NCBI GenBank assembly: GCA_944380275.1
Contig: CALWHB010000001.1
Coordinates: 33,369 to 97,368 of the forward strand
Source: an uncultured Christensenellaceae bacterium
Lineage (GTDB): Bacteria > Bacillota > Clostridia > Christensenellales > UBA3700
Length of the DNA stretch: 64,000 nt
Reading direction: 5' to 3'
Positions within the stretch are counted from its first letter, which is position 1. Every line of letters starts with the position of its first letter. The notes below the pieces were generated by a model. That model worked only from the letters and a program-made list of their open reading frames with translations, had not been told where the DNA came from and made no database searches. This document shows positions 1 to 64,000 of the stretch, in pieces. The translations under genes and the position numbers were made by a program.

Positions 1-3000
1 CACGCAATTACGGCAAAGTCGACGCACAATCGGTATCCGATGCAGTCAGGGAATTTTGCAGATATACTCCTTTAACTTACGGCGAAATATGCGCTCTTAA
101 AGGTGCTTTTGAAGTCGCGTTACTCAAAAACGTCGAATTTGTTTGTCGTAAAATCAGAGCAGTCGAAAAGGCGAAAAAACGCGCTGAAGAAGACAGAGAA
201 CCCGACGTCCGCATGAGCAAACGAGAAGGTTATCTTCATTTTTATATTGCTGCAGGGAAAAAAATTCCAGATAAATTTATTGGCAGAAATACCGAAATCA
301 ACATCGAAAACGTCGATTTTGCATTTGCCGGTGCTATGTCGGATTATGCGCATATTATCGGCAATGCCGTGTCGTCGCTTAAATCCTTAGGCGATTTCAT
401 GACGGAACAATTCATAGTTTCGCTTTCTCCGATTAACGGTTACATTGAAAGGGATAAGTCTTATTGCGAAAGCGACTGTGCGTCAAAAAAACAGTATCTT
501 GCCGCAATTTCGGAACTTGCGCGATATTTCAACGTCGGAGAATATGCGGTTGCAAAAGGGGCGTTCGACCTGGCTGCAAGGTTTGACGTCCATTTCGGAG
601 AAATAATATTCAATTACCGTTATGCATTGCGTTCTCACCTGAAAGGCAAGTACGTCAATAAACTCAAAAGAACTCAGTACCGACTGGATAAAACGCTGTA
701 TTACTGTTCTGTTTTTCTGCTGCAGGCGGTTTTTGCTCTTTTGTCGGGCATTTTTCTTCCTCCGGTATGGCTCAGAATAACGGTAAGCTCGCTTGTTTTT
801 GTCGCAGCCTATCCGTCGTGTGCATATATCGCAGAAAGAGTTATAGCGTTTTTCCTTCCAAAGCGTCCCGTACCGAGGCTGAATTATGCAGAAATTCCCC
901 CGGAAGGTGCAACTGCTGTTGTCGTTTCTCATTATCTGACAAACCCTCAGAGTGCAAAAAAAGCGATGGACGACATGCTTGCGTTGAGAGCCGTAAACGA
1001 CGGTAAAAACGTGTATTTCTTTTTGCTTTGCGACCTTGCAGAAAGCGACAGCGAAGAAAACGAAAAAGACAATGAAATAATAAAAGAATTGTCAAAAGGA
1101 GAAAAAGCCGAAAATTTTGCGGTACTTGTCAGAAAGCGCGTCGCAATAGGGAAGAAATACGGTGCCTACGAGAGAAAACGCGGCGCAGTTATGGATTTCA
1201 ACGAGTGTATGATAAGCGGAGATACCTCAAAATTCAGATACGTTTCCCGTCCCTTCGATTTCAAAGCAAAGTATGTTATGTTGCTTGACGCAGACAGCAG
1301 GATAGGGGCAGGACAGGTACGTACCGCAGTCAATACGATAATGCATCCGCTCAATGCAAAATACAATCTTATGACATTTTCTTCGGTATATTCTCTGTCT
1401 TCTCTCGTTACTCCTTACTCTGAAAAGTTTTATGAAAGCGCGGGGGCGCAGACCTATTGCGATTATGACGATTTTTATTTTAATCTGACGTCAAAGGCGA
1501 TATTCTGCGGTAAAGGTATTTATGACTTAGAGGCTTTTCATGAAAAGACTTCTGCGGTTATTCCGGACGGAAAGGTGCTGAGCCACGACATAATCGAAGG
1601 TGCGATTATGAATACCGGAAGTCTTAATCTTGCAGTTGCCGAAGACGCTCCGGATACTTTTGTAAGCGACGTTTCAAGGCGCAACAGATGGATGAGAGGC
1701 GATTTGCTGTTGTTGCCTTTCGTCGGCAAAAAATACTGTTCTGACGGGATATATTCATATCTGATATTGAAAAACGCTTTTTCATATTTATCTCCCTGCG
1801 CCGCGCTCGCGCTGTGGATTATCGCGCTTTCTCAGGGATATGCTTTGACGTTCGCCGGAGTGTTTTTTGCGTGTTTTTCGGCACCGCTCGCATCGCTTGC
1901 AATCTCTGTATCTCAGAGCGTTAGCGTTAAATCTTCTGAAAACTTCAGGAGAATTTTAAAAACGGTTTCAACTGCAGTTTTAGACGTACTGCTGTTGCCG
2001 TTTTACGCGACAGTAAATCTGGCTGTGGCTGCGCGGACTTTTTTCGACTATATATTCAATTCCGGCGCGATGCTTAAATGGAAACCATTTGCGACACTTC
2101 AGGGAATAAGCGGATACGGCAGACATGCGGCGACGGTTGCGCCTTCATGCATGATAACGGCTATACTCGCAGCAGTATTTTACGGTTCTCCTGCGGTTGC
2201 GGTTTACGCGCTGCTATTTATAGCGACGGTAAACTTTTTGGCATTTGCATGTAAAAAAAGAAAAGACAAGCCTGTGTCGCAGCAGGACAAAGCGGTTCTG
2301 ACCGGATACGCACGCGACACATATGCATATTTCAACGAGCTTTCAGGCGACAGTTTGCCTTGCGACAATATTCAGATATATCCGCCAAAAGGGAAGAGTG
2401 CGACGACGTCCCCAACGAATATAGGTTATGCTTTGCTTGCGGAAATCTGTGCGGCAGAACTCGGAATCAAAACCGTTGCGGCAGCGAGGCAGAAAATACT
2501 CGCATTGATACAATGTTGCGAGAAACTGGAAAAGTGGAAAGGACATCTCTATAACTGGTACGACGTTTGCACTTTAAAACCGGTAAACCCGTACTTCGTA
2601 TCTTCTGTAGACAGCGGAAACTATATTGCCGCACTTATATCATGCAAAGGTTTTTTCAAAGCAAGCGGTTTTGACGACGACGCAGAACGCTGTGAAAAAC
2701 TTATAGACGAAACGGATTTTTCAGCATTGATTGACAAAGATAAAAACCAGCTGTTTATAGGATATAACGTGGGAGCAAAACGGTATGAAGGACATTACGA
2801 TTTGCTTGCAAGCGAGTCAAGACTGACAGCGTATATTGCTTGCTGCATCGGCAAAGACAGCACTCTGTGGAACGGTTTTTCACGCGTACAGGTCAACTCT
2901 AAAGGTAACGTTCTTGCGTCCTGGTCAGGCACGGCTTTTGAATATCTGATGCCGCAACTGTTCTTGCCCGACGTGAGAAATTCTCTTATCACTTCAAGCG

Positions 3001-6000
3001 TAAAAAGGGCGGTAAATACTTTTGTTTCTCGTAAATGCAACGGACTCTGGGGCATAAGCGAAAGCGGATATTACGCATTTGATGCTGACGCTAAATATCA
3101 GTACAGAGCGCACGGTCTGGGAGAGCTTGCGCTGAGAAACGAAAGCGACAGATGCGTGATAACTCCGTACGCAAGCGCACTCGCACTGAGATATTGCCCT
3201 GAAAAGGCGTTGAGAAACCTGTCTTCTCTTCGCAACAGGGGTGTATACGGCGATTACGGTTTTTACGAGGCTATGGATTTTTCGGCAGGAAGGAATACCG
3301 TTTCTTCAGCTATGACACATCATCAGGGTATGATACTTTGCTCAATTGTAAACGCTTTGAAAGACGATGCGATAATCAGATATTTCATGTCTGACAATGC
3401 GATGGCAGGAGGAAAACTTATGCTTGAAGAAAAACAACTGCCTTGCATAACGAAACGGACAGTAAAACGCGATTTTATCTATTTTGGCAGCATAAACAAT
3501 TATGCTTATACTGTAAATCTTGGTGGATTTCCAAGAATATGCATGCTGCGAGGCAGAGAATATTCAGTGGTTATCGATGATTACGGTTGCGGATATTCGC
3601 AATGGAGAGATAAGGATATAAACGTGTTTTCTACGGATTATTATAAAAACAGCGGAGGTTTCGGATATTTTATCTGCGACGGACAAACTTTTTCGCCTAC
3701 TTTTGCACCTCTGAAAACGGACGGAGGCTCCTGCAAAGTAATATTCGGGAGCAATTTTGCAAAATTTGAAAACTTCAGACACAATTGCAATCTGAAGATT
3801 TTCACTCCGACTGTAGTAAGCGGAGAAGTGAGAGAGTATACGGTAAAGAACGATTCCGATAAACTGAAAAATTACCAATTTGTATTTGCAGAGCGTACCG
3901 CATTGAGCGGACGTGAAGAATATGCGGCGCATCCTGCGTTCTGTGACCTTTTTGTCAACGCACGTTTTGACCGTTCAAAAAATACAGTATATTTGAAAAG
4001 AAAACCGCGAGAAAGCACGGGAGGATTTATTCTTGCCGCCACTATGCTTGCAGGAACTGACGTTTATGCAGAGTGCAACAGACAGAATCTCTTAGGAAGA
4101 AACCGTGACGAGAGCAATCCCGCACTCGACTTCGGCGGAGAAAATCCGTCGCTCGGCGACGTTATCACTCCGTGCCTCGGACTTAAATGCGCGTTTACTC
4201 TCGCACCCGGACAAAGTAAAAAAATTGCTGTGATTATTCAATGTTCAGACGACGAAAGCACTCTCGAAAACAGAGTAAATCAAGTTATATCGACCGATTT
4301 TCTCAGCTATGCGTCAAAACCTGTTGAAGACGGGGACGGCTATGTGTTGTCTAAATATCTGCCTGACGAAGAAAGTGCGCGATTTGCAGGGAAACTGGCG
4401 GCAAAACTTTTGTATGAACCTTATCCTAAATCTGCGCTGCTCGCAAGATTGCAGAATCCACAGACATTGTCTTTCAATGAAAAGACTTTGATACTCGATT
4501 ACGACTCTGTTCCGGGACTTGCAAAAAAAGCCGTAAAGAGTGCGATTGCGTGCAGACTGTGCGGAATAGATTTGAGGCTTGTCGTATTATATGACGAGTC
4601 TGACGGATACAACGGTGAAACTGCCGCAGAAATCTGCAACAGAGTGGGGGTCAGCGACCTGAAAACTCTGCCTTTCGTTACGTTTATAGACAAAAACGCA
4701 TACAAACCGCAAGAGATTAAAAACCTCGTTTTACAGTCGTTTTTCAAATTTTCAGAACGTGAAGAAGACAACGTGCGGCGCAGTGTAATCGCCGTAAGAC
4801 GACGCAACGGACAGGACAAATTTATTCCCTGCAAGCTGCCTGCAGTCTATCGGAGCGGTAACGGCGGATTTGACGAAAACGGCGATTATTACGTATTTTC
4901 TAAACCTCAACTGCCGTATTCTAACGTCGTTTCAACCCTTTCGGGCGGTTTTGTCGCTACCGAAAACGGCGGAGGATTCTGCTATTTCCTCAACAGCCAG
5001 AGTAATAAGTTGTCGGGATGGAGCAATGACCCTGTTGCGGACGCGCCCTATGAAAGACTGCTCGTGTCCGAAGGCGAATACGTCGTCAGAGTCAATAAAC
5101 TTAATCATGGCGGATACGTCAGACACTCCAAGGGAAGTACGACTTACGTATGCCGTACCGAAAAAGCAGGTTATAAAACAGAAAAATATCTGGCAATGGG
5201 AGGAAAAATACAGGTAATCGCTTTGACTGTGTCAAATCACGGAGATAAGACTTTAAGTGCAGAAGTAAGTTATGTTATGTCGCCGTGTCAGGATACAAAG
5301 TCTGACAGAAGTTTTATATTCTGCGAAAAGGAAGGAAAAGACGCATTGAAAGCCGTCAACGTAAAGACAGGGAAAAGTTTTTATCTTCTCGCAAAAGACA
5401 ATGCAGAAATCCTGACGGATTGCGAACAGGTGCTTTCAAGGGGAATAAACGGCTTTAACCCCAAGAGAAGTCAGAGCAGATTCAACAATCCGATTTGCGG
5501 GGCAAGTATTGAAGTCAGAATAGAAAAATCGTCGGAAAAGACGTTGATATTTGCAATTTGCGACAGTGAAGAAAGTCTTGCTTTTGCAAGAATAAACGAT
5601 ATTTCCCTGCAAAGAGAGCAATCAAAGAACAATCTGTCCGATACCGGCAGCGTAAAACTGATAAGCTCTGACAGGTCGCTCGACTTGCTTTTTGCAAACC
5701 TGCCTTACCAGGTGCGTGCAAGCAGAATATGCGGCAAATGCGGTTTCTACCAGGCAGGAGGCGCGATAGGTTTCAGGGACCAGTTGCAGGACTGTCTTGC
5801 GCTGTTGTGGTCAGACCCTGCCGCCGTAAGAGAGCATATTCTGAGATGTGCCGAAAGACAATATATCGAAGGCGACGTAATGCACTGGTGGCATGCACCG
5901 GCTTTCGGAGTCAGAACGAGGATTTCTGACGACAGGCTCTTTTTGCCATACGTCGCCTGCGAGTATGTCGCACATACCGGCGACGACTCGATACTCGGAG

Positions 6001-7094
6001 AAAAATGCGCTTATCTCATCGGTGAACCTCTCGACGATTTGCAGGAGGCAAGACTTGAACACGGCAAGTATGCGGGAGTGGAAGAAAGCCTTCTACTGCA
6101 CATGCAAAGGGCAATAGACAGCGCGCTGGTCAAAGGAGAACACGGACTTCTTCTGATAGGAGGAGGCGACTGGAACGACGCACTCAACGAGATTGGTCTG
6201 AGAGGCAGGGGGGAAAGCGTCTGGCTTACTCAGTTTGCCATTGACGTTATCGAAAAGTTCTGCGCGTATATTGACAAGGAGAGTGCAAAAAGATATTACA
6301 AAATCGCCGCGGACCTCAGATGTGCCGTTCAGAACGCGTTTTTTGACGACAGATGGGCAAGAGCATTTACTGATAAAGGTGAGTGGCTGGGAACTAAAAA
6401 ATCTAAAGGTTGCAAAACCGACCTTATATCTCAATGCTGGGCGCAGATTGTGTTTGCAGGAACGCAGGAACAGAGAAAAAGCGCGATGTGTGCTGCAAAA
6501 TCGCTTATTGACGAAAATGCCGGTGCAGTCAGATTGTTTTCTCCGCCTTTTGACGGCAAAGTGAGATACGGATATATCTCGTCTTATCCGCAAGGGGTAC
6601 GGGAGAACGGCGGACAATATACGCACGCCGCCGTGTGGTATCTGCTCGCGTGCTGTAAAGCAGGCGACAAAGAAGAGGCAAACAGGGTGCTGAAAATGCT
6701 CAATCCGGTCGAAAGATGCAGAGATAAAGATAAAAATGCGGCTTACAAAGCAGAGCCTTACGTGCTTGCAGGCGACGTTTATACAAACGAAGACAACGTC
6801 GGCAGAGCAGGCTGGACGTGGTATACCGGGTCTGCGGCATGGCTTTACAAAGTCATACTTGAAGAAATGCTCGGTATCAAAAAAAGAGGCGACAGCCTGG
6901 TATTTTCTCCGCCGCTACTCGATAAAGCCCAAGATGCGAGAGCGGAATACGTATACGAAGGCACCACCTACGTTATCGGATTTGAAAACTCAGGTATGCG
7001 CGGAATCAGACAAAACGGAGTAAATTATACAAACTGTTCGGTATTGCCGCTCAAAAAAAACAGAGGCAGGATTGAAATAACCGTACTGTTCTGA
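1..7094 (+). CDS. Cyclic beta-1,2-glucan synthase-like giant protein (membrane GT domain + central glucan-processing region + C-terminal GH94-like phosphorylase); 5' end outside the window
   Basis: The reading frame starting at nt 3 has no stop until the TGA at 7092-7094, so the ATG at 213 in the ORF track is probably internal. The protein has TM-rich segments flanking GT2/GT84-like motifs (LLDADSRIG; RRNRWMRGD, a QxxRW-type motif). The C-terminal region carries GGGDWNDALN (nt ~6160-6190), typical of GH94. The overall architecture matches Cgs/NdvB/ChvB. Confidence 0.8.
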   Translation, partial: RNYGKVDAQSVSDAVREFCRYTPLTYGEICALKGAFEVALLKNVEFVCRKIRAVEKAKKRAEEDREPDVRMSKREGYLHFYIAAGKKIPDKFIGRNTEINIENVDFAFAGAMSDYAHIIGNAVSSLKSLGDFMTEQFIVSLSPINGYIERDKSYCESDCASKKQYLAAISELARYFNVGEYAVAKGAFDLAARFDVHFGEIIFNYRYALRSHLKGKYVNKLKRTQYRLDKTLYYCSVFLLQAVFALLSGIFLPPVWLRITVSSLVFVAAYPSCAYIAERVIAFFLPKRPVPRLNYAEIPPEGATAVVVSHYLTNPQSAKKAMDDMLALRAVNDGKNVYFFLLCDLAESDSEENEKDNEIIKELSKGEKAENFAVLVRKRVAIGKKYGAYERKRGAVMDFNECMISGDTSKFRYVSRPFDFKAKYVMLLDADSRIGAGQVRTAVNTIMHPLNAKYNLMTFSSVYSLSSLVTPYSEKFYESAGAQTYCDYDDFYFNLTSKAIFCGKGIYDLEAFHEKTSAVIPDGKVLSHDIIEGAIMNTGSLNLAVAEDAPDTFVSDVSRRNRWMRGDLLLLPFVGKKYCSDGIYSYLILKNAFSYLSPCAALALWIIALSQGYALTFAGVFFACFSAPLASLAISVSQSVSVKSSENFRRILKTVSTAVLDVLLLPFYATVNLAVAARTFFDYIFNSGAMLKWKPFATLQGISGYGRHAATVAPSCMITAILAAVFYGSPAVAVYALLFIATVNFLAFACKKRKDKPVSQQDKAVLTGYARDTYAYFNELSGDSLPCDNIQIYPPKGKSATTSPTNIGYALLAEICAAELGIKTVAAARQKILALIQCCEKLEKWKGHLYNWYDVCTLKPVNPYFVSSVDSGNYIAALISCKGFFKASGFDDDAERCEKLIDETDFSALIDKDKNQLFIGYNVGAKRYEGHYDLLASESRLTAYIACCIGKDSTLWNGFSRVQVNSKGNVLASWSGTAFEYLMPQLFLPDVRNSLITSSVKRAVNTFVSRKCNGLWGISESGYYAFDADAKYQYRAHGLGELALRNESDRCVITPYASALALRYCPEKALRNLSSLRNRGVYGDYGFYEAMDFSAGRNTVSSAMTHHQGMILCSIVNALKDDAIIRYFMSDNAMAGGKLMLEEKQLPCITKRTVKRDFIYFGSINNYAYTVNLGGFPRICMLRGREYSVVIDDYGCGYSQWRDKDINVFSTDYYKNSGGFGYFICDGQTFSPTFAPLKTDGGSCKVIFGSNFAKFENFRHNCNLKIFTPTVVSGEVREYTVKNDSDKLKNYQFVFAERTALSGREEYAAHPAFCDLFVNARFDRSKNTVYLKRKPRESTGGFILAATMLAGTDVYAECNRQNLLGRNRDESNPALDFGGENPSLGDVITPCLGLKCAFTLAPGQSKKIAVIIQCSDDESTLENRVNQVISTDFLSYASKPVEDGDGYVLSKYLPDEESARFAGKLAAKLLYEPYPKSALLARLQNPQTLSFNEKTLILDYDSVPGLAKKAVKSAIACRLCGIDLRLVVLYDESDGYNGETAAEICNRVGVSDLKTLPFVTFIDKNAYKPQEIKNLVLQSFFKFSEREEDNVRRSVIAVRRRNGQDKFIPCKLPAVYRSGNGGFDENGDYYVFSKPQLPYSNVVSTLSGGFVATENGGGFCYFLNSQSNKLSGWSNDPVADAPYERLLVSEGEYVVRVNKLNHGGYVRHSKGSTTYVCRTEKAGYKTEKYLAMGGKIQVIALTVSNHGDKTLSAEVSYVMSPCQDTKSDRSFIFCEKEGKDALKAVNVKTGKSFYLLAKDNAEILTDCEQVLSRGINGFNPKRSQSRFNNPICGASIEVRIEKSSEKTLIFAICDSEESLAFARINDISLQREQSKNNLSDTGSVKLISSDRSLDLLFANLPYQVRASRICGKCGFYQAGGAIGFRDQLQDCLALLWSDPAAVREHILRCAERQYIEGDVMHWWHAPAFGVRTRISDDRLFLPYVACEYVAHTGDDSILGEKCAYLIGEPLDDLQEARLEHGKYAGVEESLLLHMQRAIDSALVKGEHGLLLIGGGDWNDALNEIGLRGRGESVWLTQFAIDVIEKFCAYIDKESAKRYYKIAADLRCAVQNAFFDDRWARAFTDKGEWLGTKKSKGCKTDLISQCWAQIVFAGTQEQRKSAMCAAKSLIDENAGAVRLFSPPFDGKVRYGYISSYPQGVRENGGQYTHAAVWYLLACCKAGDKEEANRVLKMLNPVERCRDKDKNAAYKAEPYVLAGDVYTNEDNVGRAGWTWYTGSAAWLYKVILEEMLGIKKRGDSLVFSPPLLDKAQDARAEYVYEGTTYVIGFENSGMRGIRQNGVNYTNCSVLPLKKNRGRIEITVLF

Positions 7095-7112
7095 ATATTG
7101 TTCTCTGCGCTC

Positions 7113-7141
7113 TTGACACGCTGACGCTTTATATTTATAAT
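7113..7141 (+). promoter_or_regulatory. Sigma-A type promoter of rarA (perfect consensus hexamers)
   Basis: TTGACA (7113-7118), a 17-nt spacer, then TATAAT (7136-7141). The rarA ATG (7149) begins 7 nt after the -10 and no Shine-Dalgarno lies between them. Confidence 0.6.
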
Positions 7142-7148
7142 AAACGAT

Positions 7149-8441
7149 ATGGACAGTTTATTCGATTATAACGTAAACGCGTCAAAACCGCTTGCAGAAA
7201 AGATGCGCCCGACTACGCTCGACGACTTTGTCGGTCAGCAGCACATCGTCGGCAACGGAAGTCTGCTGCGCAGGGCTATACTTGCAGACAAACTGGGCAG
7301 CTGTATCTTTTACGGTCCTCCGGGATGCGGAAAGACTACGCTTGCTCACATTATCGCGTCCACGACTCACAGTGATTTCGTGCAGATGAACGCCGTTTCA
7401 AGCGGAGTTGCCGACGCAAAAAAAGTAATTGAGGACGCAAAGACGAGGCTTGAACTGTATGGTACGAGAACTTATCTTATGCTTGACGAGTGCCACAGGT
7501 GGAATAAGGCGCAATCTGATTGCATGCTTGCGGCGATAGAGCAGGGATATATCGTTTTCATCGGTTCTACTACAGAAAATCCTTATGTCAATATGACGCG
7601 TGCTATAGTGTCCAGATGCAGGGTTTTCGAGTTTAAAAGACTGAGCGAAAACGACGTAAAAAGCGCGTTGCAAAGAGCAATAAAAGATAAGAAAAACGGG
7701 CTTGGTAGTTACGACCTTGACGTGGATGAAAAGGCACTTGCACATCTTGTCTGGGCGTCGGACGGCGACCTTCGTACGGCTTTAAACGCGCTTGAGCTTG
7801 CCGTTATGACTACTAATCCCGACAGCAACGGAAAGATTAAAATAGACCTTGAAACCGCTCAGCAGTCTATTCAGAAAAAAGCTCTGAGTATAGATGAAAG
7901 CACTTATTACGATATGCTTTCGGCTTTCTGCAAATCTTTAAGGGGCAGCGACAGCGACGCGGCACTTTACTGGGCAGAAAGACTTATTCAGGCAGGCTGC
8001 GACCCGTTGCTGATAGCAAGGCGCACACTCGTTCACAGCAGCGAAGACGTCGGTATGGCTGACCCGATGGCACTTGTCGTCGCAAATTCCGCTGTCGAGG
8101 CATACAAGAACCTCGGTATGCCCGAAGGCAAAATTCCTCTTTACAATGCAATAATTTATGTGTGCGAGGCAAGCAAGTCAAACAGCGTTGTTGAGGCGAT
8201 GTACGGTGCAGAAAGGTTGGTTCAGCAATATAAAGACGACAACGTTCCTCCCTATCTCAGGGATACGCATTATCATACGGATAAGGTTACAGGTTACAAA
8301 TACGTACACGATTACGGCGGTTGGGTCGAGCAGACGTATCTGCCTGAATCTATAAAGGACGCCGTACTGTACAAACCGTCGGCAAACGGCAAGGAAAAAA
8401 CACTCGTCAGAGCAAAAGTCATAAAAGCTAATAAAGGATAA
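7149..8441 (+). CDS. rarA: Replication-associated recombination protein A (AAA+ ATPase RarA/MgsA)
   Basis: N-terminus PLAEKMRPTTLDDFVGQQH, Walker A GPPGCGKTT, Walker B LMLDECHRWNK and the C-terminal MgsA helical domain (DAALYWAERL). Length is 430 aa. Confidence 0.9.
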   Translation: MDSLFDYNVNASKPLAEKMRPTTLDDFVGQQHIVGNGSLLRRAILADKLGSCIFYGPPGCGKTTLAHIIASTTHSDFVQMNAVSSGVADAKKVIEDAKTRLELYGTRTYLMLDECHRWNKAQSDCMLAAIEQGYIVFIGSTTENPYVNMTRAIVSRCRVFEFKRLSENDVKSALQRAIKDKKNGLGSYDLDVDEKALAHLVWASDGDLRTALNALELAVMTTNPDSNGKIKIDLETAQQSIQKKALSIDESTYYDMLSAFCKSLRGSDSDAALYWAERLIQAGCDPLLIARRTLVHSSEDVGMADPMALVVANSAVEAYKNLGMPEGKIPLYNAIIYVCEASKSNSVVEAMYGAERLVQQYKDDNVPPYLRDTHYHTDKVTGYKYVHDYGGWVEQTYLPESIKDAVLYKPSANGKEKTLVRAKVIKANKG

Positions 8442-8444
8442 CAT

Positions 8445-9197
8445 ATGTTAAAAATCACAAATCTGGTCAAAAAATATAAAAACAGCGAAAAACTGGCAGT
8501 CGACGACGTTTCTCTGACAGTTGGCGAAGGAGAGGTTTTCGGCTTTCTCGGACCTAACGGTGCCGGAAAATCGACGACTATAAAGTGCGCTTGCGGCATA
8601 CTTCCTTTCGATTCCGGAAGTATAACGATATGCGGACACAATATAAAAGACGACGCAATCGCCGCAAAGAGAAACATAGGTTACGTATCTGACAATCATG
8701 CGCTGTACGACAGACTTACCGCAAGAGAATACCTCAATTTTATCTGCGACGTATACGGCGTAGGCGCAAACGACCGCAGAACGCGTGCGGACAAATATCT
8801 GTCGCTTTTCGGGCTTACCGACGCTTTCGATAGCCCTATAAAGTCTTATTCACACGGTATGAAACAGAAAATCTGCGTTATCGGCGCGCTGATACATAAT
8901 CCAAAACTGTGGATTCTTGACGAACCTATGACAGGTCTTGACCCGAAGTCTGCATATGAACTCAAAGAACTGATGAAGGAACATTGCAAAGAGGGCAACA
9001 GCGTTTTCTTCAGTTCTCACGTTCTCGAAGTCGTGGAAAAAGTATGCGACAAAGTTGCTATTATCGACGGGGGAAAACTGGTTACTTCGTTTGACATTGC
9101 CGACCTCAAGGATATGAAAGACAATAAGTCGCTCGAAGACGTCTTCCTTTCTCTCACAGAAGACAAACCGGAAAACGGAGAGGTGAATTTCGACTGA
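8445..9197 (+). CDS. ABC transporter ATP-binding protein
   Basis: Walker A GPNGAGKST, signature-like YSHGMKQK and Walker B LWILDEP. The gene is tightly coupled to the downstream permease gene (2-nt gap). Confidence 0.9.
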   Translation: MLKITNLVKKYKNSEKLAVDDVSLTVGEGEVFGFLGPNGAGKSTTIKCACGILPFDSGSITICGHNIKDDAIAAKRNIGYVSDNHALYDRLTAREYLNFICDVYGVGANDRRTRADKYLSLFGLTDAFDSPIKSYSHGMKQKICVIGALIHNPKLWILDEPMTGLDPKSAYELKELMKEHCKEGNSVFFSSHVLEVVEKVCDKVAIIDGGKLVTSFDIADLKDMKDNKSLEDVFLSLTEDKPENGEVNFD

Positions 9198-9198
9198 T

Positions 9199-10890
9199 AT
9201 GAATCAATTTTTCGCACTTTTCAAGCTGAATTTCAAATATTATACATTGCCTGATTTTTCAGATAAAAAATCGCGCAAAAAATATGTCGCACTCATTGTT
9301 TTGCTGGGACTTTGCTTTATATTCCCAATTGCAGGGCTGTTTATGACTCTTTATGCGACTGCGACTCTCGCTTTTGCGCAGGGCGGCATTGTGGAAATGC
9401 TTTCCGGCGTGTTCTGCATATCGCAGATTAGCGTGCTTTTTCTCAGCGCGTTTTCATACATATCTTCGATGTTTTTTGCAAAAGACAACGAGATTATGCT
9501 CAATTTGCCCGTACCCCAGATAACCGTATTTACGAGTAAGCTGCTTGTCAGTTATGTCAACGAACTTCTTATTTCGACCATAATCGTTCTTCCTGCGTCC
9601 GTAATTACCGCAATTGCGGCGGCACAGGCTGGAGTAACGCTGGGCATTCAGTTCTATCTGCTGATACCGGTTGCGGTATTGCTTTTGCCTCTTTTGCCTA
9701 TGCTGTTGCTGTCAATAATATCCTTTCCGATAGCGATTGTAATTCAGAAACTCAGCAAAAAACCAGTATTGGGAGCGATAATTCAGGCGGTTTTTCTCAT
9801 TGTTTTCATAGGCGCGATATATTACGTAACGTATTTGTCAAGTTATTCCGTAGGAAACGGGCAGGACCAGGCACTGAATATTCAACAGATATTCGCTCCT
9901 ATGGCTAAAGTAAACGTTTTTACCACAATGCTTTCAAAGGCAATGACGGGGCAGAACGTCGTGGGTAATTTCTTTGCCTTCCTCGGTTCTACCGTCGCGT
10001 TTGCCGGAGTTTCATGCACGCTTTCCGTATTGTTCTACAAGCGTGCTTTGCAAAGCAGTGCAGAAGGCGACGGCGCGGCGAAAAAGAAAGCTGTGAAGAG
10101 CGATGCAGAGGCGAAAGTTAAATCCGCCGAAAAATCTTTTATTTTTGCCGACGTGAAAAACCTTCTGAGAGAAAGCTCCGTTACCGTAAACACGATACTA
10201 TCTGTCGTAATGCCCGCATTGCTCGTGTTCCTTTGTACTTTTATGACGTCAAGTTCGATGCAGGCGTCGCTTGAAACAGGCGAGGAAGGAACACAGACTT
10301 TTGTTTCCACAGGGTATCTGTCGCTTGCTTTGTCGCTAATGATGGCAAGCTGGTTCTGTTCGGGAACAAATCTGCTTTCCACTGTAGGTTTCAGCCTGGA
10401 AAGAGAAAATTTCGCCGTAATCAAGACTTTACCGATATCCTTTGACAAGATTTATTACTCAAAACTGATAGCAGCAGACTTTGTTACTCTCGTTTCGACG
10501 TTGATTGCCGCTGTCGTTACGGTAATCATATCAAAACTTACGGTCTTTGACTTTGCGCTTATGTTTGTTCTGCTGACGGCTTACGGCTGCAGCGTAAACG
10601 CTTTTGCTTTGCTGAGGGACCTCAAGTCGCCGCGTATGAACTGGATGACGGTAAAAGAACTGACGAAAAACAACTTTCATACCCTTATCCCTATGCTGGT
10701 TTCGATGGCGGGAACTCTTCCCGTCGTTATCGCGGCTTTTATATGTGCGTTTGCTCCGGGACTTTCTGATGTCGCGCGTTCGGCAATAATATGGGGAATT
10801 TTTGCGGCGGTTGACGTGGTTTTCCTGCTGCTATTCCAACTGCATGCGGGAGATAAAGCTTTGAAATATTTTGAGGAGTGTGAGTGCTGA
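9199..10890 (+). CDS. Polytopic membrane protein, putative permease partner of the preceding ABC ATPase
   Basis: 563 aa with many hydrophobic helices in two clusters separated by a charged Lys/Ala-rich loop. It appears translationally coupled to the ATPase gene. I recognise no specific family motif. Confidence 0.65.
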   Translation: MNQFFALFKLNFKYYTLPDFSDKKSRKKYVALIVLLGLCFIFPIAGLFMTLYATATLAFAQGGIVEMLSGVFCISQISVLFLSAFSYISSMFFAKDNEIMLNLPVPQITVFTSKLLVSYVNELLISTIIVLPASVITAIAAAQAGVTLGIQFYLLIPVAVLLLPLLPMLLLSIISFPIAIVIQKLSKKPVLGAIIQAVFLIVFIGAIYYVTYLSSYSVGNGQDQALNIQQIFAPMAKVNVFTTMLSKAMTGQNVVGNFFAFLGSTVAFAGVSCTLSVLFYKRALQSSAEGDGAAKKKAVKSDAEAKVKSAEKSFIFADVKNLLRESSVTVNTILSVVMPALLVFLCTFMTSSSMQASLETGEEGTQTFVSTGYLSLALSLMMASWFCSGTNLLSTVGFSLERENFAVIKTLPISFDKIYYSKLIAADFVTLVSTLIAAVVTVIISKLTVFDFALMFVLLTAYGCSVNAFALLRDLKSPRMNWMTVKELTKNNFHTLIPMLVSMAGTLPVVIAAFICAFAPGLSDVARSAIIWGIFAAVDVVFLLLFQLHAGDKALKYFEECEC

Positions 10891-11297
10891 TGCGACATCT
10901 TTGTATTGATTTGGGCGACGTAAGGATAGGACTTGCTACAAGCGACAGTATGGGAATATGTGCCACGGGGCTTGAAACATACCGTCGCACGCAACCGGAT
11001 AAAGACCTTGAATACATCGCTGATATCGTAAAACGCGAGAATATAGGCAGAGTGGTGATTGGTCTTCCCGTAAATATGGACGGGACGAGCGGAGAGAGAG
11101 TAGAAAAGGCGAAAGCTTTCGGCGACGCGCTTAAACCTTTAATCGACGCTGAAATAGCATATCAGGACGAAAGGCTTTCTACCGTTGCAGGCGAAAGGAT
11201 GCTTATCGAGGCGGGTATGAGGCGCGACAAAAGGAAAAAAGTTATCGATAAAATCGCCGCAACGATAATACTTCAGACTTATCTCGACTCGCACTGA
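10890..11297 (+). CDS. ruvX: Holliday junction resolvase-like nuclease RuvX (YqgF/YrrK)
   Basis: N-terminus MRHLCIDLGDVRIGLATSD, then GLPVNMDGTSGE and DERLSTVAGERML, typical of YqgF. The ATG at 10890 overlaps the upstream TGA; an alternative GTG lies at 10884. Confidence 0.85.
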   Translation: MRHLCIDLGDVRIGLATSDSMGICATGLETYRRTQPDKDLEYIADIVKRENIGRVVIGLPVNMDGTSGERVEKAKAFGDALKPLIDAEIAYQDERLSTVAGERMLIEAGMRRDKRKKVIDKIAATIILQTYLDSH

Positions 11298-11371
11298 AGT
11301 TGATTCAAAGAGTTGAAATGCGCGGCAAAATAAAGTATAATTATTGCGACAATATCCAAAGGAGAATAACA

Positions 11372-11785
11372 ATGGCTAATAAAAAAGACGAAAAAATTAC
11401 CGATGAAATAGAATTTATCGACGACGACGAGATTGTCGTGCTTAAGGGCGAAGACGGTCAGCAGATTGAACTTCTCAATATTGCCGAGATAGATTACGGT
11501 GACGCGGTTTACGCTATTCTTCAGCCCAACGACCTCGGAGAAATGGACGAAGACGAAGTATTCGTATTTGAAATCGAAGAGAACGAAAAGGGCGAACGCA
11601 ATTACGTTCCCGTCGAAGATAAAGAACTCGCTCAGAGCGTAATTGACGATTATATTGAACTCCGCGACGGTTGCGGTTGCGACTGCGAAGATTGCGATTG
11701 CGAGGATTGCGACGAGTGCGAAGGCTGCGACGACGAGTGCGAAAATAAAGATTCCTGCGATAAAGACTGCAAAAAAAGCAAATAA
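11372..11785 (+). CDS. DUF1292 (YrzB-like) protein with a Cys/Asp/Glu-rich C-terminal tail
   Basis: RBS AAAGGAG at 11358-11364 precedes the ATG at 11372. The acidic body (IEFIDDDEIVVLKGEDGQQIELLNIAEIDY...VFVFEIEE) resembles DUF1292. Its position directly after ruvX matches B. subtilis yrrK-yrzB. The tail is GCGCDCEDCDCEDCDECEGCDDECENKDSCDKDC. Confidence 0.75.
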   Translation: MANKKDEKITDEIEFIDDDEIVVLKGEDGQQIELLNIAEIDYGDAVYAILQPNDLGEMDEDEVFVFEIEENEKGERNYVPVEDKELAQSVIDDYIELRDGCGCDCEDCDCEDCDECEGCDDECENKDSCDKDCKKSK

Positions 11786-11850
11786 GCTTATTAGGCTATA
11801 TAAAAAACAATAAACGGCGTGAAATTTTAAAAAAACTGCCGTCTATTCGT

Positions 11851-11879
11851 TTGCTTTATATAATTTAATATGCTACAAT
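11851..11879 (+). promoter_or_regulatory. Sigma-A type promoter of the rpsB-tsf operon
   Basis: TTGCTT (11851-11856), a 17-nt spacer, then TACAAT (11874-11879) with an extended -10 TGc. This leaves a leader of roughly 95 nt before rpsB. Confidence 0.45.
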
Positions 11880-11980
11880 CTTAATGCTAAAAAACCACCT
11901 TCGGTCAGCTGAGGGCATCCTGCTTTGCAAAAAGTAGTTCCGAGGCGAAAGCCGTGGGGAAGAAAAAAGGAGAATAAAAA

Positions 11981-12772
11981 ATGGCAGTAGTAACAATGAA
12001 AGGTCTGCTTGAGGCAGGCGTACACTTTGGTCATCAGACCAAGAAATGGAACCCCAAGATGGCAAAGTACATCTATTCTGCACGCAACGATATTTATATA
12101 ATCGACCTGCAGATTTCAGTTGAGCATGTTGAAAAGGCTTACGCTTTTGTACGTGACATCGCTAAACAGGGCAAATCCATACTTTTTGTCGGAACGAAGA
12201 AACAGGCTCAGGACGCTATCAAAGACGAGGCAGTCCGTTGCGGTATGTTCTATATGAACAAGAGATGGCCCGGCGGTACGCTGACCAACTTCAAGACGAT
12301 GAGGAGCAGAATCGACCGTCTTAACAAAATCAATCAGATGGAAATCATGGGCGAGTTCGAACTTCTTCCCAAAAAGGAAGTTGCCGGTCTTAAAAAGGAA
12401 AAAGAAAAGCTCGAAGAAGTATTCGGCGGTATAAAGAACATGACCAATCTTCCCGGTGCAATGTTCGTAGTTGACATCAACAACGAAGAAATCGCCGTAA
12501 GAGAGGCAAGAAAACTGGGTATTCCCGTCGTAGGTCTTGTAGACACCAACTGCGACCCTGACATGGTTGATTACGTTATCCCCGGCAACGACGACGCTAT
12601 CCGCGCTATCAAACTTATCGCAAGCATTATGGCAAACGCCGTAATCGAGGCAAACGAAGGTATCGCATATTCTGTTGAAGACGAGGAAGAGAACGCTGAA
12701 GAAATCAGCGAGGCTGCTGTCGAGAGTGAAAACGTAGGCGAAGAAGTTGCTCCCGCTCAGACCCAGGAATAA
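11981..12772 (+). CDS. rpsB: 30S ribosomal protein S2
   Basis: [27 protein letters not shown] and GGTLTNF are hallmark S2 sequences. RBS AAGGAG lies upstream. Confidence 0.97.
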
Positions 12773-12789
12773 TTCAAAGGAGAATATAT

Positions 12790-13665
12790 ATGAACTTTAC
12801 TAATAAGGACGTTATGGACCTGCGCGCAAGAACAGGCGTAGGTATGATGGATTGCAAGAGAGCTCTCGTTGAGGCTGACGGCAATATGGATAAGGCTATC
12901 GAAATCCTCCGTGAAAAAGGTATGGCTACCGGTGCGAAGAGAGCAGGCAAAATCGCATCTCAGGGTATCGTTGACGCATACAGCGAAGGAAACGTTAGCG
13001 TTCTCGTCGAAGTAAACTGTGAGTCCGACTTCGTTGCAAGAGGCGAGCAGTTTAAAGAATTCGTTCAGAAAATCGCTGCTTACATCGCTGCAAAGAATCC
13101 GGCAGACGTCGCACAGGTTACCGCTGACAATGCCGACCTTCTCAACGAAACAGTTGCAAAAATCGGCGAGAAAATCGTCGTAAGACGTTTTGAAAGATAT
13201 GTAACCGAGAGCGGCAAAATCAGCTCTTATATCCACATGGGCGGCAAAATCGGCGTTCTTGTCGAAACCGATGCAACCGCAAGCGACGAAGTTGCTCACG
13301 ATATCGCTCTGCATATCGCGGCTGTCAATCCCTCTTACATCTGCTCCTCCGAAATTCCGCAGGAAGTCGTTGACAAAGAGAGAGAAATCAGCAAGGCTCA
13401 GCTGCTCAACGAGGGTAAAAAGCCTGAAATTATCGATAAAATCGTCGGCGGTAAGATTTCTAAGTTCTACAAAGAAGTCTGCTTGCTTGAACAGCCTTTT
13501 GTCAAAGACGGCGAAAAGTCCGTTGCAGATTATCTCAAAGCTAACGGTGGCGTAAAGGTTGTCAGATTTACCCGTTATACGATGGGCGAAGGTCTTGAGA
13601 AGAAAGAAGAAAACCTTGCAAACGAGGTTGAAGAACAAATCGCTAAAGCGAAGGCAAACAAGTAA
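12790..13665 (+). CDS. tsf: Translation elongation factor Ts
   Basis: VMDLRARTGVGMMDCKRALVEADGNMDKAIEILREKG (UBA-like N-terminus) and canonical placement after rpsB. Confidence 0.97.
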   Translation: MNFTNKDVMDLRARTGVGMMDCKRALVEADGNMDKAIEILREKGMATGAKRAGKIASQGIVDAYSEGNVSVLVEVNCESDFVARGEQFKEFVQKIAAYIAAKNPADVAQVTADNADLLNETVAKIGEKIVVRRFERYVTESGKISSYIHMGGKIGVLVETDATASDEVAHDIALHIAAVNPSYICSSEIPQEVVDKEREISKAQLLNEGKKPEIIDKIVGGKISKFYKEVCLLEQPFVKDGEKSVADYLKANGGVKVVRFTRYTMGEGLEKKEENLANEVEEQIAKAKANK

Positions 13666-13674
13666 TTGATTATT

Positions 13675-13702
13675 AAGAAACGGCATTGCCGTTTCTTTTT
13701 TT
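13675..13702 (+). terminator. Rho-independent terminator after tsf
   Basis: Perfect 10-bp stem AAGAAACGGC/GCCGTTTCTT with a 3-nt loop, followed by a T-run. Confidence 0.8.
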
Positions 13703-13707
13703 AATAA

Positions 13708-14430
<723 letters not shown>

Positions 14431-14439
14431 AAGACAAGG

Positions 14440-14468
14440 TCCCTCCGAAACAACGGAGGGATTTTTTT
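14440..14468 (+). terminator. Rho-independent terminator after pyrH
   Basis: Stem CCCTCCG/CGGAGGG (14441-14447 / 14454-14460) with a 6-nt loop, followed by TTTTTTT. Confidence 0.75.
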
Positions 14469-14588
14469 ATTGTTTTGTTTTTTACGCTGCTTTTTCAGAT
14501 AAAATACGGCTTTCGGCTTGCTGAATATAAAAAATAGTGTAATTTATGCTTTTAATACGTGCATAATTATAATATTTATTAAAATATA

Positions 14589-14617
14589 TTGAACTGATAA
14601 AAAAAATTTGATATAAT
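14589..14617 (+). promoter_or_regulatory. Sigma-A type promoter of frr-uppS-cdsA-dxr-rseP-ispG
   Basis: TTGAAC (14589-14594), a 17-nt spacer, then TATAAT (14612-14617) with an extended -10 TGa. Confidence 0.55.
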
Positions 14618-14647
14618 TTCATTTAGAAATCTAATGAGGTGCATTTT

Positions 14648-15226
14648 ATGATAAACAGTGAAAAAATCGAAATACTCGAAGTGTTTGACAAATACGAGGA
14701 AAAGCTTGAAAAAGGCGTTTCCAATCTCAAAGGAGAGTTTGCCAAACTCAAAGCGGGCAGAGCCAACGCTCACGTTCTTGACAAAGTTCTGGTAGATTAT
14801 TACGGCACTCCCACTCCTATAAAACAGCTGGGTAATATCTCTGTTCCGGAGGCAAGGATACTTATGATTTCGGTATGGGACGTATCTGCGCTCAAAGCTG
14901 TAGAAAAAGCAATAAATGAGGCAAATATCGGTATCAATCCTCAGAACGACGGCAAGGTCATACGTCTTATTTTCCCGGAACTTACCGAGGCGAGAAGAAA
15001 GGACCTTTGCAAAGAAATCAGAGCAATGAGCGAAAATACAAAAATCGCTCTCAGAAACGCTCGCCGTGATGCGAACGACGCTGTGAAAAAGCTCAAGAAA
15101 GACAACGTCGTTACAGAGGACGAAGTTTCGCTTTGCGAAAAAGAAATAGACAAACTTCTTGCAGACGCAGTGGCTGACGTCGACAAGAGTACTAAAGACA
15201 AAGAACAAGAAGTTATGACCGTCTGA
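14648..15226 (+). CDS. frr: Ribosome recycling factor
   Basis: LKAGRANAHVLDKVLVDYYGTPTPIKQLGNISVPEAR and IRLIFPELTEARRK are present. The ATG at 14648 lies 6 nt after AGGTG; the ORF-track GTG at 14639 is less likely. Confidence 0.95.
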   Translation: MINSEKIEILEVFDKYEEKLEKGVSNLKGEFAKLKAGRANAHVLDKVLVDYYGTPTPIKQLGNISVPEARILMISVWDVSALKAVEKAINEANIGINPQNDGKVIRLIFPELTEARRKDLCKEIRAMSENTKIALRNARRDANDAVKKLKKDNVVTEDEVSLCEKEIDKLLADAVADVDKSTKDKEQEVMTV

Positions 15227-15324
15227 CGGTCTGGCTTGTCTTTGCAATAGAAAAGACAGTTCAAGCCGGCTATTAAGTCGGCTTGTATGCAATTTTAACG
15301 GATTTATAATAAAAGGAGCGTAAA

Positions 15325-16029
15325 ATGCTTAACGAAATAAAAATTCCGCGCCATATAGCTTTTATCATGGACGGCAACGGCAGATGGGCAAAAAAACGTC
15401 TTTTACCGCGCAAAGCGGGGCATAGAGAAGGCGTTGTGGCTTTGCGCCGCATGGTTGACGAGTGTGAAAAAGCCGGTGTGGAAATGGTATCTTTTTACGC
15501 TTTTTCGACAGAAAACTGGACAAGACCGCAGGATGAAATCGACGCGTTGTTCAAGATGGTGAAAGAGTTTGCCGATAAATATCTCGACGAATACGTCAAG
15601 CGCGGTTTCAGAATAATGTTTATGGGGGATTTGTCCAAACTTCCCAAAGAAACGGTAGACGCGCTCAAGAGAATACTCGAAAAGGCAAAAGACAATAAAG
15701 GCATGATTGTCAATATTGCTCTCAATTACGGCGGAAGGGACGAAATCCTGCACGCGGTAAACATTTTGCTCGATGCCGGACTCAGGAACGTAGATATGCA
15801 GACGCTTTCAGACTGTATGTATACGGCAGGACTGCCTGACCCGGATGTAATAGTCAGGAGCAGCGGAGAGAAAAGGCTGAGCAATTTTATGCTGTGGCAG
15901 GCAGCTTATGCAGAACTCGTGTTTGTCGACGACCTGTGGCCTGATTTCGACGAAAAAATTTTTGCAAATATAATAGATGAATACTCGCGAAGGGACAGAA
16001 GATACGGAAATATACGCCGTATAAACTGA
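15325..16029 (+). CDS. uppS: Isoprenyl transferase (undecaprenyl diphosphate synthase)
   Basis: HIAFIMDGNGRWA, FSTENWTRP and RSSGEKRLSNFMLWQAAYAE are present. Confidence 0.95.
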   Translation: MLNEIKIPRHIAFIMDGNGRWAKKRLLPRKAGHREGVVALRRMVDECEKAGVEMVSFYAFSTENWTRPQDEIDALFKMVKEFADKYLDEYVKRGFRIMFMGDLSKLPKETVDALKRILEKAKDNKGMIVNIALNYGGRDEILHAVNILLDAGLRNVDMQTLSDCMYTAGLPDPDVIVRSSGEKRLSNFMLWQAAYAELVFVDDLWPDFDEKIFANIIDEYSRRDRRYGNIRRIN

Positions 16030-16046
16030 TTCGCAAAGGAAATGTT

Positions 16047-16940
16047 ATGCTAAAAAGAATACTTACGGCAATAGTTTTGCTTGCAGTAGTACTGGGTACG
16101 CTGTTCGGACTCAGGCAGTTCAGTCTTTTTTATGTGGACGCTCTCATATTAATCTGTATGGCTATAGGCGTATACGAAATGTTTACCGCATTTAAGTCTG
16201 CAAAATACAGACCTATGGCAATTCCGCTTGTTTTAGCCGTTGTCTGCATTTATCCTGCGTTGTGGTTTTTACGCGAAACGGGCATAGTTGCCGTTATTTC
16301 GCTTTGCGTAATGGTCGCGCTGACTATTTTCACGTTTGACCATAAGTATGAACTCAAAGATTTTCTTTCAACTGCGTTTATACTGTTTTATCCCGTGCTG
16401 CTGCTTTCGATATTCTTCCTCATCAACGGTAAGACTACTTTGGGCGACAATCCGGTAAACGAGAATTACGGCGATATGATAGGTATAATGCTTGCGCTGT
16501 TTTTACCTGTATTCACAGATACATTTGCGTATTTTACTGGTATGGCGATAGGCGGCAAGAAATTATGTCCCGAAATAAGTCCCAAAAAGACTGTTGCAGG
16601 CGCGGTAGGAGGGCTTGTCGGAGGAGTTTTTGCAAGCGCAATGGTTTTTCTGCTGTTCGACTATTACGGTGTCTTTGACGGTATGAAGAACGTACATACG
16701 CTTGCGTTGACAACGAATATGTACATATCGCTTGCTATTTATCTCGTAATCGGTCTTGTCGGTGCCGTTGTCTGCGAAACAGGCGACCTTGCGGCAAGCT
16801 GGATTAAGCGCAAGGCGGGCATAAAAGATTTCGGCAAAATCTTCCCGGGACACGGCGGCATAATGGACAGACTTGACAGTATTTTATTCATGTTGCCGGT
16901 AATATATCTGACTTTTGCCGTCATAAACGTCGTTGAATAA
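16047..16940 (+). CDS. cdsA: Phosphatidate cytidylyltransferase
   Basis: Polytopic membrane protein carrying the CdsA signature SWIKRKAGIKDFGKIFPGHGGIMDRLDS. Confidence 0.9.
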   Translation: MLKRILTAIVLLAVVLGTLFGLRQFSLFYVDALILICMAIGVYEMFTAFKSAKYRPMAIPLVLAVVCIYPALWFLRETGIVAVISLCVMVALTIFTFDHKYELKDFLSTAFILFYPVLLLSIFFLINGKTTLGDNPVNENYGDMIGIMLALFLPVFTDTFAYFTGMAIGGKKLCPEISPKKTVAGAVGGLVGGVFASAMVFLLFDYYGVFDGMKNVHTLALTTNMYISLAIYLVIGLVGAVVCETGDLAASWIKRKAGIKDFGKIFPGHGGIMDRLDSILFMLPVIYLTFAVINVVE

Positions 16941-17018
16941 AAGTTGCATTGCAAAAGTATTTTTTATTCTGACGTAATTTATTTGCTTAACTATCAATAA
17001 TCTTTAAGGAGAAAAAGT

Positions 17019-18176
17019 ATGAAGGAGCTTTTGATACTGGGATGTACCGGTTCTATTGGGACACAGGCTTTGGAAACTGTCAGACGCTATCCGTCAAAAC
17101 TTAAAGTTGCCGGACTTTGTTGCGACAAAAACGCGCCGCTCCTTCAGAAACAGATAGACGAGTTTAAGCCCCGTTATGTAGCGATAAGAGATAAAGACGC
17201 TGCAAAAACTCTTGATATTCCTCCTCAGACTGTTTTATTTACAGGCGAAAATGCTGCGACGGAGATTGCAGGCGCGACCGACGCGACAGTTCTCAATGCG
17301 CTTGTAGGCATAAGCGGGTTAAGACCGACTATGAGTGCGCTGAGCAGAGGAAATACAATAGCCCTTGCCAACAAGGAAACGCTCGTTGCCGGCGGGGATA
17401 TTGTCATGAAAACGGCAAGAGAACGCGGTATTAAAATTCTTCCGGTCGACAGCGAACACAGTGCTATATGGCAATGCCTCAACCGCAATGCAGCTGCCGC
17501 AAAAGACGTGGAAAAACTGATTCTTACGGCGTCGGGCGGACCCTTCAGAGGCAAAAGCAGAGAGGAACTCAAAGACGTTACGATAGACGACGCTCTCAGG
17601 CATCCCACCTGGAATATGGGCGTTAAAGTCACCGTGGACAGCTCTACAATGATGAATAAGGGCTTTGAAGTTATAGAGGCATCGCATCTGTTCGGTGTCG
17701 GAGCTGACAAAATAGATATTGTCGTTCACAGGCAAAGCATTATACACTCAATGGTGAAATATAGCGACGGCAGCGTTATAGCTCAGATGAGTTTTCCTGA
17801 CATGAGGTTGCCTGTACAGCTTGCTTTGCTTTATCCTGAAAGAGGTGATTATTGTTTTTCTCCGCTATCTTTCGACGGGCTGACGCTTGATTTTGAAAAG
17901 CCGGATACTGACGTTTTCGAGTGCCTTAAAATCGCGCTTGACTGCGTAAAAGCCGGCGGAAAAGCCACTGCTATACTTAATGCCGCAAACGAAGTTGCCG
18001 TAGCAATGTTTGTTAAAAGACAAATAAAATTCTTTGATATACCATATTATATTAAAAGAGCGTTGGACAGGTTTTATGACGGCAATCAGCCTTTTTGCGA
18101 ACTTGACGAAGTGCTTGACGTTGATAAAAAAGTCAAAAAATACGTCGCTGACGACATCGGGAGAATAAGTGTATGA
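17019..18176 (+). CDS. dxr: 1-deoxy-D-xylulose 5-phosphate reductoisomerase
   Basis: LGCTGSIGTQAL, ANKETLV, DSEHSAIWQC and LTASGGPFRG are present. Confidence 0.96.
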   Translation: MKELLILGCTGSIGTQALETVRRYPSKLKVAGLCCDKNAPLLQKQIDEFKPRYVAIRDKDAAKTLDIPPQTVLFTGENAATEIAGATDATVLNALVGISGLRPTMSALSRGNTIALANKETLVAGGDIVMKTARERGIKILPVDSEHSAIWQCLNRNAAAAKDVEKLILTASGGPFRGKSREELKDVTIDDALRHPTWNMGVKVTVDSSTMMNKGFEVIEASHLFGVGADKIDIVVHRQSIIHSMVKYSDGSVIAQMSFPDMRLPVQLALLYPERGDYCFSPLSFDGLTLDFEKPDTDVFECLKIALDCVKAGGKATAILNAANEVAVAMFVKRQIKFFDIPYYIKRALDRFYDGNQPFCELDEVLDVDKKVKKYVADDIGRISV

Positions 18177-19276
18177 CGCAGATTCTGCTTTGCGTTTCCG
18201 CAGGCGAAGTCTTCAAATGGATAGGATATATCGTTATTGCGATGATTTGTTTTATGTTCATGATTGTCGTTCATGAACTCGGACATTACACCGCAGGCAA
18301 ACTGCTCGGATTTAAAATAAACGAGTTCGCAATCGGTTTCGGACCCGCGATATTCAAGAAGGTTACAAATAAAAATACAGGTGAAACATTTTCGCTGAGA
18401 TGTATTCCTGCAGGCGGATTCTGTGCTTTTGAAGGTGAAGACGCAGAGGCAGAATCTCCTGAAAGTTTCAATTCTCATCCCGTATGGAAGAGAATAATCG
18501 TGCTTGCGTCCGGGGTATTTTTCAACTTTTTAAGCGCGATTATCATACTGAACATCTTTTTTATGACATACGGCGAGGCTGTGCCTGAGATTGCGGATAC
18601 CTATCAGCTCGTGCAGGAATCTGACGAACAACTGTTTCAGCCGGGAGATAAAATAATCGAAGTAAACGGGAAAAAGGTATACAGTCTGCTTGAGTCCGGA
18701 AAGCTGGGAGAGCTGATTTCCGGCAGCGATACCAACGAATTTACCGTACTCAGAAACGGCGAGGAAGTAACTTTTACCGCTACAAAAACAGAGTATTATT
18801 ATACCTACCTGACTGAAGACGGCTCTATGGCAACGGAGATAAAAACGGGGCTTGGGATTACCTACGGGTTCGGTCAATATAAACTGGGGTATTTCTCTGC
18901 GGTAGCGCGTTCTTTCAATTTCTGCGGCGACGTCGTAGAACTGATTTTCAAATCGATAGGGCAACTGTTTACGGGAGCTGCAAAAGTGAAAGATACGATG
19001 GGAGGCACGATTACCGCAGTGTCCGCTCTCGTTCAGCTGGGGCAATCCGGATTTGCCGCAGTTGCTTACGGAGTTGCGGTTTTGTCGATTTCGATAGCGT
19101 TTATGAACATTTTGCCTCTTCCTGCACTTGACGGCTCTCGTATAGTTTTTGCTATAATAGAGGCGATAAGAAAAAAACCTCTCAACCGCAAGGTGGAGGG
19201 TATGATACACGCGGTGGGACTCGTACTGCTGATTGGACTTGCCGTCACGTTCGACCTGCTGCATTTCTTTGGGTGA
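18173..19276 (+). CDS. rseP: RIP zinc metalloprotease RseP/YluC (site-2 protease)
   Basis: HELGHY zinc motif in TM1, a central PDZ-like segment, and the C-terminal NILPLPALDGSRIV motif. The start overlaps the dxr stop (ATGA). Confidence 0.9.
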   Translation: MTQILLCVSAGEVFKWIGYIVIAMICFMFMIVVHELGHYTAGKLLGFKINEFAIGFGPAIFKKVTNKNTGETFSLRCIPAGGFCAFEGEDAEAESPESFNSHPVWKRIIVLASGVFFNFLSAIIILNIFFMTYGEAVPEIADTYQLVQESDEQLFQPGDKIIEVNGKKVYSLLESGKLGELISGSDTNEFTVLRNGEEVTFTATKTEYYYTYLTEDGSMATEIKTGLGITYGFGQYKLGYFSAVARSFNFCGDVVELIFKSIGQLFTGAAKVKDTMGGTITAVSALVQLGQSGFAAVAYGVAVLSISIAFMNILPLPALDGSRIVFAIIEAIRKKPLNRKVEGMIHAVGLVLLIGLAVTFDLLHFFG

Positions 19277-19280
19277 AAAT

Positions 19281-20312
19281 ATGACGAGAAAAATTAAAAT
19301 AGGAAACATTACGATAGGCGGAGGAGAGAGAATCGCCGTCCAATCGATGACAAATACTAAAACTTCGGATATAGACGGTACTCTTGCTCAACTCGCCGCA
19401 CTTGAAAAAGCAGGTTGCGACATTGCACGCTGTTCGGTACCGGACGAGGCAAGCGCAAAAGCTTTAAAGAGCATAGTAAAAGGCACTAAAATGCCTATCG
19501 TCGCCGACATACATTTCGATTACAGACTGGCGGTTGCTGCGGCAGACGCCGGTGCGGCAAAAATCAGGATAAATCCGGGCAATATCGGTGACGAAAGTAA
19601 AGTGGAATATCTTGCAAAATATCTGAAGGAAAGAAAAATTCCTGTCAGAATAGGCGTAAACGGTGGCTCGCTTGACAAAAAATATCAGGGCATGCCGCTG
19701 GCTGAGGCGATGTGCGAAAGTGCGCTCGAACATGTAGGTTTGCTTGAAAAACACGGTTTTTACGATATAGTAATTTCTGTAAAATCCTCTGATGTCGCAA
19801 ATACGATAAAGGCATACAGATTGCTATCTCAAAAATGCGATTATCCTCTGCATGTCGGCGTAACAGAGGCGGGAATTTACGAAAAAGGACTGATAAAATC
19901 GGCAATAGGTATAGGCTCTCTGCTTTGCGACGGAATAGGCGATACCGTCAGGGTTTCTCTTACCGACGACCCCGTAAAAGAAGTTTATGCCGCAAAAGAG
20001 ATTCTCAAGGCGGTCGGACGCTTTGACGGTGCTTATGCAGAAGTCGTGTCGTGTCCCACTTGCGCAAGAACGTGTATAGACGTGCAGGGCATAGCGACAA
20101 AAGTCGAAGAATACGCGCGCACTCTGAATAAGAGCGTAAAGATAGCGGTAATGGGCTGCGTTGTCAACGGAATAGGTGAATCAAAAGGATGCGACGTAGG
20201 AGTCGCAGGAGGAAAGGACAAGTCCGTCATATTCAAAGACGGCAAAATAATCGCTACAGTTCCCAACGAAATTATACTCGAAGAGCTGAAAAGAGCAATC
20301 GATAAAATATAA
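19281..20312 (+). CDS. ispG: 4-hydroxy-3-methylbut-2-enyl diphosphate synthase (flavodoxin)
   Basis: IKIGNITIGGGERIAVQSMTNT, RINPGNIG and the Fe-S cysteines in VSCPTCART...MGCVVNG are present. The ATG at 19281 follows the rseP stop; the ORF-track start at 19233 lies inside rseP. Confidence 0.95.
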   Translation: MTRKIKIGNITIGGGERIAVQSMTNTKTSDIDGTLAQLAALEKAGCDIARCSVPDEASAKALKSIVKGTKMPIVADIHFDYRLAVAAADAGAAKIRINPGNIGDESKVEYLAKYLKERKIPVRIGVNGGSLDKKYQGMPLAEAMCESALEHVGLLEKHGFYDIVISVKSSDVANTIKAYRLLSQKCDYPLHVGVTEAGIYEKGLIKSAIGIGSLLCDGIGDTVRVSLTDDPVKEVYAAKEILKAVGRFDGAYAEVVSCPTCARTCIDVQGIATKVEEYARTLNKSVKIAVMGCVVNGIGESKGCDVGVAGGKDKSVIFKDGKIIATVPNEIILEELKRAIDKI

Positions 20313-20472
20313 TTACCATTTATATTTTTATGCGATTATTATAAAAATCGACTTAATTTAGAATATAAATCATATATTTGAGCCGTATTTTGACTATATA
20401 TTTGTTAATAACAAACAAAATAGCGACTCTGCAACAACAGCAGAAAAACTCGTGAGGAAACTTTGCGTATAT

Positions 20473-22059
20473 ATGAATAACGATGACAAAGTGAAGAATA
20501 CAGAAGAAAAAATCGATTTTATAAAACTTCTCAATATACGTTTTGACAACGCATACGACTTTCTTCGCGTTCGCTCAGTTGACCTCGATATCGAAGAAAA
20601 GACAGTTTCCGTTCAAATAGGTATGCCGTATTCAGGAGAAAATACTCTCAGCGAGGAAGACAAGAAAAAAATACTTTCTTTTGCCGTTGAAATATTGCCT
20701 TCAGAATATTCCGTTTCGATAAGCTACAGAAAATTCGGCGTCGATTATGATATCGTTTATAAACTCATAAGAGAATACGTTTCAAAGTATCACAGGGCTT
20801 ATTCTGTATTGATTTCATCTGACAACGTAAAGATAGACTGCAACGATAAAACGGTCACCGTAACCATCACTGTCGTAAAATCCGTCGAAGGTCTTTTCAG
20901 AAAGTGCAATCTGCCGGAAGGACTCAAAGAATATCTGGATTCTTCGTATGACAGAGAAAACATTATCAAAATAGAGAATACGGACACTTTTGTCATATCT
21001 GAGTCCGCTAAAGAGGAAGTTCCGGTCGTAATCGACGATTGTTACATAGAGATAAGCGCGCTGCACAAGCTTTGCGGCGGTGAAATAACTTCAAAAGCAC
21101 GCTATATAAGGGCATGCAAAACTCCTCAGAGTGCGATTTGCGTAACCGGAAAGGTTGAAAGTATCGTTGCCAAAAATTCAAAATCTTCGGGCAATCTGTA
21201 TTACAATTTTACGATAAACGACACTACCGGCATGATGAGATGCTGCTATTTCACGAGAAAAGCCGCAAAAGGTCCGCTGGATATTCTCGAAGAAGGAGCA
21301 GAAATAGCCGTCGTCGGCGATTTGCAGAACGACAATTATAAAGGCGGGCTTTCTCTTATAGCAAAAAGCGTTAGTCTGTGCAAGATTGATTATTCTTCAA
21401 TACTTACCGAAGACGATTTGAAACGGAAAAAAACTTATGTGCCTGTTAAGGCAAAGCCTCTCGACATTACTACGCAACAGAATATCTTTGACATTGCATA
21501 TGAAAAACCGCCTTATCTTACGGATAACGTTTTTGTTGTTTTTGACCTTGAAACCACAGGACTTCTCGACAACGGAGTTCCTTGTAAAATTATCGAAATA
21601 GGTGCTGTCAAAATTGTAAACGGCGTGTGTACGGAATATTTTTCGACACTTGTCGACCCGCAGATGCATATACCGGAAGGCGCGTCTGCGACAAATCATA
21701 TTTACGACGATATGGTAGAGGATGCACCGTATATCGAAGACGTTCTGCCTGACTTCCTTGCGTGGGTGGGTAATGCTACGTTGGTTGCTCACAACGGAAA
21801 TAAATTCGATTTTATAGTTCTCAGAAACGAGGCTGCGGAACAGGGTATGACGGTGCCTAACAAGACAAAAGATACAATAGTTATAGCTCAGGCATACAGA
21901 GATAAGACCGGTAAGAGGGGGCAACTCAACCTCAGGGTTCTTTGCAAAGAGTTCGATATTGAACTGGTTGAGGCTCACCGCGCATACTATGACGCTTACG
22001 CGACGGCGCAGTTGTTTATTCGGCTGTGCGATTTTGTCGACGTTGAAAGAATAGGGTGA
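20473..22059 (+). CDS. PolC-like N-terminal/OB-fold/3'-5' exonuclease protein lacking PHP and polymerase domains
   Basis: The OB-fold segment ICVTGKVESIV...FTINDTTGMMRCCYF...IAVVGDLQNDNYKGGLSLIAKSV resembles the PolC OB domain. DEDDh exonuclease motifs are present: VVFDLETTGL, LVAHNGNKFDFIVL and LCKEFDIELVEAHRAYYDAYATAQLF (compare B. subtilis PolC LCKKFDIELTQHHRAIYDAEATAYLL, quoted from memory). An alternative GTG start lies at 20452. Confidence 0.75.
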   Translation: MNNDDKVKNTEEKIDFIKLLNIRFDNAYDFLRVRSVDLDIEEKTVSVQIGMPYSGENTLSEEDKKKILSFAVEILPSEYSVSISYRKFGVDYDIVYKLIREYVSKYHRAYSVLISSDNVKIDCNDKTVTVTITVVKSVEGLFRKCNLPEGLKEYLDSSYDRENIIKIENTDTFVISESAKEEVPVVIDDCYIEISALHKLCGGEITSKARYIRACKTPQSAICVTGKVESIVAKNSKSSGNLYYNFTINDTTGMMRCCYFTRKAAKGPLDILEEGAEIAVVGDLQNDNYKGGLSLIAKSVSLCKIDYSSILTEDDLKRKKTYVPVKAKPLDITTQQNIFDIAYEKPPYLTDNVFVVFDLETTGLLDNGVPCKIIEIGAVKIVNGVCTEYFSTLVDPQMHIPEGASATNHIYDDMVEDAPYIEDVLPDFLAWVGNATLVAHNGNKFDFIVLRNEAAEQGMTVPNKTKDTIVIAQAYRDKTGKRGQLNLRVLCKEFDIELVEAHRAYYDAYATAQLFIRLCDFVDVERIG

Positions 22060-22247
22060 ATTTAAGTATTCGACAAAATATTGCCGAGTCTGACTTAGAG
22101 TAAAACAAGTGTTTTGTCTGACCGTTGTTCCTCTTTATCGTCGCGATTTTTATATATGCATTTCTGTTCTCGTGTAATAATAAGTGCGATAAAGGGCGCA
22201 GATATTTCACATTTGTGCATTTTTTGCAATTAATTCTGAAAAAAGTG

Positions 22248-22276
22248 TTGATTTTGCAAAATATATGTGATAATAT
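22248..22276 (+). promoter_or_regulatory. Sigma-A type promoter of the rimP-nusA-infB operon
   Basis: TTGATT (22248-22253), a 17-nt spacer, then TAATAT (22271-22276) with TGa. The leader contains a hairpin, AAGCGGCTGA..TCAGTCGCTT. Confidence 0.45.
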
Positions 22277-22343
22277 ATATGTAAGATAGTATTTACTTAC
22301 TAAGCGGCTGACATCAGTCGCTTTAATTATGTAAGGAGAGGTT

Positions 22344-22811
22344 ATGTCTAAAATCTGCGACAGCGTACAGGAACTTATACAGCCTATTCTGGATAAAATG
22401 AATATCGAACTTGTCGAAGTGGAATTCAAAAAACGCGGCGACAACGACGGTTCGCTCACTGTCTATATTGACAAAGAGGGAGGCGTTTCTCTCGACGATT
22501 GCGAGGCGGTACACAACGCTATCGACGCTCCGCTCGACGAACTCGACCCGACCGGCGGAAAGCCATATACTCTCAACGTGTCTTCGCCGGGACTTGACAG
22601 ACCGTTCAAGACTATCAGAGATTATCGTAAACATCTTGGTGAAGAGATAGAGATTTCTCTTTACAAACCGGTAGACGGCAATAAAAAATTCGAGGCGGTT
22701 CTCAATAGCGTTGACGACGCATTTACGCAGATTACCGCATCGGTAAAAGGAAAAACCATACAACTAAATATAAAAGACATAGCCCTCGCAAGAGCGGTTA
22801 TCAAGTTTTAG
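22344..22811 (+). CDS. rimP: Ribosome maturation factor RimP
   Basis: LVEVEFKKRGDNDGSLTVYIDKEGGVSLDDCEAV and LNVSSPGLDRPFK are present. RBS AAGGAGAGG lies upstream. Position 5' of nusA is canonical. Confidence 0.92.
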   Translation: MSKICDSVQELIQPILDKMNIELVEVEFKKRGDNDGSLTVYIDKEGGVSLDDCEAVHNAIDAPLDELDPTGGKPYTLNVSSPGLDRPFKTIRDYRKHLGEEIEISLYKPVDGNKKFEAVLNSVDDAFTQITASVKGKTIQLNIKDIALARAVIKF

Positions 22812-22820
22812 GAGGACAAA

Positions 22821-23897
22821 ATGATTAACAAGGATTTTTTTCTTGCGCTCGATTTGCTTGAAAAAGAAGGAAAAATCGACAAGGAACTGACGCTCAGGTC
22901 GCTTGAGGCAGCTATTGCCGCAGCTTACAAAAGAGAGTCCGGCGAGGCTCGCCCCGTAAGCGTTCAGATTAACGAACAGCGCAACCAGATAAGAATTGTC
23001 GCTTATCAGGAAGTTGTCGAAACCGTCGAAGACCCCGAAAAGGAAATTTCTCTCGAAGACGCAAAGAAGATTAAGTCGTCTTACAAAGTCGGCGACCGCG
23101 TCGTTGAAGAGATTACTCCCAAAGTTTTCAGCCGTATCGACGTTCAGACCGCAAAGCAGGTGTTTATGCAGAGGCTGATGGACGAGCATAAGAAGATTAC
23201 CTTAGAAGATATGACGCAGAAAGAGGGTGAAATCGTCACCGCTCAAATCAGAAGAATAGACGGCGACAGAATTTACCTTGACATATCCGGTTCTCAGATG
23301 GAGGGCATAATGATGCCGCAGGACCAGGTAAAAGGCGAAATTTACAAGCAGGGCGACGTACTTAAAGTTTACGTAAAGAATATCCGTACAGATTTCAAAG
23401 GCGGTTCTCAGGTTATGGTTTCAAGGTCGCATCGCGATTTTGTAAAGAGATTGTTTGAGATGGAAGTTCCCGAAATCAAATCCGGACTCGTCAAAATCAA
23501 GAAAATCGTCAGAGAGGCCGGTTACAGAACCAAGATGGCAGTATATTCCGACGACCCCAGCCTGGACGCTGTAGGCAGCTGCATAGGTCAGAGAGGTATG
23601 AGAATAAACGGTATCGTAGGCGAACTCAACGGTGAAAAAATTGACGTAATCGGTTGGTGTTCAGACCCCCTCGAATATATTGCGCGCGCTCTTAGCCCTG
23701 CAAAAGTCATCATGGTGCAGGTGAACGACGAAGAGAAGAGCGCGAAAGCTATCGTTGCAGACGACAAACTTTCTCTCGCTATCGGCAAGCAGGGACAAAA
23801 CGTCCGCCTTGCTGCAAAGCTCACAGAGTGGAAAATAGACGTAAAACCCTATTCTTCAATAGAAAACGTTGTTGAAACTCACCAGGACGAGGAGTAA
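22821..23897 (+). CDS. nusA: Transcription termination/antitermination factor NusA
   Basis: N-terminal NusA domain, an S1 domain (GEIVTAQIRRIDGDRIYLDI) and KH domains (DAVGSCIGQRGMRINGIV; LAIGKQGQNVRLAAKLT). Confidence 0.97.
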   Translation: MINKDFFLALDLLEKEGKIDKELTLRSLEAAIAAAYKRESGEARPVSVQINEQRNQIRIVAYQEVVETVEDPEKEISLEDAKKIKSSYKVGDRVVEEITPKVFSRIDVQTAKQVFMQRLMDEHKKITLEDMTQKEGEIVTAQIRRIDGDRIYLDISGSQMEGIMMPQDQVKGEIYKQGDVLKVYVKNIRTDFKGGSQVMVSRSHRDFVKRLFEMEVPEIKSGLVKIKKIVREAGYRTKMAVYSDDPSLDAVGSCIGQRGMRINGIVGELNGEKIDVIGWCSDPLEYIARALSPAKVIMVQVNDEEKSAKAIVADDKLSLAIGKQGQNVRLAAKLTEWKIDVKPYSSIENVVETHQDEE

Positions 23898-23900
23898 GAA

Positions 23901-24170
23901 GTGAAAAAGATTCCCGAAAGAACGTGCATAGCCTGCCGTACGTCAAAGCCAAAAAACGAATTTATCAGAGTCGTTCGCGACCCGCAAGGTAATATTTCGC
24001 TTGATTTTACAGGTAAGAAAAACGGCAGAGGAGCGTATCTGTGCAGGGATAAGAATTGTCTGGCAAAATGCGTCAAGTCAAAAGGTCTTGACCGCGCGCT
24101 GGGTTGTAAAGTAGACGAAGAAGTCTATCAAAGACTTTTGCAGGAATATGACGAACGCGGCGGGAATTGA
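23901..24170 (+). CDS. ylxR: YlxR/RnpM family RNA-binding protein (DUF448)
   Basis: IPERTCIACRTSKPKNEFIRVV...GRGAYLC motif and canonical position after nusA. GTG start. Confidence 0.9.
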   Translation: MKKIPERTCIACRTSKPKNEFIRVVRDPQGNISLDFTGKKNGRGAYLCRDKNCLAKCVKSKGLDRALGCKVDEEVYQRLLQEYDERGGN

Positions 24171-24450
24171 AAGTTATCTCGGTTTTGCGGTAAGGGCTAA
24201 AAAAGTCGTATACGGTCTTGAGTGCCTGTTGAGGCTAAAGCAGATACCCGAAGTCGTTTTATATGACCAAAGTCTTGGCAACAGCGCAAAACGCAAAGCG
24301 CAGTTTTTCTGCGAAAACAAATGTGCTGCGTTCCTGCCCGTGAAAGAAGGGTTTTTGAACGAAGTACTTAAAAGAAACAACGTCAAGCTCATTGCGGTTC
24401 TGGATAAATCGCTGGGCTGTCAGATTAAACGAATACTTGCGTCAAAATAG
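24148..24450 (+). CDS. ylxQ: L7Ae-family ribosomal-protein-like protein YlxQ
   Basis: LGFAVRAKKVVYG is an L7Ae-like N-terminus. The gene sits in the conserved slot between ylxR and infB. The start is uncertain; it overlaps the ylxR end. Confidence 0.75.
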   Translation: MTNAAGIESYLGFAVRAKKVVYGLECLLRLKQIPEVVLYDQSLGNSAKRKAQFFCENKCAAFLPVKEGFLNEVLKRNNVKLIAVLDKSLGCQIKRILASK

Positions 24451-24476
24451 CCGAAGACGCGTTACGGAGGTAGTTT

Positions 24477-27071
24477 GTGGCTAACGAAAACAACACGACT
24501 GAAAAGGTAGATTACACCAAAAACCTGAAGGAGATAAGTGAATTTGTCAACGACAAAGTAAAACCGCTTATCGCGAAAGTCATTTCGTCCAAATCAAACG
24601 TTAAAGACGCATTGGACAAAGTGGCTCTCGTAAAAGCGGAACTGACTCGTCAGGTACAGGAGGAGTTGCAGCGAAAAGAGGAAGAAGAAAAAGCTCTTTC
24701 CTATGATGCCGCACGCGAAGAAAACAGTCAGACTTCCGTATCTACAGCTGAACAAACGGAAGTTGAAACCGTACAACCTGAAACGGATGCGATTCAGGAT
24801 ACTACCGAACAGGCTGCTGAAGAAAAAACCGAAACGCCTGCTCCGGTTGCTCCCAAAGCCGAAATAAAGCCTGTACAGAAACCTGCTCAGCCGAGAACTT
24901 ATATAAATCCCGATGCTAAGATTGGCGGAAAGAGAGATTCTCAAAGACCCCAGGGCGGATTTGCGCAAAGACCTCAGGGGGACAGACCTCGCCGTCCTGC
25001 AGGACAAGGCGGTCAGGGAGGTCAGGGCGGATATGCCCAAAGACCTCAGAGCGGTATGCAGACGAGAGTTTTCGACACTCCGCCGCAGCAGAACGCAAAC
25101 AATCAGTTCAAAAAAGACAATAAAAAGAAACAGAACGGCGGCGCGAAAGACGACAACAAAAAAGGACTCAGCAAACGCGATTTGCTTAAAAAAGGTTATG
25201 TTTACGAAGGCGGCGACGACGAAGACGGTCAGATTAGACACGTCAAAGTGCGCAGAGCTAATAAGAAGGAAACCTTTACGCCTCAGGCTATCGTTATCGA
25301 ACACGCAATCATAAATACCGACCCTGTAGCTATTAAAGTTCTCAGCGAAAAAATAGGTAAGACTTCTACCGAAATCGTCAAAAAACTGTTCGATATGGGC
25401 AAGTTTGCAACGATTAACGACAGCATTGACTTTGAAACGGCTGAATTTGTCGCTCTCGATTACGGCATCACGCTCGAACTCAAGCAGGATACGACCGCTG
25501 AAGACAAGCTCAACGAACTTACCCACGTAGAATACGGCGAAGATAAACTCAAAAGACGTCCTCCTATCGTTACGATTATGGGACACGTCGACCACGGTAA
25601 AACGTCGCTCCTTGACTATATCAGAAAGAGTAACGTGGCGCGCGGAGAGGCAGGCGGTATTACCCAGCATATCGGCGCATATTCGATTGAGGTAAACGGA
25701 GAAAAAATCACCTTCCTCGATACTCCCGGACACCAGGCGTTTACCGCAATGAGAAGACGCGGCGCGAACGTAACCGATATTGCAGTTATTGTCGTAGCGG
25801 CTGACGACGGTATCATGCCGCAGACAGTTGAGGCAATCAATCATGCAAAAGACGCGGGCGTTTCTATAATAATCGCCGCAAACAAAATAGACAAACCTAC
25901 AGCGAATCTTGAAAATCTCAAACAGCAACTTGCTGCTCACGACGTGCTTGTCGAGGAGTGGGGCGGCGACGTTATGATGTGTCCCGTAAGCGCAAAAACA
26001 GGTCAGGGCGTACCAGAACTTCTCGAAGGCATTTTGCTTGTAGCCGAAGTTCTTGACCTCAAAGCTGTTGAAGATTGTCCCGCTCAGGGTTCAATCATAG
26101 AGGCAAGACTTGACAAAGGTCTGGGACCCGTTGCTACCGTACTCGTTCAGAGCGGTACGTTGCACGTTTCGGATTATGTTGTCGCAGGCACCAGCATAGG
26201 CAAGATACGTTCTATGACAGACTTTACCGGTAAGCGCGTCAAAGAGGCAAAACCATCTTTTGCCGCTCAGGTACAGGGCTTTACCGAAGTGCCTAATGCC
26301 GGAGATAAACTTGTCGTAGTAGGCGACGAAAAGCTTGCAAAAGAAGTTGCGGCAGAAAGAGCTGCAAAAGAAAGAATAGAAATGCAGAACCGCACGGCAA
26401 GTGCAAAGACTCTCGAAGATATGTTCAAAAACGTATCGGACGAAGAAGTCAAGTCGCTCGCTGTCATAATCAAAGCAGACGTTCAGGGTTCGGCTGAGGC
26501 TATGAAACAGTCGCTGCTTGAGATTTCCGACAAGATGAAAGACGACAACGTCAAGATTTCGATAATACATGCAGGCGTTGGTGCAATAAGCGAAGGCGAT
26601 GTAAACCTTGCTTATACGTCCAATGCGATTATTCTCGCATTCAACGTAAAGGCGGAACCCAAAGCAAGACAGCTTGCAGAGAGAAGTTCTATCGAAATCA
26701 GATATTACCGCGTTATTTACGAGGCAATCGAAGATATTCAGAGTGCGCTCAAAGGCATGCTTGCACCTGTTTACAAAGAGGAAATCGTCGGTCATGCAGA
26801 GGTCAGAGCGACGTTCAGAATCAGCGGCGTAGGCATGATAGCAGGTTGTTACGTTACCGACGGTAAGGTCGCAAGGACAAACAAGGCAAGACTCATACGC
26901 GACAATATCGTCGTATTTGAAGGAAATATCGCATCACTCAAGAGAGAGAAGAGCGATGCAAAAGAAGTCGCAAGCGGTTACGAGTGCGGTATCGGTCTTG
27001 AAAAGTTCGGCGACATCAAAGAAGGCGACGTCATTGAGGCGTTTGAAATGATACAGGTGAAAAATGAATAG
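24477..27071 (+). CDS. infB: Translation initiation factor IF-2
   Basis: G-domain motifs [20 protein letters not shown] and NKID. A long low-complexity Q/G/R/P-rich N-terminal region is present. GTG start with GGAGG upstream. Confidence 0.97.
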
Positions 27072-27426
27072 GCTGGACAGGATTAATTCCGAACTAAAAA
27101 AACAGCTTGCCATCATCCTTCGCGACGGAGTGCGCGACCCGAGAGTACGCGGCATGATAAGCGTCATGGAAGTCAGCGTAGACAAAGACCTGACTCTCGC
27201 AAAGGTATACGTGAGCATCTTCGGCGCGGACGGCTGCGAAAAAGAAGTCCTCGAAGGACTCAACAGCGCACAGGGGTATATAAAATCCAGGCTTAAGAAT
27301 ATGATGATTCTCCGTGCCGTTCCCGCTCTGAGGTTTATACTCGATACCTCTATCAGTTACGGCATGAGTATGGACAAGCGACTGACGGAGTTGAATAAAA
27401 ATGACGGTAAAAAATCAACAGATTGA
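27064..27426 (+). CDS. rbfA: Ribosome-binding factor A
   Basis: RINSELKKQLAIILRDGVRDPRV...VSVDKDLTLAKVYVS. The start overlaps the infB end. Confidence 0.93.
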   Translation: MNRLDRINSELKKQLAIILRDGVRDPRVRGMISVMEVSVDKDLTLAKVYVSIFGADGCEKEVLEGLNSAQGYIKSRLKNMMILRAVPALRFILDTSISYGMSMDKRLTELNKNDGKKSTD

Positions 27427-28378
27427 AAAATTTATCAATGCGGTCGATAAAGCGCAGACAATTGCGCTTTTCAGCCACATAAATCCCGACGGAGATACTT
27501 GCGGCAGCGCACTTGCGCTTTACCGCGCTTTGAAGACGTATGGTAAACAGCCATACGTTTTTTGTGACGGAGTTTTCAATGACAAACTGCATTATCTCGA
27601 CGGACTGGAAGAATATAACAAATACGATTTTTCGCCGTGCGACCTGGCTATTGCTGTTGACTGTTCGGACAACGGCAGGTTGGGGATGTACGAGAGCGCG
27701 TATTATTCATGCAGATACCGTCTTTTCGTTGACCACCATATAACGAGAGGTAAAAGAGGCGATTTCAATATCGTTGAAACAGATGCATCGGCTACCGCAG
27801 AAGTAGTATTTGACCTTATAAAAGCTTTGGACGAACGCAAAAAGTGTATGGATGACATTGTCGCTAAACTTCTTTACTGCGCTTTGGTTACCGACAGCGG
27901 CGGTTTTTCTTTTTCATCGGTTACCGAAAAGACGCTTTCTGTTGCCGCTGAACTGATAAAATACGATTTCAAAGCAAACGAGATATTCGATAACTTCATG
28001 AAGAAAATCGATTATAAAGTTTTCAATCTCAAGAATCGCGTATTGAGCAACGCTAAAATGTATGACGACGGTGTCATAGCAGGAATATTTTTCAGAAAAT
28101 CAGACTTTGACGCGACCGGCACTACAGATGCCGATACCGAAGGCATTATCAACAATATTCTCAATATTATTGGCGTGAAAATCGCTTTTTCTATTACAGA
28201 AACAGGAAACGGCATGCAGTACAAAGTCAGTTTCCGTACGGTTGACGGTGTAAATGCCGACGAAATAGCCGCAATTTTCGGGGGCGGAGGTCATAAAAAC
28301 GCCGCCGGATGCAGAGTAAGCGGTTTCTTTGAAGACGTAAAAGACAAAATACTCAAGGCTTGCAGGGATTGCCTATGA
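27401..28378 (+). CDS. nrnA: DHH-family phosphoesterase (NrnA-like oligoribonuclease/pAp phosphatase)
   Basis: DHH motifs HINPDGDTCGS, AVDCSD and VDHH, plus the DHHA1 motif GGGGHKNAAG. Confidence 0.85.
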   Translation: MTVKNQQIEKFINAVDKAQTIALFSHINPDGDTCGSALALYRALKTYGKQPYVFCDGVFNDKLHYLDGLEEYNKYDFSPCDLAIAVDCSDNGRLGMYESAYYSCRYRLFVDHHITRGKRGDFNIVETDASATAEVVFDLIKALDERKKCMDDIVAKLLYCALVTDSGGFSFSSVTEKTLSVAAELIKYDFKANEIFDNFMKKIDYKVFNLKNRVLSNAKMYDDGVIAGIFFRKSDFDATGTTDADTEGIINNILNIIGVKIAFSITETGNGMQYKVSFRTVDGVNADEIAAIFGGGGHKNAAGCRVSGFFEDVKDKILKACRDCL

Positions 28379-29262
28379 ACTTTGCGGTTGCGATATATAA
28401 ACCTGAGGGTATTTCTTCAAGCGACGTTGTAATTAAATGTCGCAATGCTTTTTCAAAAGCCGTGGGACAAAAGATTAAATGCGGACACATGGGGACGTTG
28501 GACCCTGCCGCAGACGGTGTTCTCGTCCTTGGGTTCGGCAAAGCGACAAAGCTTTTCGATTATGTGCAAGGGTGTAAAAAGGTTTATAAAGCCGAATTTA
28601 CCTTTGGAAAAACAACTGATACTCTTGACAGGGAAGGCATTGTAACGGCGGAAGACGGAAAGCTCCCGACGGAAACAGAACTGAAAGAAGTATTGCCGTC
28701 TTTTATAGGTGAAATTAGTCAGGTTCCGCCTGAATACAGCGCGGTAAACGTAAACGGAGTCAGAGCTTATAAGCTTGCGAGAAAAGGAGCGAAGGTAAAG
28801 CTTGACGCAAAAACAGTAAATATTTACGAAATAAAACTGCTGAGTTGTGTTAGCAGTGGCAACGACGTTTTAAGTGCAGAGATAGAAATCGTCTGCGGTT
28901 CGGGTACATACATAAGAAGTCTTTGCAGAGATATTGCAAACAAACTTGGCTGTCTTGCTTATATGTCTGCGTTGACAAGGACTGAGTGTGCAGGATACAC
29001 TTTGAACGATGCGGCGGATATGAAAGAATTTATTTCTGCCCCTGAAAAGTTTGTGCGTCCGGAGCTTGAAATCATTGAAAAACTTTTTACGCCGGCAGAT
29101 GTGGACATGGATACTGCCAAACGACTGAAATACGGTCAGAGTGTAGCTTGTGCATACGCAGACGGCATATACGGCATTACCTGCGGAGGCGAAATCCTCG
29201 GAGTGGGAAAAATCAAAGACGGAACCGTGAGATTGGAAACACATCTATGGAATACGATATAA
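28375..29262 (+). CDS. truB: tRNA pseudouridine(55) synthase
   Basis: GHMGTLDPAADGVLVLG contains the catalytic Asp motif; QVPPEYSAVNVNGVRAY is also present. The ATG at 28375 overlaps the nrnA stop (ATGA). Confidence 0.93.
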   Translation: MNFAVAIYKPEGISSSDVVIKCRNAFSKAVGQKIKCGHMGTLDPAADGVLVLGFGKATKLFDYVQGCKKVYKAEFTFGKTTDTLDREGIVTAEDGKLPTETELKEVLPSFIGEISQVPPEYSAVNVNGVRAYKLARKGAKVKLDAKTVNIYEIKLLSCVSSGNDVLSAEIEIVCGSGTYIRSLCRDIANKLGCLAYMSALTRTECAGYTLNDAADMKEFISAPEKFVRPELEIIEKLFTPADVDMDTAKRLKYGQSVACAYADGIYGITCGGEILGVGKIKDGTVRLETHLWNTI

Positions 29263-30161
29263 AACAAATCGACTATAAAATAGGCTACAAAGAGCAGATA
29301 GTGCTTTGTCTGGGTTTTTTTGACTGCGTACACCGCGGTCACAACGCTCTTATTCAGCGAGCACGACTTTTTGCAAAAATCGAAGGTGCGAAATGCGCCG
29401 TATTCACTTTTTGTTTCAGTCCGTTTGCAGCTTTGAACAAAGATTCTAAAGAGATTTTTACCTACGAAGAGAGAGTCATCCGTTTGTGGCAACTCGGCGT
29501 TGACATTGTTGTAAAAGCAGAACCTGATAAAAAATTCTTTTCAACGGATGCAGATAGTTTTCTCGACGTATTGTTTGAAAAATTCAACATATCAACCGTG
29601 ATAGCAGGCAGCGATTACACTTACGGCGCGGGCGCAAAAGGAAACGCCGATACATTAAAGAAATATTGCAGAGATAAAGGCGTGGACTGCTATATAGTCG
29701 ATATGGTAGAATATGCGCAAGGTAGAAAAATTGCCAGCCGTGAAATCAGAGAAATGGTCAAGGCAGGTGAAATAGAAAAAATAAACGCATTGTTGCCGCT
29801 GCCTTATATAGTGGCGGGAAAGGTCGTAAGAGGCAGACACGACGGCACGACGATAGGCACTCCCACCGCGAACATAGACATACCTGACGAAAAACTGCCG
29901 GTTGCAAGCGGCGTTTACGATACCGACGTGATTGTAGACGGGGTAAGACTGCGTGCGGTTACCAACGTAGGAGAGCATCCCACGTTTGACGATTCACATT
30001 ACAACGTAGAAAGCTATATTTTGCATTGGAATAAAGACATTTACGGCAAATTCATCGTTGTTGAATTTATAAAGCGACTGAGGGACGTAAAAAAATTTGA
30101 TACTAAAGAAGAACTTTCGGCTCAGATTGCAAAAGACGCCGAGAAAGTTCTCAGGAGGTAA
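29247..30161 (+). CDS. ribF: Bifunctional riboflavin kinase / FAD synthetase
   Basis: LGFFDCVHRGH is the FAD synthetase nucleotidyltransferase motif. The C-terminal riboflavin kinase region has GRHDGTTIGTPTANI and FIKRLRDVKKFDTKEEL. The start at 29247 lies inside the truB end. Confidence 0.93.
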   Translation: MEYDIKQIDYKIGYKEQIVLCLGFFDCVHRGHNALIQRARLFAKIEGAKCAVFTFCFSPFAALNKDSKEIFTYEERVIRLWQLGVDIVVKAEPDKKFFSTDADSFLDVLFEKFNISTVIAGSDYTYGAGAKGNADTLKKYCRDKGVDCYIVDMVEYAQGRKIASREIREMVKAGEIEKINALLPLPYIVAGKVVRGRHDGTTIGTPTANIDIPDEKLPVASGVYDTDVIVDGVRLRAVTNVGEHPTFDDSHYNVESYILHWNKDIYGKFIVVEFIKRLRDVKKFDTKEELSAQIAKDAEKVLRR

Positions 30162-30163
30162 AA

Positions 30164-31009
30164 ATGATAAAATTCGGGCCGAGCGGAAGTTGCGAACTGT
30201 TTGCCATGCAGGGATTTTCACATACCGTACAAGAGGCGAAATGGCTTGCCGGATTGGGACTGGATTGCTTTGAATATTCCTTCGGAAGAGGTGTAAGAAT
30301 AAGTGAAAAGACTGCGCGTGAAATAGGCGAAGAGTTTAAAAAATATTCTGTCGAAATATCCGTTCACGCACCTTATTTTATAAATCTCGCGACTTTGGAA
30401 GAACAAAAGGCTGAAAATAATCATGAATATATTTTCGGTTCACTTAAAGCTCTGAGAGAAATGGGCGGTAAGAGGTGCGTTTTCCACCCAGGCTCGCCGC
30501 TTAAAGCTGACAGGAAGGACGCTATGGATACGTTGATGAAACGTCTTGACGTCGTAATGACTCTTAAGCACGAACTCGGATACGACGATTTGTGGCTGTG
30601 TGCTGAAACTATGGGTAAAAAATCGCAGCTGGGAAATCTCGAAGAAGTCATACGTATGTGCAAGGATTACGACACGTTGTTGCCGTGTATCGACTTCGGT
30701 CATCTAAATGCGCGCGATTGCGGAATAATAAAAGGATACGACGATTATAAACGCATAATCGACGCTCTTGCAGACGGACTTGGCGATTTCAAGACTAAAA
30801 ACATGCATATACATTTCAGCAAAATTCAGTATACCGACAAAGGAGAACTCAGACATCTGACGTTTGAAGACGACAAATTCGGACCTGATTTTGAGCCTTT
30901 GATGAAGGTGATATATGATTATAAGCTTGAACCATACATAGCCTGCGAATCTGCAGGCACTCAGACGCTTGACGCACTCAAGATGAAAAACTACTATAAA
31001 TCGCTATAA
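30164..31009 (+). CDS. Xylose-isomerase-like TIM-barrel protein (AP endonuclease 2 / endonuclease IV-related family)
   Basis: The pattern FEYSFGRG...ISVHAPYFINLA...VFHPG...IDFGHLNA is typical of this TIM-barrel fold. The exact activity is not inferable from sequence. Confidence 0.65.
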   Translation: MIKFGPSGSCELFAMQGFSHTVQEAKWLAGLGLDCFEYSFGRGVRISEKTAREIGEEFKKYSVEISVHAPYFINLATLEEQKAENNHEYIFGSLKALREMGGKRCVFHPGSPLKADRKDAMDTLMKRLDVVMTLKHELGYDDLWLCAETMGKKSQLGNLEEVIRMCKDYDTLLPCIDFGHLNARDCGIIKGYDDYKRIIDALADGLGDFKTKNMHIHFSKIQYTDKGELRHLTFEDDKFGPDFEPLMKVIYDYKLEPYIACESAGTQTLDALKMKNYYKSL

Positions 31010-31049
31010 TTCTTTACAAAGATATGGCTGTATGATAAAATAATTAAGT

Positions 31050-32093
31050 ATGAACGGCACTATGGACATCATGAAAAAATACGGCTGTGATGCGGTTATA
31101 GCAATCACGCCTTCAAATACTTTTTATCTCAGCGGTTACGAGAGCAGCAACTGTACGATACTTCTTACTGACGATAAGTCATATTTTTTCACCGATATGA
31201 GATATCTCGAAGAGGCAAAAAGCTGTATCGGCGACCGCTTTGAAGTCTGTCTTGGAGGCATAAACGAAATAGCAGAAATTGTAAAAACTCTCAGAATTTC
31301 TGCTTTAGGCGTTGAAGAAAGCGTAAGCCACATTGAATACAAAGCACTCGAAAAGTTGTTTGAAGGTTTGAAATTAATTGCCGTCGACGACGCTTTTAAA
31401 GAACTGAGAGCTGTAAAGAGTGAAAGAGAAATTTCTCTGATAAAACAGGCTCAGGTCGTAACTGACACGGCTTTCAAAGAGATTCTTCCTTTCATAAAAG
31501 AAGGCGTCAGTGAAATTGAAATCGCTGCAAGACTTGAATACATCATATTGAAAAACGGCTGCGAGCTTGCTTTTGACAGCATTGTCGCCTTTGGAGATAA
31601 CGGCAGCAAGCCTCACGCTCACAGAAGTGAAAGAACTCTGAAACGCGGCGAATTCGTTACGATGGACTTCGGTGCGAAATACAGAGGATACTGTTCGGAC
31701 ATGACGAGAACTGTTGCTCTTGGGACGGTAGACGAGAGAAAAGCTCGTGCCTACAACGCGGTTCTTGAGGCAAACAAACTTGCGGCAAAAGCAATAAAAC
31801 CGGGTGAGAAATGCTGCGATATAGATGCGGTTGCAAGAAACTATCTTGCCAAATTCTCGCTTGACAAATATTTCGCGCACTCACTCGGACACAGCGTAGG
31901 AGTAGATATTCACGAGATGCCGGCATTTTCGCCCAGGTGCGACGCGGTTTTAAAACCCGGTATGATTATCACCGTCGAGCCGGGGGTATATCTTGAAGGC
32001 GATTTCGGGCTGAGAATAGAGGATATGGCTCTCGTTACGGAAAACGGCAGCGAAAATCTCACTCACTCAGACAAAAATCTGATTGTTCTGTAA
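31050..32093 (+). CDS. M24-family Xaa-Pro aminopeptidase (YqhT/PepP-like)
   Basis: Creatinase-like N-terminal domain and M24 metal ligands (DFGAKYRGYCSDMTRT, HSLGHSVGVDIHE, VEPGVY, RIEDM). Placement 5' of efp matches B. subtilis yqhT-efp. Confidence 0.88.
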   Translation: MNGTMDIMKKYGCDAVIAITPSNTFYLSGYESSNCTILLTDDKSYFFTDMRYLEEAKSCIGDRFEVCLGGINEIAEIVKTLRISALGVEESVSHIEYKALEKLFEGLKLIAVDDAFKELRAVKSEREISLIKQAQVVTDTAFKEILPFIKEGVSEIEIAARLEYIILKNGCELAFDSIVAFGDNGSKPHAHRSERTLKRGEFVTMDFGAKYRGYCSDMTRTVALGTVDERKARAYNAVLEANKLAAKAIKPGEKCCDIDAVARNYLAKFSLDKYFAHSLGHSVGVDIHEMPAFSPRCDAVLKPGMIITVEPGVYLEGDFGLRIEDMALVTENGSENLTHSDKNLIVL

Positions 32094-32133
32094 TTTTTTA
32101 TACTGTCAGATGTCAGATTATATAAAAGAGAAA

Positions 32134-32163
32134 TTGACGGATTAATCCGTTTTTTGATAAAAT
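32134..32163 (+). promoter_or_regulatory. Candidate sigma-A promoter of efp, overlapping a short terminator-like hairpin after pepP
   Basis: TTGACG (32134-32139), an 18-nt spacer, then TAAAAT (32158-32163). The spacer contains the palindrome ACGGATTAATCCGT followed by TTTTT. Confidence 0.4.
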
Positions 32164-32195
32164 AATAATTAGCAAGCATAGCATGGAGGTTTTTT

Positions 32196-32762
32196 ATGGC
32201 TGATTTTATATTGGCAGGCGATTTCAGAAAGGGTATTACCTTTGAGATGGACGGCAAGGTCATGACTATCGTCGACTTTTTGCACGTTAAACCGGGCAAG
32301 GGTGCGGCATTTGTCAGAACAAAGCTGCGCAACGTTATTTCGGGCGGCGTTATTGAAATGACTTTCAACCCCACGGATAAATTCCCGACCGCGCACATCG
32401 AACGCAAGACGATGAGCTATTCTTATAACGACGGCGATTTGTATTACTTTATGGACAACGAAACCTTTGACATGATTCCGCTCAACAAGGAAGTATGCGA
32501 AGAGGCTTTGCAGTTTGTACCTGAAAACGGAGAAGTCAGCGTTTCCTTCTACAACGGAAACCCGTTCTCAGTAGAGGCTCCCAACTTTGTAGAACTCAAG
32601 ATAGTTCACAGCGAACCCGGCGTAAAGGGCAATACCACCACCAACGCTACAAAGCCCGCAACGCTTGAAACCGGTTATACGCTCAACGTTCCGCTTTTTG
32701 TAAACGAAGGAGATACGATAAGAGTAGATACGCGTACCGGTTCTTATATGTCCAGAGTGTAA
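32196..32762 (+). CDS. efp: Translation elongation factor P
   Basis: [39 protein letters not shown], with the conserved loop Lys in KPGKG. Confidence 0.97.
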
Positions 32763-32789
32763 TAGAACAATCTGAAAGCAAGAATTACT

Positions 32790-32823
32790 GCGCGACCCTT
32801 AAACGGGTCGCGTCTTTTTTTTG
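32790..32823 (+). terminator. Rho-independent terminator after efp
   Basis: Stem GCGCGACCC/GGGTCGCG with a 6-nt loop, followed by a T-run of about 10. Confidence 0.85.
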
Positions 32824-33081
32824 ATAACAAAATAAAATAGACAAATAGGGCATATTTATTTTGAATATTATATTTTTTTGATTAATTTAGAATAATTTCA
32901 GACATTATTTGAGTAAAATCAGTATAAAAATAACTAAAATTTATAATAGCAATTTAACAAATATTAAAAAATTTTCTGCAAGCTGAAATAATCACTAAGA
33001 AAATTACATTAACGTTATAAAATTTCTCATCAGTTTCCCGTTCTCACAATTTGCGAAAAAAGTAAAATTTTGACGTTGTTG

Positions 33082-33109
33082 AAATAATGCAAAAGAGTAC
33101 GCATAGATT
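33082..33109 (+). promoter_or_regulatory. Possible sigma-E-type (mother-cell) promoter of the spoIIIA operon
   Basis: AAATAAT (33082-33088), 13 nt, then CATAGATT (33102-33109). This loosely resembles the B. subtilis sigma-E -35 ATATT / -10 CATACA-T pattern, recalled from memory, and lies about 25 nt upstream of the spoIIIAA GTG. A weak call. Confidence 0.25.
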
Positions 33110-33133
33110 ATTGTATCCGAAGGAGGATACGGC

Positions 33134-34003
33134 GTGATTACAGATTTATTGCCTGAAAAAATTTCAGATATTTTAAAAAACAATACTGATTATAACAGTC
33201 TTACCGAAGTAAGGCTGAGAACCGACAAGCCTTTATCCGTTGCCGAATACGGAGAATATTATGCACCGTGCGACTGTAACGGACACAGATATTTTGTTAC
33301 GAAAGATGACATCGAACACGTACTTGCCGTAGCCACTAAGCACTCGGTATATGCGGTAAACAACCAGCTTGCAAGCGGCTTTCTGAGTTGCGACGACGGT
33401 ATCAGAATAGGTGTTTCGGGTGAAGGTGTTTATAAAAACGGTAAACTTTTTACTCTTAAAAACGTCAGTTCTCTGTGTATCAGGATACCCAGACAGATTT
33501 TCGGATGCGCAAGCGGACTCGAACGTATAGTCAATGACTTTGACAACACGCTTATTATTTCGCCTCCGGGCATGGGAAAAACAACTATTCTGAGAGAATT
33601 TGTCAGAATTTTATCTGAAAAAGGTAAAAACGTCGTCGTCATCGACGAGAGGAACGAACTTTCTGCATGCGTGAACGGAAAACCGTCTATGGACCTGGGC
33701 GCAAATACTGACGTATTGCTGTTTTCAAGTAAAAAAAACGGCTATCAGGACGTTGTCAGGTCAATGAAACCCGATATAATAGCAACCGACGAAATTTTCG
33801 GAAAGGACGAAATAGCATGTCTTCAGGATATAAGTCGCTGCGGAGTTAAGATAATTGCTACCGTCCATGCAAAAGACACCGTATCCTTACTACGGGACCG
33901 GACGTATTGCGAATTGGCAGCATTTACGCGCTATTTCGTCGAACTCGGCGAACTTGGTAAAATCACGGCGATAAAAGACAAAGAGGAGCTGAAAAAGTGC
34001 TGA
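33134..34003 (+). CDS. spoIIIAA: Stage III sporulation protein AA (secretion-type ATPase)
   Basis: Walker A SPPGMGKTT, Walker B VIATDEI, and first position in an eight-gene spoIIIA-like cluster. GTG start after GAAGGAGGA. Confidence 0.9.
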   Translation: MITDLLPEKISDILKNNTDYNSLTEVRLRTDKPLSVAEYGEYYAPCDCNGHRYFVTKDDIEHVLAVATKHSVYAVNNQLASGFLSCDDGIRIGVSGEGVYKNGKLFTLKNVSSLCIRIPRQIFGCASGLERIVNDFDNTLIISPPGMGKTTILREFVRILSEKGKNVVVIDERNELSACVNGKPSMDLGANTDVLLFSSKKNGYQDVVRSMKPDIIATDEIFGKDEIACLQDISRCGVKIIATVHAKDTVSLLRDRTYCELAAFTRYFVELGELGKITAIKDKEELKKC

Positions 34004-34497
34004 AACTGCTTATAGGCGCGGCTTTGTTCATATGTTGCGGTTATGCCGGATACGGAATTTCTGCTCATTACAGAAAGAGATACAATCTGCTCGTGAAAAT
34101 AAACGGCTACATAGACGCTCTCGAAAACGGAATTTCATATCTGCAAAACACTTCCGAAGAATTGACAAAAGGATATACGGGCGAAAGCAAAGATGACTGT
34201 GCGATTATCCTGAGAAGATATTTATCTCTTTTAGACAAAGGTACTTTTTCAAAAGGAGATTGTTTTGACGCGACTAAAACGCACTTACTCAGCGGATATG
34301 AGCGTCAGATACTGGCGGACATGCTGTTTTCTTTGGGAAAATCCGACCTTGACACTCAGTTGTCGGAACTGAAAAATTATCGCGCTTTATTTGCACCCGT
34401 TACCGAGAGCGCGAAACAGAACTATAAAAAATACGGCACGCTCGCTTTTAAATTGGGTATACTGGCAGGTCTTGCCGCGCTGCTCATAACGGCGTAA
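33997..34497 (+). CDS. spoIIIAB: Stage III sporulation protein AB
   Basis: 166 aa with N- and C-terminal TM helices flanking a helical cytoplasmic domain. Second position in the operon; its start overlaps the spoIIIAA end. Confidence 0.8.
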   Translation: MLKLLIGAALFICCGYAGYGISAHYRKRYNLLVKINGYIDALENGISYLQNTSEELTKGYTGESKDDCAIILRRYLSLLDKGTFSKGDCFDATKTHLLSGYERQILADMLFSLGKSDLDTQLSELKNYRALFAPVTESAKQNYKKYGTLAFKLGILAGLAALLITA

Positions 34498-34510
34498 ATA
34501 CGGAGGGAAA

Positions 34511-34708
34511 ATGGATACGGGAATAATTTTTAAAATAGCGGGAGTAGGACTGCTTACCGCGATTGTAAACATTGTGCTTAAAAAGAGTGATAAGGACGAA
34601 ATAGCAACTCTCGTAACTCTTACGGGGCTTGTCATCGTTCTTATGATTGTTCTCGATATGCTGGGCGGACTGTTTGACAGTCTGAAATCTATCCTGAGTC
34701 TTTACTGA
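34511..34708 (+). CDS. spoIIIAC: Stage III sporulation protein AC
   Basis: 65-aa two-TM protein (IFKIAGVGLLTAIVNIVLKKSDKDEIA). Size and order match SpoIIIAC. Confidence 0.85.
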   Translation: MDTGIIFKIAGVGLLTAIVNIVLKKSDKDEIATLVTLTGLVIVLMIVLDMLGGLFDSLKSILSLY

Positions 34709-35091
34709 TGGACGTTTTCAAGCTGGTCGCAATCGGTATAACAGGCGCAATTGCCTGTCTTCTGCTCAAGAAGACTGACGGGCAGTACGCCGCTCTCGTT
34801 GCCGTCGCAACGGGTATTGTTATCCTGATTATATGCATAAAATCGCTTGCGTCAGTTCTCGTTTCTTTGCAGGAAATCGTCGACAAAACGGGCATAGACA
34901 ACGCTTTATTTTCTTCATTAATGAAGATAGTGGGCGTAGGGTATCTTACAGAATTTGCCTGCGGACTTTGCGACGATATGGATTGCGGAGGTATATCGAA
35001 AAAAATTGCGCTTGGAGGAAAGATAGCGATATTTCTTATGTCGCTGCCTATTGTCAACGCGCTTATTGATACCGTTGCGGGGCTTATATGA
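34708..35091 (+). CDS. spoIIIAD: Stage III sporulation protein AD
   Basis: 127-aa four-TM protein (FKLVAIGITGAIACLLLKK...) paralogous in pattern to SpoIIIAC. Fourth position in the operon. Confidence 0.85.
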   Translation: MDVFKLVAIGITGAIACLLLKKTDGQYAALVAVATGIVILIICIKSLASVLVSLQEIVDKTGIDNALFSSLMKIVGVGYLTEFACGLCDDMDCGGISKKIALGGKIAIFLMSLPIVNALIDTVAGLI

Positions 35092-36275
35092 AAAAATGCG
35101 CTAAAAAAATTGCAATAATAATCCTTTTATCGGTTCTGATTGCCTCTCTGTGTGCAGAACTGACTTTTGCCGATGAATCCGCACAGGAAAAACTCGAAGA
35201 CGAAATAGAGGACAAGCTCGGAGAACTGGATTTTTCTGAATTGCAGAACTGGCTGAGTGAATACGGCGACAACGGTACCGGAATAGCCGACAACGGAATA
35301 ATGCAGGCAATAAAGGACGTAATAGCGGGGAAGTTCGATTGCGACGCCGCCGGTTTCTTTTCTGCACTCGGCTCTATAGCGTCAGGAGCGGTAAAAGACG
35401 CACTCCCTGCTCTGATAGCTATATTTGCAGTTGCACTGCTTTACTCTATCGTCGGAGGGCTTTCAGGTGGCTTTTTGAGAAAAAGTACGACAGAACTGAT
35501 ATATTTTGCGTGTTATGTGACGATGATTTCAATAGTTGCTGCAAAAGTCGCATCACTTCTTATGACTGCAACGTCTACCGTAAAATCAATGCAGTCGCTT
35601 ATGAACGCTACTTTTCCGGTGTTGCTTACCTTGTTGACAGCATTGGGTTCTGTTACTTCCGCAACGGTATACAGACCTATGACTGCTATCCTTGCAAGCG
35701 GCGTTACAGCGGTCGTAACATCGGTGGTACTGCCACTTTTTATAGCCGCTACCGTTGTGGGAATAGTAGGAAATCTGAGCAAAAACATAAAATTGAATAA
35801 GCTTACGTCGTTTTTTACAAGTTGCGCAAATTTTATTCTGGGCAGCATTTTCGGAATATTTGCCACCTTTTTATCCGTTCAGGGACTGACCGGAGCGATT
35901 GCGGATACCGTTTCTGTAAAAACGGCGAAATTTGCTTTGCAAAGTTACGTTCCGCTGCTCGGCGGGTATTTATCAGACGGATTTGACCTTGTGCTTGCAG
36001 GAATTGTGCTTATAAAAAATTCTGCAGGACTCGTGATTACGCTTTTAATACTTGCGGCAATTGCCGTTCCTGTAATAGAAATAGCGGTATTTTCTCTTGG
36101 ACTTAAGCTCGTCAGCGGACTTATAGAGCCGTTTTGCGATAACAGATTCTGCACAATGCTGTCAGGCGTATCCAAAAACCTCGGAGTGCTTATCGCGATT
36201 GTCCTCGGTGTAGGTTTTATGTTTATAGTTACTGTAATGCTGATTGTGGCGACTTGCAATGCGGGGGTAGTATGA
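35088..36275 (+). CDS. spoIIIAE: Stage III sporulation protein AE
   Basis: 395 aa with a signal peptide plus a polytopic permease-like body. Fifth position in the operon. Confidence 0.88.
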   Translation: MKKCAKKIAIIILLSVLIASLCAELTFADESAQEKLEDEIEDKLGELDFSELQNWLSEYGDNGTGIADNGIMQAIKDVIAGKFDCDAAGFFSALGSIASGAVKDALPALIAIFAVALLYSIVGGLSGGFLRKSTTELIYFACYVTMISIVAAKVASLLMTATSTVKSMQSLMNATFPVLLTLLTALGSVTSATVYRPMTAILASGVTAVVTSVVLPLFIAATVVGIVGNLSKNIKLNKLTSFFTSCANFILGSIFGIFATFLSVQGLTGAIADTVSVKTAKFALQSYVPLLGGYLSDGFDLVLAGIVLIKNSAGLVITLLILAAIAVPVIEIAVFSLGLKLVSGLIEPFCDNRFCTMLSGVSKNLGVLIAIVLGVGFMFIVTVMLIVATCNAGVV

Positions 36276-36733
36276 CAGCCTGGATAATGAGTATAGTAGG
36301 GGTCGTGGTTGTCGGAGTTCTGATTGACGTGCTTACCCCGGAAGGCGACAGCAACAAATACGTAAAAGGCGTCTATGCGCTTATTGTTGTACTTGTAATC
36401 GCATCTCCGATTGTCAAAGCACTCAGGTCCGAAACAGACTTTTCAAAGTACTTTGAAGACTCTTTTCAGACAGATTCAGCTTTTGTTGATTACGTAAACG
36501 GGGACAGAAAAGACTCTGACGAAGAAAAAATCGCAAATTCTCTCAAAATTCGCGGATACGAAAATGCAACGGTGGTTATTTTTACTTCTACTTCAGACAT
36601 ATATGAAATTGACAGGGTAAACGTGGACATTACATTGTGCATACAGACAAAGGAAGAGTGTGAACAGGACGTTATAAAACTTGTGATGAGCGTTACAGAC
36701 TGCAACGAGGTGAGAGTTTATGACAACAAATAA
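36272..36733 (+). CDS. spoIIIAF: Stage III sporulation protein AF
   Basis: N-terminal double TM (WIMSIVGVVVVGVLIDVL...) plus a soluble domain. The ATG at 36272 overlaps the spoIIIAE stop; the ORF-track start is 36254. Confidence 0.75.
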   Translation: MTAWIMSIVGVVVVGVLIDVLTPEGDSNKYVKGVYALIVVLVIASPIVKALRSETDFSKYFEDSFQTDSAFVDYVNGDRKDSDEEKIANSLKIRGYENATVVIFTSTSDIYEIDRVNVDITLCIQTKEECEQDVIKLVMSVTDCNEVRVYDNK

Positions 36734-37271
36734 CGACGCTGCCGCTAAAGTAGGCATCATATCGAAACTAAAGAGCGTAAAGCACATAGAAATCATTGTC
36801 GCCGTGACACTAATCGCCGTATGTATTCTGGGATATTTTATATACTCGCAGCTTAAAAACGATACAAAGGTATCAACGGCGTCTGACAGCGAGGAATTGA
36901 GCGTAAAAATTGCTGATATAATATCCGAAATCGACGGCGTGGGTAAATGCGAAATACTTATTACTTACGACGGCAGCGAAAGATACGAAATCGCTTATGA
37001 CGAAGAAACTGTTACGACCGTAACTACAGACAGCGACACCAACAGCAACAGAGTGATTGAAAATTCCACAACGACGTCAACTCCGGTAATTATTACCGTA
37101 GACGGAAAACAGCAACCCCTTGTTATTTCGACGATTCCGGCAGAAATCGACGGAATAGTGGTTGTCGCAGAAGGCGGCGACGACGTCAAAGTAAAAATCG
37201 ACATAATAAACGCGCTTTGCGCGCTGCTTAAAGTCGACGGGTCAAAAATAAAAGTGTATAAAATGAAATAA
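36720..37271 (+). CDS. spoIIIAG: Stage III sporulation protein AG (YscJ/FliF-like ring-forming protein)
   Basis: Single N-terminal TM. The C-terminal ring-building-motif-like segment is IDGIVVVAEGGDDVKVKIDIINALCALLKVDGSKIKVYKM. Confidence 0.78.
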   Translation: MTTNNDAAAKVGIISKLKSVKHIEIIVAVTLIAVCILGYFIYSQLKNDTKVSTASDSEELSVKIADIISEIDGVGKCEILITYDGSERYEIAYDEETVTTVTTDSDTNSNRVIENSTTTSTPVIITVDGKQQPLVISTIPAEIDGIVVVAEGGDDVKVKIDIINALCALLKVDGSKIKVYKMK

Positions 37272-37364
37272 ACGATAATATATATAAAACAGAAAGGCGG
37301 CAAACACGCAAACAGGCCGAAAGCCTGAAAAAATATATTTTTTTACATCCATGGAGGTATTTTT

Positions 37365-37901
37365 ATGGCAGAACAGACTCAGGCAGTGAAAGCGAAAAAA
37401 TCGCTTTCATCAAACGCAAAAAAGGTAATTATCCTTTGCAGCATGGTTGCGCTGCTCGTGCTTACGGGCGTACTCAACTTTGCTCTCAACAGCGACTGGT
37501 TTTCAAAGACAAGCGACGGCGGCGACCAGCTGACGGGAGGAGATACGGTTGAAACCTTCTTCAGTACATACCGTACCAGTCGTGAAACTGCGAGAGCGGA
37601 AGAAATGAGTTATCTCGACGCTATCATCGCATCCGAAACTTCGACCGAAGAGGCAAAAGCTACCGCTGAAACAATGAAACAGGACCTTTTGAACAATATT
37701 GAGGCAGAACTTGTCATCGAAAGTCTTATCAAAGCAAAAGGTTTTGACGATGCGGTCGTAACCATGAGTACAAACAACGTAAACGTTATCGTCAATAAGA
37801 GCGAACTGGAATCTCAGGAAGTTGCACAGATTCTCAACGTAATCCTTGAGGAAACAGATTATACGGCAAGCGAAGTCGTTGTGGTTCCATATACCGCTTA
37901 A
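37365..37901 (+). CDS. spoIIIAH: Stage III sporulation protein AH
   Basis: N-terminal TM, with the C-terminal segment LIKAKGFDDAVVTMSTNNVNVIV typical of SpoIIIAH/YscJ-like domains. Last gene of the cluster. Confidence 0.75.
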   Translation: MAEQTQAVKAKKSLSSNAKKVIILCSMVALLVLTGVLNFALNSDWFSKTSDGGDQLTGGDTVETFFSTYRTSRETARAEEMSYLDAIIASETSTEEAKATAETMKQDLLNNIEAELVIESLIKAKGFDDAVVTMSTNNVNVIVNKSELESQEVAQILNVILEETDYTASEVVVVPYTA

Positions 37902-37904
37902 CGC

Positions 37905-37933
37905 TTGTCAATTGCGCTGAAGTATGATACAAT
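37905..37933 (+). promoter_or_regulatory. Sigma-A type promoter of the asp23-nusB-folD-xseAB-ispA unit
   Basis: TTGTCA (37905-37910), a 17-nt spacer, then TACAAT (37928-37933) with an extended -10 TGa. Confidence 0.55.
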
Positions 37934-37957
37934 ATAGGCATATTTCGGAGGTGTGAT

Positions 37958-38305
37958 ATGTCATTGGACAACTATCAGACAAGAGAAACCTACGTCAATA
38001 TTATCACTTCTGTGGCTGGCAGCGCGGCATCTCAGGTCGATGGAATAGCGTCAGTATCGTACGAGGCAGGTCTGAAGAAAAGCGTCAAGTTGGGCAAGAA
38101 CAAGAAAAACAACGCGATTACCGTTGAACTTTACGACGACATGACGGCTATTATCGACGTTTCGGTAAACGTATATTACGGACACGTTATTCCCATGGTA
38201 ATAGCCGGACTGCAGGAAAAAATTAAGACAGAAGTCGAAAGAGCGACTTCATACAAAGTCAAAGCGGTCAATGTTACCGTGGCAGGCGTCGTGTATTCAA
38301 ACTGA
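37958..38305 (+). CDS. Asp23/Gls24-family envelope stress protein (YqhY-like)
   Basis: ITSVAGSAASQVDGIASV...VSVNVYYGHVIPMVIAGLQEKIKTEVERATSYKVKAVNVTVAGV. Its position before nusB matches B. subtilis yqhY. Confidence 0.88.
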   Translation: MSLDNYQTRETYVNIITSVAGSAASQVDGIASVSYEAGLKKSVKLGKNKKNNAITVELYDDMTAIIDVSVNVYYGHVIPMVIAGLQEKIKTEVERATSYKVKAVNVTVAGVVYSN

Positions 38306-38320
38306 AGATAATTTTCATTG

Positions 38321-38349
38321 CCCTCCGTCGGATTTCCGACGGAGGGTTT
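38321..38349 (+). terminator. Strong hairpin (terminator or attenuator) between asp23 and nusB
   Basis: 11-bp stem CCCTCCGTCGG/CCGACGGAGGG with a 4-nt loop, but only TTT follows it. Confidence 0.5.
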
Positions 38350-38367
38350 ACAACGGAGTAAAGATAT

Positions 38368-38784
38368 ATGAGCAGAAAAAAAGCGCGCGATTATGCGTAT
38401 AAACTCGTCTTTGAGTGGCTTTTCAACAAAGACAACGGCGGACAATCTCCCACAATGGATTCAATATTCGAAGACAGCGAGATTACGCTTGCGGACAAAG
38501 ATTATATCAAATCAGTCGTCGGAGGAGTGCAGAACTCTTACGACGAGCTTTGCGTTCTGATAGAATCCAATTCCCGCAATTTTAAGATAGAACGCATTTT
38601 CAAGCCTGACCTGGCAGCTTTGTTGCTTTCGTCGTACGAACTCAGATATATGAAAGATATACCGCCTGCGGTTTCTATAAGTGAAATTCTGGATATAGTA
38701 AAAACCTATTCTACGCCTGACAGCTATGTGTTCGTCAACGGCGTTCTTGCAGGAATAGTCAGACAAATCGGAGGAAATAATTGA
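38368..38784 (+). CDS. nusB: Transcription antitermination factor NusB
   Basis: MSRKKARDYAYKLVFEW... and YELRYMKDIPPAVSISEILDIVKTYS...FVNGVL are present. Confidence 0.92.
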   Translation: MSRKKARDYAYKLVFEWLFNKDNGGQSPTMDSIFEDSEITLADKDYIKSVVGGVQNSYDELCVLIESNSRNFKIERIFKPDLAALLLSSYELRYMKDIPPAVSISEILDIVKTYSTPDSYVFVNGVLAGIVRQIGGNN

Positions 38785-39626
38785 TGTTGATATACGGAAA
38801 AGCCGTTTCTGCGGATACGCGCATAAAGCTCAAAACAGAAGTGGAAGAGTTTGAAAAAAAACAGGGCAGAAAACCCTGCCTTGCCGTTATTATCGTGGGA
38901 GAAGACCCTGCATCTCAGACTTATGTGAGAAACAAGATTGCAGGTTGTGCAGAAGTCGGCATGAGGTCGCTGCATTACGAATTTGCCGACGGTACCCCTC
39001 AGGAGAAAATCGAACAGACCGTAAAAGAACTCGCCGCAGACGACTCGGTCGACGGTATTTTGGTTCAGTTGCCGCTCCCTAAAGGTTATGACGAGAGAAA
39101 ATTGCTGTCCCTTATTCCTGACGAAAAGGACGTTGACGGATTCTCACCTACAAATCTGGGACTTCTCGCTATGAACAGACCCAGGACAATATCATGCACG
39201 CCTTTCGGCATAATGAAACTTCTTGAGTCCACAGGCGTATCTCTCAAAGGCAAAAACGCTGTGGTTATAGGCAGGAGCAATACTGTGGGCAAACCTATGG
39301 CAATGCTTTTGCTCAACGCTGACTGCACGGTTACAGTATGCCACAGCAAGACTCAGAACCTTGCAGAAATAACTTCAAAAGCGGATATTCTCGTTGCTGC
39401 TATAGGCAGACCGCGTTTTGTTACTGAAGATATGGTCAAGGACGGCGCAATAGTTATCGACGTGGGAATCAACAGAGTCGACGGCAAGCTGGTAGGCGAC
39501 GTGGATTTTGAAAACGTCGAAAATAAGGCGTCTTTCATCACTCCCGTTCCCGGAGGAGTAGGTCCTATGACTATCACTATGTTGCTTGCAAATACGTTGC
39601 AGGCGGCAAAAGCCAAGACTGAATAA
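38781..39626 (+). CDS. folD: Bifunctional methylenetetrahydrofolate dehydrogenase/cyclohydrolase
   Basis: PASQTYVRNK, ILVQLPLP, VVIGRSNTVGKPMAMLL and TPVPGGVGPMT are present. Confidence 0.96.
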   Translation: MMLIYGKAVSADTRIKLKTEVEEFEKKQGRKPCLAVIIVGEDPASQTYVRNKIAGCAEVGMRSLHYEFADGTPQEKIEQTVKELAADDSVDGILVQLPLPKGYDERKLLSLIPDEKDVDGFSPTNLGLLAMNRPRTISCTPFGIMKLLESTGVSLKGKNAVVIGRSNTVGKPMAMLLLNADCTVTVCHSKTQNLAEITSKADILVAAIGRPRFVTEDMVKDGAIVIDVGINRVDGKLVGDVDFENVENKASFITPVPGGVGPMTITMLLANTLQAAKAKTE

Positions 39627-40832
39627 ATGAATACGCCCAGGTTTTTAAGCGTCAGTATAGTCAATATGTATATTCACAACGTCTTTGTCGCAGAAGAAAT
39701 GCTGCACGACATCGACGTAGTAGGCGAGGTCAGCGGCATAAGCGTAGTGCGCGGACACGCCTATTTTACTTTAAAAGACAAAGACGCTCAGATTTCCTGC
39801 AACAGTTTTAACTGTGCCAAAACCTACGTTCCTAAAAACGGCGAAATGATTATCGTCAGAGGCAGCGTGTCCTATTATGAAAAAAACGGAAGGCTTTCGC
39901 TTAATGCCGACAAAATCGTGCCGTACGGTGCAGGTATACTCGCAATGCAGCTTGAAGAGCTGAAAAACAAACTGGCTAAAGAAGGCATTTTCGACGCGTC
40001 ACGAAAGAAGAGTATTCCTCCTTACTGCAAAAACGTATGCGTTCTCACGTCGACTTCCGGCGCGGTAATCAGAGATATTATTACTACTGTCAGACGTTAT
40101 AACGACGTCATTGACATAACTGTTTACGGGGTGCAGGTTCAGGGCGCAACAAGTGCAGAAAGCATCGTTAAAGCGTTAAAGATAACAGACAAACTCGGTT
40201 TTGACGTCATTATAATAGCGCGCGGCGGAGGCTCACAGGAAGACCTGATGCCGTTTAACGACGAAAAACTCGTTCGCGCCGTGTCGGATGCGGATACGCC
40301 AGTAATTTCCGCTGTCGGACACGAAACAGATTATACGCTTTGCGACCTTGCAGCAGACGTCAGAGCCGCAACTCCTACCGCTGCGGCAGAGCTGATAGCT
40401 TTTGACGTCGGTAAGATAAAAAAAGATTTGTCTGATTTCTGCGAAAGAGCAAAAAATCTGCTTGCGGATAAAGTGGCAGTTTCGGCAAGAAACCTGGATA
40501 TGGTGTCAAGACGTATGCTTGTCGCGTCCGGCGCACGGGTTACGGCGGCAAAAGCAGCTCTCGGCATTTCGGTAAACTCATTGAAAGGCGCGGCTGATTA
40601 TGCGATTAAAGACAAACGCGCAAAATATGAAAAGAGCGTTATAAAACTCGGTGCGGCAAACCCCGTAACCATACTCGAAAAAGGGTTTTTCTTTATTGAC
40701 GGCAAAGACGGCAGGGTAAGACGTATTTCTCAGCTTGAGAAAGGAGATAACATAATTATCAGTTCTTCAGACGGCAGCGCATCGGCTACGGTAAATGAAG
40801 TAAATACCGACGTAAAAAGCAATACAAAATAA
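39627..40832 (+). CDS. xseA: Exodeoxyribonuclease VII large subunit
   Basis: N-terminal OB fold (VVGEVSGISVVRGHAYFTLKD) and catalytic core (IIIARGGGSQEDLMPFNDE, ISAVGHETDYTLCDLAAD). Confidence 0.93.
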   Translation: MNTPRFLSVSIVNMYIHNVFVAEEMLHDIDVVGEVSGISVVRGHAYFTLKDKDAQISCNSFNCAKTYVPKNGEMIIVRGSVSYYEKNGRLSLNADKIVPYGAGILAMQLEELKNKLAKEGIFDASRKKSIPPYCKNVCVLTSTSGAVIRDIITTVRRYNDVIDITVYGVQVQGATSAESIVKALKITDKLGFDVIIIARGGGSQEDLMPFNDEKLVRAVSDADTPVISAVGHETDYTLCDLAADVRAATPTAAAELIAFDVGKIKKDLSDFCERAKNLLADKVAVSARNLDMVSRRMLVASGARVTAAKAALGISVNSLKGAADYAIKDKRAKYEKSVIKLGAANPVTILEKGFFFIDGKDGRVRRISQLEKGDNIIISSSDGSASATVNEVNTDVKSNTK

Positions 40833-40850
40833 ATTCTGACAAGGTGAACC

Positions 40851-41087
40851 ATGAAAAAACAAAGCGAAAACAGTTTTGAAAGTATGCTTGAGCGCGTGGA
40901 CGAAATCACACGCGCTCTCGAAAACCCTGCAACAACTATAGACGAGGGAATAAAACTGTTTGAAGAAGGCGTAAAACTTTCTGCTGCATGCAAAGCGAAA
41001 CTCGACGAGGCAAGCGGAAAAATCAACGAACTGAAAGGCGAACTCGACAATCTCAGACAAATCGAATTCAAGGCGGACAATAACTGA
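40851..41087 (+). CDS. xseB: Exodeoxyribonuclease VII small subunit
   Basis: 78-aa helical protein (FESMLERVDEITRALENPATTIDEGIKLFEEGVKL) immediately after xseA. Confidence 0.9.
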   Translation: MKKQSENSFESMLERVDEITRALENPATTIDEGIKLFEEGVKLSAACKAKLDEASGKINELKGELDNLRQIEFKADNN

Positions 41088-41959
41088 TGAAAGACATAAT
41101 AAACGTATATGCCGGCATATTCAACGCAACGCTGGACGAATATCTGCTCAACAGACTCGATTGTCCTTCCCCCGTGAAAGAGGCAGTTGCTTACGCAATG
41201 ACGGGGAGCGGAAAGAGATTGCGTCCCATGCTGTGCTATCTCGGTGCTGAATTTTCAGGAAAATCATGTGAAGACGTCTATGATTTTGCACTCGCTGTCG
41301 AACTTATCCACGGATATTCTCTTATACACGACGATATGCCGTGCATGGACAACGATACGCTGCGCCGCGGCAAACCGACAGTTCACGTCAGATTCGGCGA
41401 AGGAGTAGCCTTGCTTGCCGGCGACGCGATGCTGAACGGAGCATACGAAATACTTTTTGAAAAAGTCAATTCTTCCCGCGAGGTACTCGCGGCGAGTTAT
41501 ATAGCTAAATACGCTGGCACTACAGGTATGATAGGCGGACAATGCGTCGACATTACCGACAACAACGGTGCAGGTTATGACGAAAACGCGTTGCTTTCTA
41601 TGTATTCCAAAAAAACGTCGGGACTTTTGATTGCAGCGTTGCTTTCAGGAGCAGTATCTTGCGGCTGTACAGAAAAAGAGGAGATTGATTTGCTGAATTT
41701 TGCAGATTATATGGGCGTTGCATATCAGATTACCGACGATATTCTCGATTGTACGTCTACAGAAGAAGTTTTGGGCAAAAATATCGGCAGCGACGTAAAA
41801 GGAGATAAAAAGACATATGTTTCGCTGTTCGGACTCGACGCTGCAAAAGAAAAAGCAAAGGATTATACAAAGCGTGCGGTAAACTGCATTTCGGGATATG
41901 GAGAAAAGTCCGAAAAGTTGATTGAGTTGTGTCATTACCTTATCGGCAGAAATTATTGA
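41087..41959 (+). CDS. ispA: Farnesyl/geranyl diphosphate synthase
   Basis: First aspartate-rich motif LIHDDMPCMDNDTLRRG, second motif QITDDILD, and KRLRP near the N-terminus. Confidence 0.92.
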   Translation: MKDIINVYAGIFNATLDEYLLNRLDCPSPVKEAVAYAMTGSGKRLRPMLCYLGAEFSGKSCEDVYDFALAVELIHGYSLIHDDMPCMDNDTLRRGKPTVHVRFGEGVALLAGDAMLNGAYEILFEKVNSSREVLAASYIAKYAGTTGMIGGQCVDITDNNGAGYDENALLSMYSKKTSGLLIAALLSGAVSCGCTEKEEIDLLNFADYMGVAYQITDDILDCTSTEEVLGKNIGSDVKGDKKTYVSLFGLDAAKEKAKDYTKRAVNCISGYGEKSEKLIELCHYLIGRNY

Positions 41960-42018
41960 TATTCACCGATAATTAATACTGACATTTAGACTTAAGATTT
42001 TAATTTTGTCGCTTTAAT

Positions 42019-42047
42019 AGATTGCCTCACCGGCAATCTTTTTTTTA
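42019..42047 (+). terminator. Rho-independent terminator after ispA
   Basis: Stem AGATTGCC/GGCAATCT (42019-42026 / 42032-42039) followed by a T-run of about 9. Confidence 0.75.
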
Positions 42048-42207
42048 CTCGTTTCTGCTATACCAAACCAAATAATATGAACAATATTTTGCTTAGCTGC
42101 TGCGTTAAATGCATTGATAATATGTTTACATACCATAATAATAAATGAATTCAGATTGATTTGCGTTTTAAAGCATATACGGACATATCGTCAAAATATA
42201 ATTTAAC

Positions 42208-42795
42208 GTGGCTAAATTTACGGGATTTTATAAAAACAGGAACAACGGAAAAAAGAAACGAAAGTGCCGTTCTGCAGACTGGGCATTAAAAATTTTAATA
42301 CTGACTTTTGTTCTTTCTCTGATATCAAGCGTTCTTTCACAGGTCGCGGTGGGAGGCAGCGATATACTAATTGCAACAATGTTGTTGATTTTTATGATAA
42401 TTACTAGTATAATTTTTGATGTGATAGGAGTGAGTGTTACGTCTTGCTCCGCATGTCGGTTTGAAAGCGCGCTTTCTTCCGGCGACGGAGCGGTACGCAT
42501 AGCAAAATTACTTATCTCTAACGCAGAAAAGGTCAATAATATATGCGCCGACGTAATCGGCGACATCTGCGGAGTTATGAGCGGTGCCTGCGGCGCAAGC
42601 ATTGTTTCCGCCATTTCAGACGCTCTGGGAACAGACCCGTTTCTTCCATCTATAGTCGTTTCTGCGGTAATAGCGTCGGTTACGGTGGGAGGAAAGGCAT
42701 TATGCAAACGCATTGCGGTCAGAAACAGTGAAAAAATCGTTATGTTTACCGCAAAACGGCTGTATTCCGCAGTAAAGACTTTCAGAAAGGACTGA
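42208..42795 (+). CDS. Small polytopic membrane protein of unknown function (possibly CNNM/DUF21-like)
   Basis: 195 aa with a basic N-terminus (KNRNNGKKKRKCR) followed by 3-4 hydrophobic helices rich in Ser, Gly and Cys. It abuts dxs with a 3-nt gap. GTG start with no SD. The family assignment is tentative. Confidence 0.55.
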   Translation: MAKFTGFYKNRNNGKKKRKCRSADWALKILILTFVLSLISSVLSQVAVGGSDILIATMLLIFMIITSIIFDVIGVSVTSCSACRFESALSSGDGAVRIAKLLISNAEKVNNICADVIGDICGVMSGACGASIVSAISDALGTDPFLPSIVVSAVIASVTVGGKALCKRIAVRNSEKIVMFTAKRLYSAVKTFRKD

Positions 42796-42798
42796 GCC

Positions 42799-44517
42799 AT
42801 GAAGATTCTCGACAAAGTAAACTATCCTCAGGATTTGAAAAAGCTGACGCTGAGTCAGTTGACTGCGCTTTGTTCGGAAATCAGACAACTCATTTTGGAT
42901 ACCGTGTTCCGCTGCGGAGGACATCTTTCTTCCAATCTCGGCGCAGTCGAAACGGTCGTTGCTCTTCACTACGTCTTCAATGCACCAAAAGACAAAATTA
43001 TTTTTGACGTCGGACATCAGTGTTACGCACACAAAATCCTTACCGGCAGAAAAGACTTGCTGTCAACGTTGCGCGGTGACGAAGGGCTTGCAGGTTTCCC
43101 AAAAAGGCAGGAAAGCGTATACGATGTTGCTAATACCGGACATGCGTCCACGTCAATATCTCTTGCGTGCGGTCTTGCAAGAGCATTAAACGACGGTGAA
43201 CAGATTGTGTCGTTCATAGGCGACGGCGCAATGACGGGAGGACTGACATACGAGGCGTTAAACGACCTTGCATGCCTTAAAAAGAAACAAATCATCGTGC
43301 TTAACGACAACGAAATGAGCATTTCTAAAAACGTCGGGCTGATTTCTGATTATCTTCAGCGACTCAAGAGAGAAAAAGTTACCAGACCGTTCGCTCTTTT
43401 CGGACTTAAATACGTCGGCATCGTCGACGGACACGACCTGAAGGCACTAATCAAAGCTTTCAATAAAGCTAAAAACAGCGAAGACGCTGTAATTATCCAC
43501 GTTCTTACAAAAAAAGGCAAGGGTTATGCCGACGCAGAAGAAAATCCTGAAAAATATCACGGATATTCTGTTTCTGCTCAAAAATATCCCACTTTCTCTC
43601 AGATATGCGGTGAGAAACTTTGCGAACTTGCGCAAAAAGACTCTGACGTATATGCTGTAACCGCTGCAATGGCAAGCGGTACCGGGCTTGACGTTTATGA
43701 AAAAAAATTTCCCGAAAGATTTGCAGACGTGGGCATTGCCGAGGCTCATGCTGCATGTATGTGCGCAGGACTTGCAATAGGAGGGAAAAAGCCATATTTT
43801 GCCGTATATTCCACATTTTTACAACGTGCTTACGACCAGTTAGTTCACGACATTTGCTTAAACAATCTGCCCGTAACGCTGTGTATCGACAGATGCGGAG
43901 TAGTTGCAGGCGACGGTGAAACACACCAGGGCGTATTCGATATCTCTTTTATGCGCGCTCTGCCTTCTCTTACTGTTTTCGCACCTAAAGACGGCGAAGA
44001 ACTCAGGGCAGTCCTCGACTGGTCGCTGAATTACGATAAACCTCTTGCAATCCGCTATCCAAAGGCAGAGGACGATTTTGAATATTCTGTCCACACGCCT
44101 ATAGAACCGGGAAAATGGGAATACGTCTTGCAGGACAGCGCATCTGACGCAGTGATAATCGCAACGGGTGCGATTTGCGTGAAAAATGCATGTAAAGCCG
44201 CAGAAATACTCAAGGAAAACGGTATTTCCGTCGACGTAATCAATGCACGCTTTATTTCGCCTATGGACGAAACCATGCTGCGAAAAATAGCATCAAAAAA
44301 GATATTTACCTCTGAAGACGGAGTGCGTACGGGAGGACTGGGCGAAGGCATTATATCGTATTATGCAGAAAACGGCATAAAAGCCGACGTAACGGTATTT
44401 GCCTTTGATAAATTCCCGTATCCGCAAGGCTCAGTAAATTTTATACTAAAATCGACGGGAACCGACGCTCAGTCGATTGCCGCAAGAATAACAGATAAGG
44501 TAAAAAATGAGGCTTGA
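42799..44517 (+). CDS. dxs: 1-deoxy-D-xylulose-5-phosphate synthase
   Basis: GGHLSSNLGAVETVVALHYVF, DVGHQCYAHKILTGR, the TPP motif GDGAMTGGLTYEALN..LNDNEMSI, and AEAHA. At 572 aa it is shorter than the usual ~620. Confidence 0.95.
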   Translation: MKILDKVNYPQDLKKLTLSQLTALCSEIRQLILDTVFRCGGHLSSNLGAVETVVALHYVFNAPKDKIIFDVGHQCYAHKILTGRKDLLSTLRGDEGLAGFPKRQESVYDVANTGHASTSISLACGLARALNDGEQIVSFIGDGAMTGGLTYEALNDLACLKKKQIIVLNDNEMSISKNVGLISDYLQRLKREKVTRPFALFGLKYVGIVDGHDLKALIKAFNKAKNSEDAVIIHVLTKKGKGYADAEENPEKYHGYSVSAQKYPTFSQICGEKLCELAQKDSDVYAVTAAMASGTGLDVYEKKFPERFADVGIAEAHAACMCAGLAIGGKKPYFAVYSTFLQRAYDQLVHDICLNNLPVTLCIDRCGVVAGDGETHQGVFDISFMRALPSLTVFAPKDGEELRAVLDWSLNYDKPLAIRYPKAEDDFEYSVHTPIEPGKWEYVLQDSASDAVIIATGAICVKNACKAAEILKENGISVDVINARFISPMDETMLRKIASKKIFTSEDGVRTGGLGEGIISYYAENGIKADVTVFAFDKFPYPQGSVNFILKSTGTDAQSIAARITDKVKNEA

Positions 44518-45232
44518 CGTATATTTAAGCGAAAAAGCAGGATACAGCCGTACCAAAGCTGCCAACATGATTGCAGACGGTTTTATAGAAATAAACGGTA
44601 ATCCTGCGCTCAAACCGTCACAGAAGGTAAACGCTAACGACGACGTCAGAGTCCTGAAAGAATACAAATTCGCATCGAGAGGCGGAGATAAACTCGAAAA
44701 AGCTTTCTGCGATTTTGGCCTCAACGTAAAAGACAAAATCTGCGTGGACGTCGGCGCGTCAAACGGTGGGTTCACGGATTGTCTTCTGCATCACGGAGCA
44801 AAAAAGGTTTATGCCGTCGACGTGGGAGATTGCGCCTTTTCAGACGAACTTAAAAACGATACAAGAGTGGTAGTGAAAGACAATACCAACGCGAGAGAGC
44901 TTAACGTCTGCATACTGGGCGAACAATGCGACTTTGCATGTATCGACGTCAGTTTTATTTCTTTAAAACTTATACTTCCTGCCGTACTTTCTGTAATCAA
45001 AGAGGGCGGAGAAATCGTCGCGCTTATTAAACCTCAGTTTGAAGTAGGAAAAAAGAACCTTACCAAAACAGGACTGGTGCTTTCCGAAAAACTCAGAAAA
45101 CAGGTTATTGAAGAAATAAAATCGTTTACGGCAGAACTCGGCGCAAAAGCGGAAGGTGTTACTACCGCTCCTGTACGCGAAGGCAAAAACGTTGAATACT
45201 TAATCCGGCTCACAAAACCGTTAATCCCGTAA
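44507..45232 (+). CDS. tlyA: TlyA-family rRNA 2'-O-methyltransferase (hemolysin A-like, YqxC)
   Basis: N-terminal S4-like MRLDVYLSEKAGYSRTKA, RGGDKLEKAF, and the SAM motif VDVGASNGGFTDCLL. Confidence 0.9.
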   Translation: MRLDVYLSEKAGYSRTKAANMIADGFIEINGNPALKPSQKVNANDDVRVLKEYKFASRGGDKLEKAFCDFGLNVKDKICVDVGASNGGFTDCLLHHGAKKVYAVDVGDCAFSDELKNDTRVVVKDNTNARELNVCILGEQCDFACIDVSFISLKLILPAVLSVIKEGGEIVALIKPQFEVGKKNLTKTGLVLSEKLRKQVIEEIKSFTAELGAKAEGVTTAPVREGKNVEYLIRLTKPLIP

Positions 45233-45243
45233 TTTTGCATAAT

Positions 45244-45274
45244 CGTGTTTACTATAGATTATAAATATACGTTC
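45244..45274 (+). repeat. Extra copy of the lexA-downstream motif (CGTGTTT-N13-AAATATACGTTC) upstream of nadK-argR-recN
   Basis: CGTGTTTACTATAGATTATAAATATACGTTC. It shares GTGTTT and the exact 10-mer ATATACGTTC with copies R1, R2 and R4 at 62.1-62.6 kb. Confidence 0.5.
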
Positions 45275-45339
45275 TTCTGTCGAAATTTAACATAATTGCG
45301 CCGCAATACAAACATTTTTTAAATTATTTGCAATAACTA

Positions 45340-45368
45340 TTGAATATTTATACATTATATTATATAAT
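45340..45368 (+). promoter_or_regulatory. Sigma-A type promoter of nadK-argR-recN
   Basis: TTGAAT (45340-45345), a 17-nt spacer, then TATAAT (45363-45368). The nadK ATG at 45375 begins 6 nt after the -10 with no SD. Confidence 0.5.
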
Positions 45369-45374
45369 ACTTAT

Positions 45375-46199
45375 ATGAAAATCGGCGTTTACACAAATCT
45401 GAATAAGGACCGCGATTCTCAGACTGCAAAAGAATTTATTTCTATTTTACAGCAAAAGGGCGTTTCTTATAAATTTTACAGCGACCGCAAACAGGAAAGC
45501 GACACTCACGAAAAACTGAGAGAGCTTACCGACGGCGTAGACGTACTCGTAGCTTTCGGAGGCGACGGCACGATGCTCAATATCGTTCCTTATTGCGCTG
45601 TCAAAAACATACCTATACTCGGAGTGAATCTGGGACATATAGGTTTTCTTACCGAGGCTGATGCGGATAACCTTGAAGAAAGCGTCGACAGATTGCTCAG
45701 CGGCGATTATTTCTGCGAAAAAAGGTCAATGATTTCGGTAACCAACGGCGACAACCGTTTTATTGCGCTGAACGAAGTTGTCCTTGCAAAAACAGACAAT
45801 TCGAATATTTGCAATATTGCTGTCGATATAGACGGAGTAAGGGCGGACAAAGTACGTGCGGACGGTGTCATGGTCAGCACTCCGACAGGGTCTACAGGTT
45901 ACTCTCTGTCATGCAACGGTTCTATTCTGAGTCCCAATCTCAACGCTCTTATAATAAACGCGATATGTCCCCACTCGTTGCATTTTTGTCCTATGGTAAT
46001 CAGTGATACGAGTACCGTAGATTTATCAAGCGACAGCGATGACTTAAGGCTTACCATTGACGGCAAAATCGTATCGTTAGTAGAGGACCCACAAAAAATC
46101 ACTATAAAAAAATGTGAATACAACGCTACTTTTATCAGATTTGAAAAAAGCAGCTTTTACAGTAAATTAATCAAAAAACTTGCTTATTGGGGTGAATAA
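45375..46199 (+). CDS. nadK: NAD kinase
   Basis: The GGDGT motif (VLVAFGGDGTML), NLGHIGFLTE and VSTPTGSTGYSLS are present. Confidence 0.93.
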   Translation: MKIGVYTNLNKDRDSQTAKEFISILQQKGVSYKFYSDRKQESDTHEKLRELTDGVDVLVAFGGDGTMLNIVPYCAVKNIPILGVNLGHIGFLTEADADNLEESVDRLLSGDYFCEKRSMISVTNGDNRFIALNEVVLAKTDNSNICNIAVDIDGVRADKVRADGVMVSTPTGSTGYSLSCNGSILSPNLNALIINAICPHSLHFCPMVISDTSTVDLSSDSDDLRLTIDGKIVSLVEDPQKITIKKCEYNATFIRFEKSSFYSKLIKKLAYWGE

Positions 46200-46651
46200 T
46201 GATTAGAGCTAAAAGACAACATTGTATTATCGAACTAATCGGTGAAAACGACGTCGAAACTCAGGACGAACTTGTCAGACTTCTGACAGAGCGCGGTTTC
46301 TGCGCAACTCAGGCAACTGTTTCCCGCGACATAAAGGAACTGGGACTTATCAAAATTCTGGGGGCAGACAAAAAATACAAATATGTCAAAGCAGAGGCGG
46401 CACCGCATAAAATTTCCGTCAAATTCGGAAATATATTCAAAGAGTGCGTACTGTCTATTCAGTATGCAAACAACCTTGTCGTAATCAAGACGGTTGCAGG
46501 CGGAGCAAACAGCGCGTGTGCATTTATTGACCACCTCAATCTCTCGCAGATTATAGGCACACTCGCCGGCGACGACACAATCTTTGCAGTTGTCGCGCAG
46601 GACGCCGATGTAAAAGACACCGTGGATTTGCTTAAATCTTATTTGTGGTAA
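46199..46651 (+). CDS. argR: Arginine repressor ArgR/AhrC
   Basis: Winged-helix N-terminus (ETQDELVRLLTERGFCATQATVSRDIKELGL) and C-terminal oligomerisation domain (GTLAGDDTIFAV). Confidence 0.93.
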   Translation: MIRAKRQHCIIELIGENDVETQDELVRLLTERGFCATQATVSRDIKELGLIKILGADKKYKYVKAEAAPHKISVKFGNIFKECVLSIQYANNLVVIKTVAGGANSACAFIDHLNLSQIIGTLAGDDTIFAVVAQDADVKDTVDLLKSYLW

Positions 46652-46657
46652 TTTCCT

Positions 46658-48346
46658 ATGCTGGAAACTTTACAGATTGACAATATAGCCCTTATCGAAA
46701 AGCTTGAAATCAGTTTTTGCAAAGGGCTCAACATACTTTCGGGCGAAACGGGAGCAGGCAAGTCTATAATTATAGACAGCCTCAACTTCGTTCTCGGCGC
46801 AAGAGCGGACAAAACGCTGATTTCTTACGGTAAAGACACCGCTAAAGTCAGCGCGTTTTTTGATATTTCCGACAGCAAAAGAACTAAAGAACTTTTAGAC
46901 GAATTTGAAATTGACTACGACGGAGAAGAACTCGTACTTCAACGCGTAATGACTGACGAGGGCAGAAATACCTGCAGAATCAACGGTCAGAAAGTTACTC
47001 TTGCAATGCTTAAAGAAATTGCGCTTACGCTTGCGGATATATACGGTCAACATGAGGCAACGGGACTTCTGAGCGACGAAAATCACATTGTTATCCTCGA
47101 CAAATACGCAAAAACCGCTCTTTTAAAACCTCTTGAAGAACAAAAATCGCTTTATGAAGAAAGAAACAAGATAAAAAAAGAACTGGAAAGATACGGCTCT
47201 CTGTCTGACGTGGAAAAGAAGACGGATATGCTCAGATTTGAACTTGACGAGATAGAAAAAGCAGATTTGAAAGAAGGAGAGGAAGAAGAACTTATCGCTC
47301 TGCGCAGAAAGATAAACAACTCCCGTTCTATTACCGACGCGCTTTCTGCCGCAAAAAACCTGCTTGACGGCGATTCGGACGGGGGTGCGCTCATTGCGGT
47401 TTCGTCTGCAAAATCTCAGTTGAGTTCAGTCGAAGAATACGACAAGCGGTACAGCGAGATTATCGAAAGACTTGACAGCGCAAAAATCGAATTGAAAGAC
47501 ATAGCAGAAACCGTTGAAGGATTCCTCGAAGAAAGCGAATATAATCCTTACGAGGCTGAAAGAGTCGAACAACGACTCGCTCTCGTACGTACTCTAAAGA
47601 GAAAATACGGCTCTGACATAACAGAAATTCTTTCTTATGCAGACAAAATAAGGGAAGAACTCGATTTTTACGACGACGCGGAATATAATATTGAAAAGCT
47701 GTCTTCGTCGCTTAAAAAAGCAGAGGAAAATCTAATAGAGAATTCACTGAAAATTCACGCAATAAGAGCAGAATACGCAAAAAAACTTTCGTCAAACGTT
47801 TGCTCTCAACTTAAAGAACTGGGCATGAACAACGCAACTTTTTACGTTGACGTAACCTGCGACGAACACAACGCCGGACCTGAGGGAGCAGACAGCGTGC
47901 TGTTTATGTTTTCCGCAAATGCAGGACAGCCTGCAAAAGCGTTGAGCAAAGTAATTTCCGGCGGCGAGCTTTCACGTTTCATGCTTGCGGTAAAAAACAT
48001 TATTTCTGACGTCGACGGTATTCAGACAATGGTCTTTGACGAAATAGACACCGGTATCAGCGGAAAAATCGCTCAGGTTGTTGCCGAAAAACTCTATAAT
48101 ATCTCTACCGGAAAGCAGGTTCTTGCCGTAACGCACCTGCCTCAGCTTGCCTCGATGGCGGACGCTCACTATCTTATAAGCAAATCCACGACTGACGGAA
48201 AGACAAGTACCGACGTGAGTATGCTTGACGGAGAACAGACTCTGAAGGAAATAGCAAGACTTCTCGGCGGCAGCGAATACGGCGTACACGCTCTGCCTCA
48301 CGCAAAAGAGATGAAGGAATATTCTGATAATTATAAAAAGAAATAA
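46658..48346 (+). CDS. recN: DNA repair protein RecN
   Basis: LQIDNIALIEKLEISF..LNILSGETGAGKSIIIDSL, a long coiled-coil middle, the C-terminal signature SGGELSRFMLA, and Walker B MVFDEIDTGISG. Confidence 0.95.
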   Translation: MLETLQIDNIALIEKLEISFCKGLNILSGETGAGKSIIIDSLNFVLGARADKTLISYGKDTAKVSAFFDISDSKRTKELLDEFEIDYDGEELVLQRVMTDEGRNTCRINGQKVTLAMLKEIALTLADIYGQHEATGLLSDENHIVILDKYAKTALLKPLEEQKSLYEERNKIKKELERYGSLSDVEKKTDMLRFELDEIEKADLKEGEEEELIALRRKINNSRSITDALSAAKNLLDGDSDGGALIAVSSAKSQLSSVEEYDKRYSEIIERLDSAKIELKDIAETVEGFLEESEYNPYEAERVEQRLALVRTLKRKYGSDITEILSYADKIREELDFYDDAEYNIEKLSSSLKKAEENLIENSLKIHAIRAEYAKKLSSNVCSQLKELGMNNATFYVDVTCDEHNAGPEGADSVLFMFSANAGQPAKALSKVISGGELSRFMLAVKNIISDVDGIQTMVFDEIDTGISGKIAQVVAEKLYNISTGKQVLAVTHLPQLASMADAHYLISKSTTDGKTSTDVSMLDGEQTLKEIARLLGGSEYGVHALPHAKEMKEYSDNYKKK

Positions 48347-48365
48347 ATTTTATATCGATAAAATC

Positions 48366-48392
48366 AGCGTCGGATTTTCCGACGCTTTTTTT
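48366..48392 (+). terminator. Rho-independent terminator after recN
   Basis: Stem AGCGTCGG/CCGACGCT with a 5-nt loop, followed by TTTTTT. Confidence 0.8.
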
Positions 48393-48476
48393 AAAATCAA
48401 TCTGACTTTTTTGTAATGCTTTCATACATAATTTATTCTTCTGTGATTCACACTAATGTCCGTAAGGAGTTTTGCA

Positions 48477-49625
48477 ATGAAAAGATTATTCGGCATAATA
48501 ATATTGCTTGCAGTATGCGTTGCCGCAGTCGGGTATTTCGGATTCTGCTGCGGCGACGACCCGGTTTACAGCGATTACGAAGTAGCCGCCACAACATCGC
48601 CTCTTTCAGTAAACGTGCTTGAAGAATCCGAAGGCGAAGTATCTACAAAACTTTTCGGGATTATAGAAATAAAATCCGCTCAGGCTCAAAAAAGCAAAAA
48701 CAACGAGGTTTTGCTGGGCGGTTTCCCTTTGGGACTCGACCTTAACCTCAAAGGACTTATGATTACGGGAAAGGCGGGAGTCGTTACTGCCGACGGTGCG
48801 GTTTCACCTTGTGAAAACACAGATATAAGATACGGCGACGTACTTCTGGCTATCGACGGCAAATCTGTAGGCAGCGACAAAGCTATTTCTATGATTCTGA
48901 ACGAAAATGCAGGAGAAAGCGTCGAACTTTACGTTATGAGAGGCGATGAAACAAAAATATATACAGTATATCCTGCAAAAGACGTATTGAGCGGAAATTA
49001 CAGGATAGGACTGACTCTTCAGGATAAAATTTCCGGTATAGGCACAGCAACTTTTATCAATCCTCAAACAAAAAAATATGCTTGTTTAGGACACGCTATA
49101 CTTTCTCAGGACGGCAGTCTGATAAGAATAGACGGAGGCAAGATATTCAATGCATATATATCCGGCAGCGTTAAAGGAAAAATAGGCAAAGCAGGAGAGC
49201 TGAACGGAACTTTCAGCTCAAAATCGCTTTCGATAGGTACTATAGAAGAAAACTGCGCTTTTGGCAATTACGGCGTATTTACAGGAAAAACAGATTCTAT
49301 GCAAAAAATAGAAATAGGTTCAAGGACTTCAGTGCGTCCCGGAAAAGCACAGATTTACAGCACCGTCATGGGCAGTGAGCCGAAATACTACGACATCGAA
49401 ATCATTAAAGTAAACGAGCAATCGTCGCCGTCTGACAAATCAATGGTAATAAGAATAACGGACGAAAAACTGATAAGCCTTACCGGAGGAATCGTCCAGG
49501 GTATGAGCGGCAGTCCAATTATTCAGAACGGCAGACTTGTGGGCGCGGTAACTCACGTTTTTACGGCAGACCCGACAAAAGGCTACGGAATATATGCAGA
49601 CTGGATGTATGAAAAAACTCTGTAA
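48477..49625 (+). CDS. spoIVB: SpoIVB peptidase (S55 signalling serine protease)
   Basis: N-terminal TM, a PDZ segment (GDVLLAIDGKSV) and the S55 catalytic region (LGHAI...; GIVQGMSGSPIIQNGRLVGAVTH). The ATG at 48477 lies 7 nt after AAGGAG; the ORF-track start is 48456. Confidence 0.9.
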   Translation: MKRLFGIIILLAVCVAAVGYFGFCCGDDPVYSDYEVAATTSPLSVNVLEESEGEVSTKLFGIIEIKSAQAQKSKNNEVLLGGFPLGLDLNLKGLMITGKAGVVTADGAVSPCENTDIRYGDVLLAIDGKSVGSDKAISMILNENAGESVELYVMRGDETKIYTVYPAKDVLSGNYRIGLTLQDKISGIGTATFINPQTKKYACLGHAILSQDGSLIRIDGGKIFNAYISGSVKGKIGKAGELNGTFSSKSLSIGTIEENCAFGNYGVFTGKTDSMQKIEIGSRTSVRPGKAQIYSTVMGSEPKYYDIEIIKVNEQSSPSDKSMVIRITDEKLISLTGGIVQGMSGSPIIQNGRLVGAVTHVFTADPTKGYGIYADWMYEKTL

Positions 49626-49667
49626 CTTACTATGATTTATTTTATAAAAAAAATTATAAAAATAAAA

Positions 49668-49692
49668 GACGGCGGTATATCCGCCGTTTTTT
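49668..49692. terminator. Bidirectional terminator between convergent spoIVB and purB
   Basis: Stem GACGGCGG/CCGCCGT with loop TATAT, flanked by an A-run upstream and a T-run downstream. Confidence 0.75.
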
Positions 49693-49710
49693 ATTGCAAA
49701 TCCGTCATAA

Positions 49711-51147
49711 TCAGACGTTTACTTCTCCTTTTTGTCCGAGTTTAGACTCAAACGGAGCAATAGCGGGGTTGATTTCGTTTGTAATAAATTCTTCAACCTG
49801 TCGGGGAGCTCTGCCTATAAAGTTTTTCGCATCGAGGATACCGTCCAGTCTGTCCTTTACCGCTGCAAACATATCATCGTTTTTGATAAGGTCTATCAGA
49901 TTGTTGTCTTTGCCTTCCATTTTGACATTTTTAGATGCCTCCATAGAAAGCACTCTGATACGTTCGTGCAGCTCCTGACGGTTGCCGCCTGCCTTTACAC
50001 ACTCCATCATAATATTTTCGGTAGCCATAAAGGGAAGTTCGGCATCGATATGCTTTTTGATTACTTTCTCGTAAACCACGAGATTTTCGCTTATATTCAT
50101 GCAAAGATTGAGTACTGCGTCAACAGACAGGAAAGCCTGAGCGATAACGATGCGCTTGTTTGCGCTGTCATCGAGAGTACGCTCAAACCACTGAGTAGCA
50201 GCCGTAACCGCACAGTTTGTAGGCAAAGAAATGACGTAACGCGCAAGCGAACCCACGCGCTCGCTCCTCATAGGATTGCGTTTGTAAGCCATTGCAGAAG
50301 AGCCAATCTGAGTTTTTTCAAAAGGTTCTTCAATCTCTTTCATATTCTGAAGTATGCGTATATCGTTTGAGAAACGGTAGCAGCTCTGTGCTATCTGAGA
50401 GAGTACGCAAAGCACGTTGTAATCGAATTTTCTGGGATAAGTCTGTCCGGTAACACCGTAAGCTTTTTCGTATCCCATTTTTGCGACGACTTTTTTCTCA
50501 AGTTCTTTTACGGTTTCGCCGTTGCCGTTGAAGAGGTCGAGAAAACTTGCCTGAGTGCCTGTCGTACCTTTAACGCCGCGCAGTTTTACGCAGGATTTCA
50601 GATGCTTGAGATTTTCAAGGTCCAGCAGAAGGTCGCTAAGCCACAGAGTAGCTCTTTTTCCGACGGTGGTAAGTTGCGCAGGTTGCAGATGAGTAAAGCC
50701 GAGAGTAGGCAAATCCTTATATTTCAAAGCGAATTTACGCAGCTTGTCCATAAAATTGACCAGCTTTTCAGTAACGATGTCGAGAGCATTGTCAATTACT
50801 ATTATTTCTGCATTGTCGGTAACATAGCAAGACGTAGCACCGAGATGGATTATCGGCATCGCTTTGGGAGCGAGTTTTCCGTAAGCTTTGACGTGAGCCA
50901 TGACGTCATGTCTGACTTCGCTTTCGAATTTTCGCGCATCGTCGTAATTTATATCTTCTGCATGCGCCTTCATTTCTTCAATCTGTTCGTCGGTAATATT
51001 AAGTCCCAGTTCTTTTTCTGATTCAGCAAGAGCAATCCAGAGTTTTCTCCAAAGTCTGAATTTTTTGTCGTCAGAAAAGTTTGCTGCCATTTCGCGGCTT
51101 GCATATCTTGTAATCAAAGGGTTGTTGTAAATGCTTGTATCAGCCAT
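49711..51147 (-). CDS. purB: Adenylosuccinate lyase
   Basis: NPLITRYASREM, the fumarate-lyase signature GSSAMAYKRNPMRSE, and GVKGTTGTQASF are present. Confidence 0.96.
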   Translation of the reverse strand: MADTSIYNNPLITRYASREMAANFSDDKKFRLWRKLWIALAESEKELGLNITDEQIEEMKAHAEDINYDDARKFESEVRHDVMAHVKAYGKLAPKAMPIIHLGATSCYVTDNAEIIVIDNALDIVTEKLVNFMDKLRKFALKYKDLPTLGFTHLQPAQLTTVGKRATLWLSDLLLDLENLKHLKSCVKLRGVKGTTGTQASFLDLFNGNGETVKELEKKVVAKMGYEKAYGVTGQTYPRKFDYNVLCVLSQIAQSCYRFSNDIRILQNMKEIEEPFEKTQIGSSAMAYKRNPMRSERVGSLARYVISLPTNCAVTAATQWFERTLDDSANKRIVIAQAFLSVDAVLNLCMNISENLVVYEKVIKKHIDAELPFMATENIMMECVKAGGNRQELHERIRVLSMEASKNVKMEGKDNNLIDLIKNDDMFAAVKDRLDGILDAKNFIGRAPRQVEEFITNEINPAIAPFESKLGQKGEVNV

Positions 51148-51275
51148 TGTCAGACTCCTAAAAATAATCTGTATTCATTATAGCGTAATTTTGAGGATTT
51201 TTCTACCTTTTTGTAGCAGTTTGAACTTTAATTTGCTTTATTTTAAAATAAATGATGCAAAAAAGTGCATTTCGA

Positions 51276-51305
51276 TTGACTTTATTATCATTTACATTGT
51301 AAAAT
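51276..51305 (+). promoter_or_regulatory. Candidate sigma-A promoter of tRNA-Trp
   Basis: TTGACT (51276-51281), an 18-nt spacer, then TAAAAT (51300-51305), about 80 nt upstream of the tRNA. Confidence 0.4.
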
Positions 51306-51386
51306 AGATTTCGCCGTAGAAGGAAAACGGTACATCGCAAAAGTTTTTCGAGTGTATCGTTATATCTTCGGGTTCAAACAATATTT

Positions 51387-51461
51387 AGGGGAGTGGCTCA
51401 ACGGTAGAGTAGTGGTCTCCAAAACCATTGGTTGCGTGTTCGAATCGCGTCTCCCCTGCCA
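51387..51461 (+). tRNA. trnW: tRNA-Trp (anticodon CCA), CCA end encoded
   Basis: Hand-folded cloverleaf. Acceptor AGGGGAG/CTCCCCT; D arm GCTC-AACGGTA-GAGT; anticodon stem GTGGT/ACCAT with loop CTCCAAA (CCA at 51419-51421); T arm GCGTG-TTCGAAT-CGCGT; discriminator G then CCA. Confidence 0.9.
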
Positions 51462-51462
51462 G

Positions 51463-51495
51463 GAAAAACGGGAATTTTCCCGTTTTTCTTTTTTA
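51463..51495 (+). terminator. Rho-independent terminator after tRNA-Trp
   Basis: Stem GAAAAACGGGA/TCCCGTTTTTC with loop ATTT, followed by a T-run. Confidence 0.75.
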
Positions 51496-51662
51496 CGATT
51501 AAATTAAACCGCTATCCTAAAATAATTTGTACGATATTAAACTATATTTAACGGTATAAACTTTCAATGTCAGATATTGAAATTTGCCACTTTCTTTTTT
51601 ATAATGAAATTATGTGAAATATTTTGCTCACCTTATTCGATTATAAAGACAGGAAGATACAG

Positions 51663-52148
51663 ATGGAAGAAGACGGCAAAAAAATTTCGACGGCAGAAGA
51701 TATCATAGACGCATACTCGGATATGGTTTTCAGAATTGCCGTTCAATATACGGGCAACAGGCAAGAGGCAGAGGACATAACGCAGGATGCCTTTCTCGCC
51801 ATGCTCAAAAAAATGCCGTTCAACAGCGCGGAACATGCCAAAAGATGGCTTATTCGCGTAACTATAAACAAGTGCAAAGACTATTTCAAATCTGCAAGAA
51901 GGAAAAATCTTCCTCTTGACGAAAATCTGAGCGCATCTTATGTCGGCGAAAACGAAAGGCTTGAAGAGCTTGAAAAGCTTGAACCTCTTGACAGAAGTAT
52001 CATATACCTTTTCTATTACGAAGGATACAGCGCAAAGGAAATAGCAAAAATGACGGGAAAAACAAGAAATGCCGTCAATATAAGACTGAGCAGAGCAAGA
52101 AATACTCTGCGAGAATTGTTGGAGGAGGGCGACAGATATGACGGATAA
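51663..52148 (+). CDS. ECF-type RNA polymerase sigma factor (sigma-70 regions 2 and 4)
   Basis: Region 2 is YSDMVFRIAVQYTGNRQEAEDITQDAFL. Region 4 is LEPLDRSIIYLFYYEGYSAKEIAKMTGKTRNAVNIRLSRAR. The ATG at 51663 lies 6 nt after AGGAAG; an alternative TTG lies at 51624. Confidence 0.88.
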   Translation: MEEDGKKISTAEDIIDAYSDMVFRIAVQYTGNRQEAEDITQDAFLAMLKKMPFNSAEHAKRWLIRVTINKCKDYFKSARRKNLPLDENLSASYVGENERLEELEKLEPLDRSIIYLFYYEGYSAKEIAKMTGKTRNAVNIRLSRARNTLRELLEEGDRYDG

Positions 52149-54369
52149 CAAATATGCGAGAGCAATGTCGGAAATAACGCTTTCTCCAAACAGAAAAAAT
52201 TTAATCAAACAAGCCGTAAAACGCAACCTTCAATATAAAAAAGCAGATTGCAACGCTCCGGTAATCAGAAGTAAATCCAAAGCTGCAACGTTTATCAAGA
52301 TAGCTACGCCGACAGTTGCCGCCGCGCTTATCGCTATAGTGCTTACAGTCATACTTATGCCTGCAACGATTCCGACTGTCGACGTAACCAATCCCGTTTC
52401 CGTACAGGAATACGAATATATTTCAAACGTCGTTGAATACGCACAGTATCTTCCCAACGCAGAGTTGCTTTCAGGCTCGGAAAAATCCGCAACCGGACTT
52501 TCAGGCAATTTAAGCAACCCAAACATTACAAACGACGCAAGATACGACGAGGCTTACCAACTTCAGGACGGACAGCTTGAATTTGACATAGATGATTACA
52601 GGACTTTCAACGACTCGCTTGCAATCGTAAGCTCTACAGGCGTATCCGGCGATTTGACCGTTTACGACATCAAAAAGGAAATAATTTTTGCCGTCGACGT
52701 GATTCCCGGATATGACCAGTGGTTCACTATGCCTTACAATGCAGACTATCTCAGCGAAAGCGACGCAAGATTGTATACAAATAACAGCTACAAGTTGTCT
52801 TACGACAAACAAAACGGCGTAATTAAAATGGTAAGGCTTTCTCAGAAACACAGAGGAGAAACTTATAACCCGTCAACATCTGTTTTTTACGGCAACGCTT
52901 ACACAAGGCAGCTGCTTGAAGTAAGTTATTATATCAACGGAGAAGGAAAAGAAGTCGTTGACTGCAAAGTTACTGACTTCCTTTGCGTGCAGGAAGGAGA
53001 GTATTATCCTCTTTTTGCTCAAAGACTCATAAACGTCAGGGACACTTCAGCGACCAAATATTCTGTCGCGTATATGCTCGATTATGACCTTGTAAAGGAA
53101 TTTCCGGGCAACAACACACTGTCTGCATACGACCTCTCTCAAAAATTCGATTACGGCATAAACGTAATCGCCGTGCAGATGGATTATTCTTCTGACAAAG
53201 ACATTGAAATATTAAAAACACAATACACGACTCAGGATGCTCATTGCGTTCAGCCTACAATGACGGCAATCGATTATTACAAAAAAACTGCGTCCGACGT
53301 GACTTACTTCACATCATGCTGGGATAACAGCGCAATAACTTATTTGTATAAAATACATTTAAACGATTTTGTAAACGTATCACAGCAATCCGACGGAAAA
53401 TATGCGGCTGATTCAGAAGGTATGAAAAAATTCTTCGGCTATCTTTTCCCTCTGAGGAGCAGACTCGTATGTCCCGTATGCGAAGATAAAGGATATACCG
53501 ACGACGGAATTTTCAAAGGATGCTTTCACGGTAAACACTTCGACAATATAGTAAATTCCAAAAGTCAGCTGCTCAGCAACAATGAGGCTTATCTTTCGGA
53601 CGCAGAGGTATTGTATGACGATATAGCTCAAAAATATTCGTCTTTAAACTCTGTTCTTTCTCTTGACGCACGACCGGCTTTCGACGGCGATGGAAATTAT
53701 TGCTTTGAAAATTCAATAAACGATTTTATCAGGCAGTCCAGCACAGAATACTACGGCAAATACGTCTTGTCTGCCGGTTATGCCGCAATGGACGAAGAAG
53801 TCAATAAGAATTCAACGATTATCGGAGAAGAATATCTTGCAGAATTAATGAAAGGGAAATATACTTTTACTTACGACATAAAAGATTACAGTACGGTAAA
53901 TAACGGAAATATCGATTATGTCGTGGAGCAAAAAGTAAATTTAAAAGAAATCAATCCGCAAAGCGAATATTACGTTGCGTTGATAGTAGAAAAAACGGAC
54001 GGTTCGGGGGAATATGCGGTGATAGACAAAATTCAGATTACTGATACCGACAAAACCTACAAACTGAAAGGCAGCGTTTCAATACCTCTGATGCTCGACA
54101 TGATTCTTAACGTTGCACCCGTATTCAAAGAAGGCGACACGTTCAGACTTGCAATCGCCGTACTTGAACAAAACGCCGACGACATAAATGTGATTTCGCA
54201 TACAAAAGCCGTTGAAAACGACAAAACCTCTGAAGAAATCCTCTACAAAGAAGGTGTTGTCAGGCTGGACGGAATAAATTATTCTTATCTCGTGGACAAA
54301 GGGGACAATAACAATATCGTCGTCGTAATGCTTGAAAATCACGTGGATTATATTTATCCTGTTCAATAA
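52138..54369 (+). CDS. Putative anti-sigma factor: short cytoplasmic N-terminus, one TM, ~660-aa extracytoplasmic domain of unknown fold
   Basis: It overlaps the sigma gene by 11 nt. The N-terminal ~60 aa are followed by the TM FIKIATPTVAAALIAIVLTVILM. I recognise no motif in the remainder except a Cys/His cluster, CPVCEDKGYTDDGIFKGCFHGKH. Confidence 0.6.
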   Translation: MTDNKYARAMSEITLSPNRKNLIKQAVKRNLQYKKADCNAPVIRSKSKAATFIKIATPTVAAALIAIVLTVILMPATIPTVDVTNPVSVQEYEYISNVVEYAQYLPNAELLSGSEKSATGLSGNLSNPNITNDARYDEAYQLQDGQLEFDIDDYRTFNDSLAIVSSTGVSGDLTVYDIKKEIIFAVDVIPGYDQWFTMPYNADYLSESDARLYTNNSYKLSYDKQNGVIKMVRLSQKHRGETYNPSTSVFYGNAYTRQLLEVSYYINGEGKEVVDCKVTDFLCVQEGEYYPLFAQRLINVRDTSATKYSVAYMLDYDLVKEFPGNNTLSAYDLSQKFDYGINVIAVQMDYSSDKDIEILKTQYTTQDAHCVQPTMTAIDYYKKTASDVTYFTSCWDNSAITYLYKIHLNDFVNVSQQSDGKYAADSEGMKKFFGYLFPLRSRLVCPVCEDKGYTDDGIFKGCFHGKHFDNIVNSKSQLLSNNEAYLSDAEVLYDDIAQKYSSLNSVLSLDARPAFDGDGNYCFENSINDFIRQSSTEYYGKYVLSAGYAAMDEEVNKNSTIIGEEYLAELMKGKYTFTYDIKDYSTVNNGNIDYVVEQKVNLKEINPQSEYYVALIVEKTDGSGEYAVIDKIQITDTDKTYKLKGSVSIPLMLDMILNVAPVFKEGDTFRLAIAVLEQNADDINVISHTKAVENDKTSEEILYKEGVVRLDGINYSYLVDKGDNNNIVVVMLENHVDYIYPVQ

Positions 54370-54392
54370 TTAAGCCTTTTTGCGCGTACAAG

Positions 54393-54421
54393 TTGCCGAT
54401 TTTCTCTCCTTATGATAAAAT
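54393..54421 (+). promoter_or_regulatory. Candidate sigma-A promoter of proC-rnhA
   Basis: TTGCCG (54393-54398), a 17-nt spacer, then TAAAAT (54416-54421) with TGa. Confidence 0.4.
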
Positions 54422-54440
54422 CATAATCGCGAGGTGAATT

Positions 54441-55223
54441 ATGAAAAAGTATAAACTCGGTTTTATCGGTTACGGCAATATGGCAAAAGCTATTGTCGGA
54501 GGTATTCTCAAAAGCGGATTTCTGGATAAATCGCAGATTGCCGTTTCAAGACAGTCCGACGGCTGTGCAGACGGAATTTTCTGCACAAACGACAATTCAT
54601 ATGTCGCGACAAACTGCGAATATCTCGTACTCGCCGTCAAGCCTCAGGTATTCAAACAGATTGATTTTGTATGTTCCGCCGATTGCATAATAAGCATTAT
54701 GGCAGGCGTTGACAGCAATTTTATATCAGAAAAACTCTGCGCTCGAGGAAAAGTCATACGCGTTATGCCCAACACTCCTTCGCAAATAGGAAAAGGCGTA
54801 ACGGCAATATCAGAAAACGGTCTTGGCAATGAATACAACGACTTCTGCAAGGCGGTTTTCAAAAGCGTTGGCGAAATATGCTATATTTCTGAAGACAAGT
54901 TCGATGCAGTTACCTGCGTAAGCGGCAGCGGTCCGGCATATGCATATTATTTTGCTAAAGCGATGATAGACGGCGGCGTTTCAAACGGATTGGACGAAAA
55001 TACAAGCAAGACGCTTGCTCTCGATACGATTATAGGCGCGTGCGAAATGATAAAGGCAAATCCTCAGATTCCGCTTAAAACACTTATTTCAAACGTTTGT
55101 TCAAAAGGCGGCACTACAATAGAGGCGATAAACGTGTTTGAAAACGACGCTTTGGACGATACCGTAATAAAAGCCATGACTGCGTGCAGAAAACGCAGCG
55201 AAGAACTGAGGGCGGGCAAATGA
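54441..55223 (+). CDS. proC: Pyrroline-5-carboxylate reductase
   Basis: The Rossmann motif LGFIGYGNMAKAI, RVMPNTP, SGSGPAYAYYF and VCSKGGTTIEA are present. Confidence 0.93.
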   Translation: MKKYKLGFIGYGNMAKAIVGGILKSGFLDKSQIAVSRQSDGCADGIFCTNDNSYVATNCEYLVLAVKPQVFKQIDFVCSADCIISIMAGVDSNFISEKLCARGKVIRVMPNTPSQIGKGVTAISENGLGNEYNDFCKAVFKSVGEICYISEDKFDAVTCVSGSGPAYAYYFAKAMIDGGVSNGLDENTSKTLALDTIIGACEMIKANPQIPLKTLISNVCSKGGTTIEAINVFENDALDDTVIKAMTACRKRSEELRAGK

Positions 55224-55687
55224 AAAAAGTTGACCTCTATACTGACGGTGCATGCTCCGGAAATCCGGGAGTAGGCGGTTGGGGCGCAATACTGATATAC
55301 AACGGACACGAAAAGGAAATCAGCGGATATAACAAGGATACGACAAACAACCGTATGGAACTCTTTGCCGTTATTCAGGGACTGAAACAACTCAACCAGC
55401 CGTGCGAAGTTACCGTATACAGCGATTCTGCATACGTTTGCAACGCTTTTCTGGAAAACTGGATAACCGACTGGCAGGCAAACAACTGGCGCACGAAAAC
55501 AAAGGATAAAGTCAAAAACGACGACCTCTGGAAAGCCTTGCTGATGCAAATGGAAGGACATAAGGTAAGCTATGTAAAAGTAAAAGGACACGCTGACAAC
55601 GCTTATAACAACCGTTGCGACAAATTGGCAACGGGAGAAATATCAAAGCATAATAAGCCAAAAGAAACTGACAAACCTTCCGGCTGA
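55220..55687 (+). CDS. rnhA: Ribonuclease HI
   Basis: VDLYTDGACSGNPGVGGWGAIL, TNNRMEL, VYSDSAYV and VKGHADNAYNNRCDKLA are present. The ATG overlaps the proC stop (ATGA). Confidence 0.93.
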   Translation: MKKVDLYTDGACSGNPGVGGWGAILIYNGHEKEISGYNKDTTNNRMELFAVIQGLKQLNQPCEVTVYSDSAYVCNAFLENWITDWQANNWRTKTKDKVKNDDLWKALLMQMEGHKVSYVKVKGHADNAYNNRCDKLATGEISKHNKPKETDKPSG

Positions 55688-55704
55688 GGAGGGTTTTTTC
55701 TTTT
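55674..55704 (+). terminator. Probable terminator overlapping the rnhA stop
   Basis: Stem AACCTTCC/GGAGGGTT (one G-U pair) with loop GGCTGA, followed by TTTTTTCTTTT. Confidence 0.55.
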
Positions 55705-55800
55705 AATCCCGTTATAATTCAAAATATAAATTTTTATTTAATCAAAACGTAATTTTGCGACGCGCTTACAAATACTATATTCGTAACGGAGATAGTATTT

Positions 55801-56832
55801 ATGACAAAAAAAGAACGGATAATCGGCGCACTCGCTACTGTTTTGCTTGCAGTATCTGCTTTTGTATGCGATTACTTTCTTTACAACGCAGGAGTGGGGA
55901 GTCTTCAGACCACGATAATTTCCTGCGCTGTTCTCGCTCTTTGTTTTATCTCGTTTTACGGCGTGTTTATGAATTGCGAAATAGCTTTCAAGGGCGGTTT
56001 TATAGGTTTTGTCATAACTGTCATATTGCTTTTGGCATATATTGCCGCGCTGAAATACGGTTGGCTCTCGCTATTCAGCGATAAACAGGCAATGCAGAGG
56101 TTTATATCAAGATACGACGGTTATGCTATCGCTGTATTCGTAATTGTTCAGTTCTTACAGGTTACTGTACTTCCTTTGCCGTCCACAATAACCACTCTTG
56201 CGGGCATCGCGCTTTTCGGGGTATGGAAAACAGTATTGTATTCTTCAATCGGAATAATTGCCGGGTCAATGTTCGCATTTTTTCTCGGAAGGGTCTTCGG
56301 GGTGAAACTCGTAATATGGATTTGCGGAGCAAAAATGTTTGAAAAATACCGCAGACTTACAGAAGGAAAAGACGTATTGCTGCTTTACGCAATGTTTCTA
56401 TTGCCGTTTTTTCCTGACGACCTGCTTTGTCTGATTGCCGGACTCGGCACGATGAGTTACCGTTCTTTTTTCGTTATGATGCTAATAACCAGACCTCTCG
56501 GCGCACTCTGGGTTGCCGGCGTATTTAAAGGCGCGGTTTCAATACCGTTCAGCGGGTGGGGAATTGCCGTATGGGCTGTAATAGCAATTGCAACGGTTTC
56601 AATATTTGTTACCCTGTATAGATACGGGGACGAGATAACTGCACGTTTAAGCGTATTATCGGGCAAAATAGCAAACAGATTGCATTTCAGCAGAAATCGC
56701 ATTAAAGAGAAAAAAACATCTTTGAAAGCACGCAAAAAGCGGCTTGCAAGCATTTATTCAACGCACACGGCACAAAGTGAAATAGACAAAAAAGCCCTTA
56801 AAAACAAAAATCTCACTGATTACAGAAACTGA
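55801..56832 (+). CDS. TVP38/TMEM64 (DedA-related, SNARE-associated) family membrane protein with a Lys-rich C-terminal extension
   Basis: It has extra N-terminal helices. The core is VIVQFLQVTVLPLPSTITTLAGIALFG...LLPFFPDDLLCLIAGL, typical of the family. Confidence 0.8.
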   Translation: MTKKERIIGALATVLLAVSAFVCDYFLYNAGVGSLQTTIISCAVLALCFISFYGVFMNCEIAFKGGFIGFVITVILLLAYIAALKYGWLSLFSDKQAMQRFISRYDGYAIAVFVIVQFLQVTVLPLPSTITTLAGIALFGVWKTVLYSSIGIIAGSMFAFFLGRVFGVKLVIWICGAKMFEKYRRLTEGKDVLLLYAMFLLPFFPDDLLCLIAGLGTMSYRSFFVMMLITRPLGALWVAGVFKGAVSIPFSGWGIAVWAVIAIATVSIFVTLYRYGDEITARLSVLSGKIANRLHFSRNRIKEKKTSLKARKKRLASIYSTHTAQSEIDKKALKNKNLTDYRN

Positions 56833-56870
56833 CGGGTGCCGGCTTTTAATCGATTGTATATTTATAATTA

Positions 56871-56901
56871 AAAACTCCGAATCTTGCGAAACGGAGTTTT
56901 T
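56871..56901. terminator. Bidirectional terminator between the convergent TVP38-like and PadR-fusion genes
   Basis: Stem AAAACTCCG/CGGAGTTTT with a 12-nt loop. The A-run and T-run are built into the arms. Confidence 0.7.
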
Positions 56902-56905
56902 ATAT

Positions 56906-58663
56906 TTAATTCACGTGATAATGACTGCTTTTGTAAAGCCAGTAATATATCGCAATGGCTATAGGGATAATCAAAAGGAAGACGAGAGGTATTATCACCG
57001 GACGCACCATTGAATTGATGTTGTCTATCCTTGCATTGCATGCGAGAAATCCTATCAGAACTATGAGAATAACCGCATTTATAATGACTATCAACGAGTT
57101 AATTACAGCATTTTTTGCATTGAAATTTGCTTTTATACGTTTTTGCGGGTCAACGCAATATGCTACGAACATCGCAATCGGATAGAGAAGTCCCAGTGCA
57201 AGAAAACCTGCCAGCGCGCCGAAGTTGTGTCCATATGTCGGCGCAGTAGAGAAATACGCGATAAGTACACCGACTGCATAAACTATATATGTAAGTATCG
57301 AACTGTCGCGGTTCAGTTTATTGCTGAAATAATACTGATTTATATAGTATTCACTCGTATTTTTCTTCACATAAGGACGCAGATTGTAACCTTCTGCCAT
57401 CATCTTTGATTTCAGTTCTGACGTGGAAAGATAATCTATCTTTTCGTCATCGCTGCTTATAGAGGAAGAATTTGACGATGGGGTGACCTGAGTCATGGGG
57501 ACGCTGTAAATGCTGTCGAAACTGTCAATATAATTTACAGTCTGTCTGTTGGCATAATCGTCATATCTGCGGTCATCTGCAATGTCAGTGTTATAAGTCT
57601 TTACGTCAGGTTTCTTTTCTTCGACGGGTTTTCTTTCGTAAAGACGTTCAAATGCCTCAGTTCTTACTTCTTCGTCGCATTTTTCCTCTTTCGCATCGTA
57701 TACGGTGTAATTGCCTTCTTTTGAAGAATCTGACAATTTTTCTTCAGAACGTTCATCGCCGTAAAACACGGGTTGCGAGGTTGCAACAGAAGGAGCATCG
57801 TAATCCTCAACTTCTTCAACGTCTTCTTCCTGTTCTTCGTCGTAAATCTGTTGCTGTATTGAATTGGTTACATCGTCGATTTTCTCGTTTTTCAAGAAGG
57901 TATCAGTTTCGTCTGAAGAGTATACGTGTTCTTTTCCTTCAGAATACTCTTCAGGACGTTCGCAACCGTAACCGTCGCGATTTCCAGCATAGTTTCTTTC
58001 ACCGTAAAATTCTTCACGATATTCTGAATAACCGTTCTCCGAAGGAACGGCAGAGCGGTTCTGAGGATAAGTTGCGCCCAGATATTCATGCGGTATTTTA
58101 TCGTATTCGTCCACGGGAGGAGCAACGACTTCGGGAGGAATAACGTAGTCCTCAGACGGATTGAACATATTGTCGTTGTCGTCAGAAACGTTGTAAGACC
58201 TGCTTGTTTCGGCATTGACATTGACTTCGCTGTCAGAATCTTCATCGACAGAAGATTTGTTTCTTCTCGTAAGCGGTCTGAAATTGGACGGGTCAAAAGG
58301 CGCAACATGTTTTTCAGGGTCAAATTCTTCGTCCGAAAGCAGGCTGTCAATTATTGTGCGGCTAAACTCCCACTGATGCTGGTCGCTTTCGAGAAAAGCA
58401 CGACCGGCAGGCTGAAGAGAATAATAAACTCTTTGCGCCCCGTTAGACGTATCGCCTTTATAAGAACGTATGTATCCTTGTTTTTCGAGTCGCTTGAGGC
58501 AACTGTAAAGGGTAGGCTGTTTGAGAGTATACATACCTTTACTTTTGTCTTTGATTTCATTGAGAATTTCATATCCGTACTTATCCTCAAGATAAAGCGA
58601 CTTGAGAATTATTGTATCGACATGTCCTCTAATCAAATCAATGTTGACATTGGAATTATCCAT
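56906..58663 (-). CDS. PadR-family winged-helix regulator fused through a ~300-aa acidic low-complexity linker to a C-terminal multi-TM domain
   Basis: N-terminus LIRGHVDTIILKSLYLEDKYGYEILNEIKDKSKGMYTLKQPTLYSCLKRLEKQGYIRSY...RVYYSLQPAGRAFLE is PadR-like. The middle is D/E/Y/S-rich. The C-terminal ~150 aa contain about 4 TM helices. Confidence 0.8.
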   Translation of the reverse strand: MDNSNVNIDLIRGHVDTIILKSLYLEDKYGYEILNEIKDKSKGMYTLKQPTLYSCLKRLEKQGYIRSYKGDTSNGAQRVYYSLQPAGRAFLESDQHQWEFSRTIIDSLLSDEEFDPEKHVAPFDPSNFRPLTRRNKSSVDEDSDSEVNVNAETSRSYNVSDDNDNMFNPSEDYVIPPEVVAPPVDEYDKIPHEYLGATYPQNRSAVPSENGYSEYREEFYGERNYAGNRDGYGCERPEEYSEGKEHVYSSDETDTFLKNEKIDDVTNSIQQQIYDEEQEEDVEEVEDYDAPSVATSQPVFYGDERSEEKLSDSSKEGNYTVYDAKEEKCDEEVRTEAFERLYERKPVEEKKPDVKTYNTDIADDRRYDDYANRQTVNYIDSFDSIYSVPMTQVTPSSNSSSISSDDEKIDYLSTSELKSKMMAEGYNLRPYVKKNTSEYYINQYYFSNKLNRDSSILTYIVYAVGVLIAYFSTAPTYGHNFGALAGFLALGLLYPIAMFVAYCVDPQKRIKANFNAKNAVINSLIVIINAVILIVLIGFLACNARIDNINSMVRPVIIPLVFLLIIPIAIAIYYWLYKSSHYHVN

Positions 58664-58694
58664 TTCGTATCTCCCTGAATTCTCCTTATAAAAT

Positions 58695-58723
58695 ATAATA
58701 CTATAATAGAGCAGTCAAGTCAA
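58695..58723 (-). promoter_or_regulatory. Candidate sigma-A promoter of the PadR-fusion gene
   Basis: On the minus strand: TTGACT (58723-58718), a 17-nt spacer, then TATTAT (58700-58695). AAGGAG and GGGAGA SD-like sequences lie downstream. Confidence 0.45.
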
Positions 58724-59950
58724 ATAAAACGCGTTTTTAATTATGAAAAATTAAAATTATTATAAAAATTGCTATAAATTAGATATTTTTTTATAATAAT
58801 TTAGCCAAAAATTTGCTTTTATAACACAAAACGGCATATAAATATATTTAATAAACAAAAGAGAATATTATCAGCTTATCAAAGCGTTCTTATATTGAAT
58901 AACATTAGATTTGTTTTCTGCAATCAAGCCACATACAAAGAATTTTAAAACAAATTTAAATGAACCGTCTTTAAATCATTATATACTATAAGAAAACACA
59001 ATAAAAGAGAATATTGTTGCGATACAAGAGAAGAATACAATGAATTTCACCTTGAAACACGAAAAAAGCAGTAAAATCGCATAAATCAGCACAGATTAAT
59101 CACTAATTTGTATTATTAAATTTTTCCTAAATAGCAAAAAAATATCAAATATTCCTAAACCAAGCGGGGTATACAAATCTGAATTGTTTTGTTGAATATC
59201 TTATTTATCTCAATCAGCCTGTCGGGCATAAGCAACAACCGCCGGTCATGCCTTCATAATAATATAAAAAATATGGATTATTTATTACTGCGGTTATGAT
59301 AATTTCAAAAATATTTATCAAAAACAGAGCATAAACCCTTTTTTAAACTATTCGCAAAACACAACTTTTGCGAAATGATAGTAGTAAAAAAGTCAATGAA
59401 AGGGGTTTATTTGACTGATTTTGCAATTTTTTGTTATTTTTCAATTTTATCGCTTTATCGCATCAATTTTCAAAATATTATCTCAGCTGAATTTTTTATA
59501 TTCAAAATCCGGTTCTAAGCCGTATATTAATTATTATCAAAATTTAGCTACTGATTTTTTGTTGCAAAAAACTTTCGGCTTGTTTTTTAAATTTATTTAA
59601 ATGAATTGCTTGCTGATTAGTTTTAGTATATTTCAGCTTATTATTTTAATTTTGTTTTACAATTCTGACTTTGCGATTAAATATTGTCCGGCGTGATGCT
59701 GACTTTTTTATGCCCTGTAATCACCTCATTTATCAGCTCTTTAAAATGGCGCGACTTGCAGTAAAAATTTTAATAACGAAGTTTTTCTTTAAATACGCTT
59801 TGAAATTGAGCAAATTGCTTTTTACTTTGTCAAAACATTTTAGCAATCTATAAACTAATTTACTCTGATAATATAGTTATAACTTTAAACGTATGTTTTA
59901 CTGTCAAGCCGTTTGATTGCGCCTATTTGTTCGCATAATCCTTAAAATTG

Positions 59951-59980
59951 TTGTCAAATTTACTATTTGAGTGCTATAAT
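59951..59980 (+). promoter_or_regulatory. Sigma-A type promoter upstream of the tyrosine recombinase gene
   Basis: TTGTCA (59951-59956), an 18-nt spacer, then TATAAT (59975-59980) with an extended -10 TGc. The leader is about 100 nt. Confidence 0.5.
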
Positions 59981-60088
59981 TTTTATAAGTAACACAATAT
60001 ACTGTTACCGGCAACGATACGACAGAATTACGTCAGTTATTTTTGCCGGGAAAAATCTGACAAATCTCAACTGAATAAAGAGGCAAAA

Positions 60089-61153
60089 ATGGCAGAAAAA
60101 ACGTATTTTGAGCAAAGAAATATAGACAACACGAGAAAATTGAGAGAAATAAGGCGCGATTTGCCTCCGCTTTGTAATGAATTTTTTGTGGGCATAGAAA
60201 CGCGCACTTCTGTACTCACCAGACTTTCTTACGCGTACGATTTGAGGATTTTTTTTAATTATCTATATACTGAAACCACTCAATTTGCCTCTTGCGACGC
60301 AAAAACTTTTGATTTCAACGCTCTTTGCAAAGTTACAACGTCGGATATCGAACTTTTTATGGAATATCTGAGTTACTATAAATTTGACGGCAAAGATTAT
60401 GTCAATACAGAAAAAACAAAAGCCCGTAAACTTGCGTCCATAAAGTCGTTTTTTAAATATTTTTACAATAAAGACAAAATACCTGCAGACCCGGCATCAA
60501 AAGTGCTTACTCCAAAAATCCACGACAAACCTATCGTACGGCTCGATTCAGACGAAGTATCTCAACTCCTCGACGAAGTGGAATCCGGGGCAAATCTGCC
60601 GTCAAGAAGACAGGAATCTTTTCACGAAAAAACAAAAGTACGAGATTTGGCGATTATTACGCTTTTTCTCGGCACAGGAATACGTATCAGTGAGCTTGTG
60701 GGACTTGACGTATCAGACATCGATTTCAATATAAACGGATTTAAAGTTACGCGTAAAGGCGGAAATCAGACAATCCTCTATTTCTCTCAGGAAGTAGCCG
60801 ACGCTCTGATTGCCTATCTTGACGAACGCTCCTCCGACCCTGCGCTCGACAACGAAACGGCTCTCTTCCTCTCTTTGCAAAAAAAACGTATGAGCGTACG
60901 CAGCGTTGAAAAACTTGTGAAAAAATACGCAAAACTTATCACTCCGCTCAAAAAAATCACTCCGCATAAGCTGCGCAGCACTTACGGCACAGAACTGTAT
61001 CAGGAAACCGGCGATATTTACGTCGTCGCAGAAGTTCTCGGACATCGCGACATAAACACGACAAAACGTCATTACGCGGCAATCAGCGACGACATAAAGC
61101 GCAGCGCGGCTCAAAAAGTTACTTTGAGAGATAAAAACAAGAAAAACGACTGA
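60089..61153 (+). CDS. Tyrosine site-specific recombinase (XerC/XerD/phage-integrase family)
   Basis: SAM-like N-terminal core-binding domain. The catalytic domain has GTGIRISELVGL (Arg), HKLRSTYGT (His-x-x-Arg) and LGHRDINTTKRHY (His...Tyr). RBS AAAGAGG lies upstream. Confidence 0.88.
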   Translation: MAEKTYFEQRNIDNTRKLREIRRDLPPLCNEFFVGIETRTSVLTRLSYAYDLRIFFNYLYTETTQFASCDAKTFDFNALCKVTTSDIELFMEYLSYYKFDGKDYVNTEKTKARKLASIKSFFKYFYNKDKIPADPASKVLTPKIHDKPIVRLDSDEVSQLLDEVESGANLPSRRQESFHEKTKVRDLAIITLFLGTGIRISELVGLDVSDIDFNINGFKVTRKGGNQTILYFSQEVADALIAYLDERSSDPALDNETALFLSLQKKRMSVRSVEKLVKKYAKLITPLKKITPHKLRSTYGTELYQETGDIYVVAEVLGHRDINTTKRHYAAISDDIKRSAAQKVTLRDKNKKND

Positions 61154-61180
61154 TAATTTTGATATTTATTGAAAATTGTG

Positions 61181-61209
61181 TTGCAAAATGTGAACATATG
61201 TGCTAAAAT
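61181..61209 (+). promoter_or_regulatory. lexA promoter
   Basis: TTGCAA (61181-61186), a 17-nt spacer, then TAAAAT (61204-61209). Confidence 0.5.
61192..61203 (+). promoter_or_regulatory. Cheo/SOS-box-like LexA operator inside the lexA promoter spacer
   Basis: GAACATATGTGC has one mismatch to the Firmicute consensus GAAC-N4-GTTC. It lies between the -35 and -10, consistent with autoregulation. Confidence 0.45.
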
Positions 61210-61236
61210 TTAATCAGAATATTTCTGAGGTGCGCC

Positions 61237-61866
61237 ATGGCTAACGCGAAAACACAGGAAAAACTTGACAAGACGCTGGCTTTTATTAAGGAATTTGTTA
61301 AGAAAAACAGTTACCCTCCCAGCGTGCGCGAGATATGCAAAGAGGTCGGTTTCAAATCAACCGCATCGGTACAATATTATCTTGACAAACTTGAAGAACA
61401 GAATCTTATTAGACGTTCTTTGTCAAAAAACAGGACTATTGAACTTGTAAACAACGACGACGATACCCCTTCTTTTGCAACTCTCCCGCTTTTGGGCAAC
61501 ATTGCAGCCGGTCAACCGCTGTTTGCCGGCGTAAATAACGATGAAAGCGTGCATGTTCCTGCAGACTACTTCAATCTTGACGACGAAATGTTCTGTCTAA
61601 CCGTCAAAGGCGAAAGTATGCGCGACGTAGGCATACTAAACGGCGACTGCGTGCTTATCAAAAGACAAAGCACCGCGCGTGAAGGCGAAATAGTCGTTGC
61701 GCTGATTGACAACAACGAGGTTACTCTGAAGAGATTTTTCAAAAAAGACGGAAAAATCGTACTGCACCCCGAAAATTCCGCTATGGAAGACATTATTGTC
61801 GACAATACTCACGATTTTGCGATACTCGGAGTTGCAAAAGGACTCATGCGAAACAGAATATTCTGA
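61237..61866 (+). CDS. lexA: SOS repressor LexA
   Basis: N-terminal wHTH (YPPSVREICKEVGFKSTASVQYYLDKLEEQNLIRR), cleavage site region NIAAGQP, the S24 catalytic Ser in VKGESMRDVGILNGD, and the Lys in TLKRF. Confidence 0.95.
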   Translation: MANAKTQEKLDKTLAFIKEFVKKNSYPPSVREICKEVGFKSTASVQYYLDKLEEQNLIRRSLSKNRTIELVNNDDDTPSFATLPLLGNIAAGQPLFAGVNNDESVHVPADYFNLDDEMFCLTVKGESMRDVGILNGDCVLIKRQSTAREGEIVVALIDNNEVTLKRFFKKDGKIVLHPENSAMEDIIVDNTHDFAILGVAKGLMRNRIF

Positions 61867-61886
61867 AATACGGCTCTCAACGAAAA

Positions 61887-61912
61887 ATCACCGCTTTTGC
61901 GGTGATTTTTTT
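61887..61912 (+). terminator. Rho-independent terminator after lexA
   Basis: Stem ATCACCGC/GCGGTGAT with loop TTTT, followed by TTTTTT. Confidence 0.85.
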
Positions 61913-62002
61913 AAATTTTGCAATCCATCAGATATAACCTTTGACCATACATTTTGAGGTTTGAATAAAATTTATCACTCATTAAGTTCTACTTTCTATA
62001 TG

Positions 62003-62037
62003 CCCGAATTTGTCATTTTAAATACGAATATACGGTT
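62003..62037 (+). repeat. Motif copy R0 (degenerate)
   Basis: CCCGAATTTGTCATTTTAAATACGAATATACGGTT. It keeps CCCG..TTTGT and the core GAATATACG. Confidence 0.55.
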
Positions 62038-62120
62038 GTTTTAACTGATTTTATATAAATTTAAGCATAATCGATATTGACGTTATTCGCAATTTTGTGC
62101 CGTAAAAATCAAATTGCATA

Positions 62121-62150
62121 TCGACATCATAAACCATAAATCGTTATAAT
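62121..62150 (+). promoter_or_regulatory. Candidate promoter reading into the repeat array
   Basis: TCGACA (62121-62126), an 18-nt spacer, then TATAAT (62145-62150). The predicted start lies about 10 nt before copy R1. Speculative. Confidence 0.3.
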
Positions 62151-62165
62151 CCTCATACGCTGCTA

Positions 62166-62196
62166 CCCGTGTATGTTTTGTGCTGAATATACGTTT
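62166..62196 (+). repeat. Motif copy R1
   Basis: CCCGTGTATGTTTTGTGCTGAATATACGTTT. It matches R2 at 24 of 31 positions in an ungapped alignment. Confidence 0.8.
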
Positions 62197-62277
62197 GCCT
62201 TTAAAACAAAAGAAACATATATAAAACTTTTTTGATAATTTAGCGATTCTGTATAAAATCTTATTTTTTGCCGCGGA

Positions 62278-62308
62278 CCCGTGTTTGTTACACATTGAAT
62301 ATACGTTC
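62278..62308 (+). repeat. Motif copy R2
   Basis: CCCGTGTTTGTTACACATTGAATATACGTTC. I use this copy as the reference. Confidence 0.8.
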
Positions 62309-62399
62309 GTATTAAAAAACGTGTTTATTTGAAAATTAATTTCCATATTTAACTTATTTTCCTTATTTTGGACCAAAAACTAATAGTTTGCGAGTCTTG

Positions 62400-62430
62400 T
62401 CCGTGTTTGTTTTGCGTTGAATATATGTTC
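62400..62430 (+). repeat. Motif copy R3
   Basis: TCCGTGTTTGTTTTGCGTTGAATATATGTTC. It matches R2 at 25 of 31 positions, ungapped. Confidence 0.8.
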
Positions 62431-62576
62431 ATGTTCAGATAATAATGTTTAGAACGCATATCTTAAACGCGGAAATCTGATATTAAACGCCTTAAAAATA
62501 AACAAATATATGTTCGTTTTGTAAATTAATAAATATTTAAACAGTTTAAAAAATCAATTATCGCAAGCATATATAT

Positions 62577-62610
62577 CTTTGTTTGTTTTTAAAACAATGA
62601 ATATACGTTC
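62577..62610 (+). repeat. Motif copy R4 (spacer 4 nt longer)
   Basis: CTTTGTTTGTTTTTAAAACAATGAATATACGTTC. It has the TGTTTGTT block and the exact core TGAATATACGTTC. Confidence 0.65.
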
Positions 62611-62612
62611 AT

Positions 62613-62652
62613 AAAAAATCCTGCAATCTTTGACGCATCTAAAGACTGCAGG
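62613..62652 (-). terminator. Rho-independent terminator of the YnbB-like gene
   Basis: On the minus strand, CCTGCAGTCTTT..loop..AAAGATTGCAGG forms a 12-bp stem with one mismatch and is followed by TTTTTT (plus-strand A-run 62613-62619). Confidence 0.75.
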
Positions 62653-62674
62653 ACAGTATAATTTTCAATCTTAT

Positions 62675-63907
62675 TTATTTTCTCAACACGCTTTGCAGAC
62701 AATACATTGCGGCGATTTTTACGTGTTCGTAAGTTAATCCGCCTTGCAGATAGGCAATATACGGTTTCTTTATCGGAGAATCTGCAGAAAGTTCTATCGA
62801 CGCGCCGGCAACGAAAGTTCCTGCAGCCATAATTACCTGATGCTCATATCCGGGCATATCCCACGGGAAAGGAGTTACGTTGCTGTCTACAGGCGACGCT
62901 TTCTGAACGGCACGACAGAACGCTATCAGTTCGTCTTCGGTATCGAACATTATTGAGCGTATTATGTCTTTACAGTCACTTCCTGGGGTTGGCATCGTCT
63001 TATATCCTACAGAATTAAATACTTCGCCGAACAAGACGCTGCCTTTAATTGCCTGGATTGTTACGTGAGGAGCAAGGAAAAGCCCCTGGTAAAACTCTCT
63101 GTATCCGTATGCGTAAGAACCGACCTCCATACCTATAGAGGGAGAAGTGAGTCTGTATGCCACTTTGTCGACGCACTCTTTTTTACCGCATATATAGCCG
63201 CCGCTGGGAGCAATGCCTCCGCCTATATTCTTTATAAGCGAGCCTACGGCAATATCCGCGCCGACCTGAGTAGGTTCTATAACATCTACAAACTCGCCAT
63301 AGCAGTTGTCGCACATTACGACGACGTCCGGTTTGATTGATTTGACGAAAGCCGCCATTTTACCTATTTCTCTTACGTCGAGAGCGTCGCGCCACTCGTA
63401 TCCTCTCGACCTTCCGACAAACACCAATTTTGTCTTATCGCTTATTGCGCGCTTTATGCCTTCATAATCAAACGCGCCGTCGACAAGGTCAACCTGTTTA
63501 TAGCTCACTTTGAAATCTTTAAGAGAGCCGGTACCCTCGCCTGAAATCACTTCTTTGAGAGTATCGTAAGGCGCGCCGCTTACGGCGAGCATTTCGTCGC
63601 CGGGACGAAGTATGCCGTAAAGCGCAAGCGTAAGCGCATGAGTTCCCGAAACTATCAGCGGAGAAACAATCGCCGATTCCGCACCGAAAACTTCTGCAAA
63701 AACTTTACAAAGAGTATCTCTGCCTATATCGTCGTAACCGTAACCGTTGGTTTGAGCGAAATGTCTTTGTCCAACGTTATTGTTGCGAAAAGCGTCAAGC
63801 ACTTTATTCTGATTGACAAGCGCGATGCGCTCAAGTTTTGAAAACTGCTCTCTGCAACGCGATTCTGCCTGTTCTACTATGTCGGTTATTTCTTTTTCAA
63901 AATTCAT
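62675..63907 (-). CDS. PLP-dependent methionine gamma-lyase / cystathionine beta-lyase family protein (YnbB, 'aluminium resistance' family)
   Basis: FRNNNVGQRHFAQTNGYGYDDIGRDTLCKVFAEVFGAESAIVSPLIVSGTHALTLALYGILRPGDE is characteristic of the YnbB family as I recall it. Length is 410 aa. Confidence 0.8.
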   Translation of the reverse strand: MNFEKEITDIVEQAESRCREQFSKLERIALVNQNKVLDAFRNNNVGQRHFAQTNGYGYDDIGRDTLCKVFAEVFGAESAIVSPLIVSGTHALTLALYGILRPGDEMLAVSGAPYDTLKEVISGEGTGSLKDFKVSYKQVDLVDGAFDYEGIKRAISDKTKLVFVGRSRGYEWRDALDVREIGKMAAFVKSIKPDVVVMCDNCYGEFVDVIEPTQVGADIAVGSLIKNIGGGIAPSGGYICGKKECVDKVAYRLTSPSIGMEVGSYAYGYREFYQGLFLAPHVTIQAIKGSVLFGEVFNSVGYKTMPTPGSDCKDIIRSIMFDTEDELIAFCRAVQKASPVDSNVTPFPWDMPGYEHQVIMAAGTFVAGASIELSADSPIKKPYIAYLQGGLTYEHVKIAAMYCLQSVLRK

Positions 63908-63912
63908 TTATT

Positions 63913-64000
63913 TCAGCCTCTTAAAAAATTGTTTACTATGTCGTCCGCTGCGGTTTTATCCGACGGGTTAATGCTATGTGCAAATTTATATCGTCTGAGC
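63913..64000 (-). CDS. 3' end (last 28 codons) of an unidentified minus-strand gene that continues beyond the window
   Basis: The open frame ...LRRYKFAHSINPSDKTAADDIVNNFLRG* ends at a TGA (63915-63913), 5 nt before the ynbB-like ATG. It is too short to identify. Confidence 0.3.
   Translation of the reverse strand, partial: LRRYKFAHSINPSDKTAADDIVNNFLRG

Follow-up and report, generated by a model that had tools for sequence, protein, structure and literature searches.

A PolC-related OB-fold and DEDDh exonuclease protein at the polC locus of uncultured gut Clostridia

PolC is regarded as the hallmark replicase of the Firmicutes, and a new class of antibiotics, represented by ibezapolstat, is directed at it (PMC11963600, PMC12592400). 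Complete-genome surveys distinguish three replication systems and note the occurrence of PolCs devoid of the exonuclease (Exo) domain; these Exo-less enzymes show that a DnaQ-type exonuclease and its polymerase can be uncoupled, Firmicutes equipped with DnaE1 only are documented, and the clostridial DnaE1 is described as carrying a conserved putative epsilon-binding surface (PMC3919608). The same paper reports that the DnaE1 of Bacteroidetes bears an N-terminal DnaQ-like exonuclease on a linker of ~60 residues. Here we describe a gene, located where other Clostridia encode PolC, whose product consists of an N-terminal domain (NTD), an OB fold and a DEDDh exonuclease only. In the literature searched, which included passages of the complete-genome surveys of replication systems, we found no description of this architecture.

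The gene lies in a window of 64 kb, by which we mean the whole stretch of DNA analyzed, and its parts are located in Table 1. The likely start is the ATG at 20473, which yields a protein of 528 aa matching the length of its close homologues; an alternative GTG at 20452 would yield 535 aa with the same stop at 22059. A first-pass annotation of this DNA had placed an ORF of ~530 aa alone between ispG and rimP, and this is precisely what is found, with ispG ending at 20312 and rimP starting at 22344 in the order pyrH-frr-uppS-cdsA-dxr-rseP-ispG-[ORF]-rimP-nusA-ylxR-ylxQ-infB-rbfA-nrnA-truB-ribF. The neighbors in the window are isoprenoid and translation genes, with no replication genes among them. 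The gap preceding rimP, to which a rimP promoter had been ascribed, has the length claimed; read by eye, it contains a promoter-like TTGATT (22248-22253) and TGTGATAAT (22266-22274), and a terminator scan places a terminator-like hairpin there (22196-22218). Ahead of the ORF, the promoter-like sites at 20286-20342 are consensus matches only. An Rfam search of the flanks, this gap included, gave no match and no RNA element, and tblastn with 18 full-length PolCs detected no PolC remnant in the gap. Across the whole 64 kb, the same 18 queries matched the Exo part alone (21481-22056), such that the earlier statement that PHP and polymerase sequence are missing from this locus stands. The window holds neither polC nor dnaE, no PHP or Pol3 sequence, and no ORF longer than 1000 aa besides that of one GH94 enzyme. 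Within the protein itself, Pfam finds no Pol3 core (PF07733/PF17657), models that three PolCs serving as positive controls matched at E 1e-54 to 1e-57, and no PHP domain (PF02811); nothing follows the Exo domain, and a split PHP is accordingly lacking.

Table 1. Features of the gene, its encoded domains and its flanks (positions in the window; residues in the 528-aa protein)
Feature	Position	Strand	Basis
AT-rich intergenic region between ispG and the ORF, with promoter-like hexamers	20313..20472	+	read from sequence
NTD-OB-linker-DEDDh exonuclease gene	20473..22059	+	ORF list, homologue length, AF2 mean pLDDT 87.8
N-terminal domain, residues 14-185, two tandem alpha/beta modules	20512..21027	+	AF2
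PolC-type OB fold, residues ~190-308	21040..21396	+	Pfam, hhalign, Foldseek
Linker, residues 309-352, in place of the N-terminal PHP segment	21397..21528	+	hhalign, pLDDT 63-84
Candidate beta-clamp-binding motif QQNIFD (Q335-D340)	21475..21492	+	translation checked, conservation
DEDDh (DnaQ-like) 3'-5' exonuclease domain, residues 353-520	21529..22032	+	Pfam, TIGR00573, PDB match
Intergenic gap from the ORF to rimP, 284 nt	22060..22343	+	terminator scan and reading by eye

The position of the gene was compared by tblastn over 84 loci, both family-bearing and PolC-bearing. In ~50 species genomes a family homologue of 500-530 aa directly follows ispG or rseP, and in most of these rimP is directly downstream (mostly as rimP-nusA-infB), at a distance of 110-410 nt across loci; the Lachnospiraceae and other Clostridia have a full-length polC, encoding 1,458-1,642 aa, right after ispG. 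The 528-aa ORF occupies this conserved polC position (ispG/proS - polC - rimP - nusA), as had been proposed, and the observation of a PolC-related ORF reduced to NTD, OB and Exo in the polC slot is confirmed. The absence of proS, also remarked upon earlier, is real in this window but is not unusual, since the PolC-bearing Clostridia compared likewise read dxr-rseP-ispG-polC. In one clade (loci L006, L007 and L014) the family gene stays beside ispG and rimP-nusA is no longer downstream; a 1,172-aa ORF downstream in L007, considered as the other half of a split gene, proved to be an InlB-repeat/LRR surface protein and is frameshifted in L006, and a split gene was rejected for this clade. No polymerase gene adjoins the family gene in the ~55 contexts examined, and beyond the polC slot itself the gene context gives no functional support.

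The nuclease domain is readily assigned. Pfam RNase_T (PF00929) matches residues 355-515 (E 1e-28, 101.5 bits against a cutoff of 24) and TIGR00573 is passed with 94.3 bits against 71.5, placing the fold past the curated cutoffs of the DnaQ/epsilon family with its D-E-D-D-h residues intact, namely D358 and E360 in ExoI (FDLETTG), D446 in ExoII (HNGNKFD) and H502 and D507 in ExoIII (HRAYYD). The motifs quoted in the first-pass annotation are all present (VFVVFDLETTGL, LVAHNGNKFDF and LCKEFDIELVEAHRAYYDAYATA), and its claim that the three Exo motifs are intact can be extended to the family: each of the 447 distinct members retains D358, E360, D446 and H502, and all but one retain D507. Judged by sequence comparison, the domain is closest to the Exo of PolC, with 37-47% identity (37-44% to the 18 full-length PolCs), a best PDB match to the T. 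maritima PolC Exo 2p1j (E 2e-19), and a similarity that runs on into the PHP-to-Exo connector, some 15 residues ahead of ExoI. Foldseek gives target-normalized TM scores of 0.81-0.86 to DnaQ structures. N-terminal to the nuclease lies an OB fold of PolC type, as the annotation had held. Pfam recognizes it weakly in the 528-aa protein (residues 224-301) and matches tRNA_anti-codon in 49 of 53 family members, whereas the OB segment alone, set against a PolC profile by hhalign, aligns with a probability of 97.3% (E 2.6e-11) to PolC columns 285-385, the position of the PolC OB fold. A structural comparison of the AF2 model with PolC agrees, 382 columns spanning OB and Exo being aligned by Foldseek to E. 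faecium PolC 9qpc_A (E 5.7e-17). For the protein as a whole, the hhalign alignment to the PolC profile is colinear (E 7.9e-67), and among the NCBIfam models PolC PRK00448 scores best; its 142.6 bits fall far below the cutoff of 873, as do the 123 bits of TIGR01405 below 1043, and the protein is therefore outside the curated whole-protein definition of PolC. Other DnaQ-like NCBIfam models (DinG, PRK06807/PRK07740-type) score 84-112 bits, each below its family cutoff.

The N-terminal domain is another matter. A likeness of the first 185 aa to PolC had been implied, and the relationship turns out to be much weaker: the PolC NI and NII models (PF14480, PF11490) are absent among the 25 Pfam families listed for 53 members (E<=1), although control Lachnospiraceae PolCs match both. 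AF2 models the domain with a pLDDT of 85.5 and a secondary structure of b-b-a-b-a followed by b-b-a-a-b, for which Foldseek retrieves generic tandem alpha/beta repeats only (OsmY/BON, PrgH, archaeal NusA KH); against PDB sequences it has no PolC match, and no solved PolC NTD exists for comparison. The global colinear hhalign score against PolC NI+NII is 23.3, versus 1.9+-1.4 in 60 column-shuffled controls, and an HMM of the PolC NTD finds its best match at E 4.7e-4 when 195 sequences are searched, versus 0.047 for the reversed control, aligning PolC 118-184 with family residues 110-181. The divergence is far above that seen among PolC NTDs across the Firmicutes. These profile scores lend weak support to a descent of the NTD from PolC, and the domain is possibly a very diverged NI+NII.

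Between OB and Exo, the hhalign alignment gaps out the PHP-N segment of PolC, and it is in the linker found there that the candidate clamp motif resides. The family consensus is Q-x-[NDST]-[LMFI]-[FL], located 20-25 residues before ExoI; a pattern of Q..[LIMF]F at this distance occurs in 90 of 137 unique linkers versus 4.4 expected from shuffles, an enrichment of ~20-fold, and the rest of the 137 read xNLFD, xSLLD or QINFLD at the same spot. Over 447 distinct members, the Q is present in 82%, position 4 is L/M/F/I/V in 446, and F or L stands at position 5 in 98%; some ~18% are without the Q and some have L-L in place of L-F. For comparison, QLSLF, QITFF or QIELF closes the C-terminus of PolCs, and QMSLL occurs in a clostridial DnaE1. 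The QQNIF of the present protein (residues 335-339) is a pentapeptide of this kind within a flexible region, the linker being of lower pLDDT. The motif resembles the beta-clamp-binding motif, and from this likeness we infer that the protein may bind the clamp. The idea of a replisome-associated proofreader, raised in the first-pass annotation, is strengthened by this conserved clamp-binding-like motif, which had gone unnoticed there.

The architecture is widespread, having been found at 500-540 aa in at least 150 clusters at 50% identity (the best 150 representatives are all full-length members, E <= 1e-124) in addition to the ~50 genomes that share the slot, and the matched architecture is identical across the 240 clusters listed at 90% identity. 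Identity between family subgroups is 25-35%. At least 80 family loci were listed in a contig scan, and no WGS prefix appears twice among those listed. Members are seen in Clostridia-type MAGs only, a few bearing other taxonomic labels, and the 240 listed clusters and a cluster look-up contain MAG-derived or unnamed entries only, with no cultured member. As all of the sequences are metagenome assemblies, one might consider the gene to be a pseudogene remnant, or an artefact of assembly or binning through which a normal polC lost its polymerase portion. This reading is effectively refuted. The exact 528-aa protein is present on 7 independent contigs, with homologues in hundreds of assemblies, which rules out the assembly collapse that had been named as a possible flaw; the stop codon and the downstream rimP are conserved across loci, as are the catalytic residues; and between orthologues 83-85% identical, pN is 0.04-0.15 against a pS of 0.56-0.90 in NTD, OB, linker and Exo alike, indicative of strong purifying selection in every region. 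Because it is intact and under selection, the gene is not a decaying pseudogene, as had been argued from its catalytic residues. A phage origin was considered and rejected, viral contigs matching almost only the Exo (with one partial match back to residue 278), as was an origin in defence, for which PADLOC returns generic DEDDh matches only.

How the protein relates to described systems can now be stated. With full-length PolC it shares the slot after ispG, the order of NTD, OB and DEDDh Exo, and clear homology in OB and Exo; it differs in lacking PHP, Pol3 core, fingers and HhH (~528 aa versus ~1,450), in an Exo that is not inserted in a PHP fold, in a clamp-like motif that is internal, between OB and Exo, rather than at the extreme C-terminus, and in an NTD for which NI/NII are not among the listed Pfam matches. 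The epsilon subunit of E. coli (DnaQ) carries a clamp-binding peptide beside its nuclease domain. With epsilon the protein has in common a stand-alone DEDDh fold (target-normalized Foldseek TM ~0.85, 28% identity), but epsilon has neither OB fold nor NTD, and its clamp peptide and polymerase-binding tail are C-terminal to the nuclease. The 528-aa protein ends ~10 residues past the ExoIII helix (H504-519) with no conserved C-terminal tail in the alignment, and is thus without the C-terminal segment through which epsilon binds the PHP domain of alpha; its sequence affinity, moreover, lies with the PolC Exo instead of proteobacterial DnaQ. The Exo-less PolCs of the Negativicutes and some Clostridia (e.g. 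Acidaminococcus; NTD+OB+PHP+Pol3+HhH) are likewise domain-reduced PolC derivatives from the same bacterial classes, and their reduction is complementary: they keep the polymerase and lose the Exo, whereas the 528-aa protein keeps the Exo and loses the polymerase. In the Bacteroidetes DnaE1 (PMC3919608), a DnaQ-type Exo is also attached through a flexible linker and not inserted in PHP, but it is fused to the polymerase, while the present protein is free-standing with a PolC-type OB. Finally, the stand-alone DnaQ-like exonucleases of the Firmicutes (the DinG N-terminal nuclease and the PRK06807/PRK07740-type) share the DEDDh fold, but both the NTD+OB module and the polC slot are missing from all of them.

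The first-pass annotation interpreted the gene as a domain-reduced PolC paralogue or the product of a division of PolC functions, and this interpretation is partly supported. We consider it somewhat more probable than the contrary that the protein is a PolC-derived, stand-alone, clamp-tethered 3'-5' DEDDh exonuclease, retained at the ancestral polC locus by a large clade of uncultured gut Clostridia. Its DNA substrate, clamp binding, proofreading in trans and partner polymerase are what we infer in this proposal. The PHP and polymerase parts of an ancestral PolC would have been lost, and the segment between OB and Exo would have become a flexible linker, whose peptide might tether the protein to the beta sliding clamp at primer termini; the OB fold may grip the template where it is single-stranded, or else a frayed 3' end; the DEDDh site could then trim misincorporated 3' nucleotides in trans on behalf of a C-family polymerase. 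Candidates for the polymerase served are the clostridial DnaE1 and a PolC without Exo encoded at another locus. In E. coli the counterpart of such a protein would be the epsilon subunit, in which a DnaQ fold and a clamp-binding peptide are likewise joined.

It is also conceivable, if rather unlikely, that a complete PolC (with or without its Exo) is encoded elsewhere in these genomes, and that the protein is an accessory paralogue, a specialised repair or processing nuclease that retains the old polC position and, for example, removes 3' flaps, takes part in mismatch excision or cleans up primer ends. PolC is reported to be near-universal in Clostridia with complete genomes, and Christensenella minuta is not among the DnaE1-only Firmicutes listed in the available part of the PMC12926913 supplement, which bears on the question indirectly. 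The Exo-less PolCs of Clostridia and Negativicutes would fit duplication with complementary domain loss, and the marked divergence of the NTD relative to Firmicutes PolC NTDs is what a change of function would lead one to expect. Set against this, the contexts examined hold no polymerase beside the gene, and it is more parsimonious to suppose that a single-copy polC was truncated in place than that the full gene moved away; the two readings also overlap, because a clamp-tethered trans-acting exonuclease could itself serve an Exo-less PolC.

We regard as improbable a 3'-5' exoribonuclease engaged in RNA or ribosome maturation, recruited to its place beside rimP-nusA-infB-rbfA-truB. Some database entries are indeed named '3'-5' exoribonuclease', the RNase_T/DEDDh fold includes RNases, OB+nuclease architectures exist among them, and the genes downstream serve ribosome maturation and translation. 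However, the nearest relatives of both OB and Exo are domains of PolC and act on DNA, the position was inherited from polC rather than newly acquired, and a motif resembling that for clamp binding would have no role in RNA metabolism. Also against this reading are the spacing to rimP noted above, the terminator-like hairpin intervening in the window, and the clade that keeps the gene with ispG and has no rimP-nusA downstream. Yet more doubtful, and in our estimation highly improbable, is that a free-standing NTD-OB-Exo protein is ancestral and that PolC was built later by its fusion with a PHP-polymerase. An NTD so diverged that the PolC N-terminal models are not among its listed Pfam matches, and a family both large and internally very diverse, are compatible with such antiquity; the Exo of PolC, though, sits inside the PHP fold (PMC12592400), an arrangement that simple fusion would not yield, and the PolC similarity of the family reaches into the PHP-to-Exo connector. 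The family, furthermore, was seen in Clostridia-type MAGs only, a few of them labelled otherwise, while PolC occurs in Firmicutes, Fusobacteria, Tenericutes and Thermotogae.

A larger reading of the clamp-tethered exonuclease can be offered tentatively, and we hold it with well short of even confidence: a large Christensenellales-type gut clade may have dispensed with the PolC polymerase and may replicate with DnaE1 only, the front half of PolC surviving as a free-standing, clamp-tethered proofreading subunit. If true, the protein would be a Gram-positive counterpart of epsilon with an independent origin in a truncated replicase, and ibezapolstat and other antibiotics aimed at PolC would lack their target in the clade. 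What is found at the polC locus of this very abundant gut clade is the NTD-OB-Exo part only, and its replication machinery may differ accordingly. Two alternatives present themselves: the organisms may be Clostridia that rely on DnaE1 alone and possess a new kind of proofreader acting in trans, or the polymerase and nuclease of PolC may now be encoded by separate genes through splitting or duplication. Both would alter the picture of replisome composition in the Clostridia. They bear as well on questions raised in PMC3919608, namely how the PolC+DnaE1 system functions and what uses the putative epsilon-binding surface of DnaE1. The family further constitutes a natural experiment on the function of the PolC NTD and OB fold apart from the polymerase. 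A member of the family goes under the label 'DNA polymerase-3 subunit alpha (Gram-positive type)' in at least one source, and the presence of PolC may therefore be over-called in MAG surveys.

Last, the proteins encoded beside the slot were compared between family-bearing and PolC-bearing groups. IspG identity is 50-56% in both groups, so it does not discriminate between them, and L044, which has the highest IspG identity among the PolC-bearing loci, is not especially close. RseP identity separates the two, at 40-52% in the family-bearing and 28-37% in the PolC-bearing group.

The sole ORF between ispG and rimP encodes a 528-aa protein composed of an N-terminal domain (NTD), an OB fold, a linker and a DEDDh exonuclease domain (Exo). 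It lies within the order pyrH-frr-uppS-cdsA-dxr-rseP-ispG-[ORF]-rimP-nusA-ylxR-ylxQ-infB-rbfA-nrnA-truB-ribF, and its location and every peptide motif quoted in the first-pass annotation were recovered here. Among species-representative genomes, at least ~50 loci encode a 500–530-aa member of this family immediately after ispG or rseP, most of them with rimP-nusA-infB immediately downstream, while at least ~30 loci matched through Exo alone mostly carry full-length polC (1,458–1,642 aa where complete), found immediately after ispG in Lachnospiraceae, Dorea, Extibacter, Roseburia and others. As one gene or the other occupies the same slot across these loci, the family gene is the positional counterpart of polC, as had been proposed, and gene contexts taken independently from ENA, NCBI and Logan assemblies are concordant. 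The absence of proS, previously singled out, is simply a clostridial arrangement, since the PolC-bearing Clostridia fetched share dxr-rseP-ispG-polC. No polymerase gene adjoins the family gene in any context examined.

Coordinates of features in the window (nucleotides)
Feature	Position	Strand	Remarks
GH94 protein	213-7094	+	2,293 aa; glucoamylase-like, GH94 supersandwich and GH94 catalytic domains; resembles cyclic beta-glucan synthase or phosphorylase
ispG ORF	19233-20312		Mechanical start is a TTG overlapping rseP; real start probably an internal ATG near 19281 (MTRKIKIG...), since called homologues are 343–347 aa
Family gene	20452 (GTG)-22059	+	ATG at 20473 gives 528 aa, matching the length of close homologues
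Candidate beta-clamp-binding motif	21475-21492	+	QQNIFD, from the window translation
Part matched by PolCs (tblastn)	21481-22056		Exonuclease
Gap before rimP			284 nt
rimP	start 22344
spoIIIAE	35088-36275		Sporulation gene
spoIVB	48456-49625		Sporulation gene
743-aa ORF	52138-54369	+	No Pfam match at E<=1e-5
ORF-poor stretch	58680-60088		~1.4 kb without an ORF >=60 aa
Tyrosine recombinase	60089-61153		Directly after the ORF-poor stretch

The slot is conserved relative to rimP or rseP and not strictly to ispG, given that rseP directly precedes the family gene, without ispG, in ~10 genomes (loci L008, L009, L015, L017, L022, L023, L033, L038 and L049) and that in L005 the gene instead follows tilS. 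In one MAG clade (L006 and L007, also L010 and L014), dxr-rseP-ispG is followed by the family gene, and rimP-nusA is not downstream. The large ORF after the gene in that clade was considered as a split polymerase and rejected, as it encodes a 1,172-aa InlB-B-repeat/LRR surface protein (L007, 7444-10962) whose counterpart frame in L006 (7489-11476) is split in two. The gap before rimP in the window, said to carry the rimP promoter only, does contain a promoter-like site (read from the sequence) but also a terminator-like hairpin (detected by scan), and it has no Rfam match.

Neither PHP nor polymerase sequence, intact or decayed, occurs in the 64 kb window, in agreement with the first-pass annotation, since tblastn with 18 full-length PolCs matched the exonuclease part alone and the GH94 enzyme is the only ORF above 1,000 aa. 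Pfam places an RNase_T exonuclease domain at residues 355–515 and a weak OB fold match at 224–301, with no match in residues 1–210, and the top NCBIfam model is PolC PRK00448 at 142.6 bits against a whole-protein cutoff of 873. Lacking both PHP and Pol3 and scoring far under the curated cutoff, the family falls outside PolC, whereas it has the defining features of the DnaQ-type DEDDh fold. The assignment of the C-terminal third to a PolC-like exonuclease is well founded: Exo is 37–44% identical to that of the 18 PolCs (as high as 47% for further polC loci), and its best PDB sequence matches are, in order, T. maritima PolC Exo (E 2e-19), E. faecium PolC and E. coli epsilon. The same holds for the middle as the PolC OB fold, as an OB-only profile matches a PolC profile at the OB position (probability 97%, E 2.6e-11), and in Foldseek the AlphaFold model (mean pLDDT 87.8) matches E. 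faecium PolC 9qpc_A over 382 columns spanning OB fold and Exo (E 5.7e-17), all other matches being confined to Exo. Where PolC has an N-terminal PHP segment of ~90 residues with an HxH motif, the family has a ~45-residue linker devoid of a PHP signature, and PolC similarity restarts ~15 residues before the ExoI nuclease motif (FDLETTG).

The spread of the ~530-aa architecture was gauged by database searches. A protein search returned at least 120 clusters (447–563 aa, each aligned across most of its length) from Clostridia or Christensenellales MAGs, named 'exonuclease domain-containing protein', '3'-5' exonuclease', 'hypothetical protein' and, once, 'DNA polymerase-3 subunit alpha (Gram-positive type)'. 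A second search seeded with a 55%-GC member gave at least 120 further clusters, MAG-derived throughout, and a cluster look-up was in agreement. Against 1.84 billion cluster representatives, the best 150 profile matches were all full-length members (474–589 aa, E <= 1e-124) save one 447-aa partial entry, and as such the family exceeds 150 clusters at 50% identity. This exonuclease family, most probably derived from PolC, is therefore real and widespread, and it is apparently undescribed: the searched passages of PMC3919608 and PMC12926913 do not mention an NTD-OB-Exo protein, and targeted literature searches were likewise empty. Members in public databases (entries P0084, P0142 and P0045) are labelled variously 'DNA polymerase-3 subunit alpha (Gram-positive type)', 'DNA polymerase III epsilon subunit family exonuclease', '3'-5' exoribonuclease' or 'hypothetical protein', and family members may thus give rise to false positives among automated PolC calls in MAG surveys.

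Four of the five catalytic residues (D358, E360, D446 and H502) show no substitution in any of 447 distinct full-length members, and the fifth, D507, is present in 446. Comparison of the window gene with two orthologues (83–85% identity) found synonymous sites near saturation (pS 0.56–0.90) and pN of 0.14–0.15 in the NTD, 0.06–0.09 in the OB fold, 0.07–0.10 in the linker and 0.04–0.09 in Exo, so every region is under purifying selection. The catalytic residues are accordingly intact, as first reported, and a decaying pseudogene or a collapsed assembly is ruled out by these data together with the >150 clusters and the calling of the exact 528-aa protein on 7 independent contigs.

The NTD had been counted, with the OB fold and the exonuclease, as PolC-derived. 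A consistently colinear profile signal to the PolC N-terminal domains NI and NII does exist, but it is much weaker than implied, and Pfam NI and NII, which match Lachnospiraceae PolCs (E 6e-14 and 2e-8), are absent among the matches listed for 53 family members. Global hhalign scored 23.3 over 170 columns against 1.9±1.4 (maximum 6.9) for column-shuffled controls (n=60), and local hhalign 30.1 against 9.6±1.7, although these scores speak to a similar layout and not to proven homology, because column shuffling removes secondary-structure periodicity. A PolC-NTD HMM run on 195 family N-termini aligned PolC 118–184 with family 110–181 (best E 4.7e-4, against 0.047 for reversed sequences). AlphaFold models two tandem alpha/beta modules (pLDDT 85.5), for which Foldseek finds generic tandem repeats only (OsmY/BON, PrgH ring-building motifs, archaeal NusA KH); the PolC NTD itself has never been experimentally resolved (PMC12592400). 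PolC ancestry of the NTD is likely, though not demonstrated.

A short conserved peptide, absent from the first-pass annotation, lies in the linker 20–25 residues upstream of ExoI and has the pattern of a beta-clamp-binding motif. Of 137 unique linkers, 90 have Q..[LIMF]F there, where shuffling predicts 4.4, and the others have xNLFD, xSLLD or QINFLD in the equivalent position; across the 447 members, Q occurs in 82%, L/M/F/I/V at position 4 in 446 and F/L at position 5 in 98%. The structural model has its lowest confidence in the segment that contains this peptide, as expected of a linear docking peptide. In PolCs, by contrast, the clamp motif is at the extreme C-terminus (QLSLF in those aligned here; QITFF, QLSFF and QIELF in the supplement of PMC3919608), and a clostridial DnaE1 has QMSLL. 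Acquisition of the motif in a new linker argues that the protein was remodelled to act alone at clamp-loaded DNA. In the mechanism proposed here, the linker peptide would anchor it to the sliding clamp, single-stranded template or a frayed primer end would be engaged by the OB fold, and excision of 3' nucleotides by the DEDDh site would serve a C-family polymerase in trans. Such a role would be functionally like that of E. coli epsilon, in which a clamp-binding peptide adjoins the nuclease domain; unlike epsilon, the family protein has no polymerase-binding C-terminal tail, and polymerase contact would therefore need the NTD or OB fold. The architecture, its conservation and the slot rest on direct observation; binding to the clamp, a DNA substrate and the partner polymerase are inferences.

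As to the polymerase served, three scenarios remain. PolC may have been lost, leaving DnaE1-only lineages with a PolC-derived proofreader; it may have been duplicated and partitioned, with an Exo-less PolC elsewhere in the genome; or a full PolC may reside elsewhere, the family protein being an accessory nuclease. The former two are favoured by truncation in place at a locus that is normally single-copy, the latter two by how nearly universal PolC is among sequenced Clostridia. PMC3919608 describes PolCs without the Exo insertion in Clostridia and Negativicutes only, with one exception, and notes that some Firmicutes are DnaE1-only and that in a clostridial DnaE1 the PHP site is intact and a putative epsilon-binding surface is conserved; PMC12926913 includes Thermodesulfobium, Thermaerobacter, Thermacetogenium, Desulfoscipio, Desulfofarcimen and Ammonifex among DnaE1-only Firmicutes.

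Other readings fare less well. An exoribonuclease tied to the rimP-nusA operon would fit the neighbourhood, but is improbable, the position being a legacy of polC, and one clade keeps the gene next to ispG although rimP-nusA is gone from downstream. That the protein is an ancestral free-standing module is similarly improbable, since its distribution is restricted and the Exo of PolC sits inside the PHP domain. A phage or defence gene was rejected, as viral contigs match almost solely the Exo domain and PADLOC matches are generic DEDDh.

Elsewhere in the window, the sporulation genes, with xseA, dxs and recN also present, suggest that the source organism is an endospore-forming member of the Clostridia. 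The 743-aa ORF has a chance-level tblastn match to one PolC C-terminus (E 0.023). Cumulative GC skew peaks at 56–58 kb and then declines, marking a change of sign, and GC is 0.317 in the 58–60 kb bin; the 56000-62000 region may be terminus-like or may form the boundary of an integrated element.

Follow-up and report, generated by a model that had tools for sequence, protein, structure and literature searches.

The convergent intergenic gap that follows lexA in the window analysed here (a stretch of 64,000 nucleotides from an uncultured Christensenellaceae bacterium) carries an array of short two-part motifs that is real, evolutionarily conserved, one-directional, locus-specific and LexA-box-like, and that is associated with xer-lexA across lineages. 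We read this tract as a lineage-specific, selectively maintained LexA-type operator cluster with an accessory element, set in a conserved dif-xer-lexA module, a reading to which we give a probability of roughly 45%. That LexA binds the array, and whatever function the array may have, are what we infer from the observations below.

The tract is AT-rich (28% GC) and extends from the lexA terminator to the ynbB terminator hairpin. Between positions 62164 and 62614 are three complete two-part motifs, a bare core and a copy with looser spacing, all on the + strand; a decayed copy stands at the start of the array. The features of the tract, with PWM scores for block A or block B of the motif, are as follows.

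61882-61911, + strand: intrinsic terminator of lexA, left boundary of the tract
62003-62041, + strand: R0, decayed first copy, with CCCGAAT, a 16-nt spacer and CGAATATACGGTT (B 17.4)
62121-62150, + strand: sigma-70-like promoter match TCGACA-18-TATAAT, 16 nt upstream of R1
62164-62200, + strand: R1, composite, with A block TACCCGTGTATGTTT, 12-nt spacing and B block TGAATATACGTTTGCCT (A 22.6, B 22.0)
62232-62259, + strand: second sigma-70-like match, TTGATA-16-TAAAAT, 19 nt upstream of R2
62276-62312, + strand: R2, composite and best copy, with GACCCGTGTTTGTTA, N12 and TGAATATACGTTCGTAT (B 26.3)
62398-62434, + strand: R3, composite, with TGTCCGTGTTTGTTT, N12 and TGAATATATGTTCATGT
62452-62463: inverted core-like sequence GAACGCATATCT
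62503-62519, + strand: bare core, block B only, CAAATATATGTTCGTTT (B 18.1)
62577-62614, + strand: R5, with degenerate A block CTTTGTTTGTT, a 16-nt spacer and B block TGAATATACGTTCATAA (B 22.9)
62619-62653, - strand: ynbB terminator hairpin, followed by a T-run on that strand, right boundary of the tract

A preliminary description of this DNA had listed copies at 62003, 62166, 62278, 62400 and 62577, a bare core at 62504-62516, an inverted core at 62452-62463, the promoter-like sequence at 62121-62150 and a further motif copy at 45244-45274, all of which are present at these positions. It had also seen no credible ORF in the gap, in agreement with our finding that no ORF is conserved there in relatives.

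The refined motif is (TTR)CCCGTGT-N12-GAAWATAYGTTCRYAT, in which the A block consists of CCCGTGT followed by a T-rich stretch and block B is CGAAWATAYGTTCG. The two-part structure first proposed thus stands, but its variable spacer of 6-10 nt does not: spacing is fixed in the strong copies R1-R3 (CCGTGT, then 12 nt, then GAA), and longer spacers are confined to the decayed copy at 62003 and the loosely spaced copy at 62577. Block B differs from the Firmicute LexA (Cheo/DinR) box at a single position of one half-site. Read on the - strand it is CGAACRTATWTTCG, with an intact half GAAC and a weakened half ATTC or TTTC instead of GTTC. No such affiliation was found for the A block, which fits a LexA half-palindrome neither in sequence nor in spacing (by-eye comparison) and does not match, by eye, the consensus of sigma-H, sigma-54, ECF or sporulation-sigma elements, or of DnaA, PurR, cre, Rex, NrdR, TnrA or SinR sites.

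Allowing up to two mismatches, the core TGAATATACGTTC has 12 matches in the 64 kb, compared with 2.2 +/- 1.7 in shuffled sequence (0 of 100 shuffles reached 12), and the four best matches (0-1 mismatch) all fall in 62184-62610 on the + strand. A repeat search of the window finds families of 35 and 42 nt. When about 190 kb of DNA from the same genus was scanned by PWM, with the lowest training-copy score (14.3) as the cutoff for B, high-scoring A or B matches were restricted to the tract, which speaks against a REP/MITE-like dispersed repeat, an outcome named beforehand as fatal to an operator array. Across about 900 kb of other loci, the B PWM has 31 matches of at least 13 bits in 22 loci, mostly in lexA/xer upstream regions of Christensenellales; the box of the lexA promoter itself scores below 11. 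Copies are only 69-80% alike, with a variable centre, and their spacings within the genus are non-uniform (43 to 159 nt), so that a CRISPR array was discarded. A mobile-element origin was likewise rejected: a viral scan for the motif and phage and plasmid searches gave no match, and none of nine matches in a metagenome scan has lexA, xer or ynbB nearby. The integron attC analogy fails, as the RYYYAAC/GTTRRRY pair is absent and the recombinase scores 61 bits against an integron-integrase cutoff of 265. Helical phasing of the boxes was not retained either (Rayleigh test on 31 adjacent, non-independent distances, r=0.28, p ~0.08 at 10.5 bp). A literature search for the exact box sequence returned nothing relevant.

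A lexA-ynbB tract of 640-970 nt is present in six sister species. Identity between species is 72-84% in motif columns and 29-43% in the remaining columns, and between the motifs not even close species can be aligned. Conservation is thus confined to the motifs, as anticipated from the dissimilar sequences between copies in the window, and this pattern of identity indicates that purifying selection acts on them. All 28 B copies from the seven species of the genus conform to CGAAWATAYGTTCG, which keeps one half intact and is one mismatch away from CGAACRNRYGTTCG; the sister-species core is CGAA...GTTCG. Sister arrays likewise start with a copy whose B half has decayed, and B-only copies also occur at their ynbB end. 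No small ORF with a ribosome-binding site is conserved among the seven tracts, which speaks against a small SOS peptide gene (YneA/SosA/SidA-like). An Rfam search of the whole window retrieved tRNA only, with no family reaching its gathering score on the array, and a permissive Rfam scan of 58.6-62.75 kb gave sub-threshold matches only, mostly to the lexA terminator.

The array lies beside a compact set of genes and sites, which in the window comprises the following.

59348-59377: dif-like site, CTATTCGCAAAA-CACAAC-TTTTGCGAAATG
59924-59941, + strand: conserved half-B box TATTTGTTCGCATAATCC, immediately ahead of the xer promoter, where more distant relatives have a full B box
59952-59957 and 59975-59980: xer promoter (TTGTCA and TATAAT)
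60089-61153, + strand: Xer-type tyrosine recombinase of 354 aa, closest to the XerS family (186 bits, below the cutoff of 267)
61181-61209, + strand: lexA promoter TTGCAA-17-TAAAAT, with the autoregulatory box GAACATATGTGC (61192-61203) in its spacer
61237-61866, + strand: lexA (Pfam LexA_DNA_bind and Peptidase_S24; NCBIfam TIGR00498, 185 bits against a cutoff of 111)

All sister species share exactly the same lexA promoter, and the rest of the order has a nearly identical one. The dif-like site, which precedes the recombinase gene by about 720 bp in the window, consists of two inverted 11-12 bp arms around a 6-bp centre, and is the sole strongly conserved block of a 1.4-kb AT-rich spacer. It is present in 21 of 26 Christensenellales loci (L004-L029; of the five that lack it, four are short or truncated close to the recombinase gene) and again in L097-L100. 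As a separate observation, this conserved dif-like site beside a XerS-like recombinase lies at the turning point of GC skew: the cumulative skew peaks at about 57-59 kb, then falls steadily over the next 12 kb.

In more distant Christensenellales, B-type boxes or arrays are found ahead of xer, in the xer-lexA interval or within the lexA promoter cluster, 50-550 nt upstream of xer or lexA promoters. For example, upstream of lexA one group of loci (L010-L025) has GAATATTTGTTT and GAACATAAGTTT boxes besides the promoter box, and this group also has a B box upstream of the xer promoter. Another locus (L097) has three B boxes and one reversed box over 550 nt between xer and lexA, and four-unit composite arrays lie between dif and xer in L021/L098 and L099. 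In another Clostridia lexA promoter (L034), CGAATGTTTGTTCG is paired with the canonical AGAACATTTGTTCG. As relatives carry the boxes at varied places around xer-lexA, including the lexA and xer promoters, the boxes follow the dif-xer-lexA module. The early suggestion that the core is a LexA-box look-alike beside lexA is supported.

The case for LexA starts from the box itself. A Firmicute LexA operator is a 12-14 bp dyad, CGAAC-N4-GTTCG, in which no more than 1-2 mismatches are expected, all in one half, and each of the 28 genus copies has a single mismatch and one intact half. The tolerance of one mismatch is that of published Clostridium difficile operators, in which GAAC is kept in one half while the other half varies (PMC4234289), and Bacillus thuringiensis LexA binds a full box plus an adjacent half-site, helped by a co-factor (PMC4551915). 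LexA dimers would occupy the B boxes, and the A block may act as an accessory element, either for a second contact or as a short hairpin. In relatives, a cluster directly upstream of the xer or lexA promoter would set SOS control of these genes. Within the genus of the window, the upstream boxes are reduced to one operator and a half-box, and the cluster lies in the gap downstream of lexA; there it would most likely serve LexA as a set of auxiliary or decoy sites, or form a roadblock that depends on LexA, instead of acting as a classical promoter operator.

Several observations count against LexA. Where a LexA operator would be expected to adjoin the promoter of a damage-inducible gene, the tract lies between convergent terminators, and neither a gene nor a conserved promoter follows it. 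The two halves are not symmetric and interchangeable: there is no mirror-position A, and the boxes share a single orientation, for which a symmetric dimer site has no need. C is absent from position 5 in the 28 genus copies and in those of L021, L097, L098 and L099, while it is the base that a LexA dimer should prefer there; the equivalent of the variant seen in the array accounts for only 3 of 150 boxes in Paenibacillus lexA regions. LexA also leaves the A block and its fixed spacing unexplained. Finally, the LexA recognition helix (STASVQYYL here, SSSTVHGHL in Paenibacillus) argues against assuming a shared specificity, the recN operon has no conserved B box, and the low score of the lexA promoter box with the B PWM (below 11) is a further point against LexA.

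The invariant position 5 would find an explanation if an A/T-rich -10 element were needed there, that is, if each A+B composite were a weak promoter with a -35 element TTGCCC or TTTACC, a spacer of 16-17 nt and a -10 element GAAWAT inside the LexA box. In that case, short non-coding transcripts would be made once DNA is damaged, or antisense transcription would run towards ynbB-miaA-mutL-mutS. Several copies reach 8/12 for such a promoter (TTGCCC/TTTACC, 16-17 nt, GAAAAT/AATATT), TTG or TTA directly precedes CCCGTGT in 11 of 20 copies, and the box of the lexA promoter is itself bent by an overlapping element, its GTGC half being shared with the extended -10 TGCTAAAAT. In addition, the A block tends to pair with an upstream ACACG(G) to form a short hairpin followed by a T-rich run (mean stem 5.14, compared with 4.54 +/- 0.19 in shuffles), and in three of the four units of L099, CCGTGT or the variant TGTGTG is preceded by a pairing ACACGGAT or ACACAGAC. 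However, the -35 element is missing from R1 and R2 of the window, from the L021 units and from B-only copies, and the hairpins are short and present in some units only. The unalignable sequence between motifs leaves no conserved RNA product, in line with the lack of an Rfam match or a conserved small ORF. An external sigma-70 promoter for each unit was rejected as well, as the matches seen before R1 and R2 have no consistent counterpart at the same relative position in sister species, which makes their own function doubtful. On balance, we consider SOS-controlled transcription units of this kind unlikely.

We hold it somewhat less probable still that the boxes are bound by a terminus protein other than LexA, as a polar element beside dif acting either as a Ter-like, one-directional fork barrier or as a terminus anchor or organiser. 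The candidate binder would be the membrane-anchored PadR-type winged-helix protein always encoded beside dif; this PadR-domain protein, which has a transmembrane region, keeps its synteny with dif throughout the order. Position favours such an element: the array lies 2.8-3.3 kb from the dif-like site in the genus, at the turning point of cumulative GC skew, and every array in all lineages is on the xer side of dif and points away from it. The two-part, intrinsically asymmetric motif moreover resembles RTP-Ter sites. Yet no locus examined has an opposed array across dif, many relatives have dif and the PadR protein without the array, and array-to-dif distance varies from 0.3 to 3.3 kb across lineages. 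PadR-type regulators recognise the dyad consensus ATGT-N8-ACAT, which is absent from the boxes, and a LexA box explains their sequence more economically. A broader proposal, in which the array is no set of transcriptional operators but a polar terminus protein-DNA element (fork barrier or anchor) made of LexA-box-like asymmetric sites and bound by either LexA or the PadR-type protein, appears improbable to us; we know of no described replication-termination system for this clade of Clostridia.

That the copies serve the neighbouring recombinase, a role raised in the preliminary description, seems highly improbable, even as arm-type or accessory sites controlling recombination at dif. Arrays do adjoin xer, those of L021 and L099 being placed between dif and xer, and direct comparison finds short words (CGAATA, TTCGCA) that the B flanks share with the dif arm CTATTCGCAAAA. 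However, the dif arm has no match to the strongest B positions (ACGTTC), and two genes separate dif from the array in this genus. The recombinase has a target of its own in the dif-like site at 59348-59377, whose paired 11-bp inverted arms around a 6-8 bp centre the motif lacks, and Xer-family proteins of this size have no arm-binding domain, in agreement with Pfam, which detects SAM-like and catalytic domains only.

An ArgR operator or titration site, also suggested at first, can practically be set aside. The left half TGAAT of the window species equals an ARG-box half-site, but sister species have CGAA...GTTCG, not the TGAAT-N4-ATTCA palindrome, and the right half is always GTTC(G). The real ARG box of the genus, TTGAATATTTATTCATT (45340-45356, conserved in the genus and overlapping the nadK-argR-recN promoter), differs in sequence and is not scored by the B PWM. 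The copy at 45244-45274, from which a link to recN had been drawn, has a spacing of 14, a weak A block, AAA replacing GAA and a score of 13 bits (18-26 for the tract copies); it is absent from four sister species (L093-L096), in which the ARG box alone is conserved. A non-functional array (the remains of a gene, a repeat scattered throughout the genome or a product of chance in AT-rich DNA) is just as hard to credit, for although base composition, the visible decay of the first and last copies and a small gene occupying the lexA-ynbB gap in an L021/L099-type relative may speak for it, the motifs are kept in seven species amid randomised flanks, the tract has no similarity to the L021 gene, contrary to the decay once envisaged, the motif is enriched over shuffles with no other high-scoring copy in the genus DNA, and the viral, phage and plasmid searches gave no match, the metagenome matches lacking lexA, xer and ynbB nearby.

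If LexA does bind the array, this would be an operator cluster conserved without a target gene, whose boxes are held sub-optimal, in one orientation and joined to a second conserved element, pointing either to a LexA partner yet to be identified or to LexA roles beyond promoter occlusion, such as keeping free repressor buffered, acting as a roadblock or serving an architectural purpose. If it does not, the boxes would define a new DNA-binding specificity tightly linked to dif. The array also marks a compact Christensenellales module, made up of a membrane PadR-type protein, dif, a Xer recombinase and lexA at the apparent terminus, which links SOS control to chromosome-dimer resolution in little-studied gut bacteria.

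Among known systems, polar fork barriers such as Bacillus subtilis RTP-Ter (with two-part A/B sites), Schizosaccharomyces pombe RTS1 and the rDNA barrier arrays share with the array two-part, asymmetric sites of one orientation close to a terminus or dif. The array differs by its LexA-box-like sequence, by its absence from many relatives, and by having neither an opposed site set nor an RTP or Tus homologue nearby. The datA locus of Escherichia coli, a titration or decoy locus for DnaA, offers another parallel, as a cluster of sites at which a global regulator has no gene to control, the LexA role being putative here; 5-7 sites are nevertheless few beside a likely pool of hundreds of LexA molecules, and no datA-like titration locus has, to our knowledge, been described for LexA. 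The dif-like site, as distinct from the array, recalls the single-recombinase systems XerS/difSL and XerH/difH, in which a Xer recombinase is likewise encoded beside a two-armed site. Here the site is 0.3-0.8 kb from the gene, its sequence is unlike difSL, and the recombinase stays below the XerS cutoff (186 against 267).

Closer to the LexA reading, the P1 operator of phage GIL01 combines dinBox1 with the half-site dinBox1b, to which LexA binds together with the co-factor gp7, and occupancy of the adjacent element needs more than LexA alone (PMC4551915). Both P1 and the array thus join a full Firmicute LexA box to an adjacent non-canonical element at a fixed short distance. In the array, however, the A block contains no recognisable LexA half-site, no gp7-like gene is evident, and the element is chromosomal and repeated 3-7 times.

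The nearest counterparts are the lexA clusters of Bacillales, which make the initial statement that no equivalent has been described too strong, as clusters of LexA boxes beside lexA are standard there. We found 4-5 LexA boxes upstream of lexA in 34 mostly Paenibacillus loci, the B. subtilis equivalent being the divergent lexA-yneA region. These clusters likewise place several GAAC-N4-GTTC-type boxes beside lexA, and the upstream cluster of L097 is comparable. Bacillales boxes are about 30 bp apart, lie in the promoter region in either orientation and differ chiefly in the outer base (GTTT), whereas the array boxes are 43-263 bp apart, lie in the genus downstream of lexA in a convergent gap, share one orientation and always have an inner-base change (GAAW), often with an extra A block. 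Compared with Bacillales, the array is therefore unusual in its non-promoter position, invariant asymmetry, strict single orientation and attached A element.

The array occupies the convergent gap between lexA and a ynbB-like gene, and verification in the sequence placed every one of its elements where the preliminary description had put it.

61181-61209: lexA promoter, with a LexA box GAACATATGTGC (61192-61203) occupying the spacer and its last half overlapping the extended -10 TGCTAAAAT
61237-61866, + strand: lexA
61867-62674: convergent intergenic gap between lexA and the ynbB-like gene
61882-61911: lexA terminator, one boundary of the gap
62619-62653: ynbB terminator hairpin, the other boundary
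62675-63907, - strand: gene for a ynbB-like PLP enzyme

A repeat search of the window found families of 35 and 42 nt. When up to two mismatches were allowed, the core TGAATATACGTTC matched 12 times in the 64-kb window versus 2.2 +/- 1.7 times in shuffled sequences, and the best four copies (0-1 mismatch; 62184, 62296, 62418, and 62598) are all on the + strand. Three full copies (R1-R3) carry a CCGTGT block (block A) upstream of the LexA-box-like core (block B), with 12 nt to GAA in each; a degenerate upstream block and a longer spacer characterise two others (62003 and 62577), and the one at 62503 consists of the core alone.

The nearest genomes are uncultured Christensenellaceae/Christensenellales MAGs, among them 'Candidatus Ornithoclostridium'; near-identical same-species contigs were uninformative for comparison. 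Throughout the order, xer (a Xer-type tyrosine recombinase gene) is followed by lexA, on which ynbB-miaA-mutL-mutS-miaB converge from the opposite strand. All six sister species of the genus (L004-L009; 84-89% identity for YnbB and 89-96% for LexA) have a non-coding tract of 640-970 nt at the same site, and the lexA-ynbB gap of more distant relatives measures only 70-190 nt. The alignment of the tracts from seven species supports the earlier view that the conserved part is the motif itself, as nothing can be aligned outside the motifs: identity in the motif columns is 72-84% among the sister species (50-61% in the two alignments that include the window), versus 29-43% for the other tract columns, and one orthologous copy of 37 nt is 100% identical between L004 and L007. 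Refined in this way, block A is (TTR)CCCGTGT(A/T)(G/T)(G/A)TT and block B is CGAAWATAYGTTCRYAT, with a GTGT-to-GAA spacing fixed at 12 nt. Arrays of the genus share a common plan, namely a copy with a decayed B, then two or three full A+B copies and finally one to three B-only copies towards ynbB, and every copy has the same orientation. The array is real, selectively maintained, locus-specific, and oriented.

PWMs for A and B were scanned over the window and homologous loci L002, L004-L009, and L093-L096, ~190 kb from the genus in all, and high scores are confined to the tract, which argues against a dispersed repeat. A "seventh copy" had been reported before nadK-argR-recN, at 45244; it reaches only 13 bits (18-26 for tract copies), has a spacing of 14 instead of 12 and is absent from four sister species. 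The exact composite pattern has zero matches in viral contigs and nine in metagenome contigs, none of them near lexA, xer, or ynbB, and no similarity was found between the tract and phages or plasmids. The conserved element at the nadK-argR-recN promoter in L093-L096 is another one:

45340-45368: promoter TTGAAT-17-TATAAT and, overlapping it, an ARG-box palindrome, which reads TTGAATATTTATACATT in the window and TTGAATATTTATTCATT in its sister species

The box implies that ArgR would autoregulate an operon that includes recN, and its sequence, different from that of the array core, speaks against ArgR as the array binder, a role previously suggested.

Block B resembles a LexA box. On the - strand it reads CGAACRTATWTTCG, with one half of the Firmicute box CGAAC-N4-GTTCG intact and one altered base in the other. 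The 34 control loci from the same search, mostly Paenibacillus, have four or five canonical boxes each upstream of lexA, usually GAAC...GTTT or GAAC...GTTC, and only 3 of 150 boxes are equivalent to the B variant (GAAC...ATTC). In LexA operators of C. difficile, GAAC is constant in one half and the other half is variable (PMC4234289), and LexA of B. thuringiensis binds a full box and an adjacent half-site with the assistance of the phage protein gp7 (PMC4551915). No sister species differs in its lexA promoter, which is almost invariant order-wide; the box in this promoter deviates at another base than B, which is explained by promoter constraint, as this base belongs to the extended -10. The recognition helix (in the LexA N-terminal domain, 61237-61450) is KSTASVQYYLDKLEEQN here and ASSSTVHGHLDRLEKKG in Paenibacillus (STASVQYYL or STASAKYYL across the order versus SSSTVHGHL), and the wing is SKNRTIE versus TKPRAIE. 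Given the difference in the helix, LexA of the Christensenellales may have shifted in its DNA specificity.

Upstream of lexA, three further features are relevant:

56906-58663, - strand: protein of 585 aa; its N-terminal domain is a PadR winged helix, its C-terminal region is multi-pass membrane, and the two are joined by a long acidic linker of low complexity
59348-59377: perfect dif-like site CTATTCGCAAAA-CACAAC-TTTTGCGAAATG, ~720 bp upstream of xer
59924-59941: conserved half-box TTTGTTCGCATAATCC; the conserved block here, TATTTGTTCGCATAATCC, corresponds to the right half of a B box with its flank and stands 10 nt before the -35 of xer

The dif-like site (consensus across loci CTATTCGCAAAA-N6-TTTTGCGAA(A/T)(T/A)G) is the sole strongly conserved block in an AT-rich spacer of 1.4 kb. 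Of the 26 Christensenellales loci L004-L029, 21 have it (four of the other five are short or truncated close to the recombinase gene), as do L097-L100; across loci it lies 0.3-0.8 kb upstream of the recombinase gene. The nearest family of the 354-aa recombinase is XerS, with a score under the family cutoff, and site and protein together look like a single-recombinase Xer/dif system, of which we know no description in this clade. With the window extended to 71.9 kb using L002, cumulative GC skew climbs over 57 kb to a peak at 57-59 kb, from which it declines steadily over 12 kb, and gene orientation flips from + to - at the peak (about 57000-59500), suggesting a replication terminus at or near the dif-like site. 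The PadR-type gene, on the far side of dif from xer in most Christensenellales loci of sufficient length, may encode a membrane-tethered DNA-binding protein. Farther left lie a 743-aa ORF (52138-54369, + strand), with no Pfam or NCBIfam match, and a 2293-aa ORF at the window's left end (213-7094, + strand).

Outside the genus, related boxes occur around xer-lexA. Two boxes, GAATATTTGTTT and GAACATAAGTTT, precede the lexA promoter box GAACATTTGTGC in L010-L025 (LexA ~55% identical), where the xer promoter also has a B box (e.g., CGAATATATGTTCAT) upstream of it. L097 (69%) has three B boxes and a reversed one, all without block A, across 550 nt of the xer-lexA interval. Finally, L021/L098 and L099 (63-65%) have four composite units, GTGTTTGTT-N7-GAATATWTGTTC or CCGTGT-N12-GAATTWTTGTTC, and B-only copies between dif and xer. 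Upstream of xer, the window's genus retains the half-box alone; the full B box of more distant relatives at the xer promoter suggests that xer is under the same control. Boxes therefore follow the xer-lexA pair, with a shifting exact site, and this is our strongest argument that the binding protein is encoded within the pair, LexA being most simply the candidate.

Two other observations concern the neighborhood of ynbB. A canonical LexA box, GAACAT(A/T)TGTTC, perfect or nearly so, lies at ~7515 (xer/lexA on +) in L004, L008, and L009, with related forms in L005-L007 and L016. It falls within the 3' portion of the miaA coding sequence, ~285 nt before ynbB starts, and could reflect coding constraint or an internal LexA-controlled ynbB promoter. 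In L021 and L099, a small gene of ~100 aa (KCKITVMRVARYDDL...CNDGFRPVSF) occupies the gap that houses the array in the window's genus.

[quoted passage not shown] A plain LexA operator does not account for the position of the array, next to no promoter or gene in this genus, for block A, which is not a LexA half-palindrome, or for the fixed spacing. Position 5 is never the preferred C in the array boxes found across lineages, nor does any of them have the mirror change, and box asymmetry and single orientation are invariant. Block A pairs weakly with an upstream ACACG(G) (mean stem 5.14 versus 4.54 +/- 0.19 in shuffles), clearly in three of four L099 units but not universally, and helical phasing of box spacing is not significant. 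A terminus-linked polar function, a minority view, would fit the location of every array on the xer side of dif, pointing away from it, but opposed arrays are absent and many dif-bearing relatives have no array. The data argue against a recombinase target, as had been proposed, and against a decayed gene.

As a LexA-type operator cluster, the array would belong to a known kind, the cluster of LexA boxes beside lexA, of which it would be a variant set apart by its invariant asymmetry, its orientation, its A block, and its position adjoining dif.
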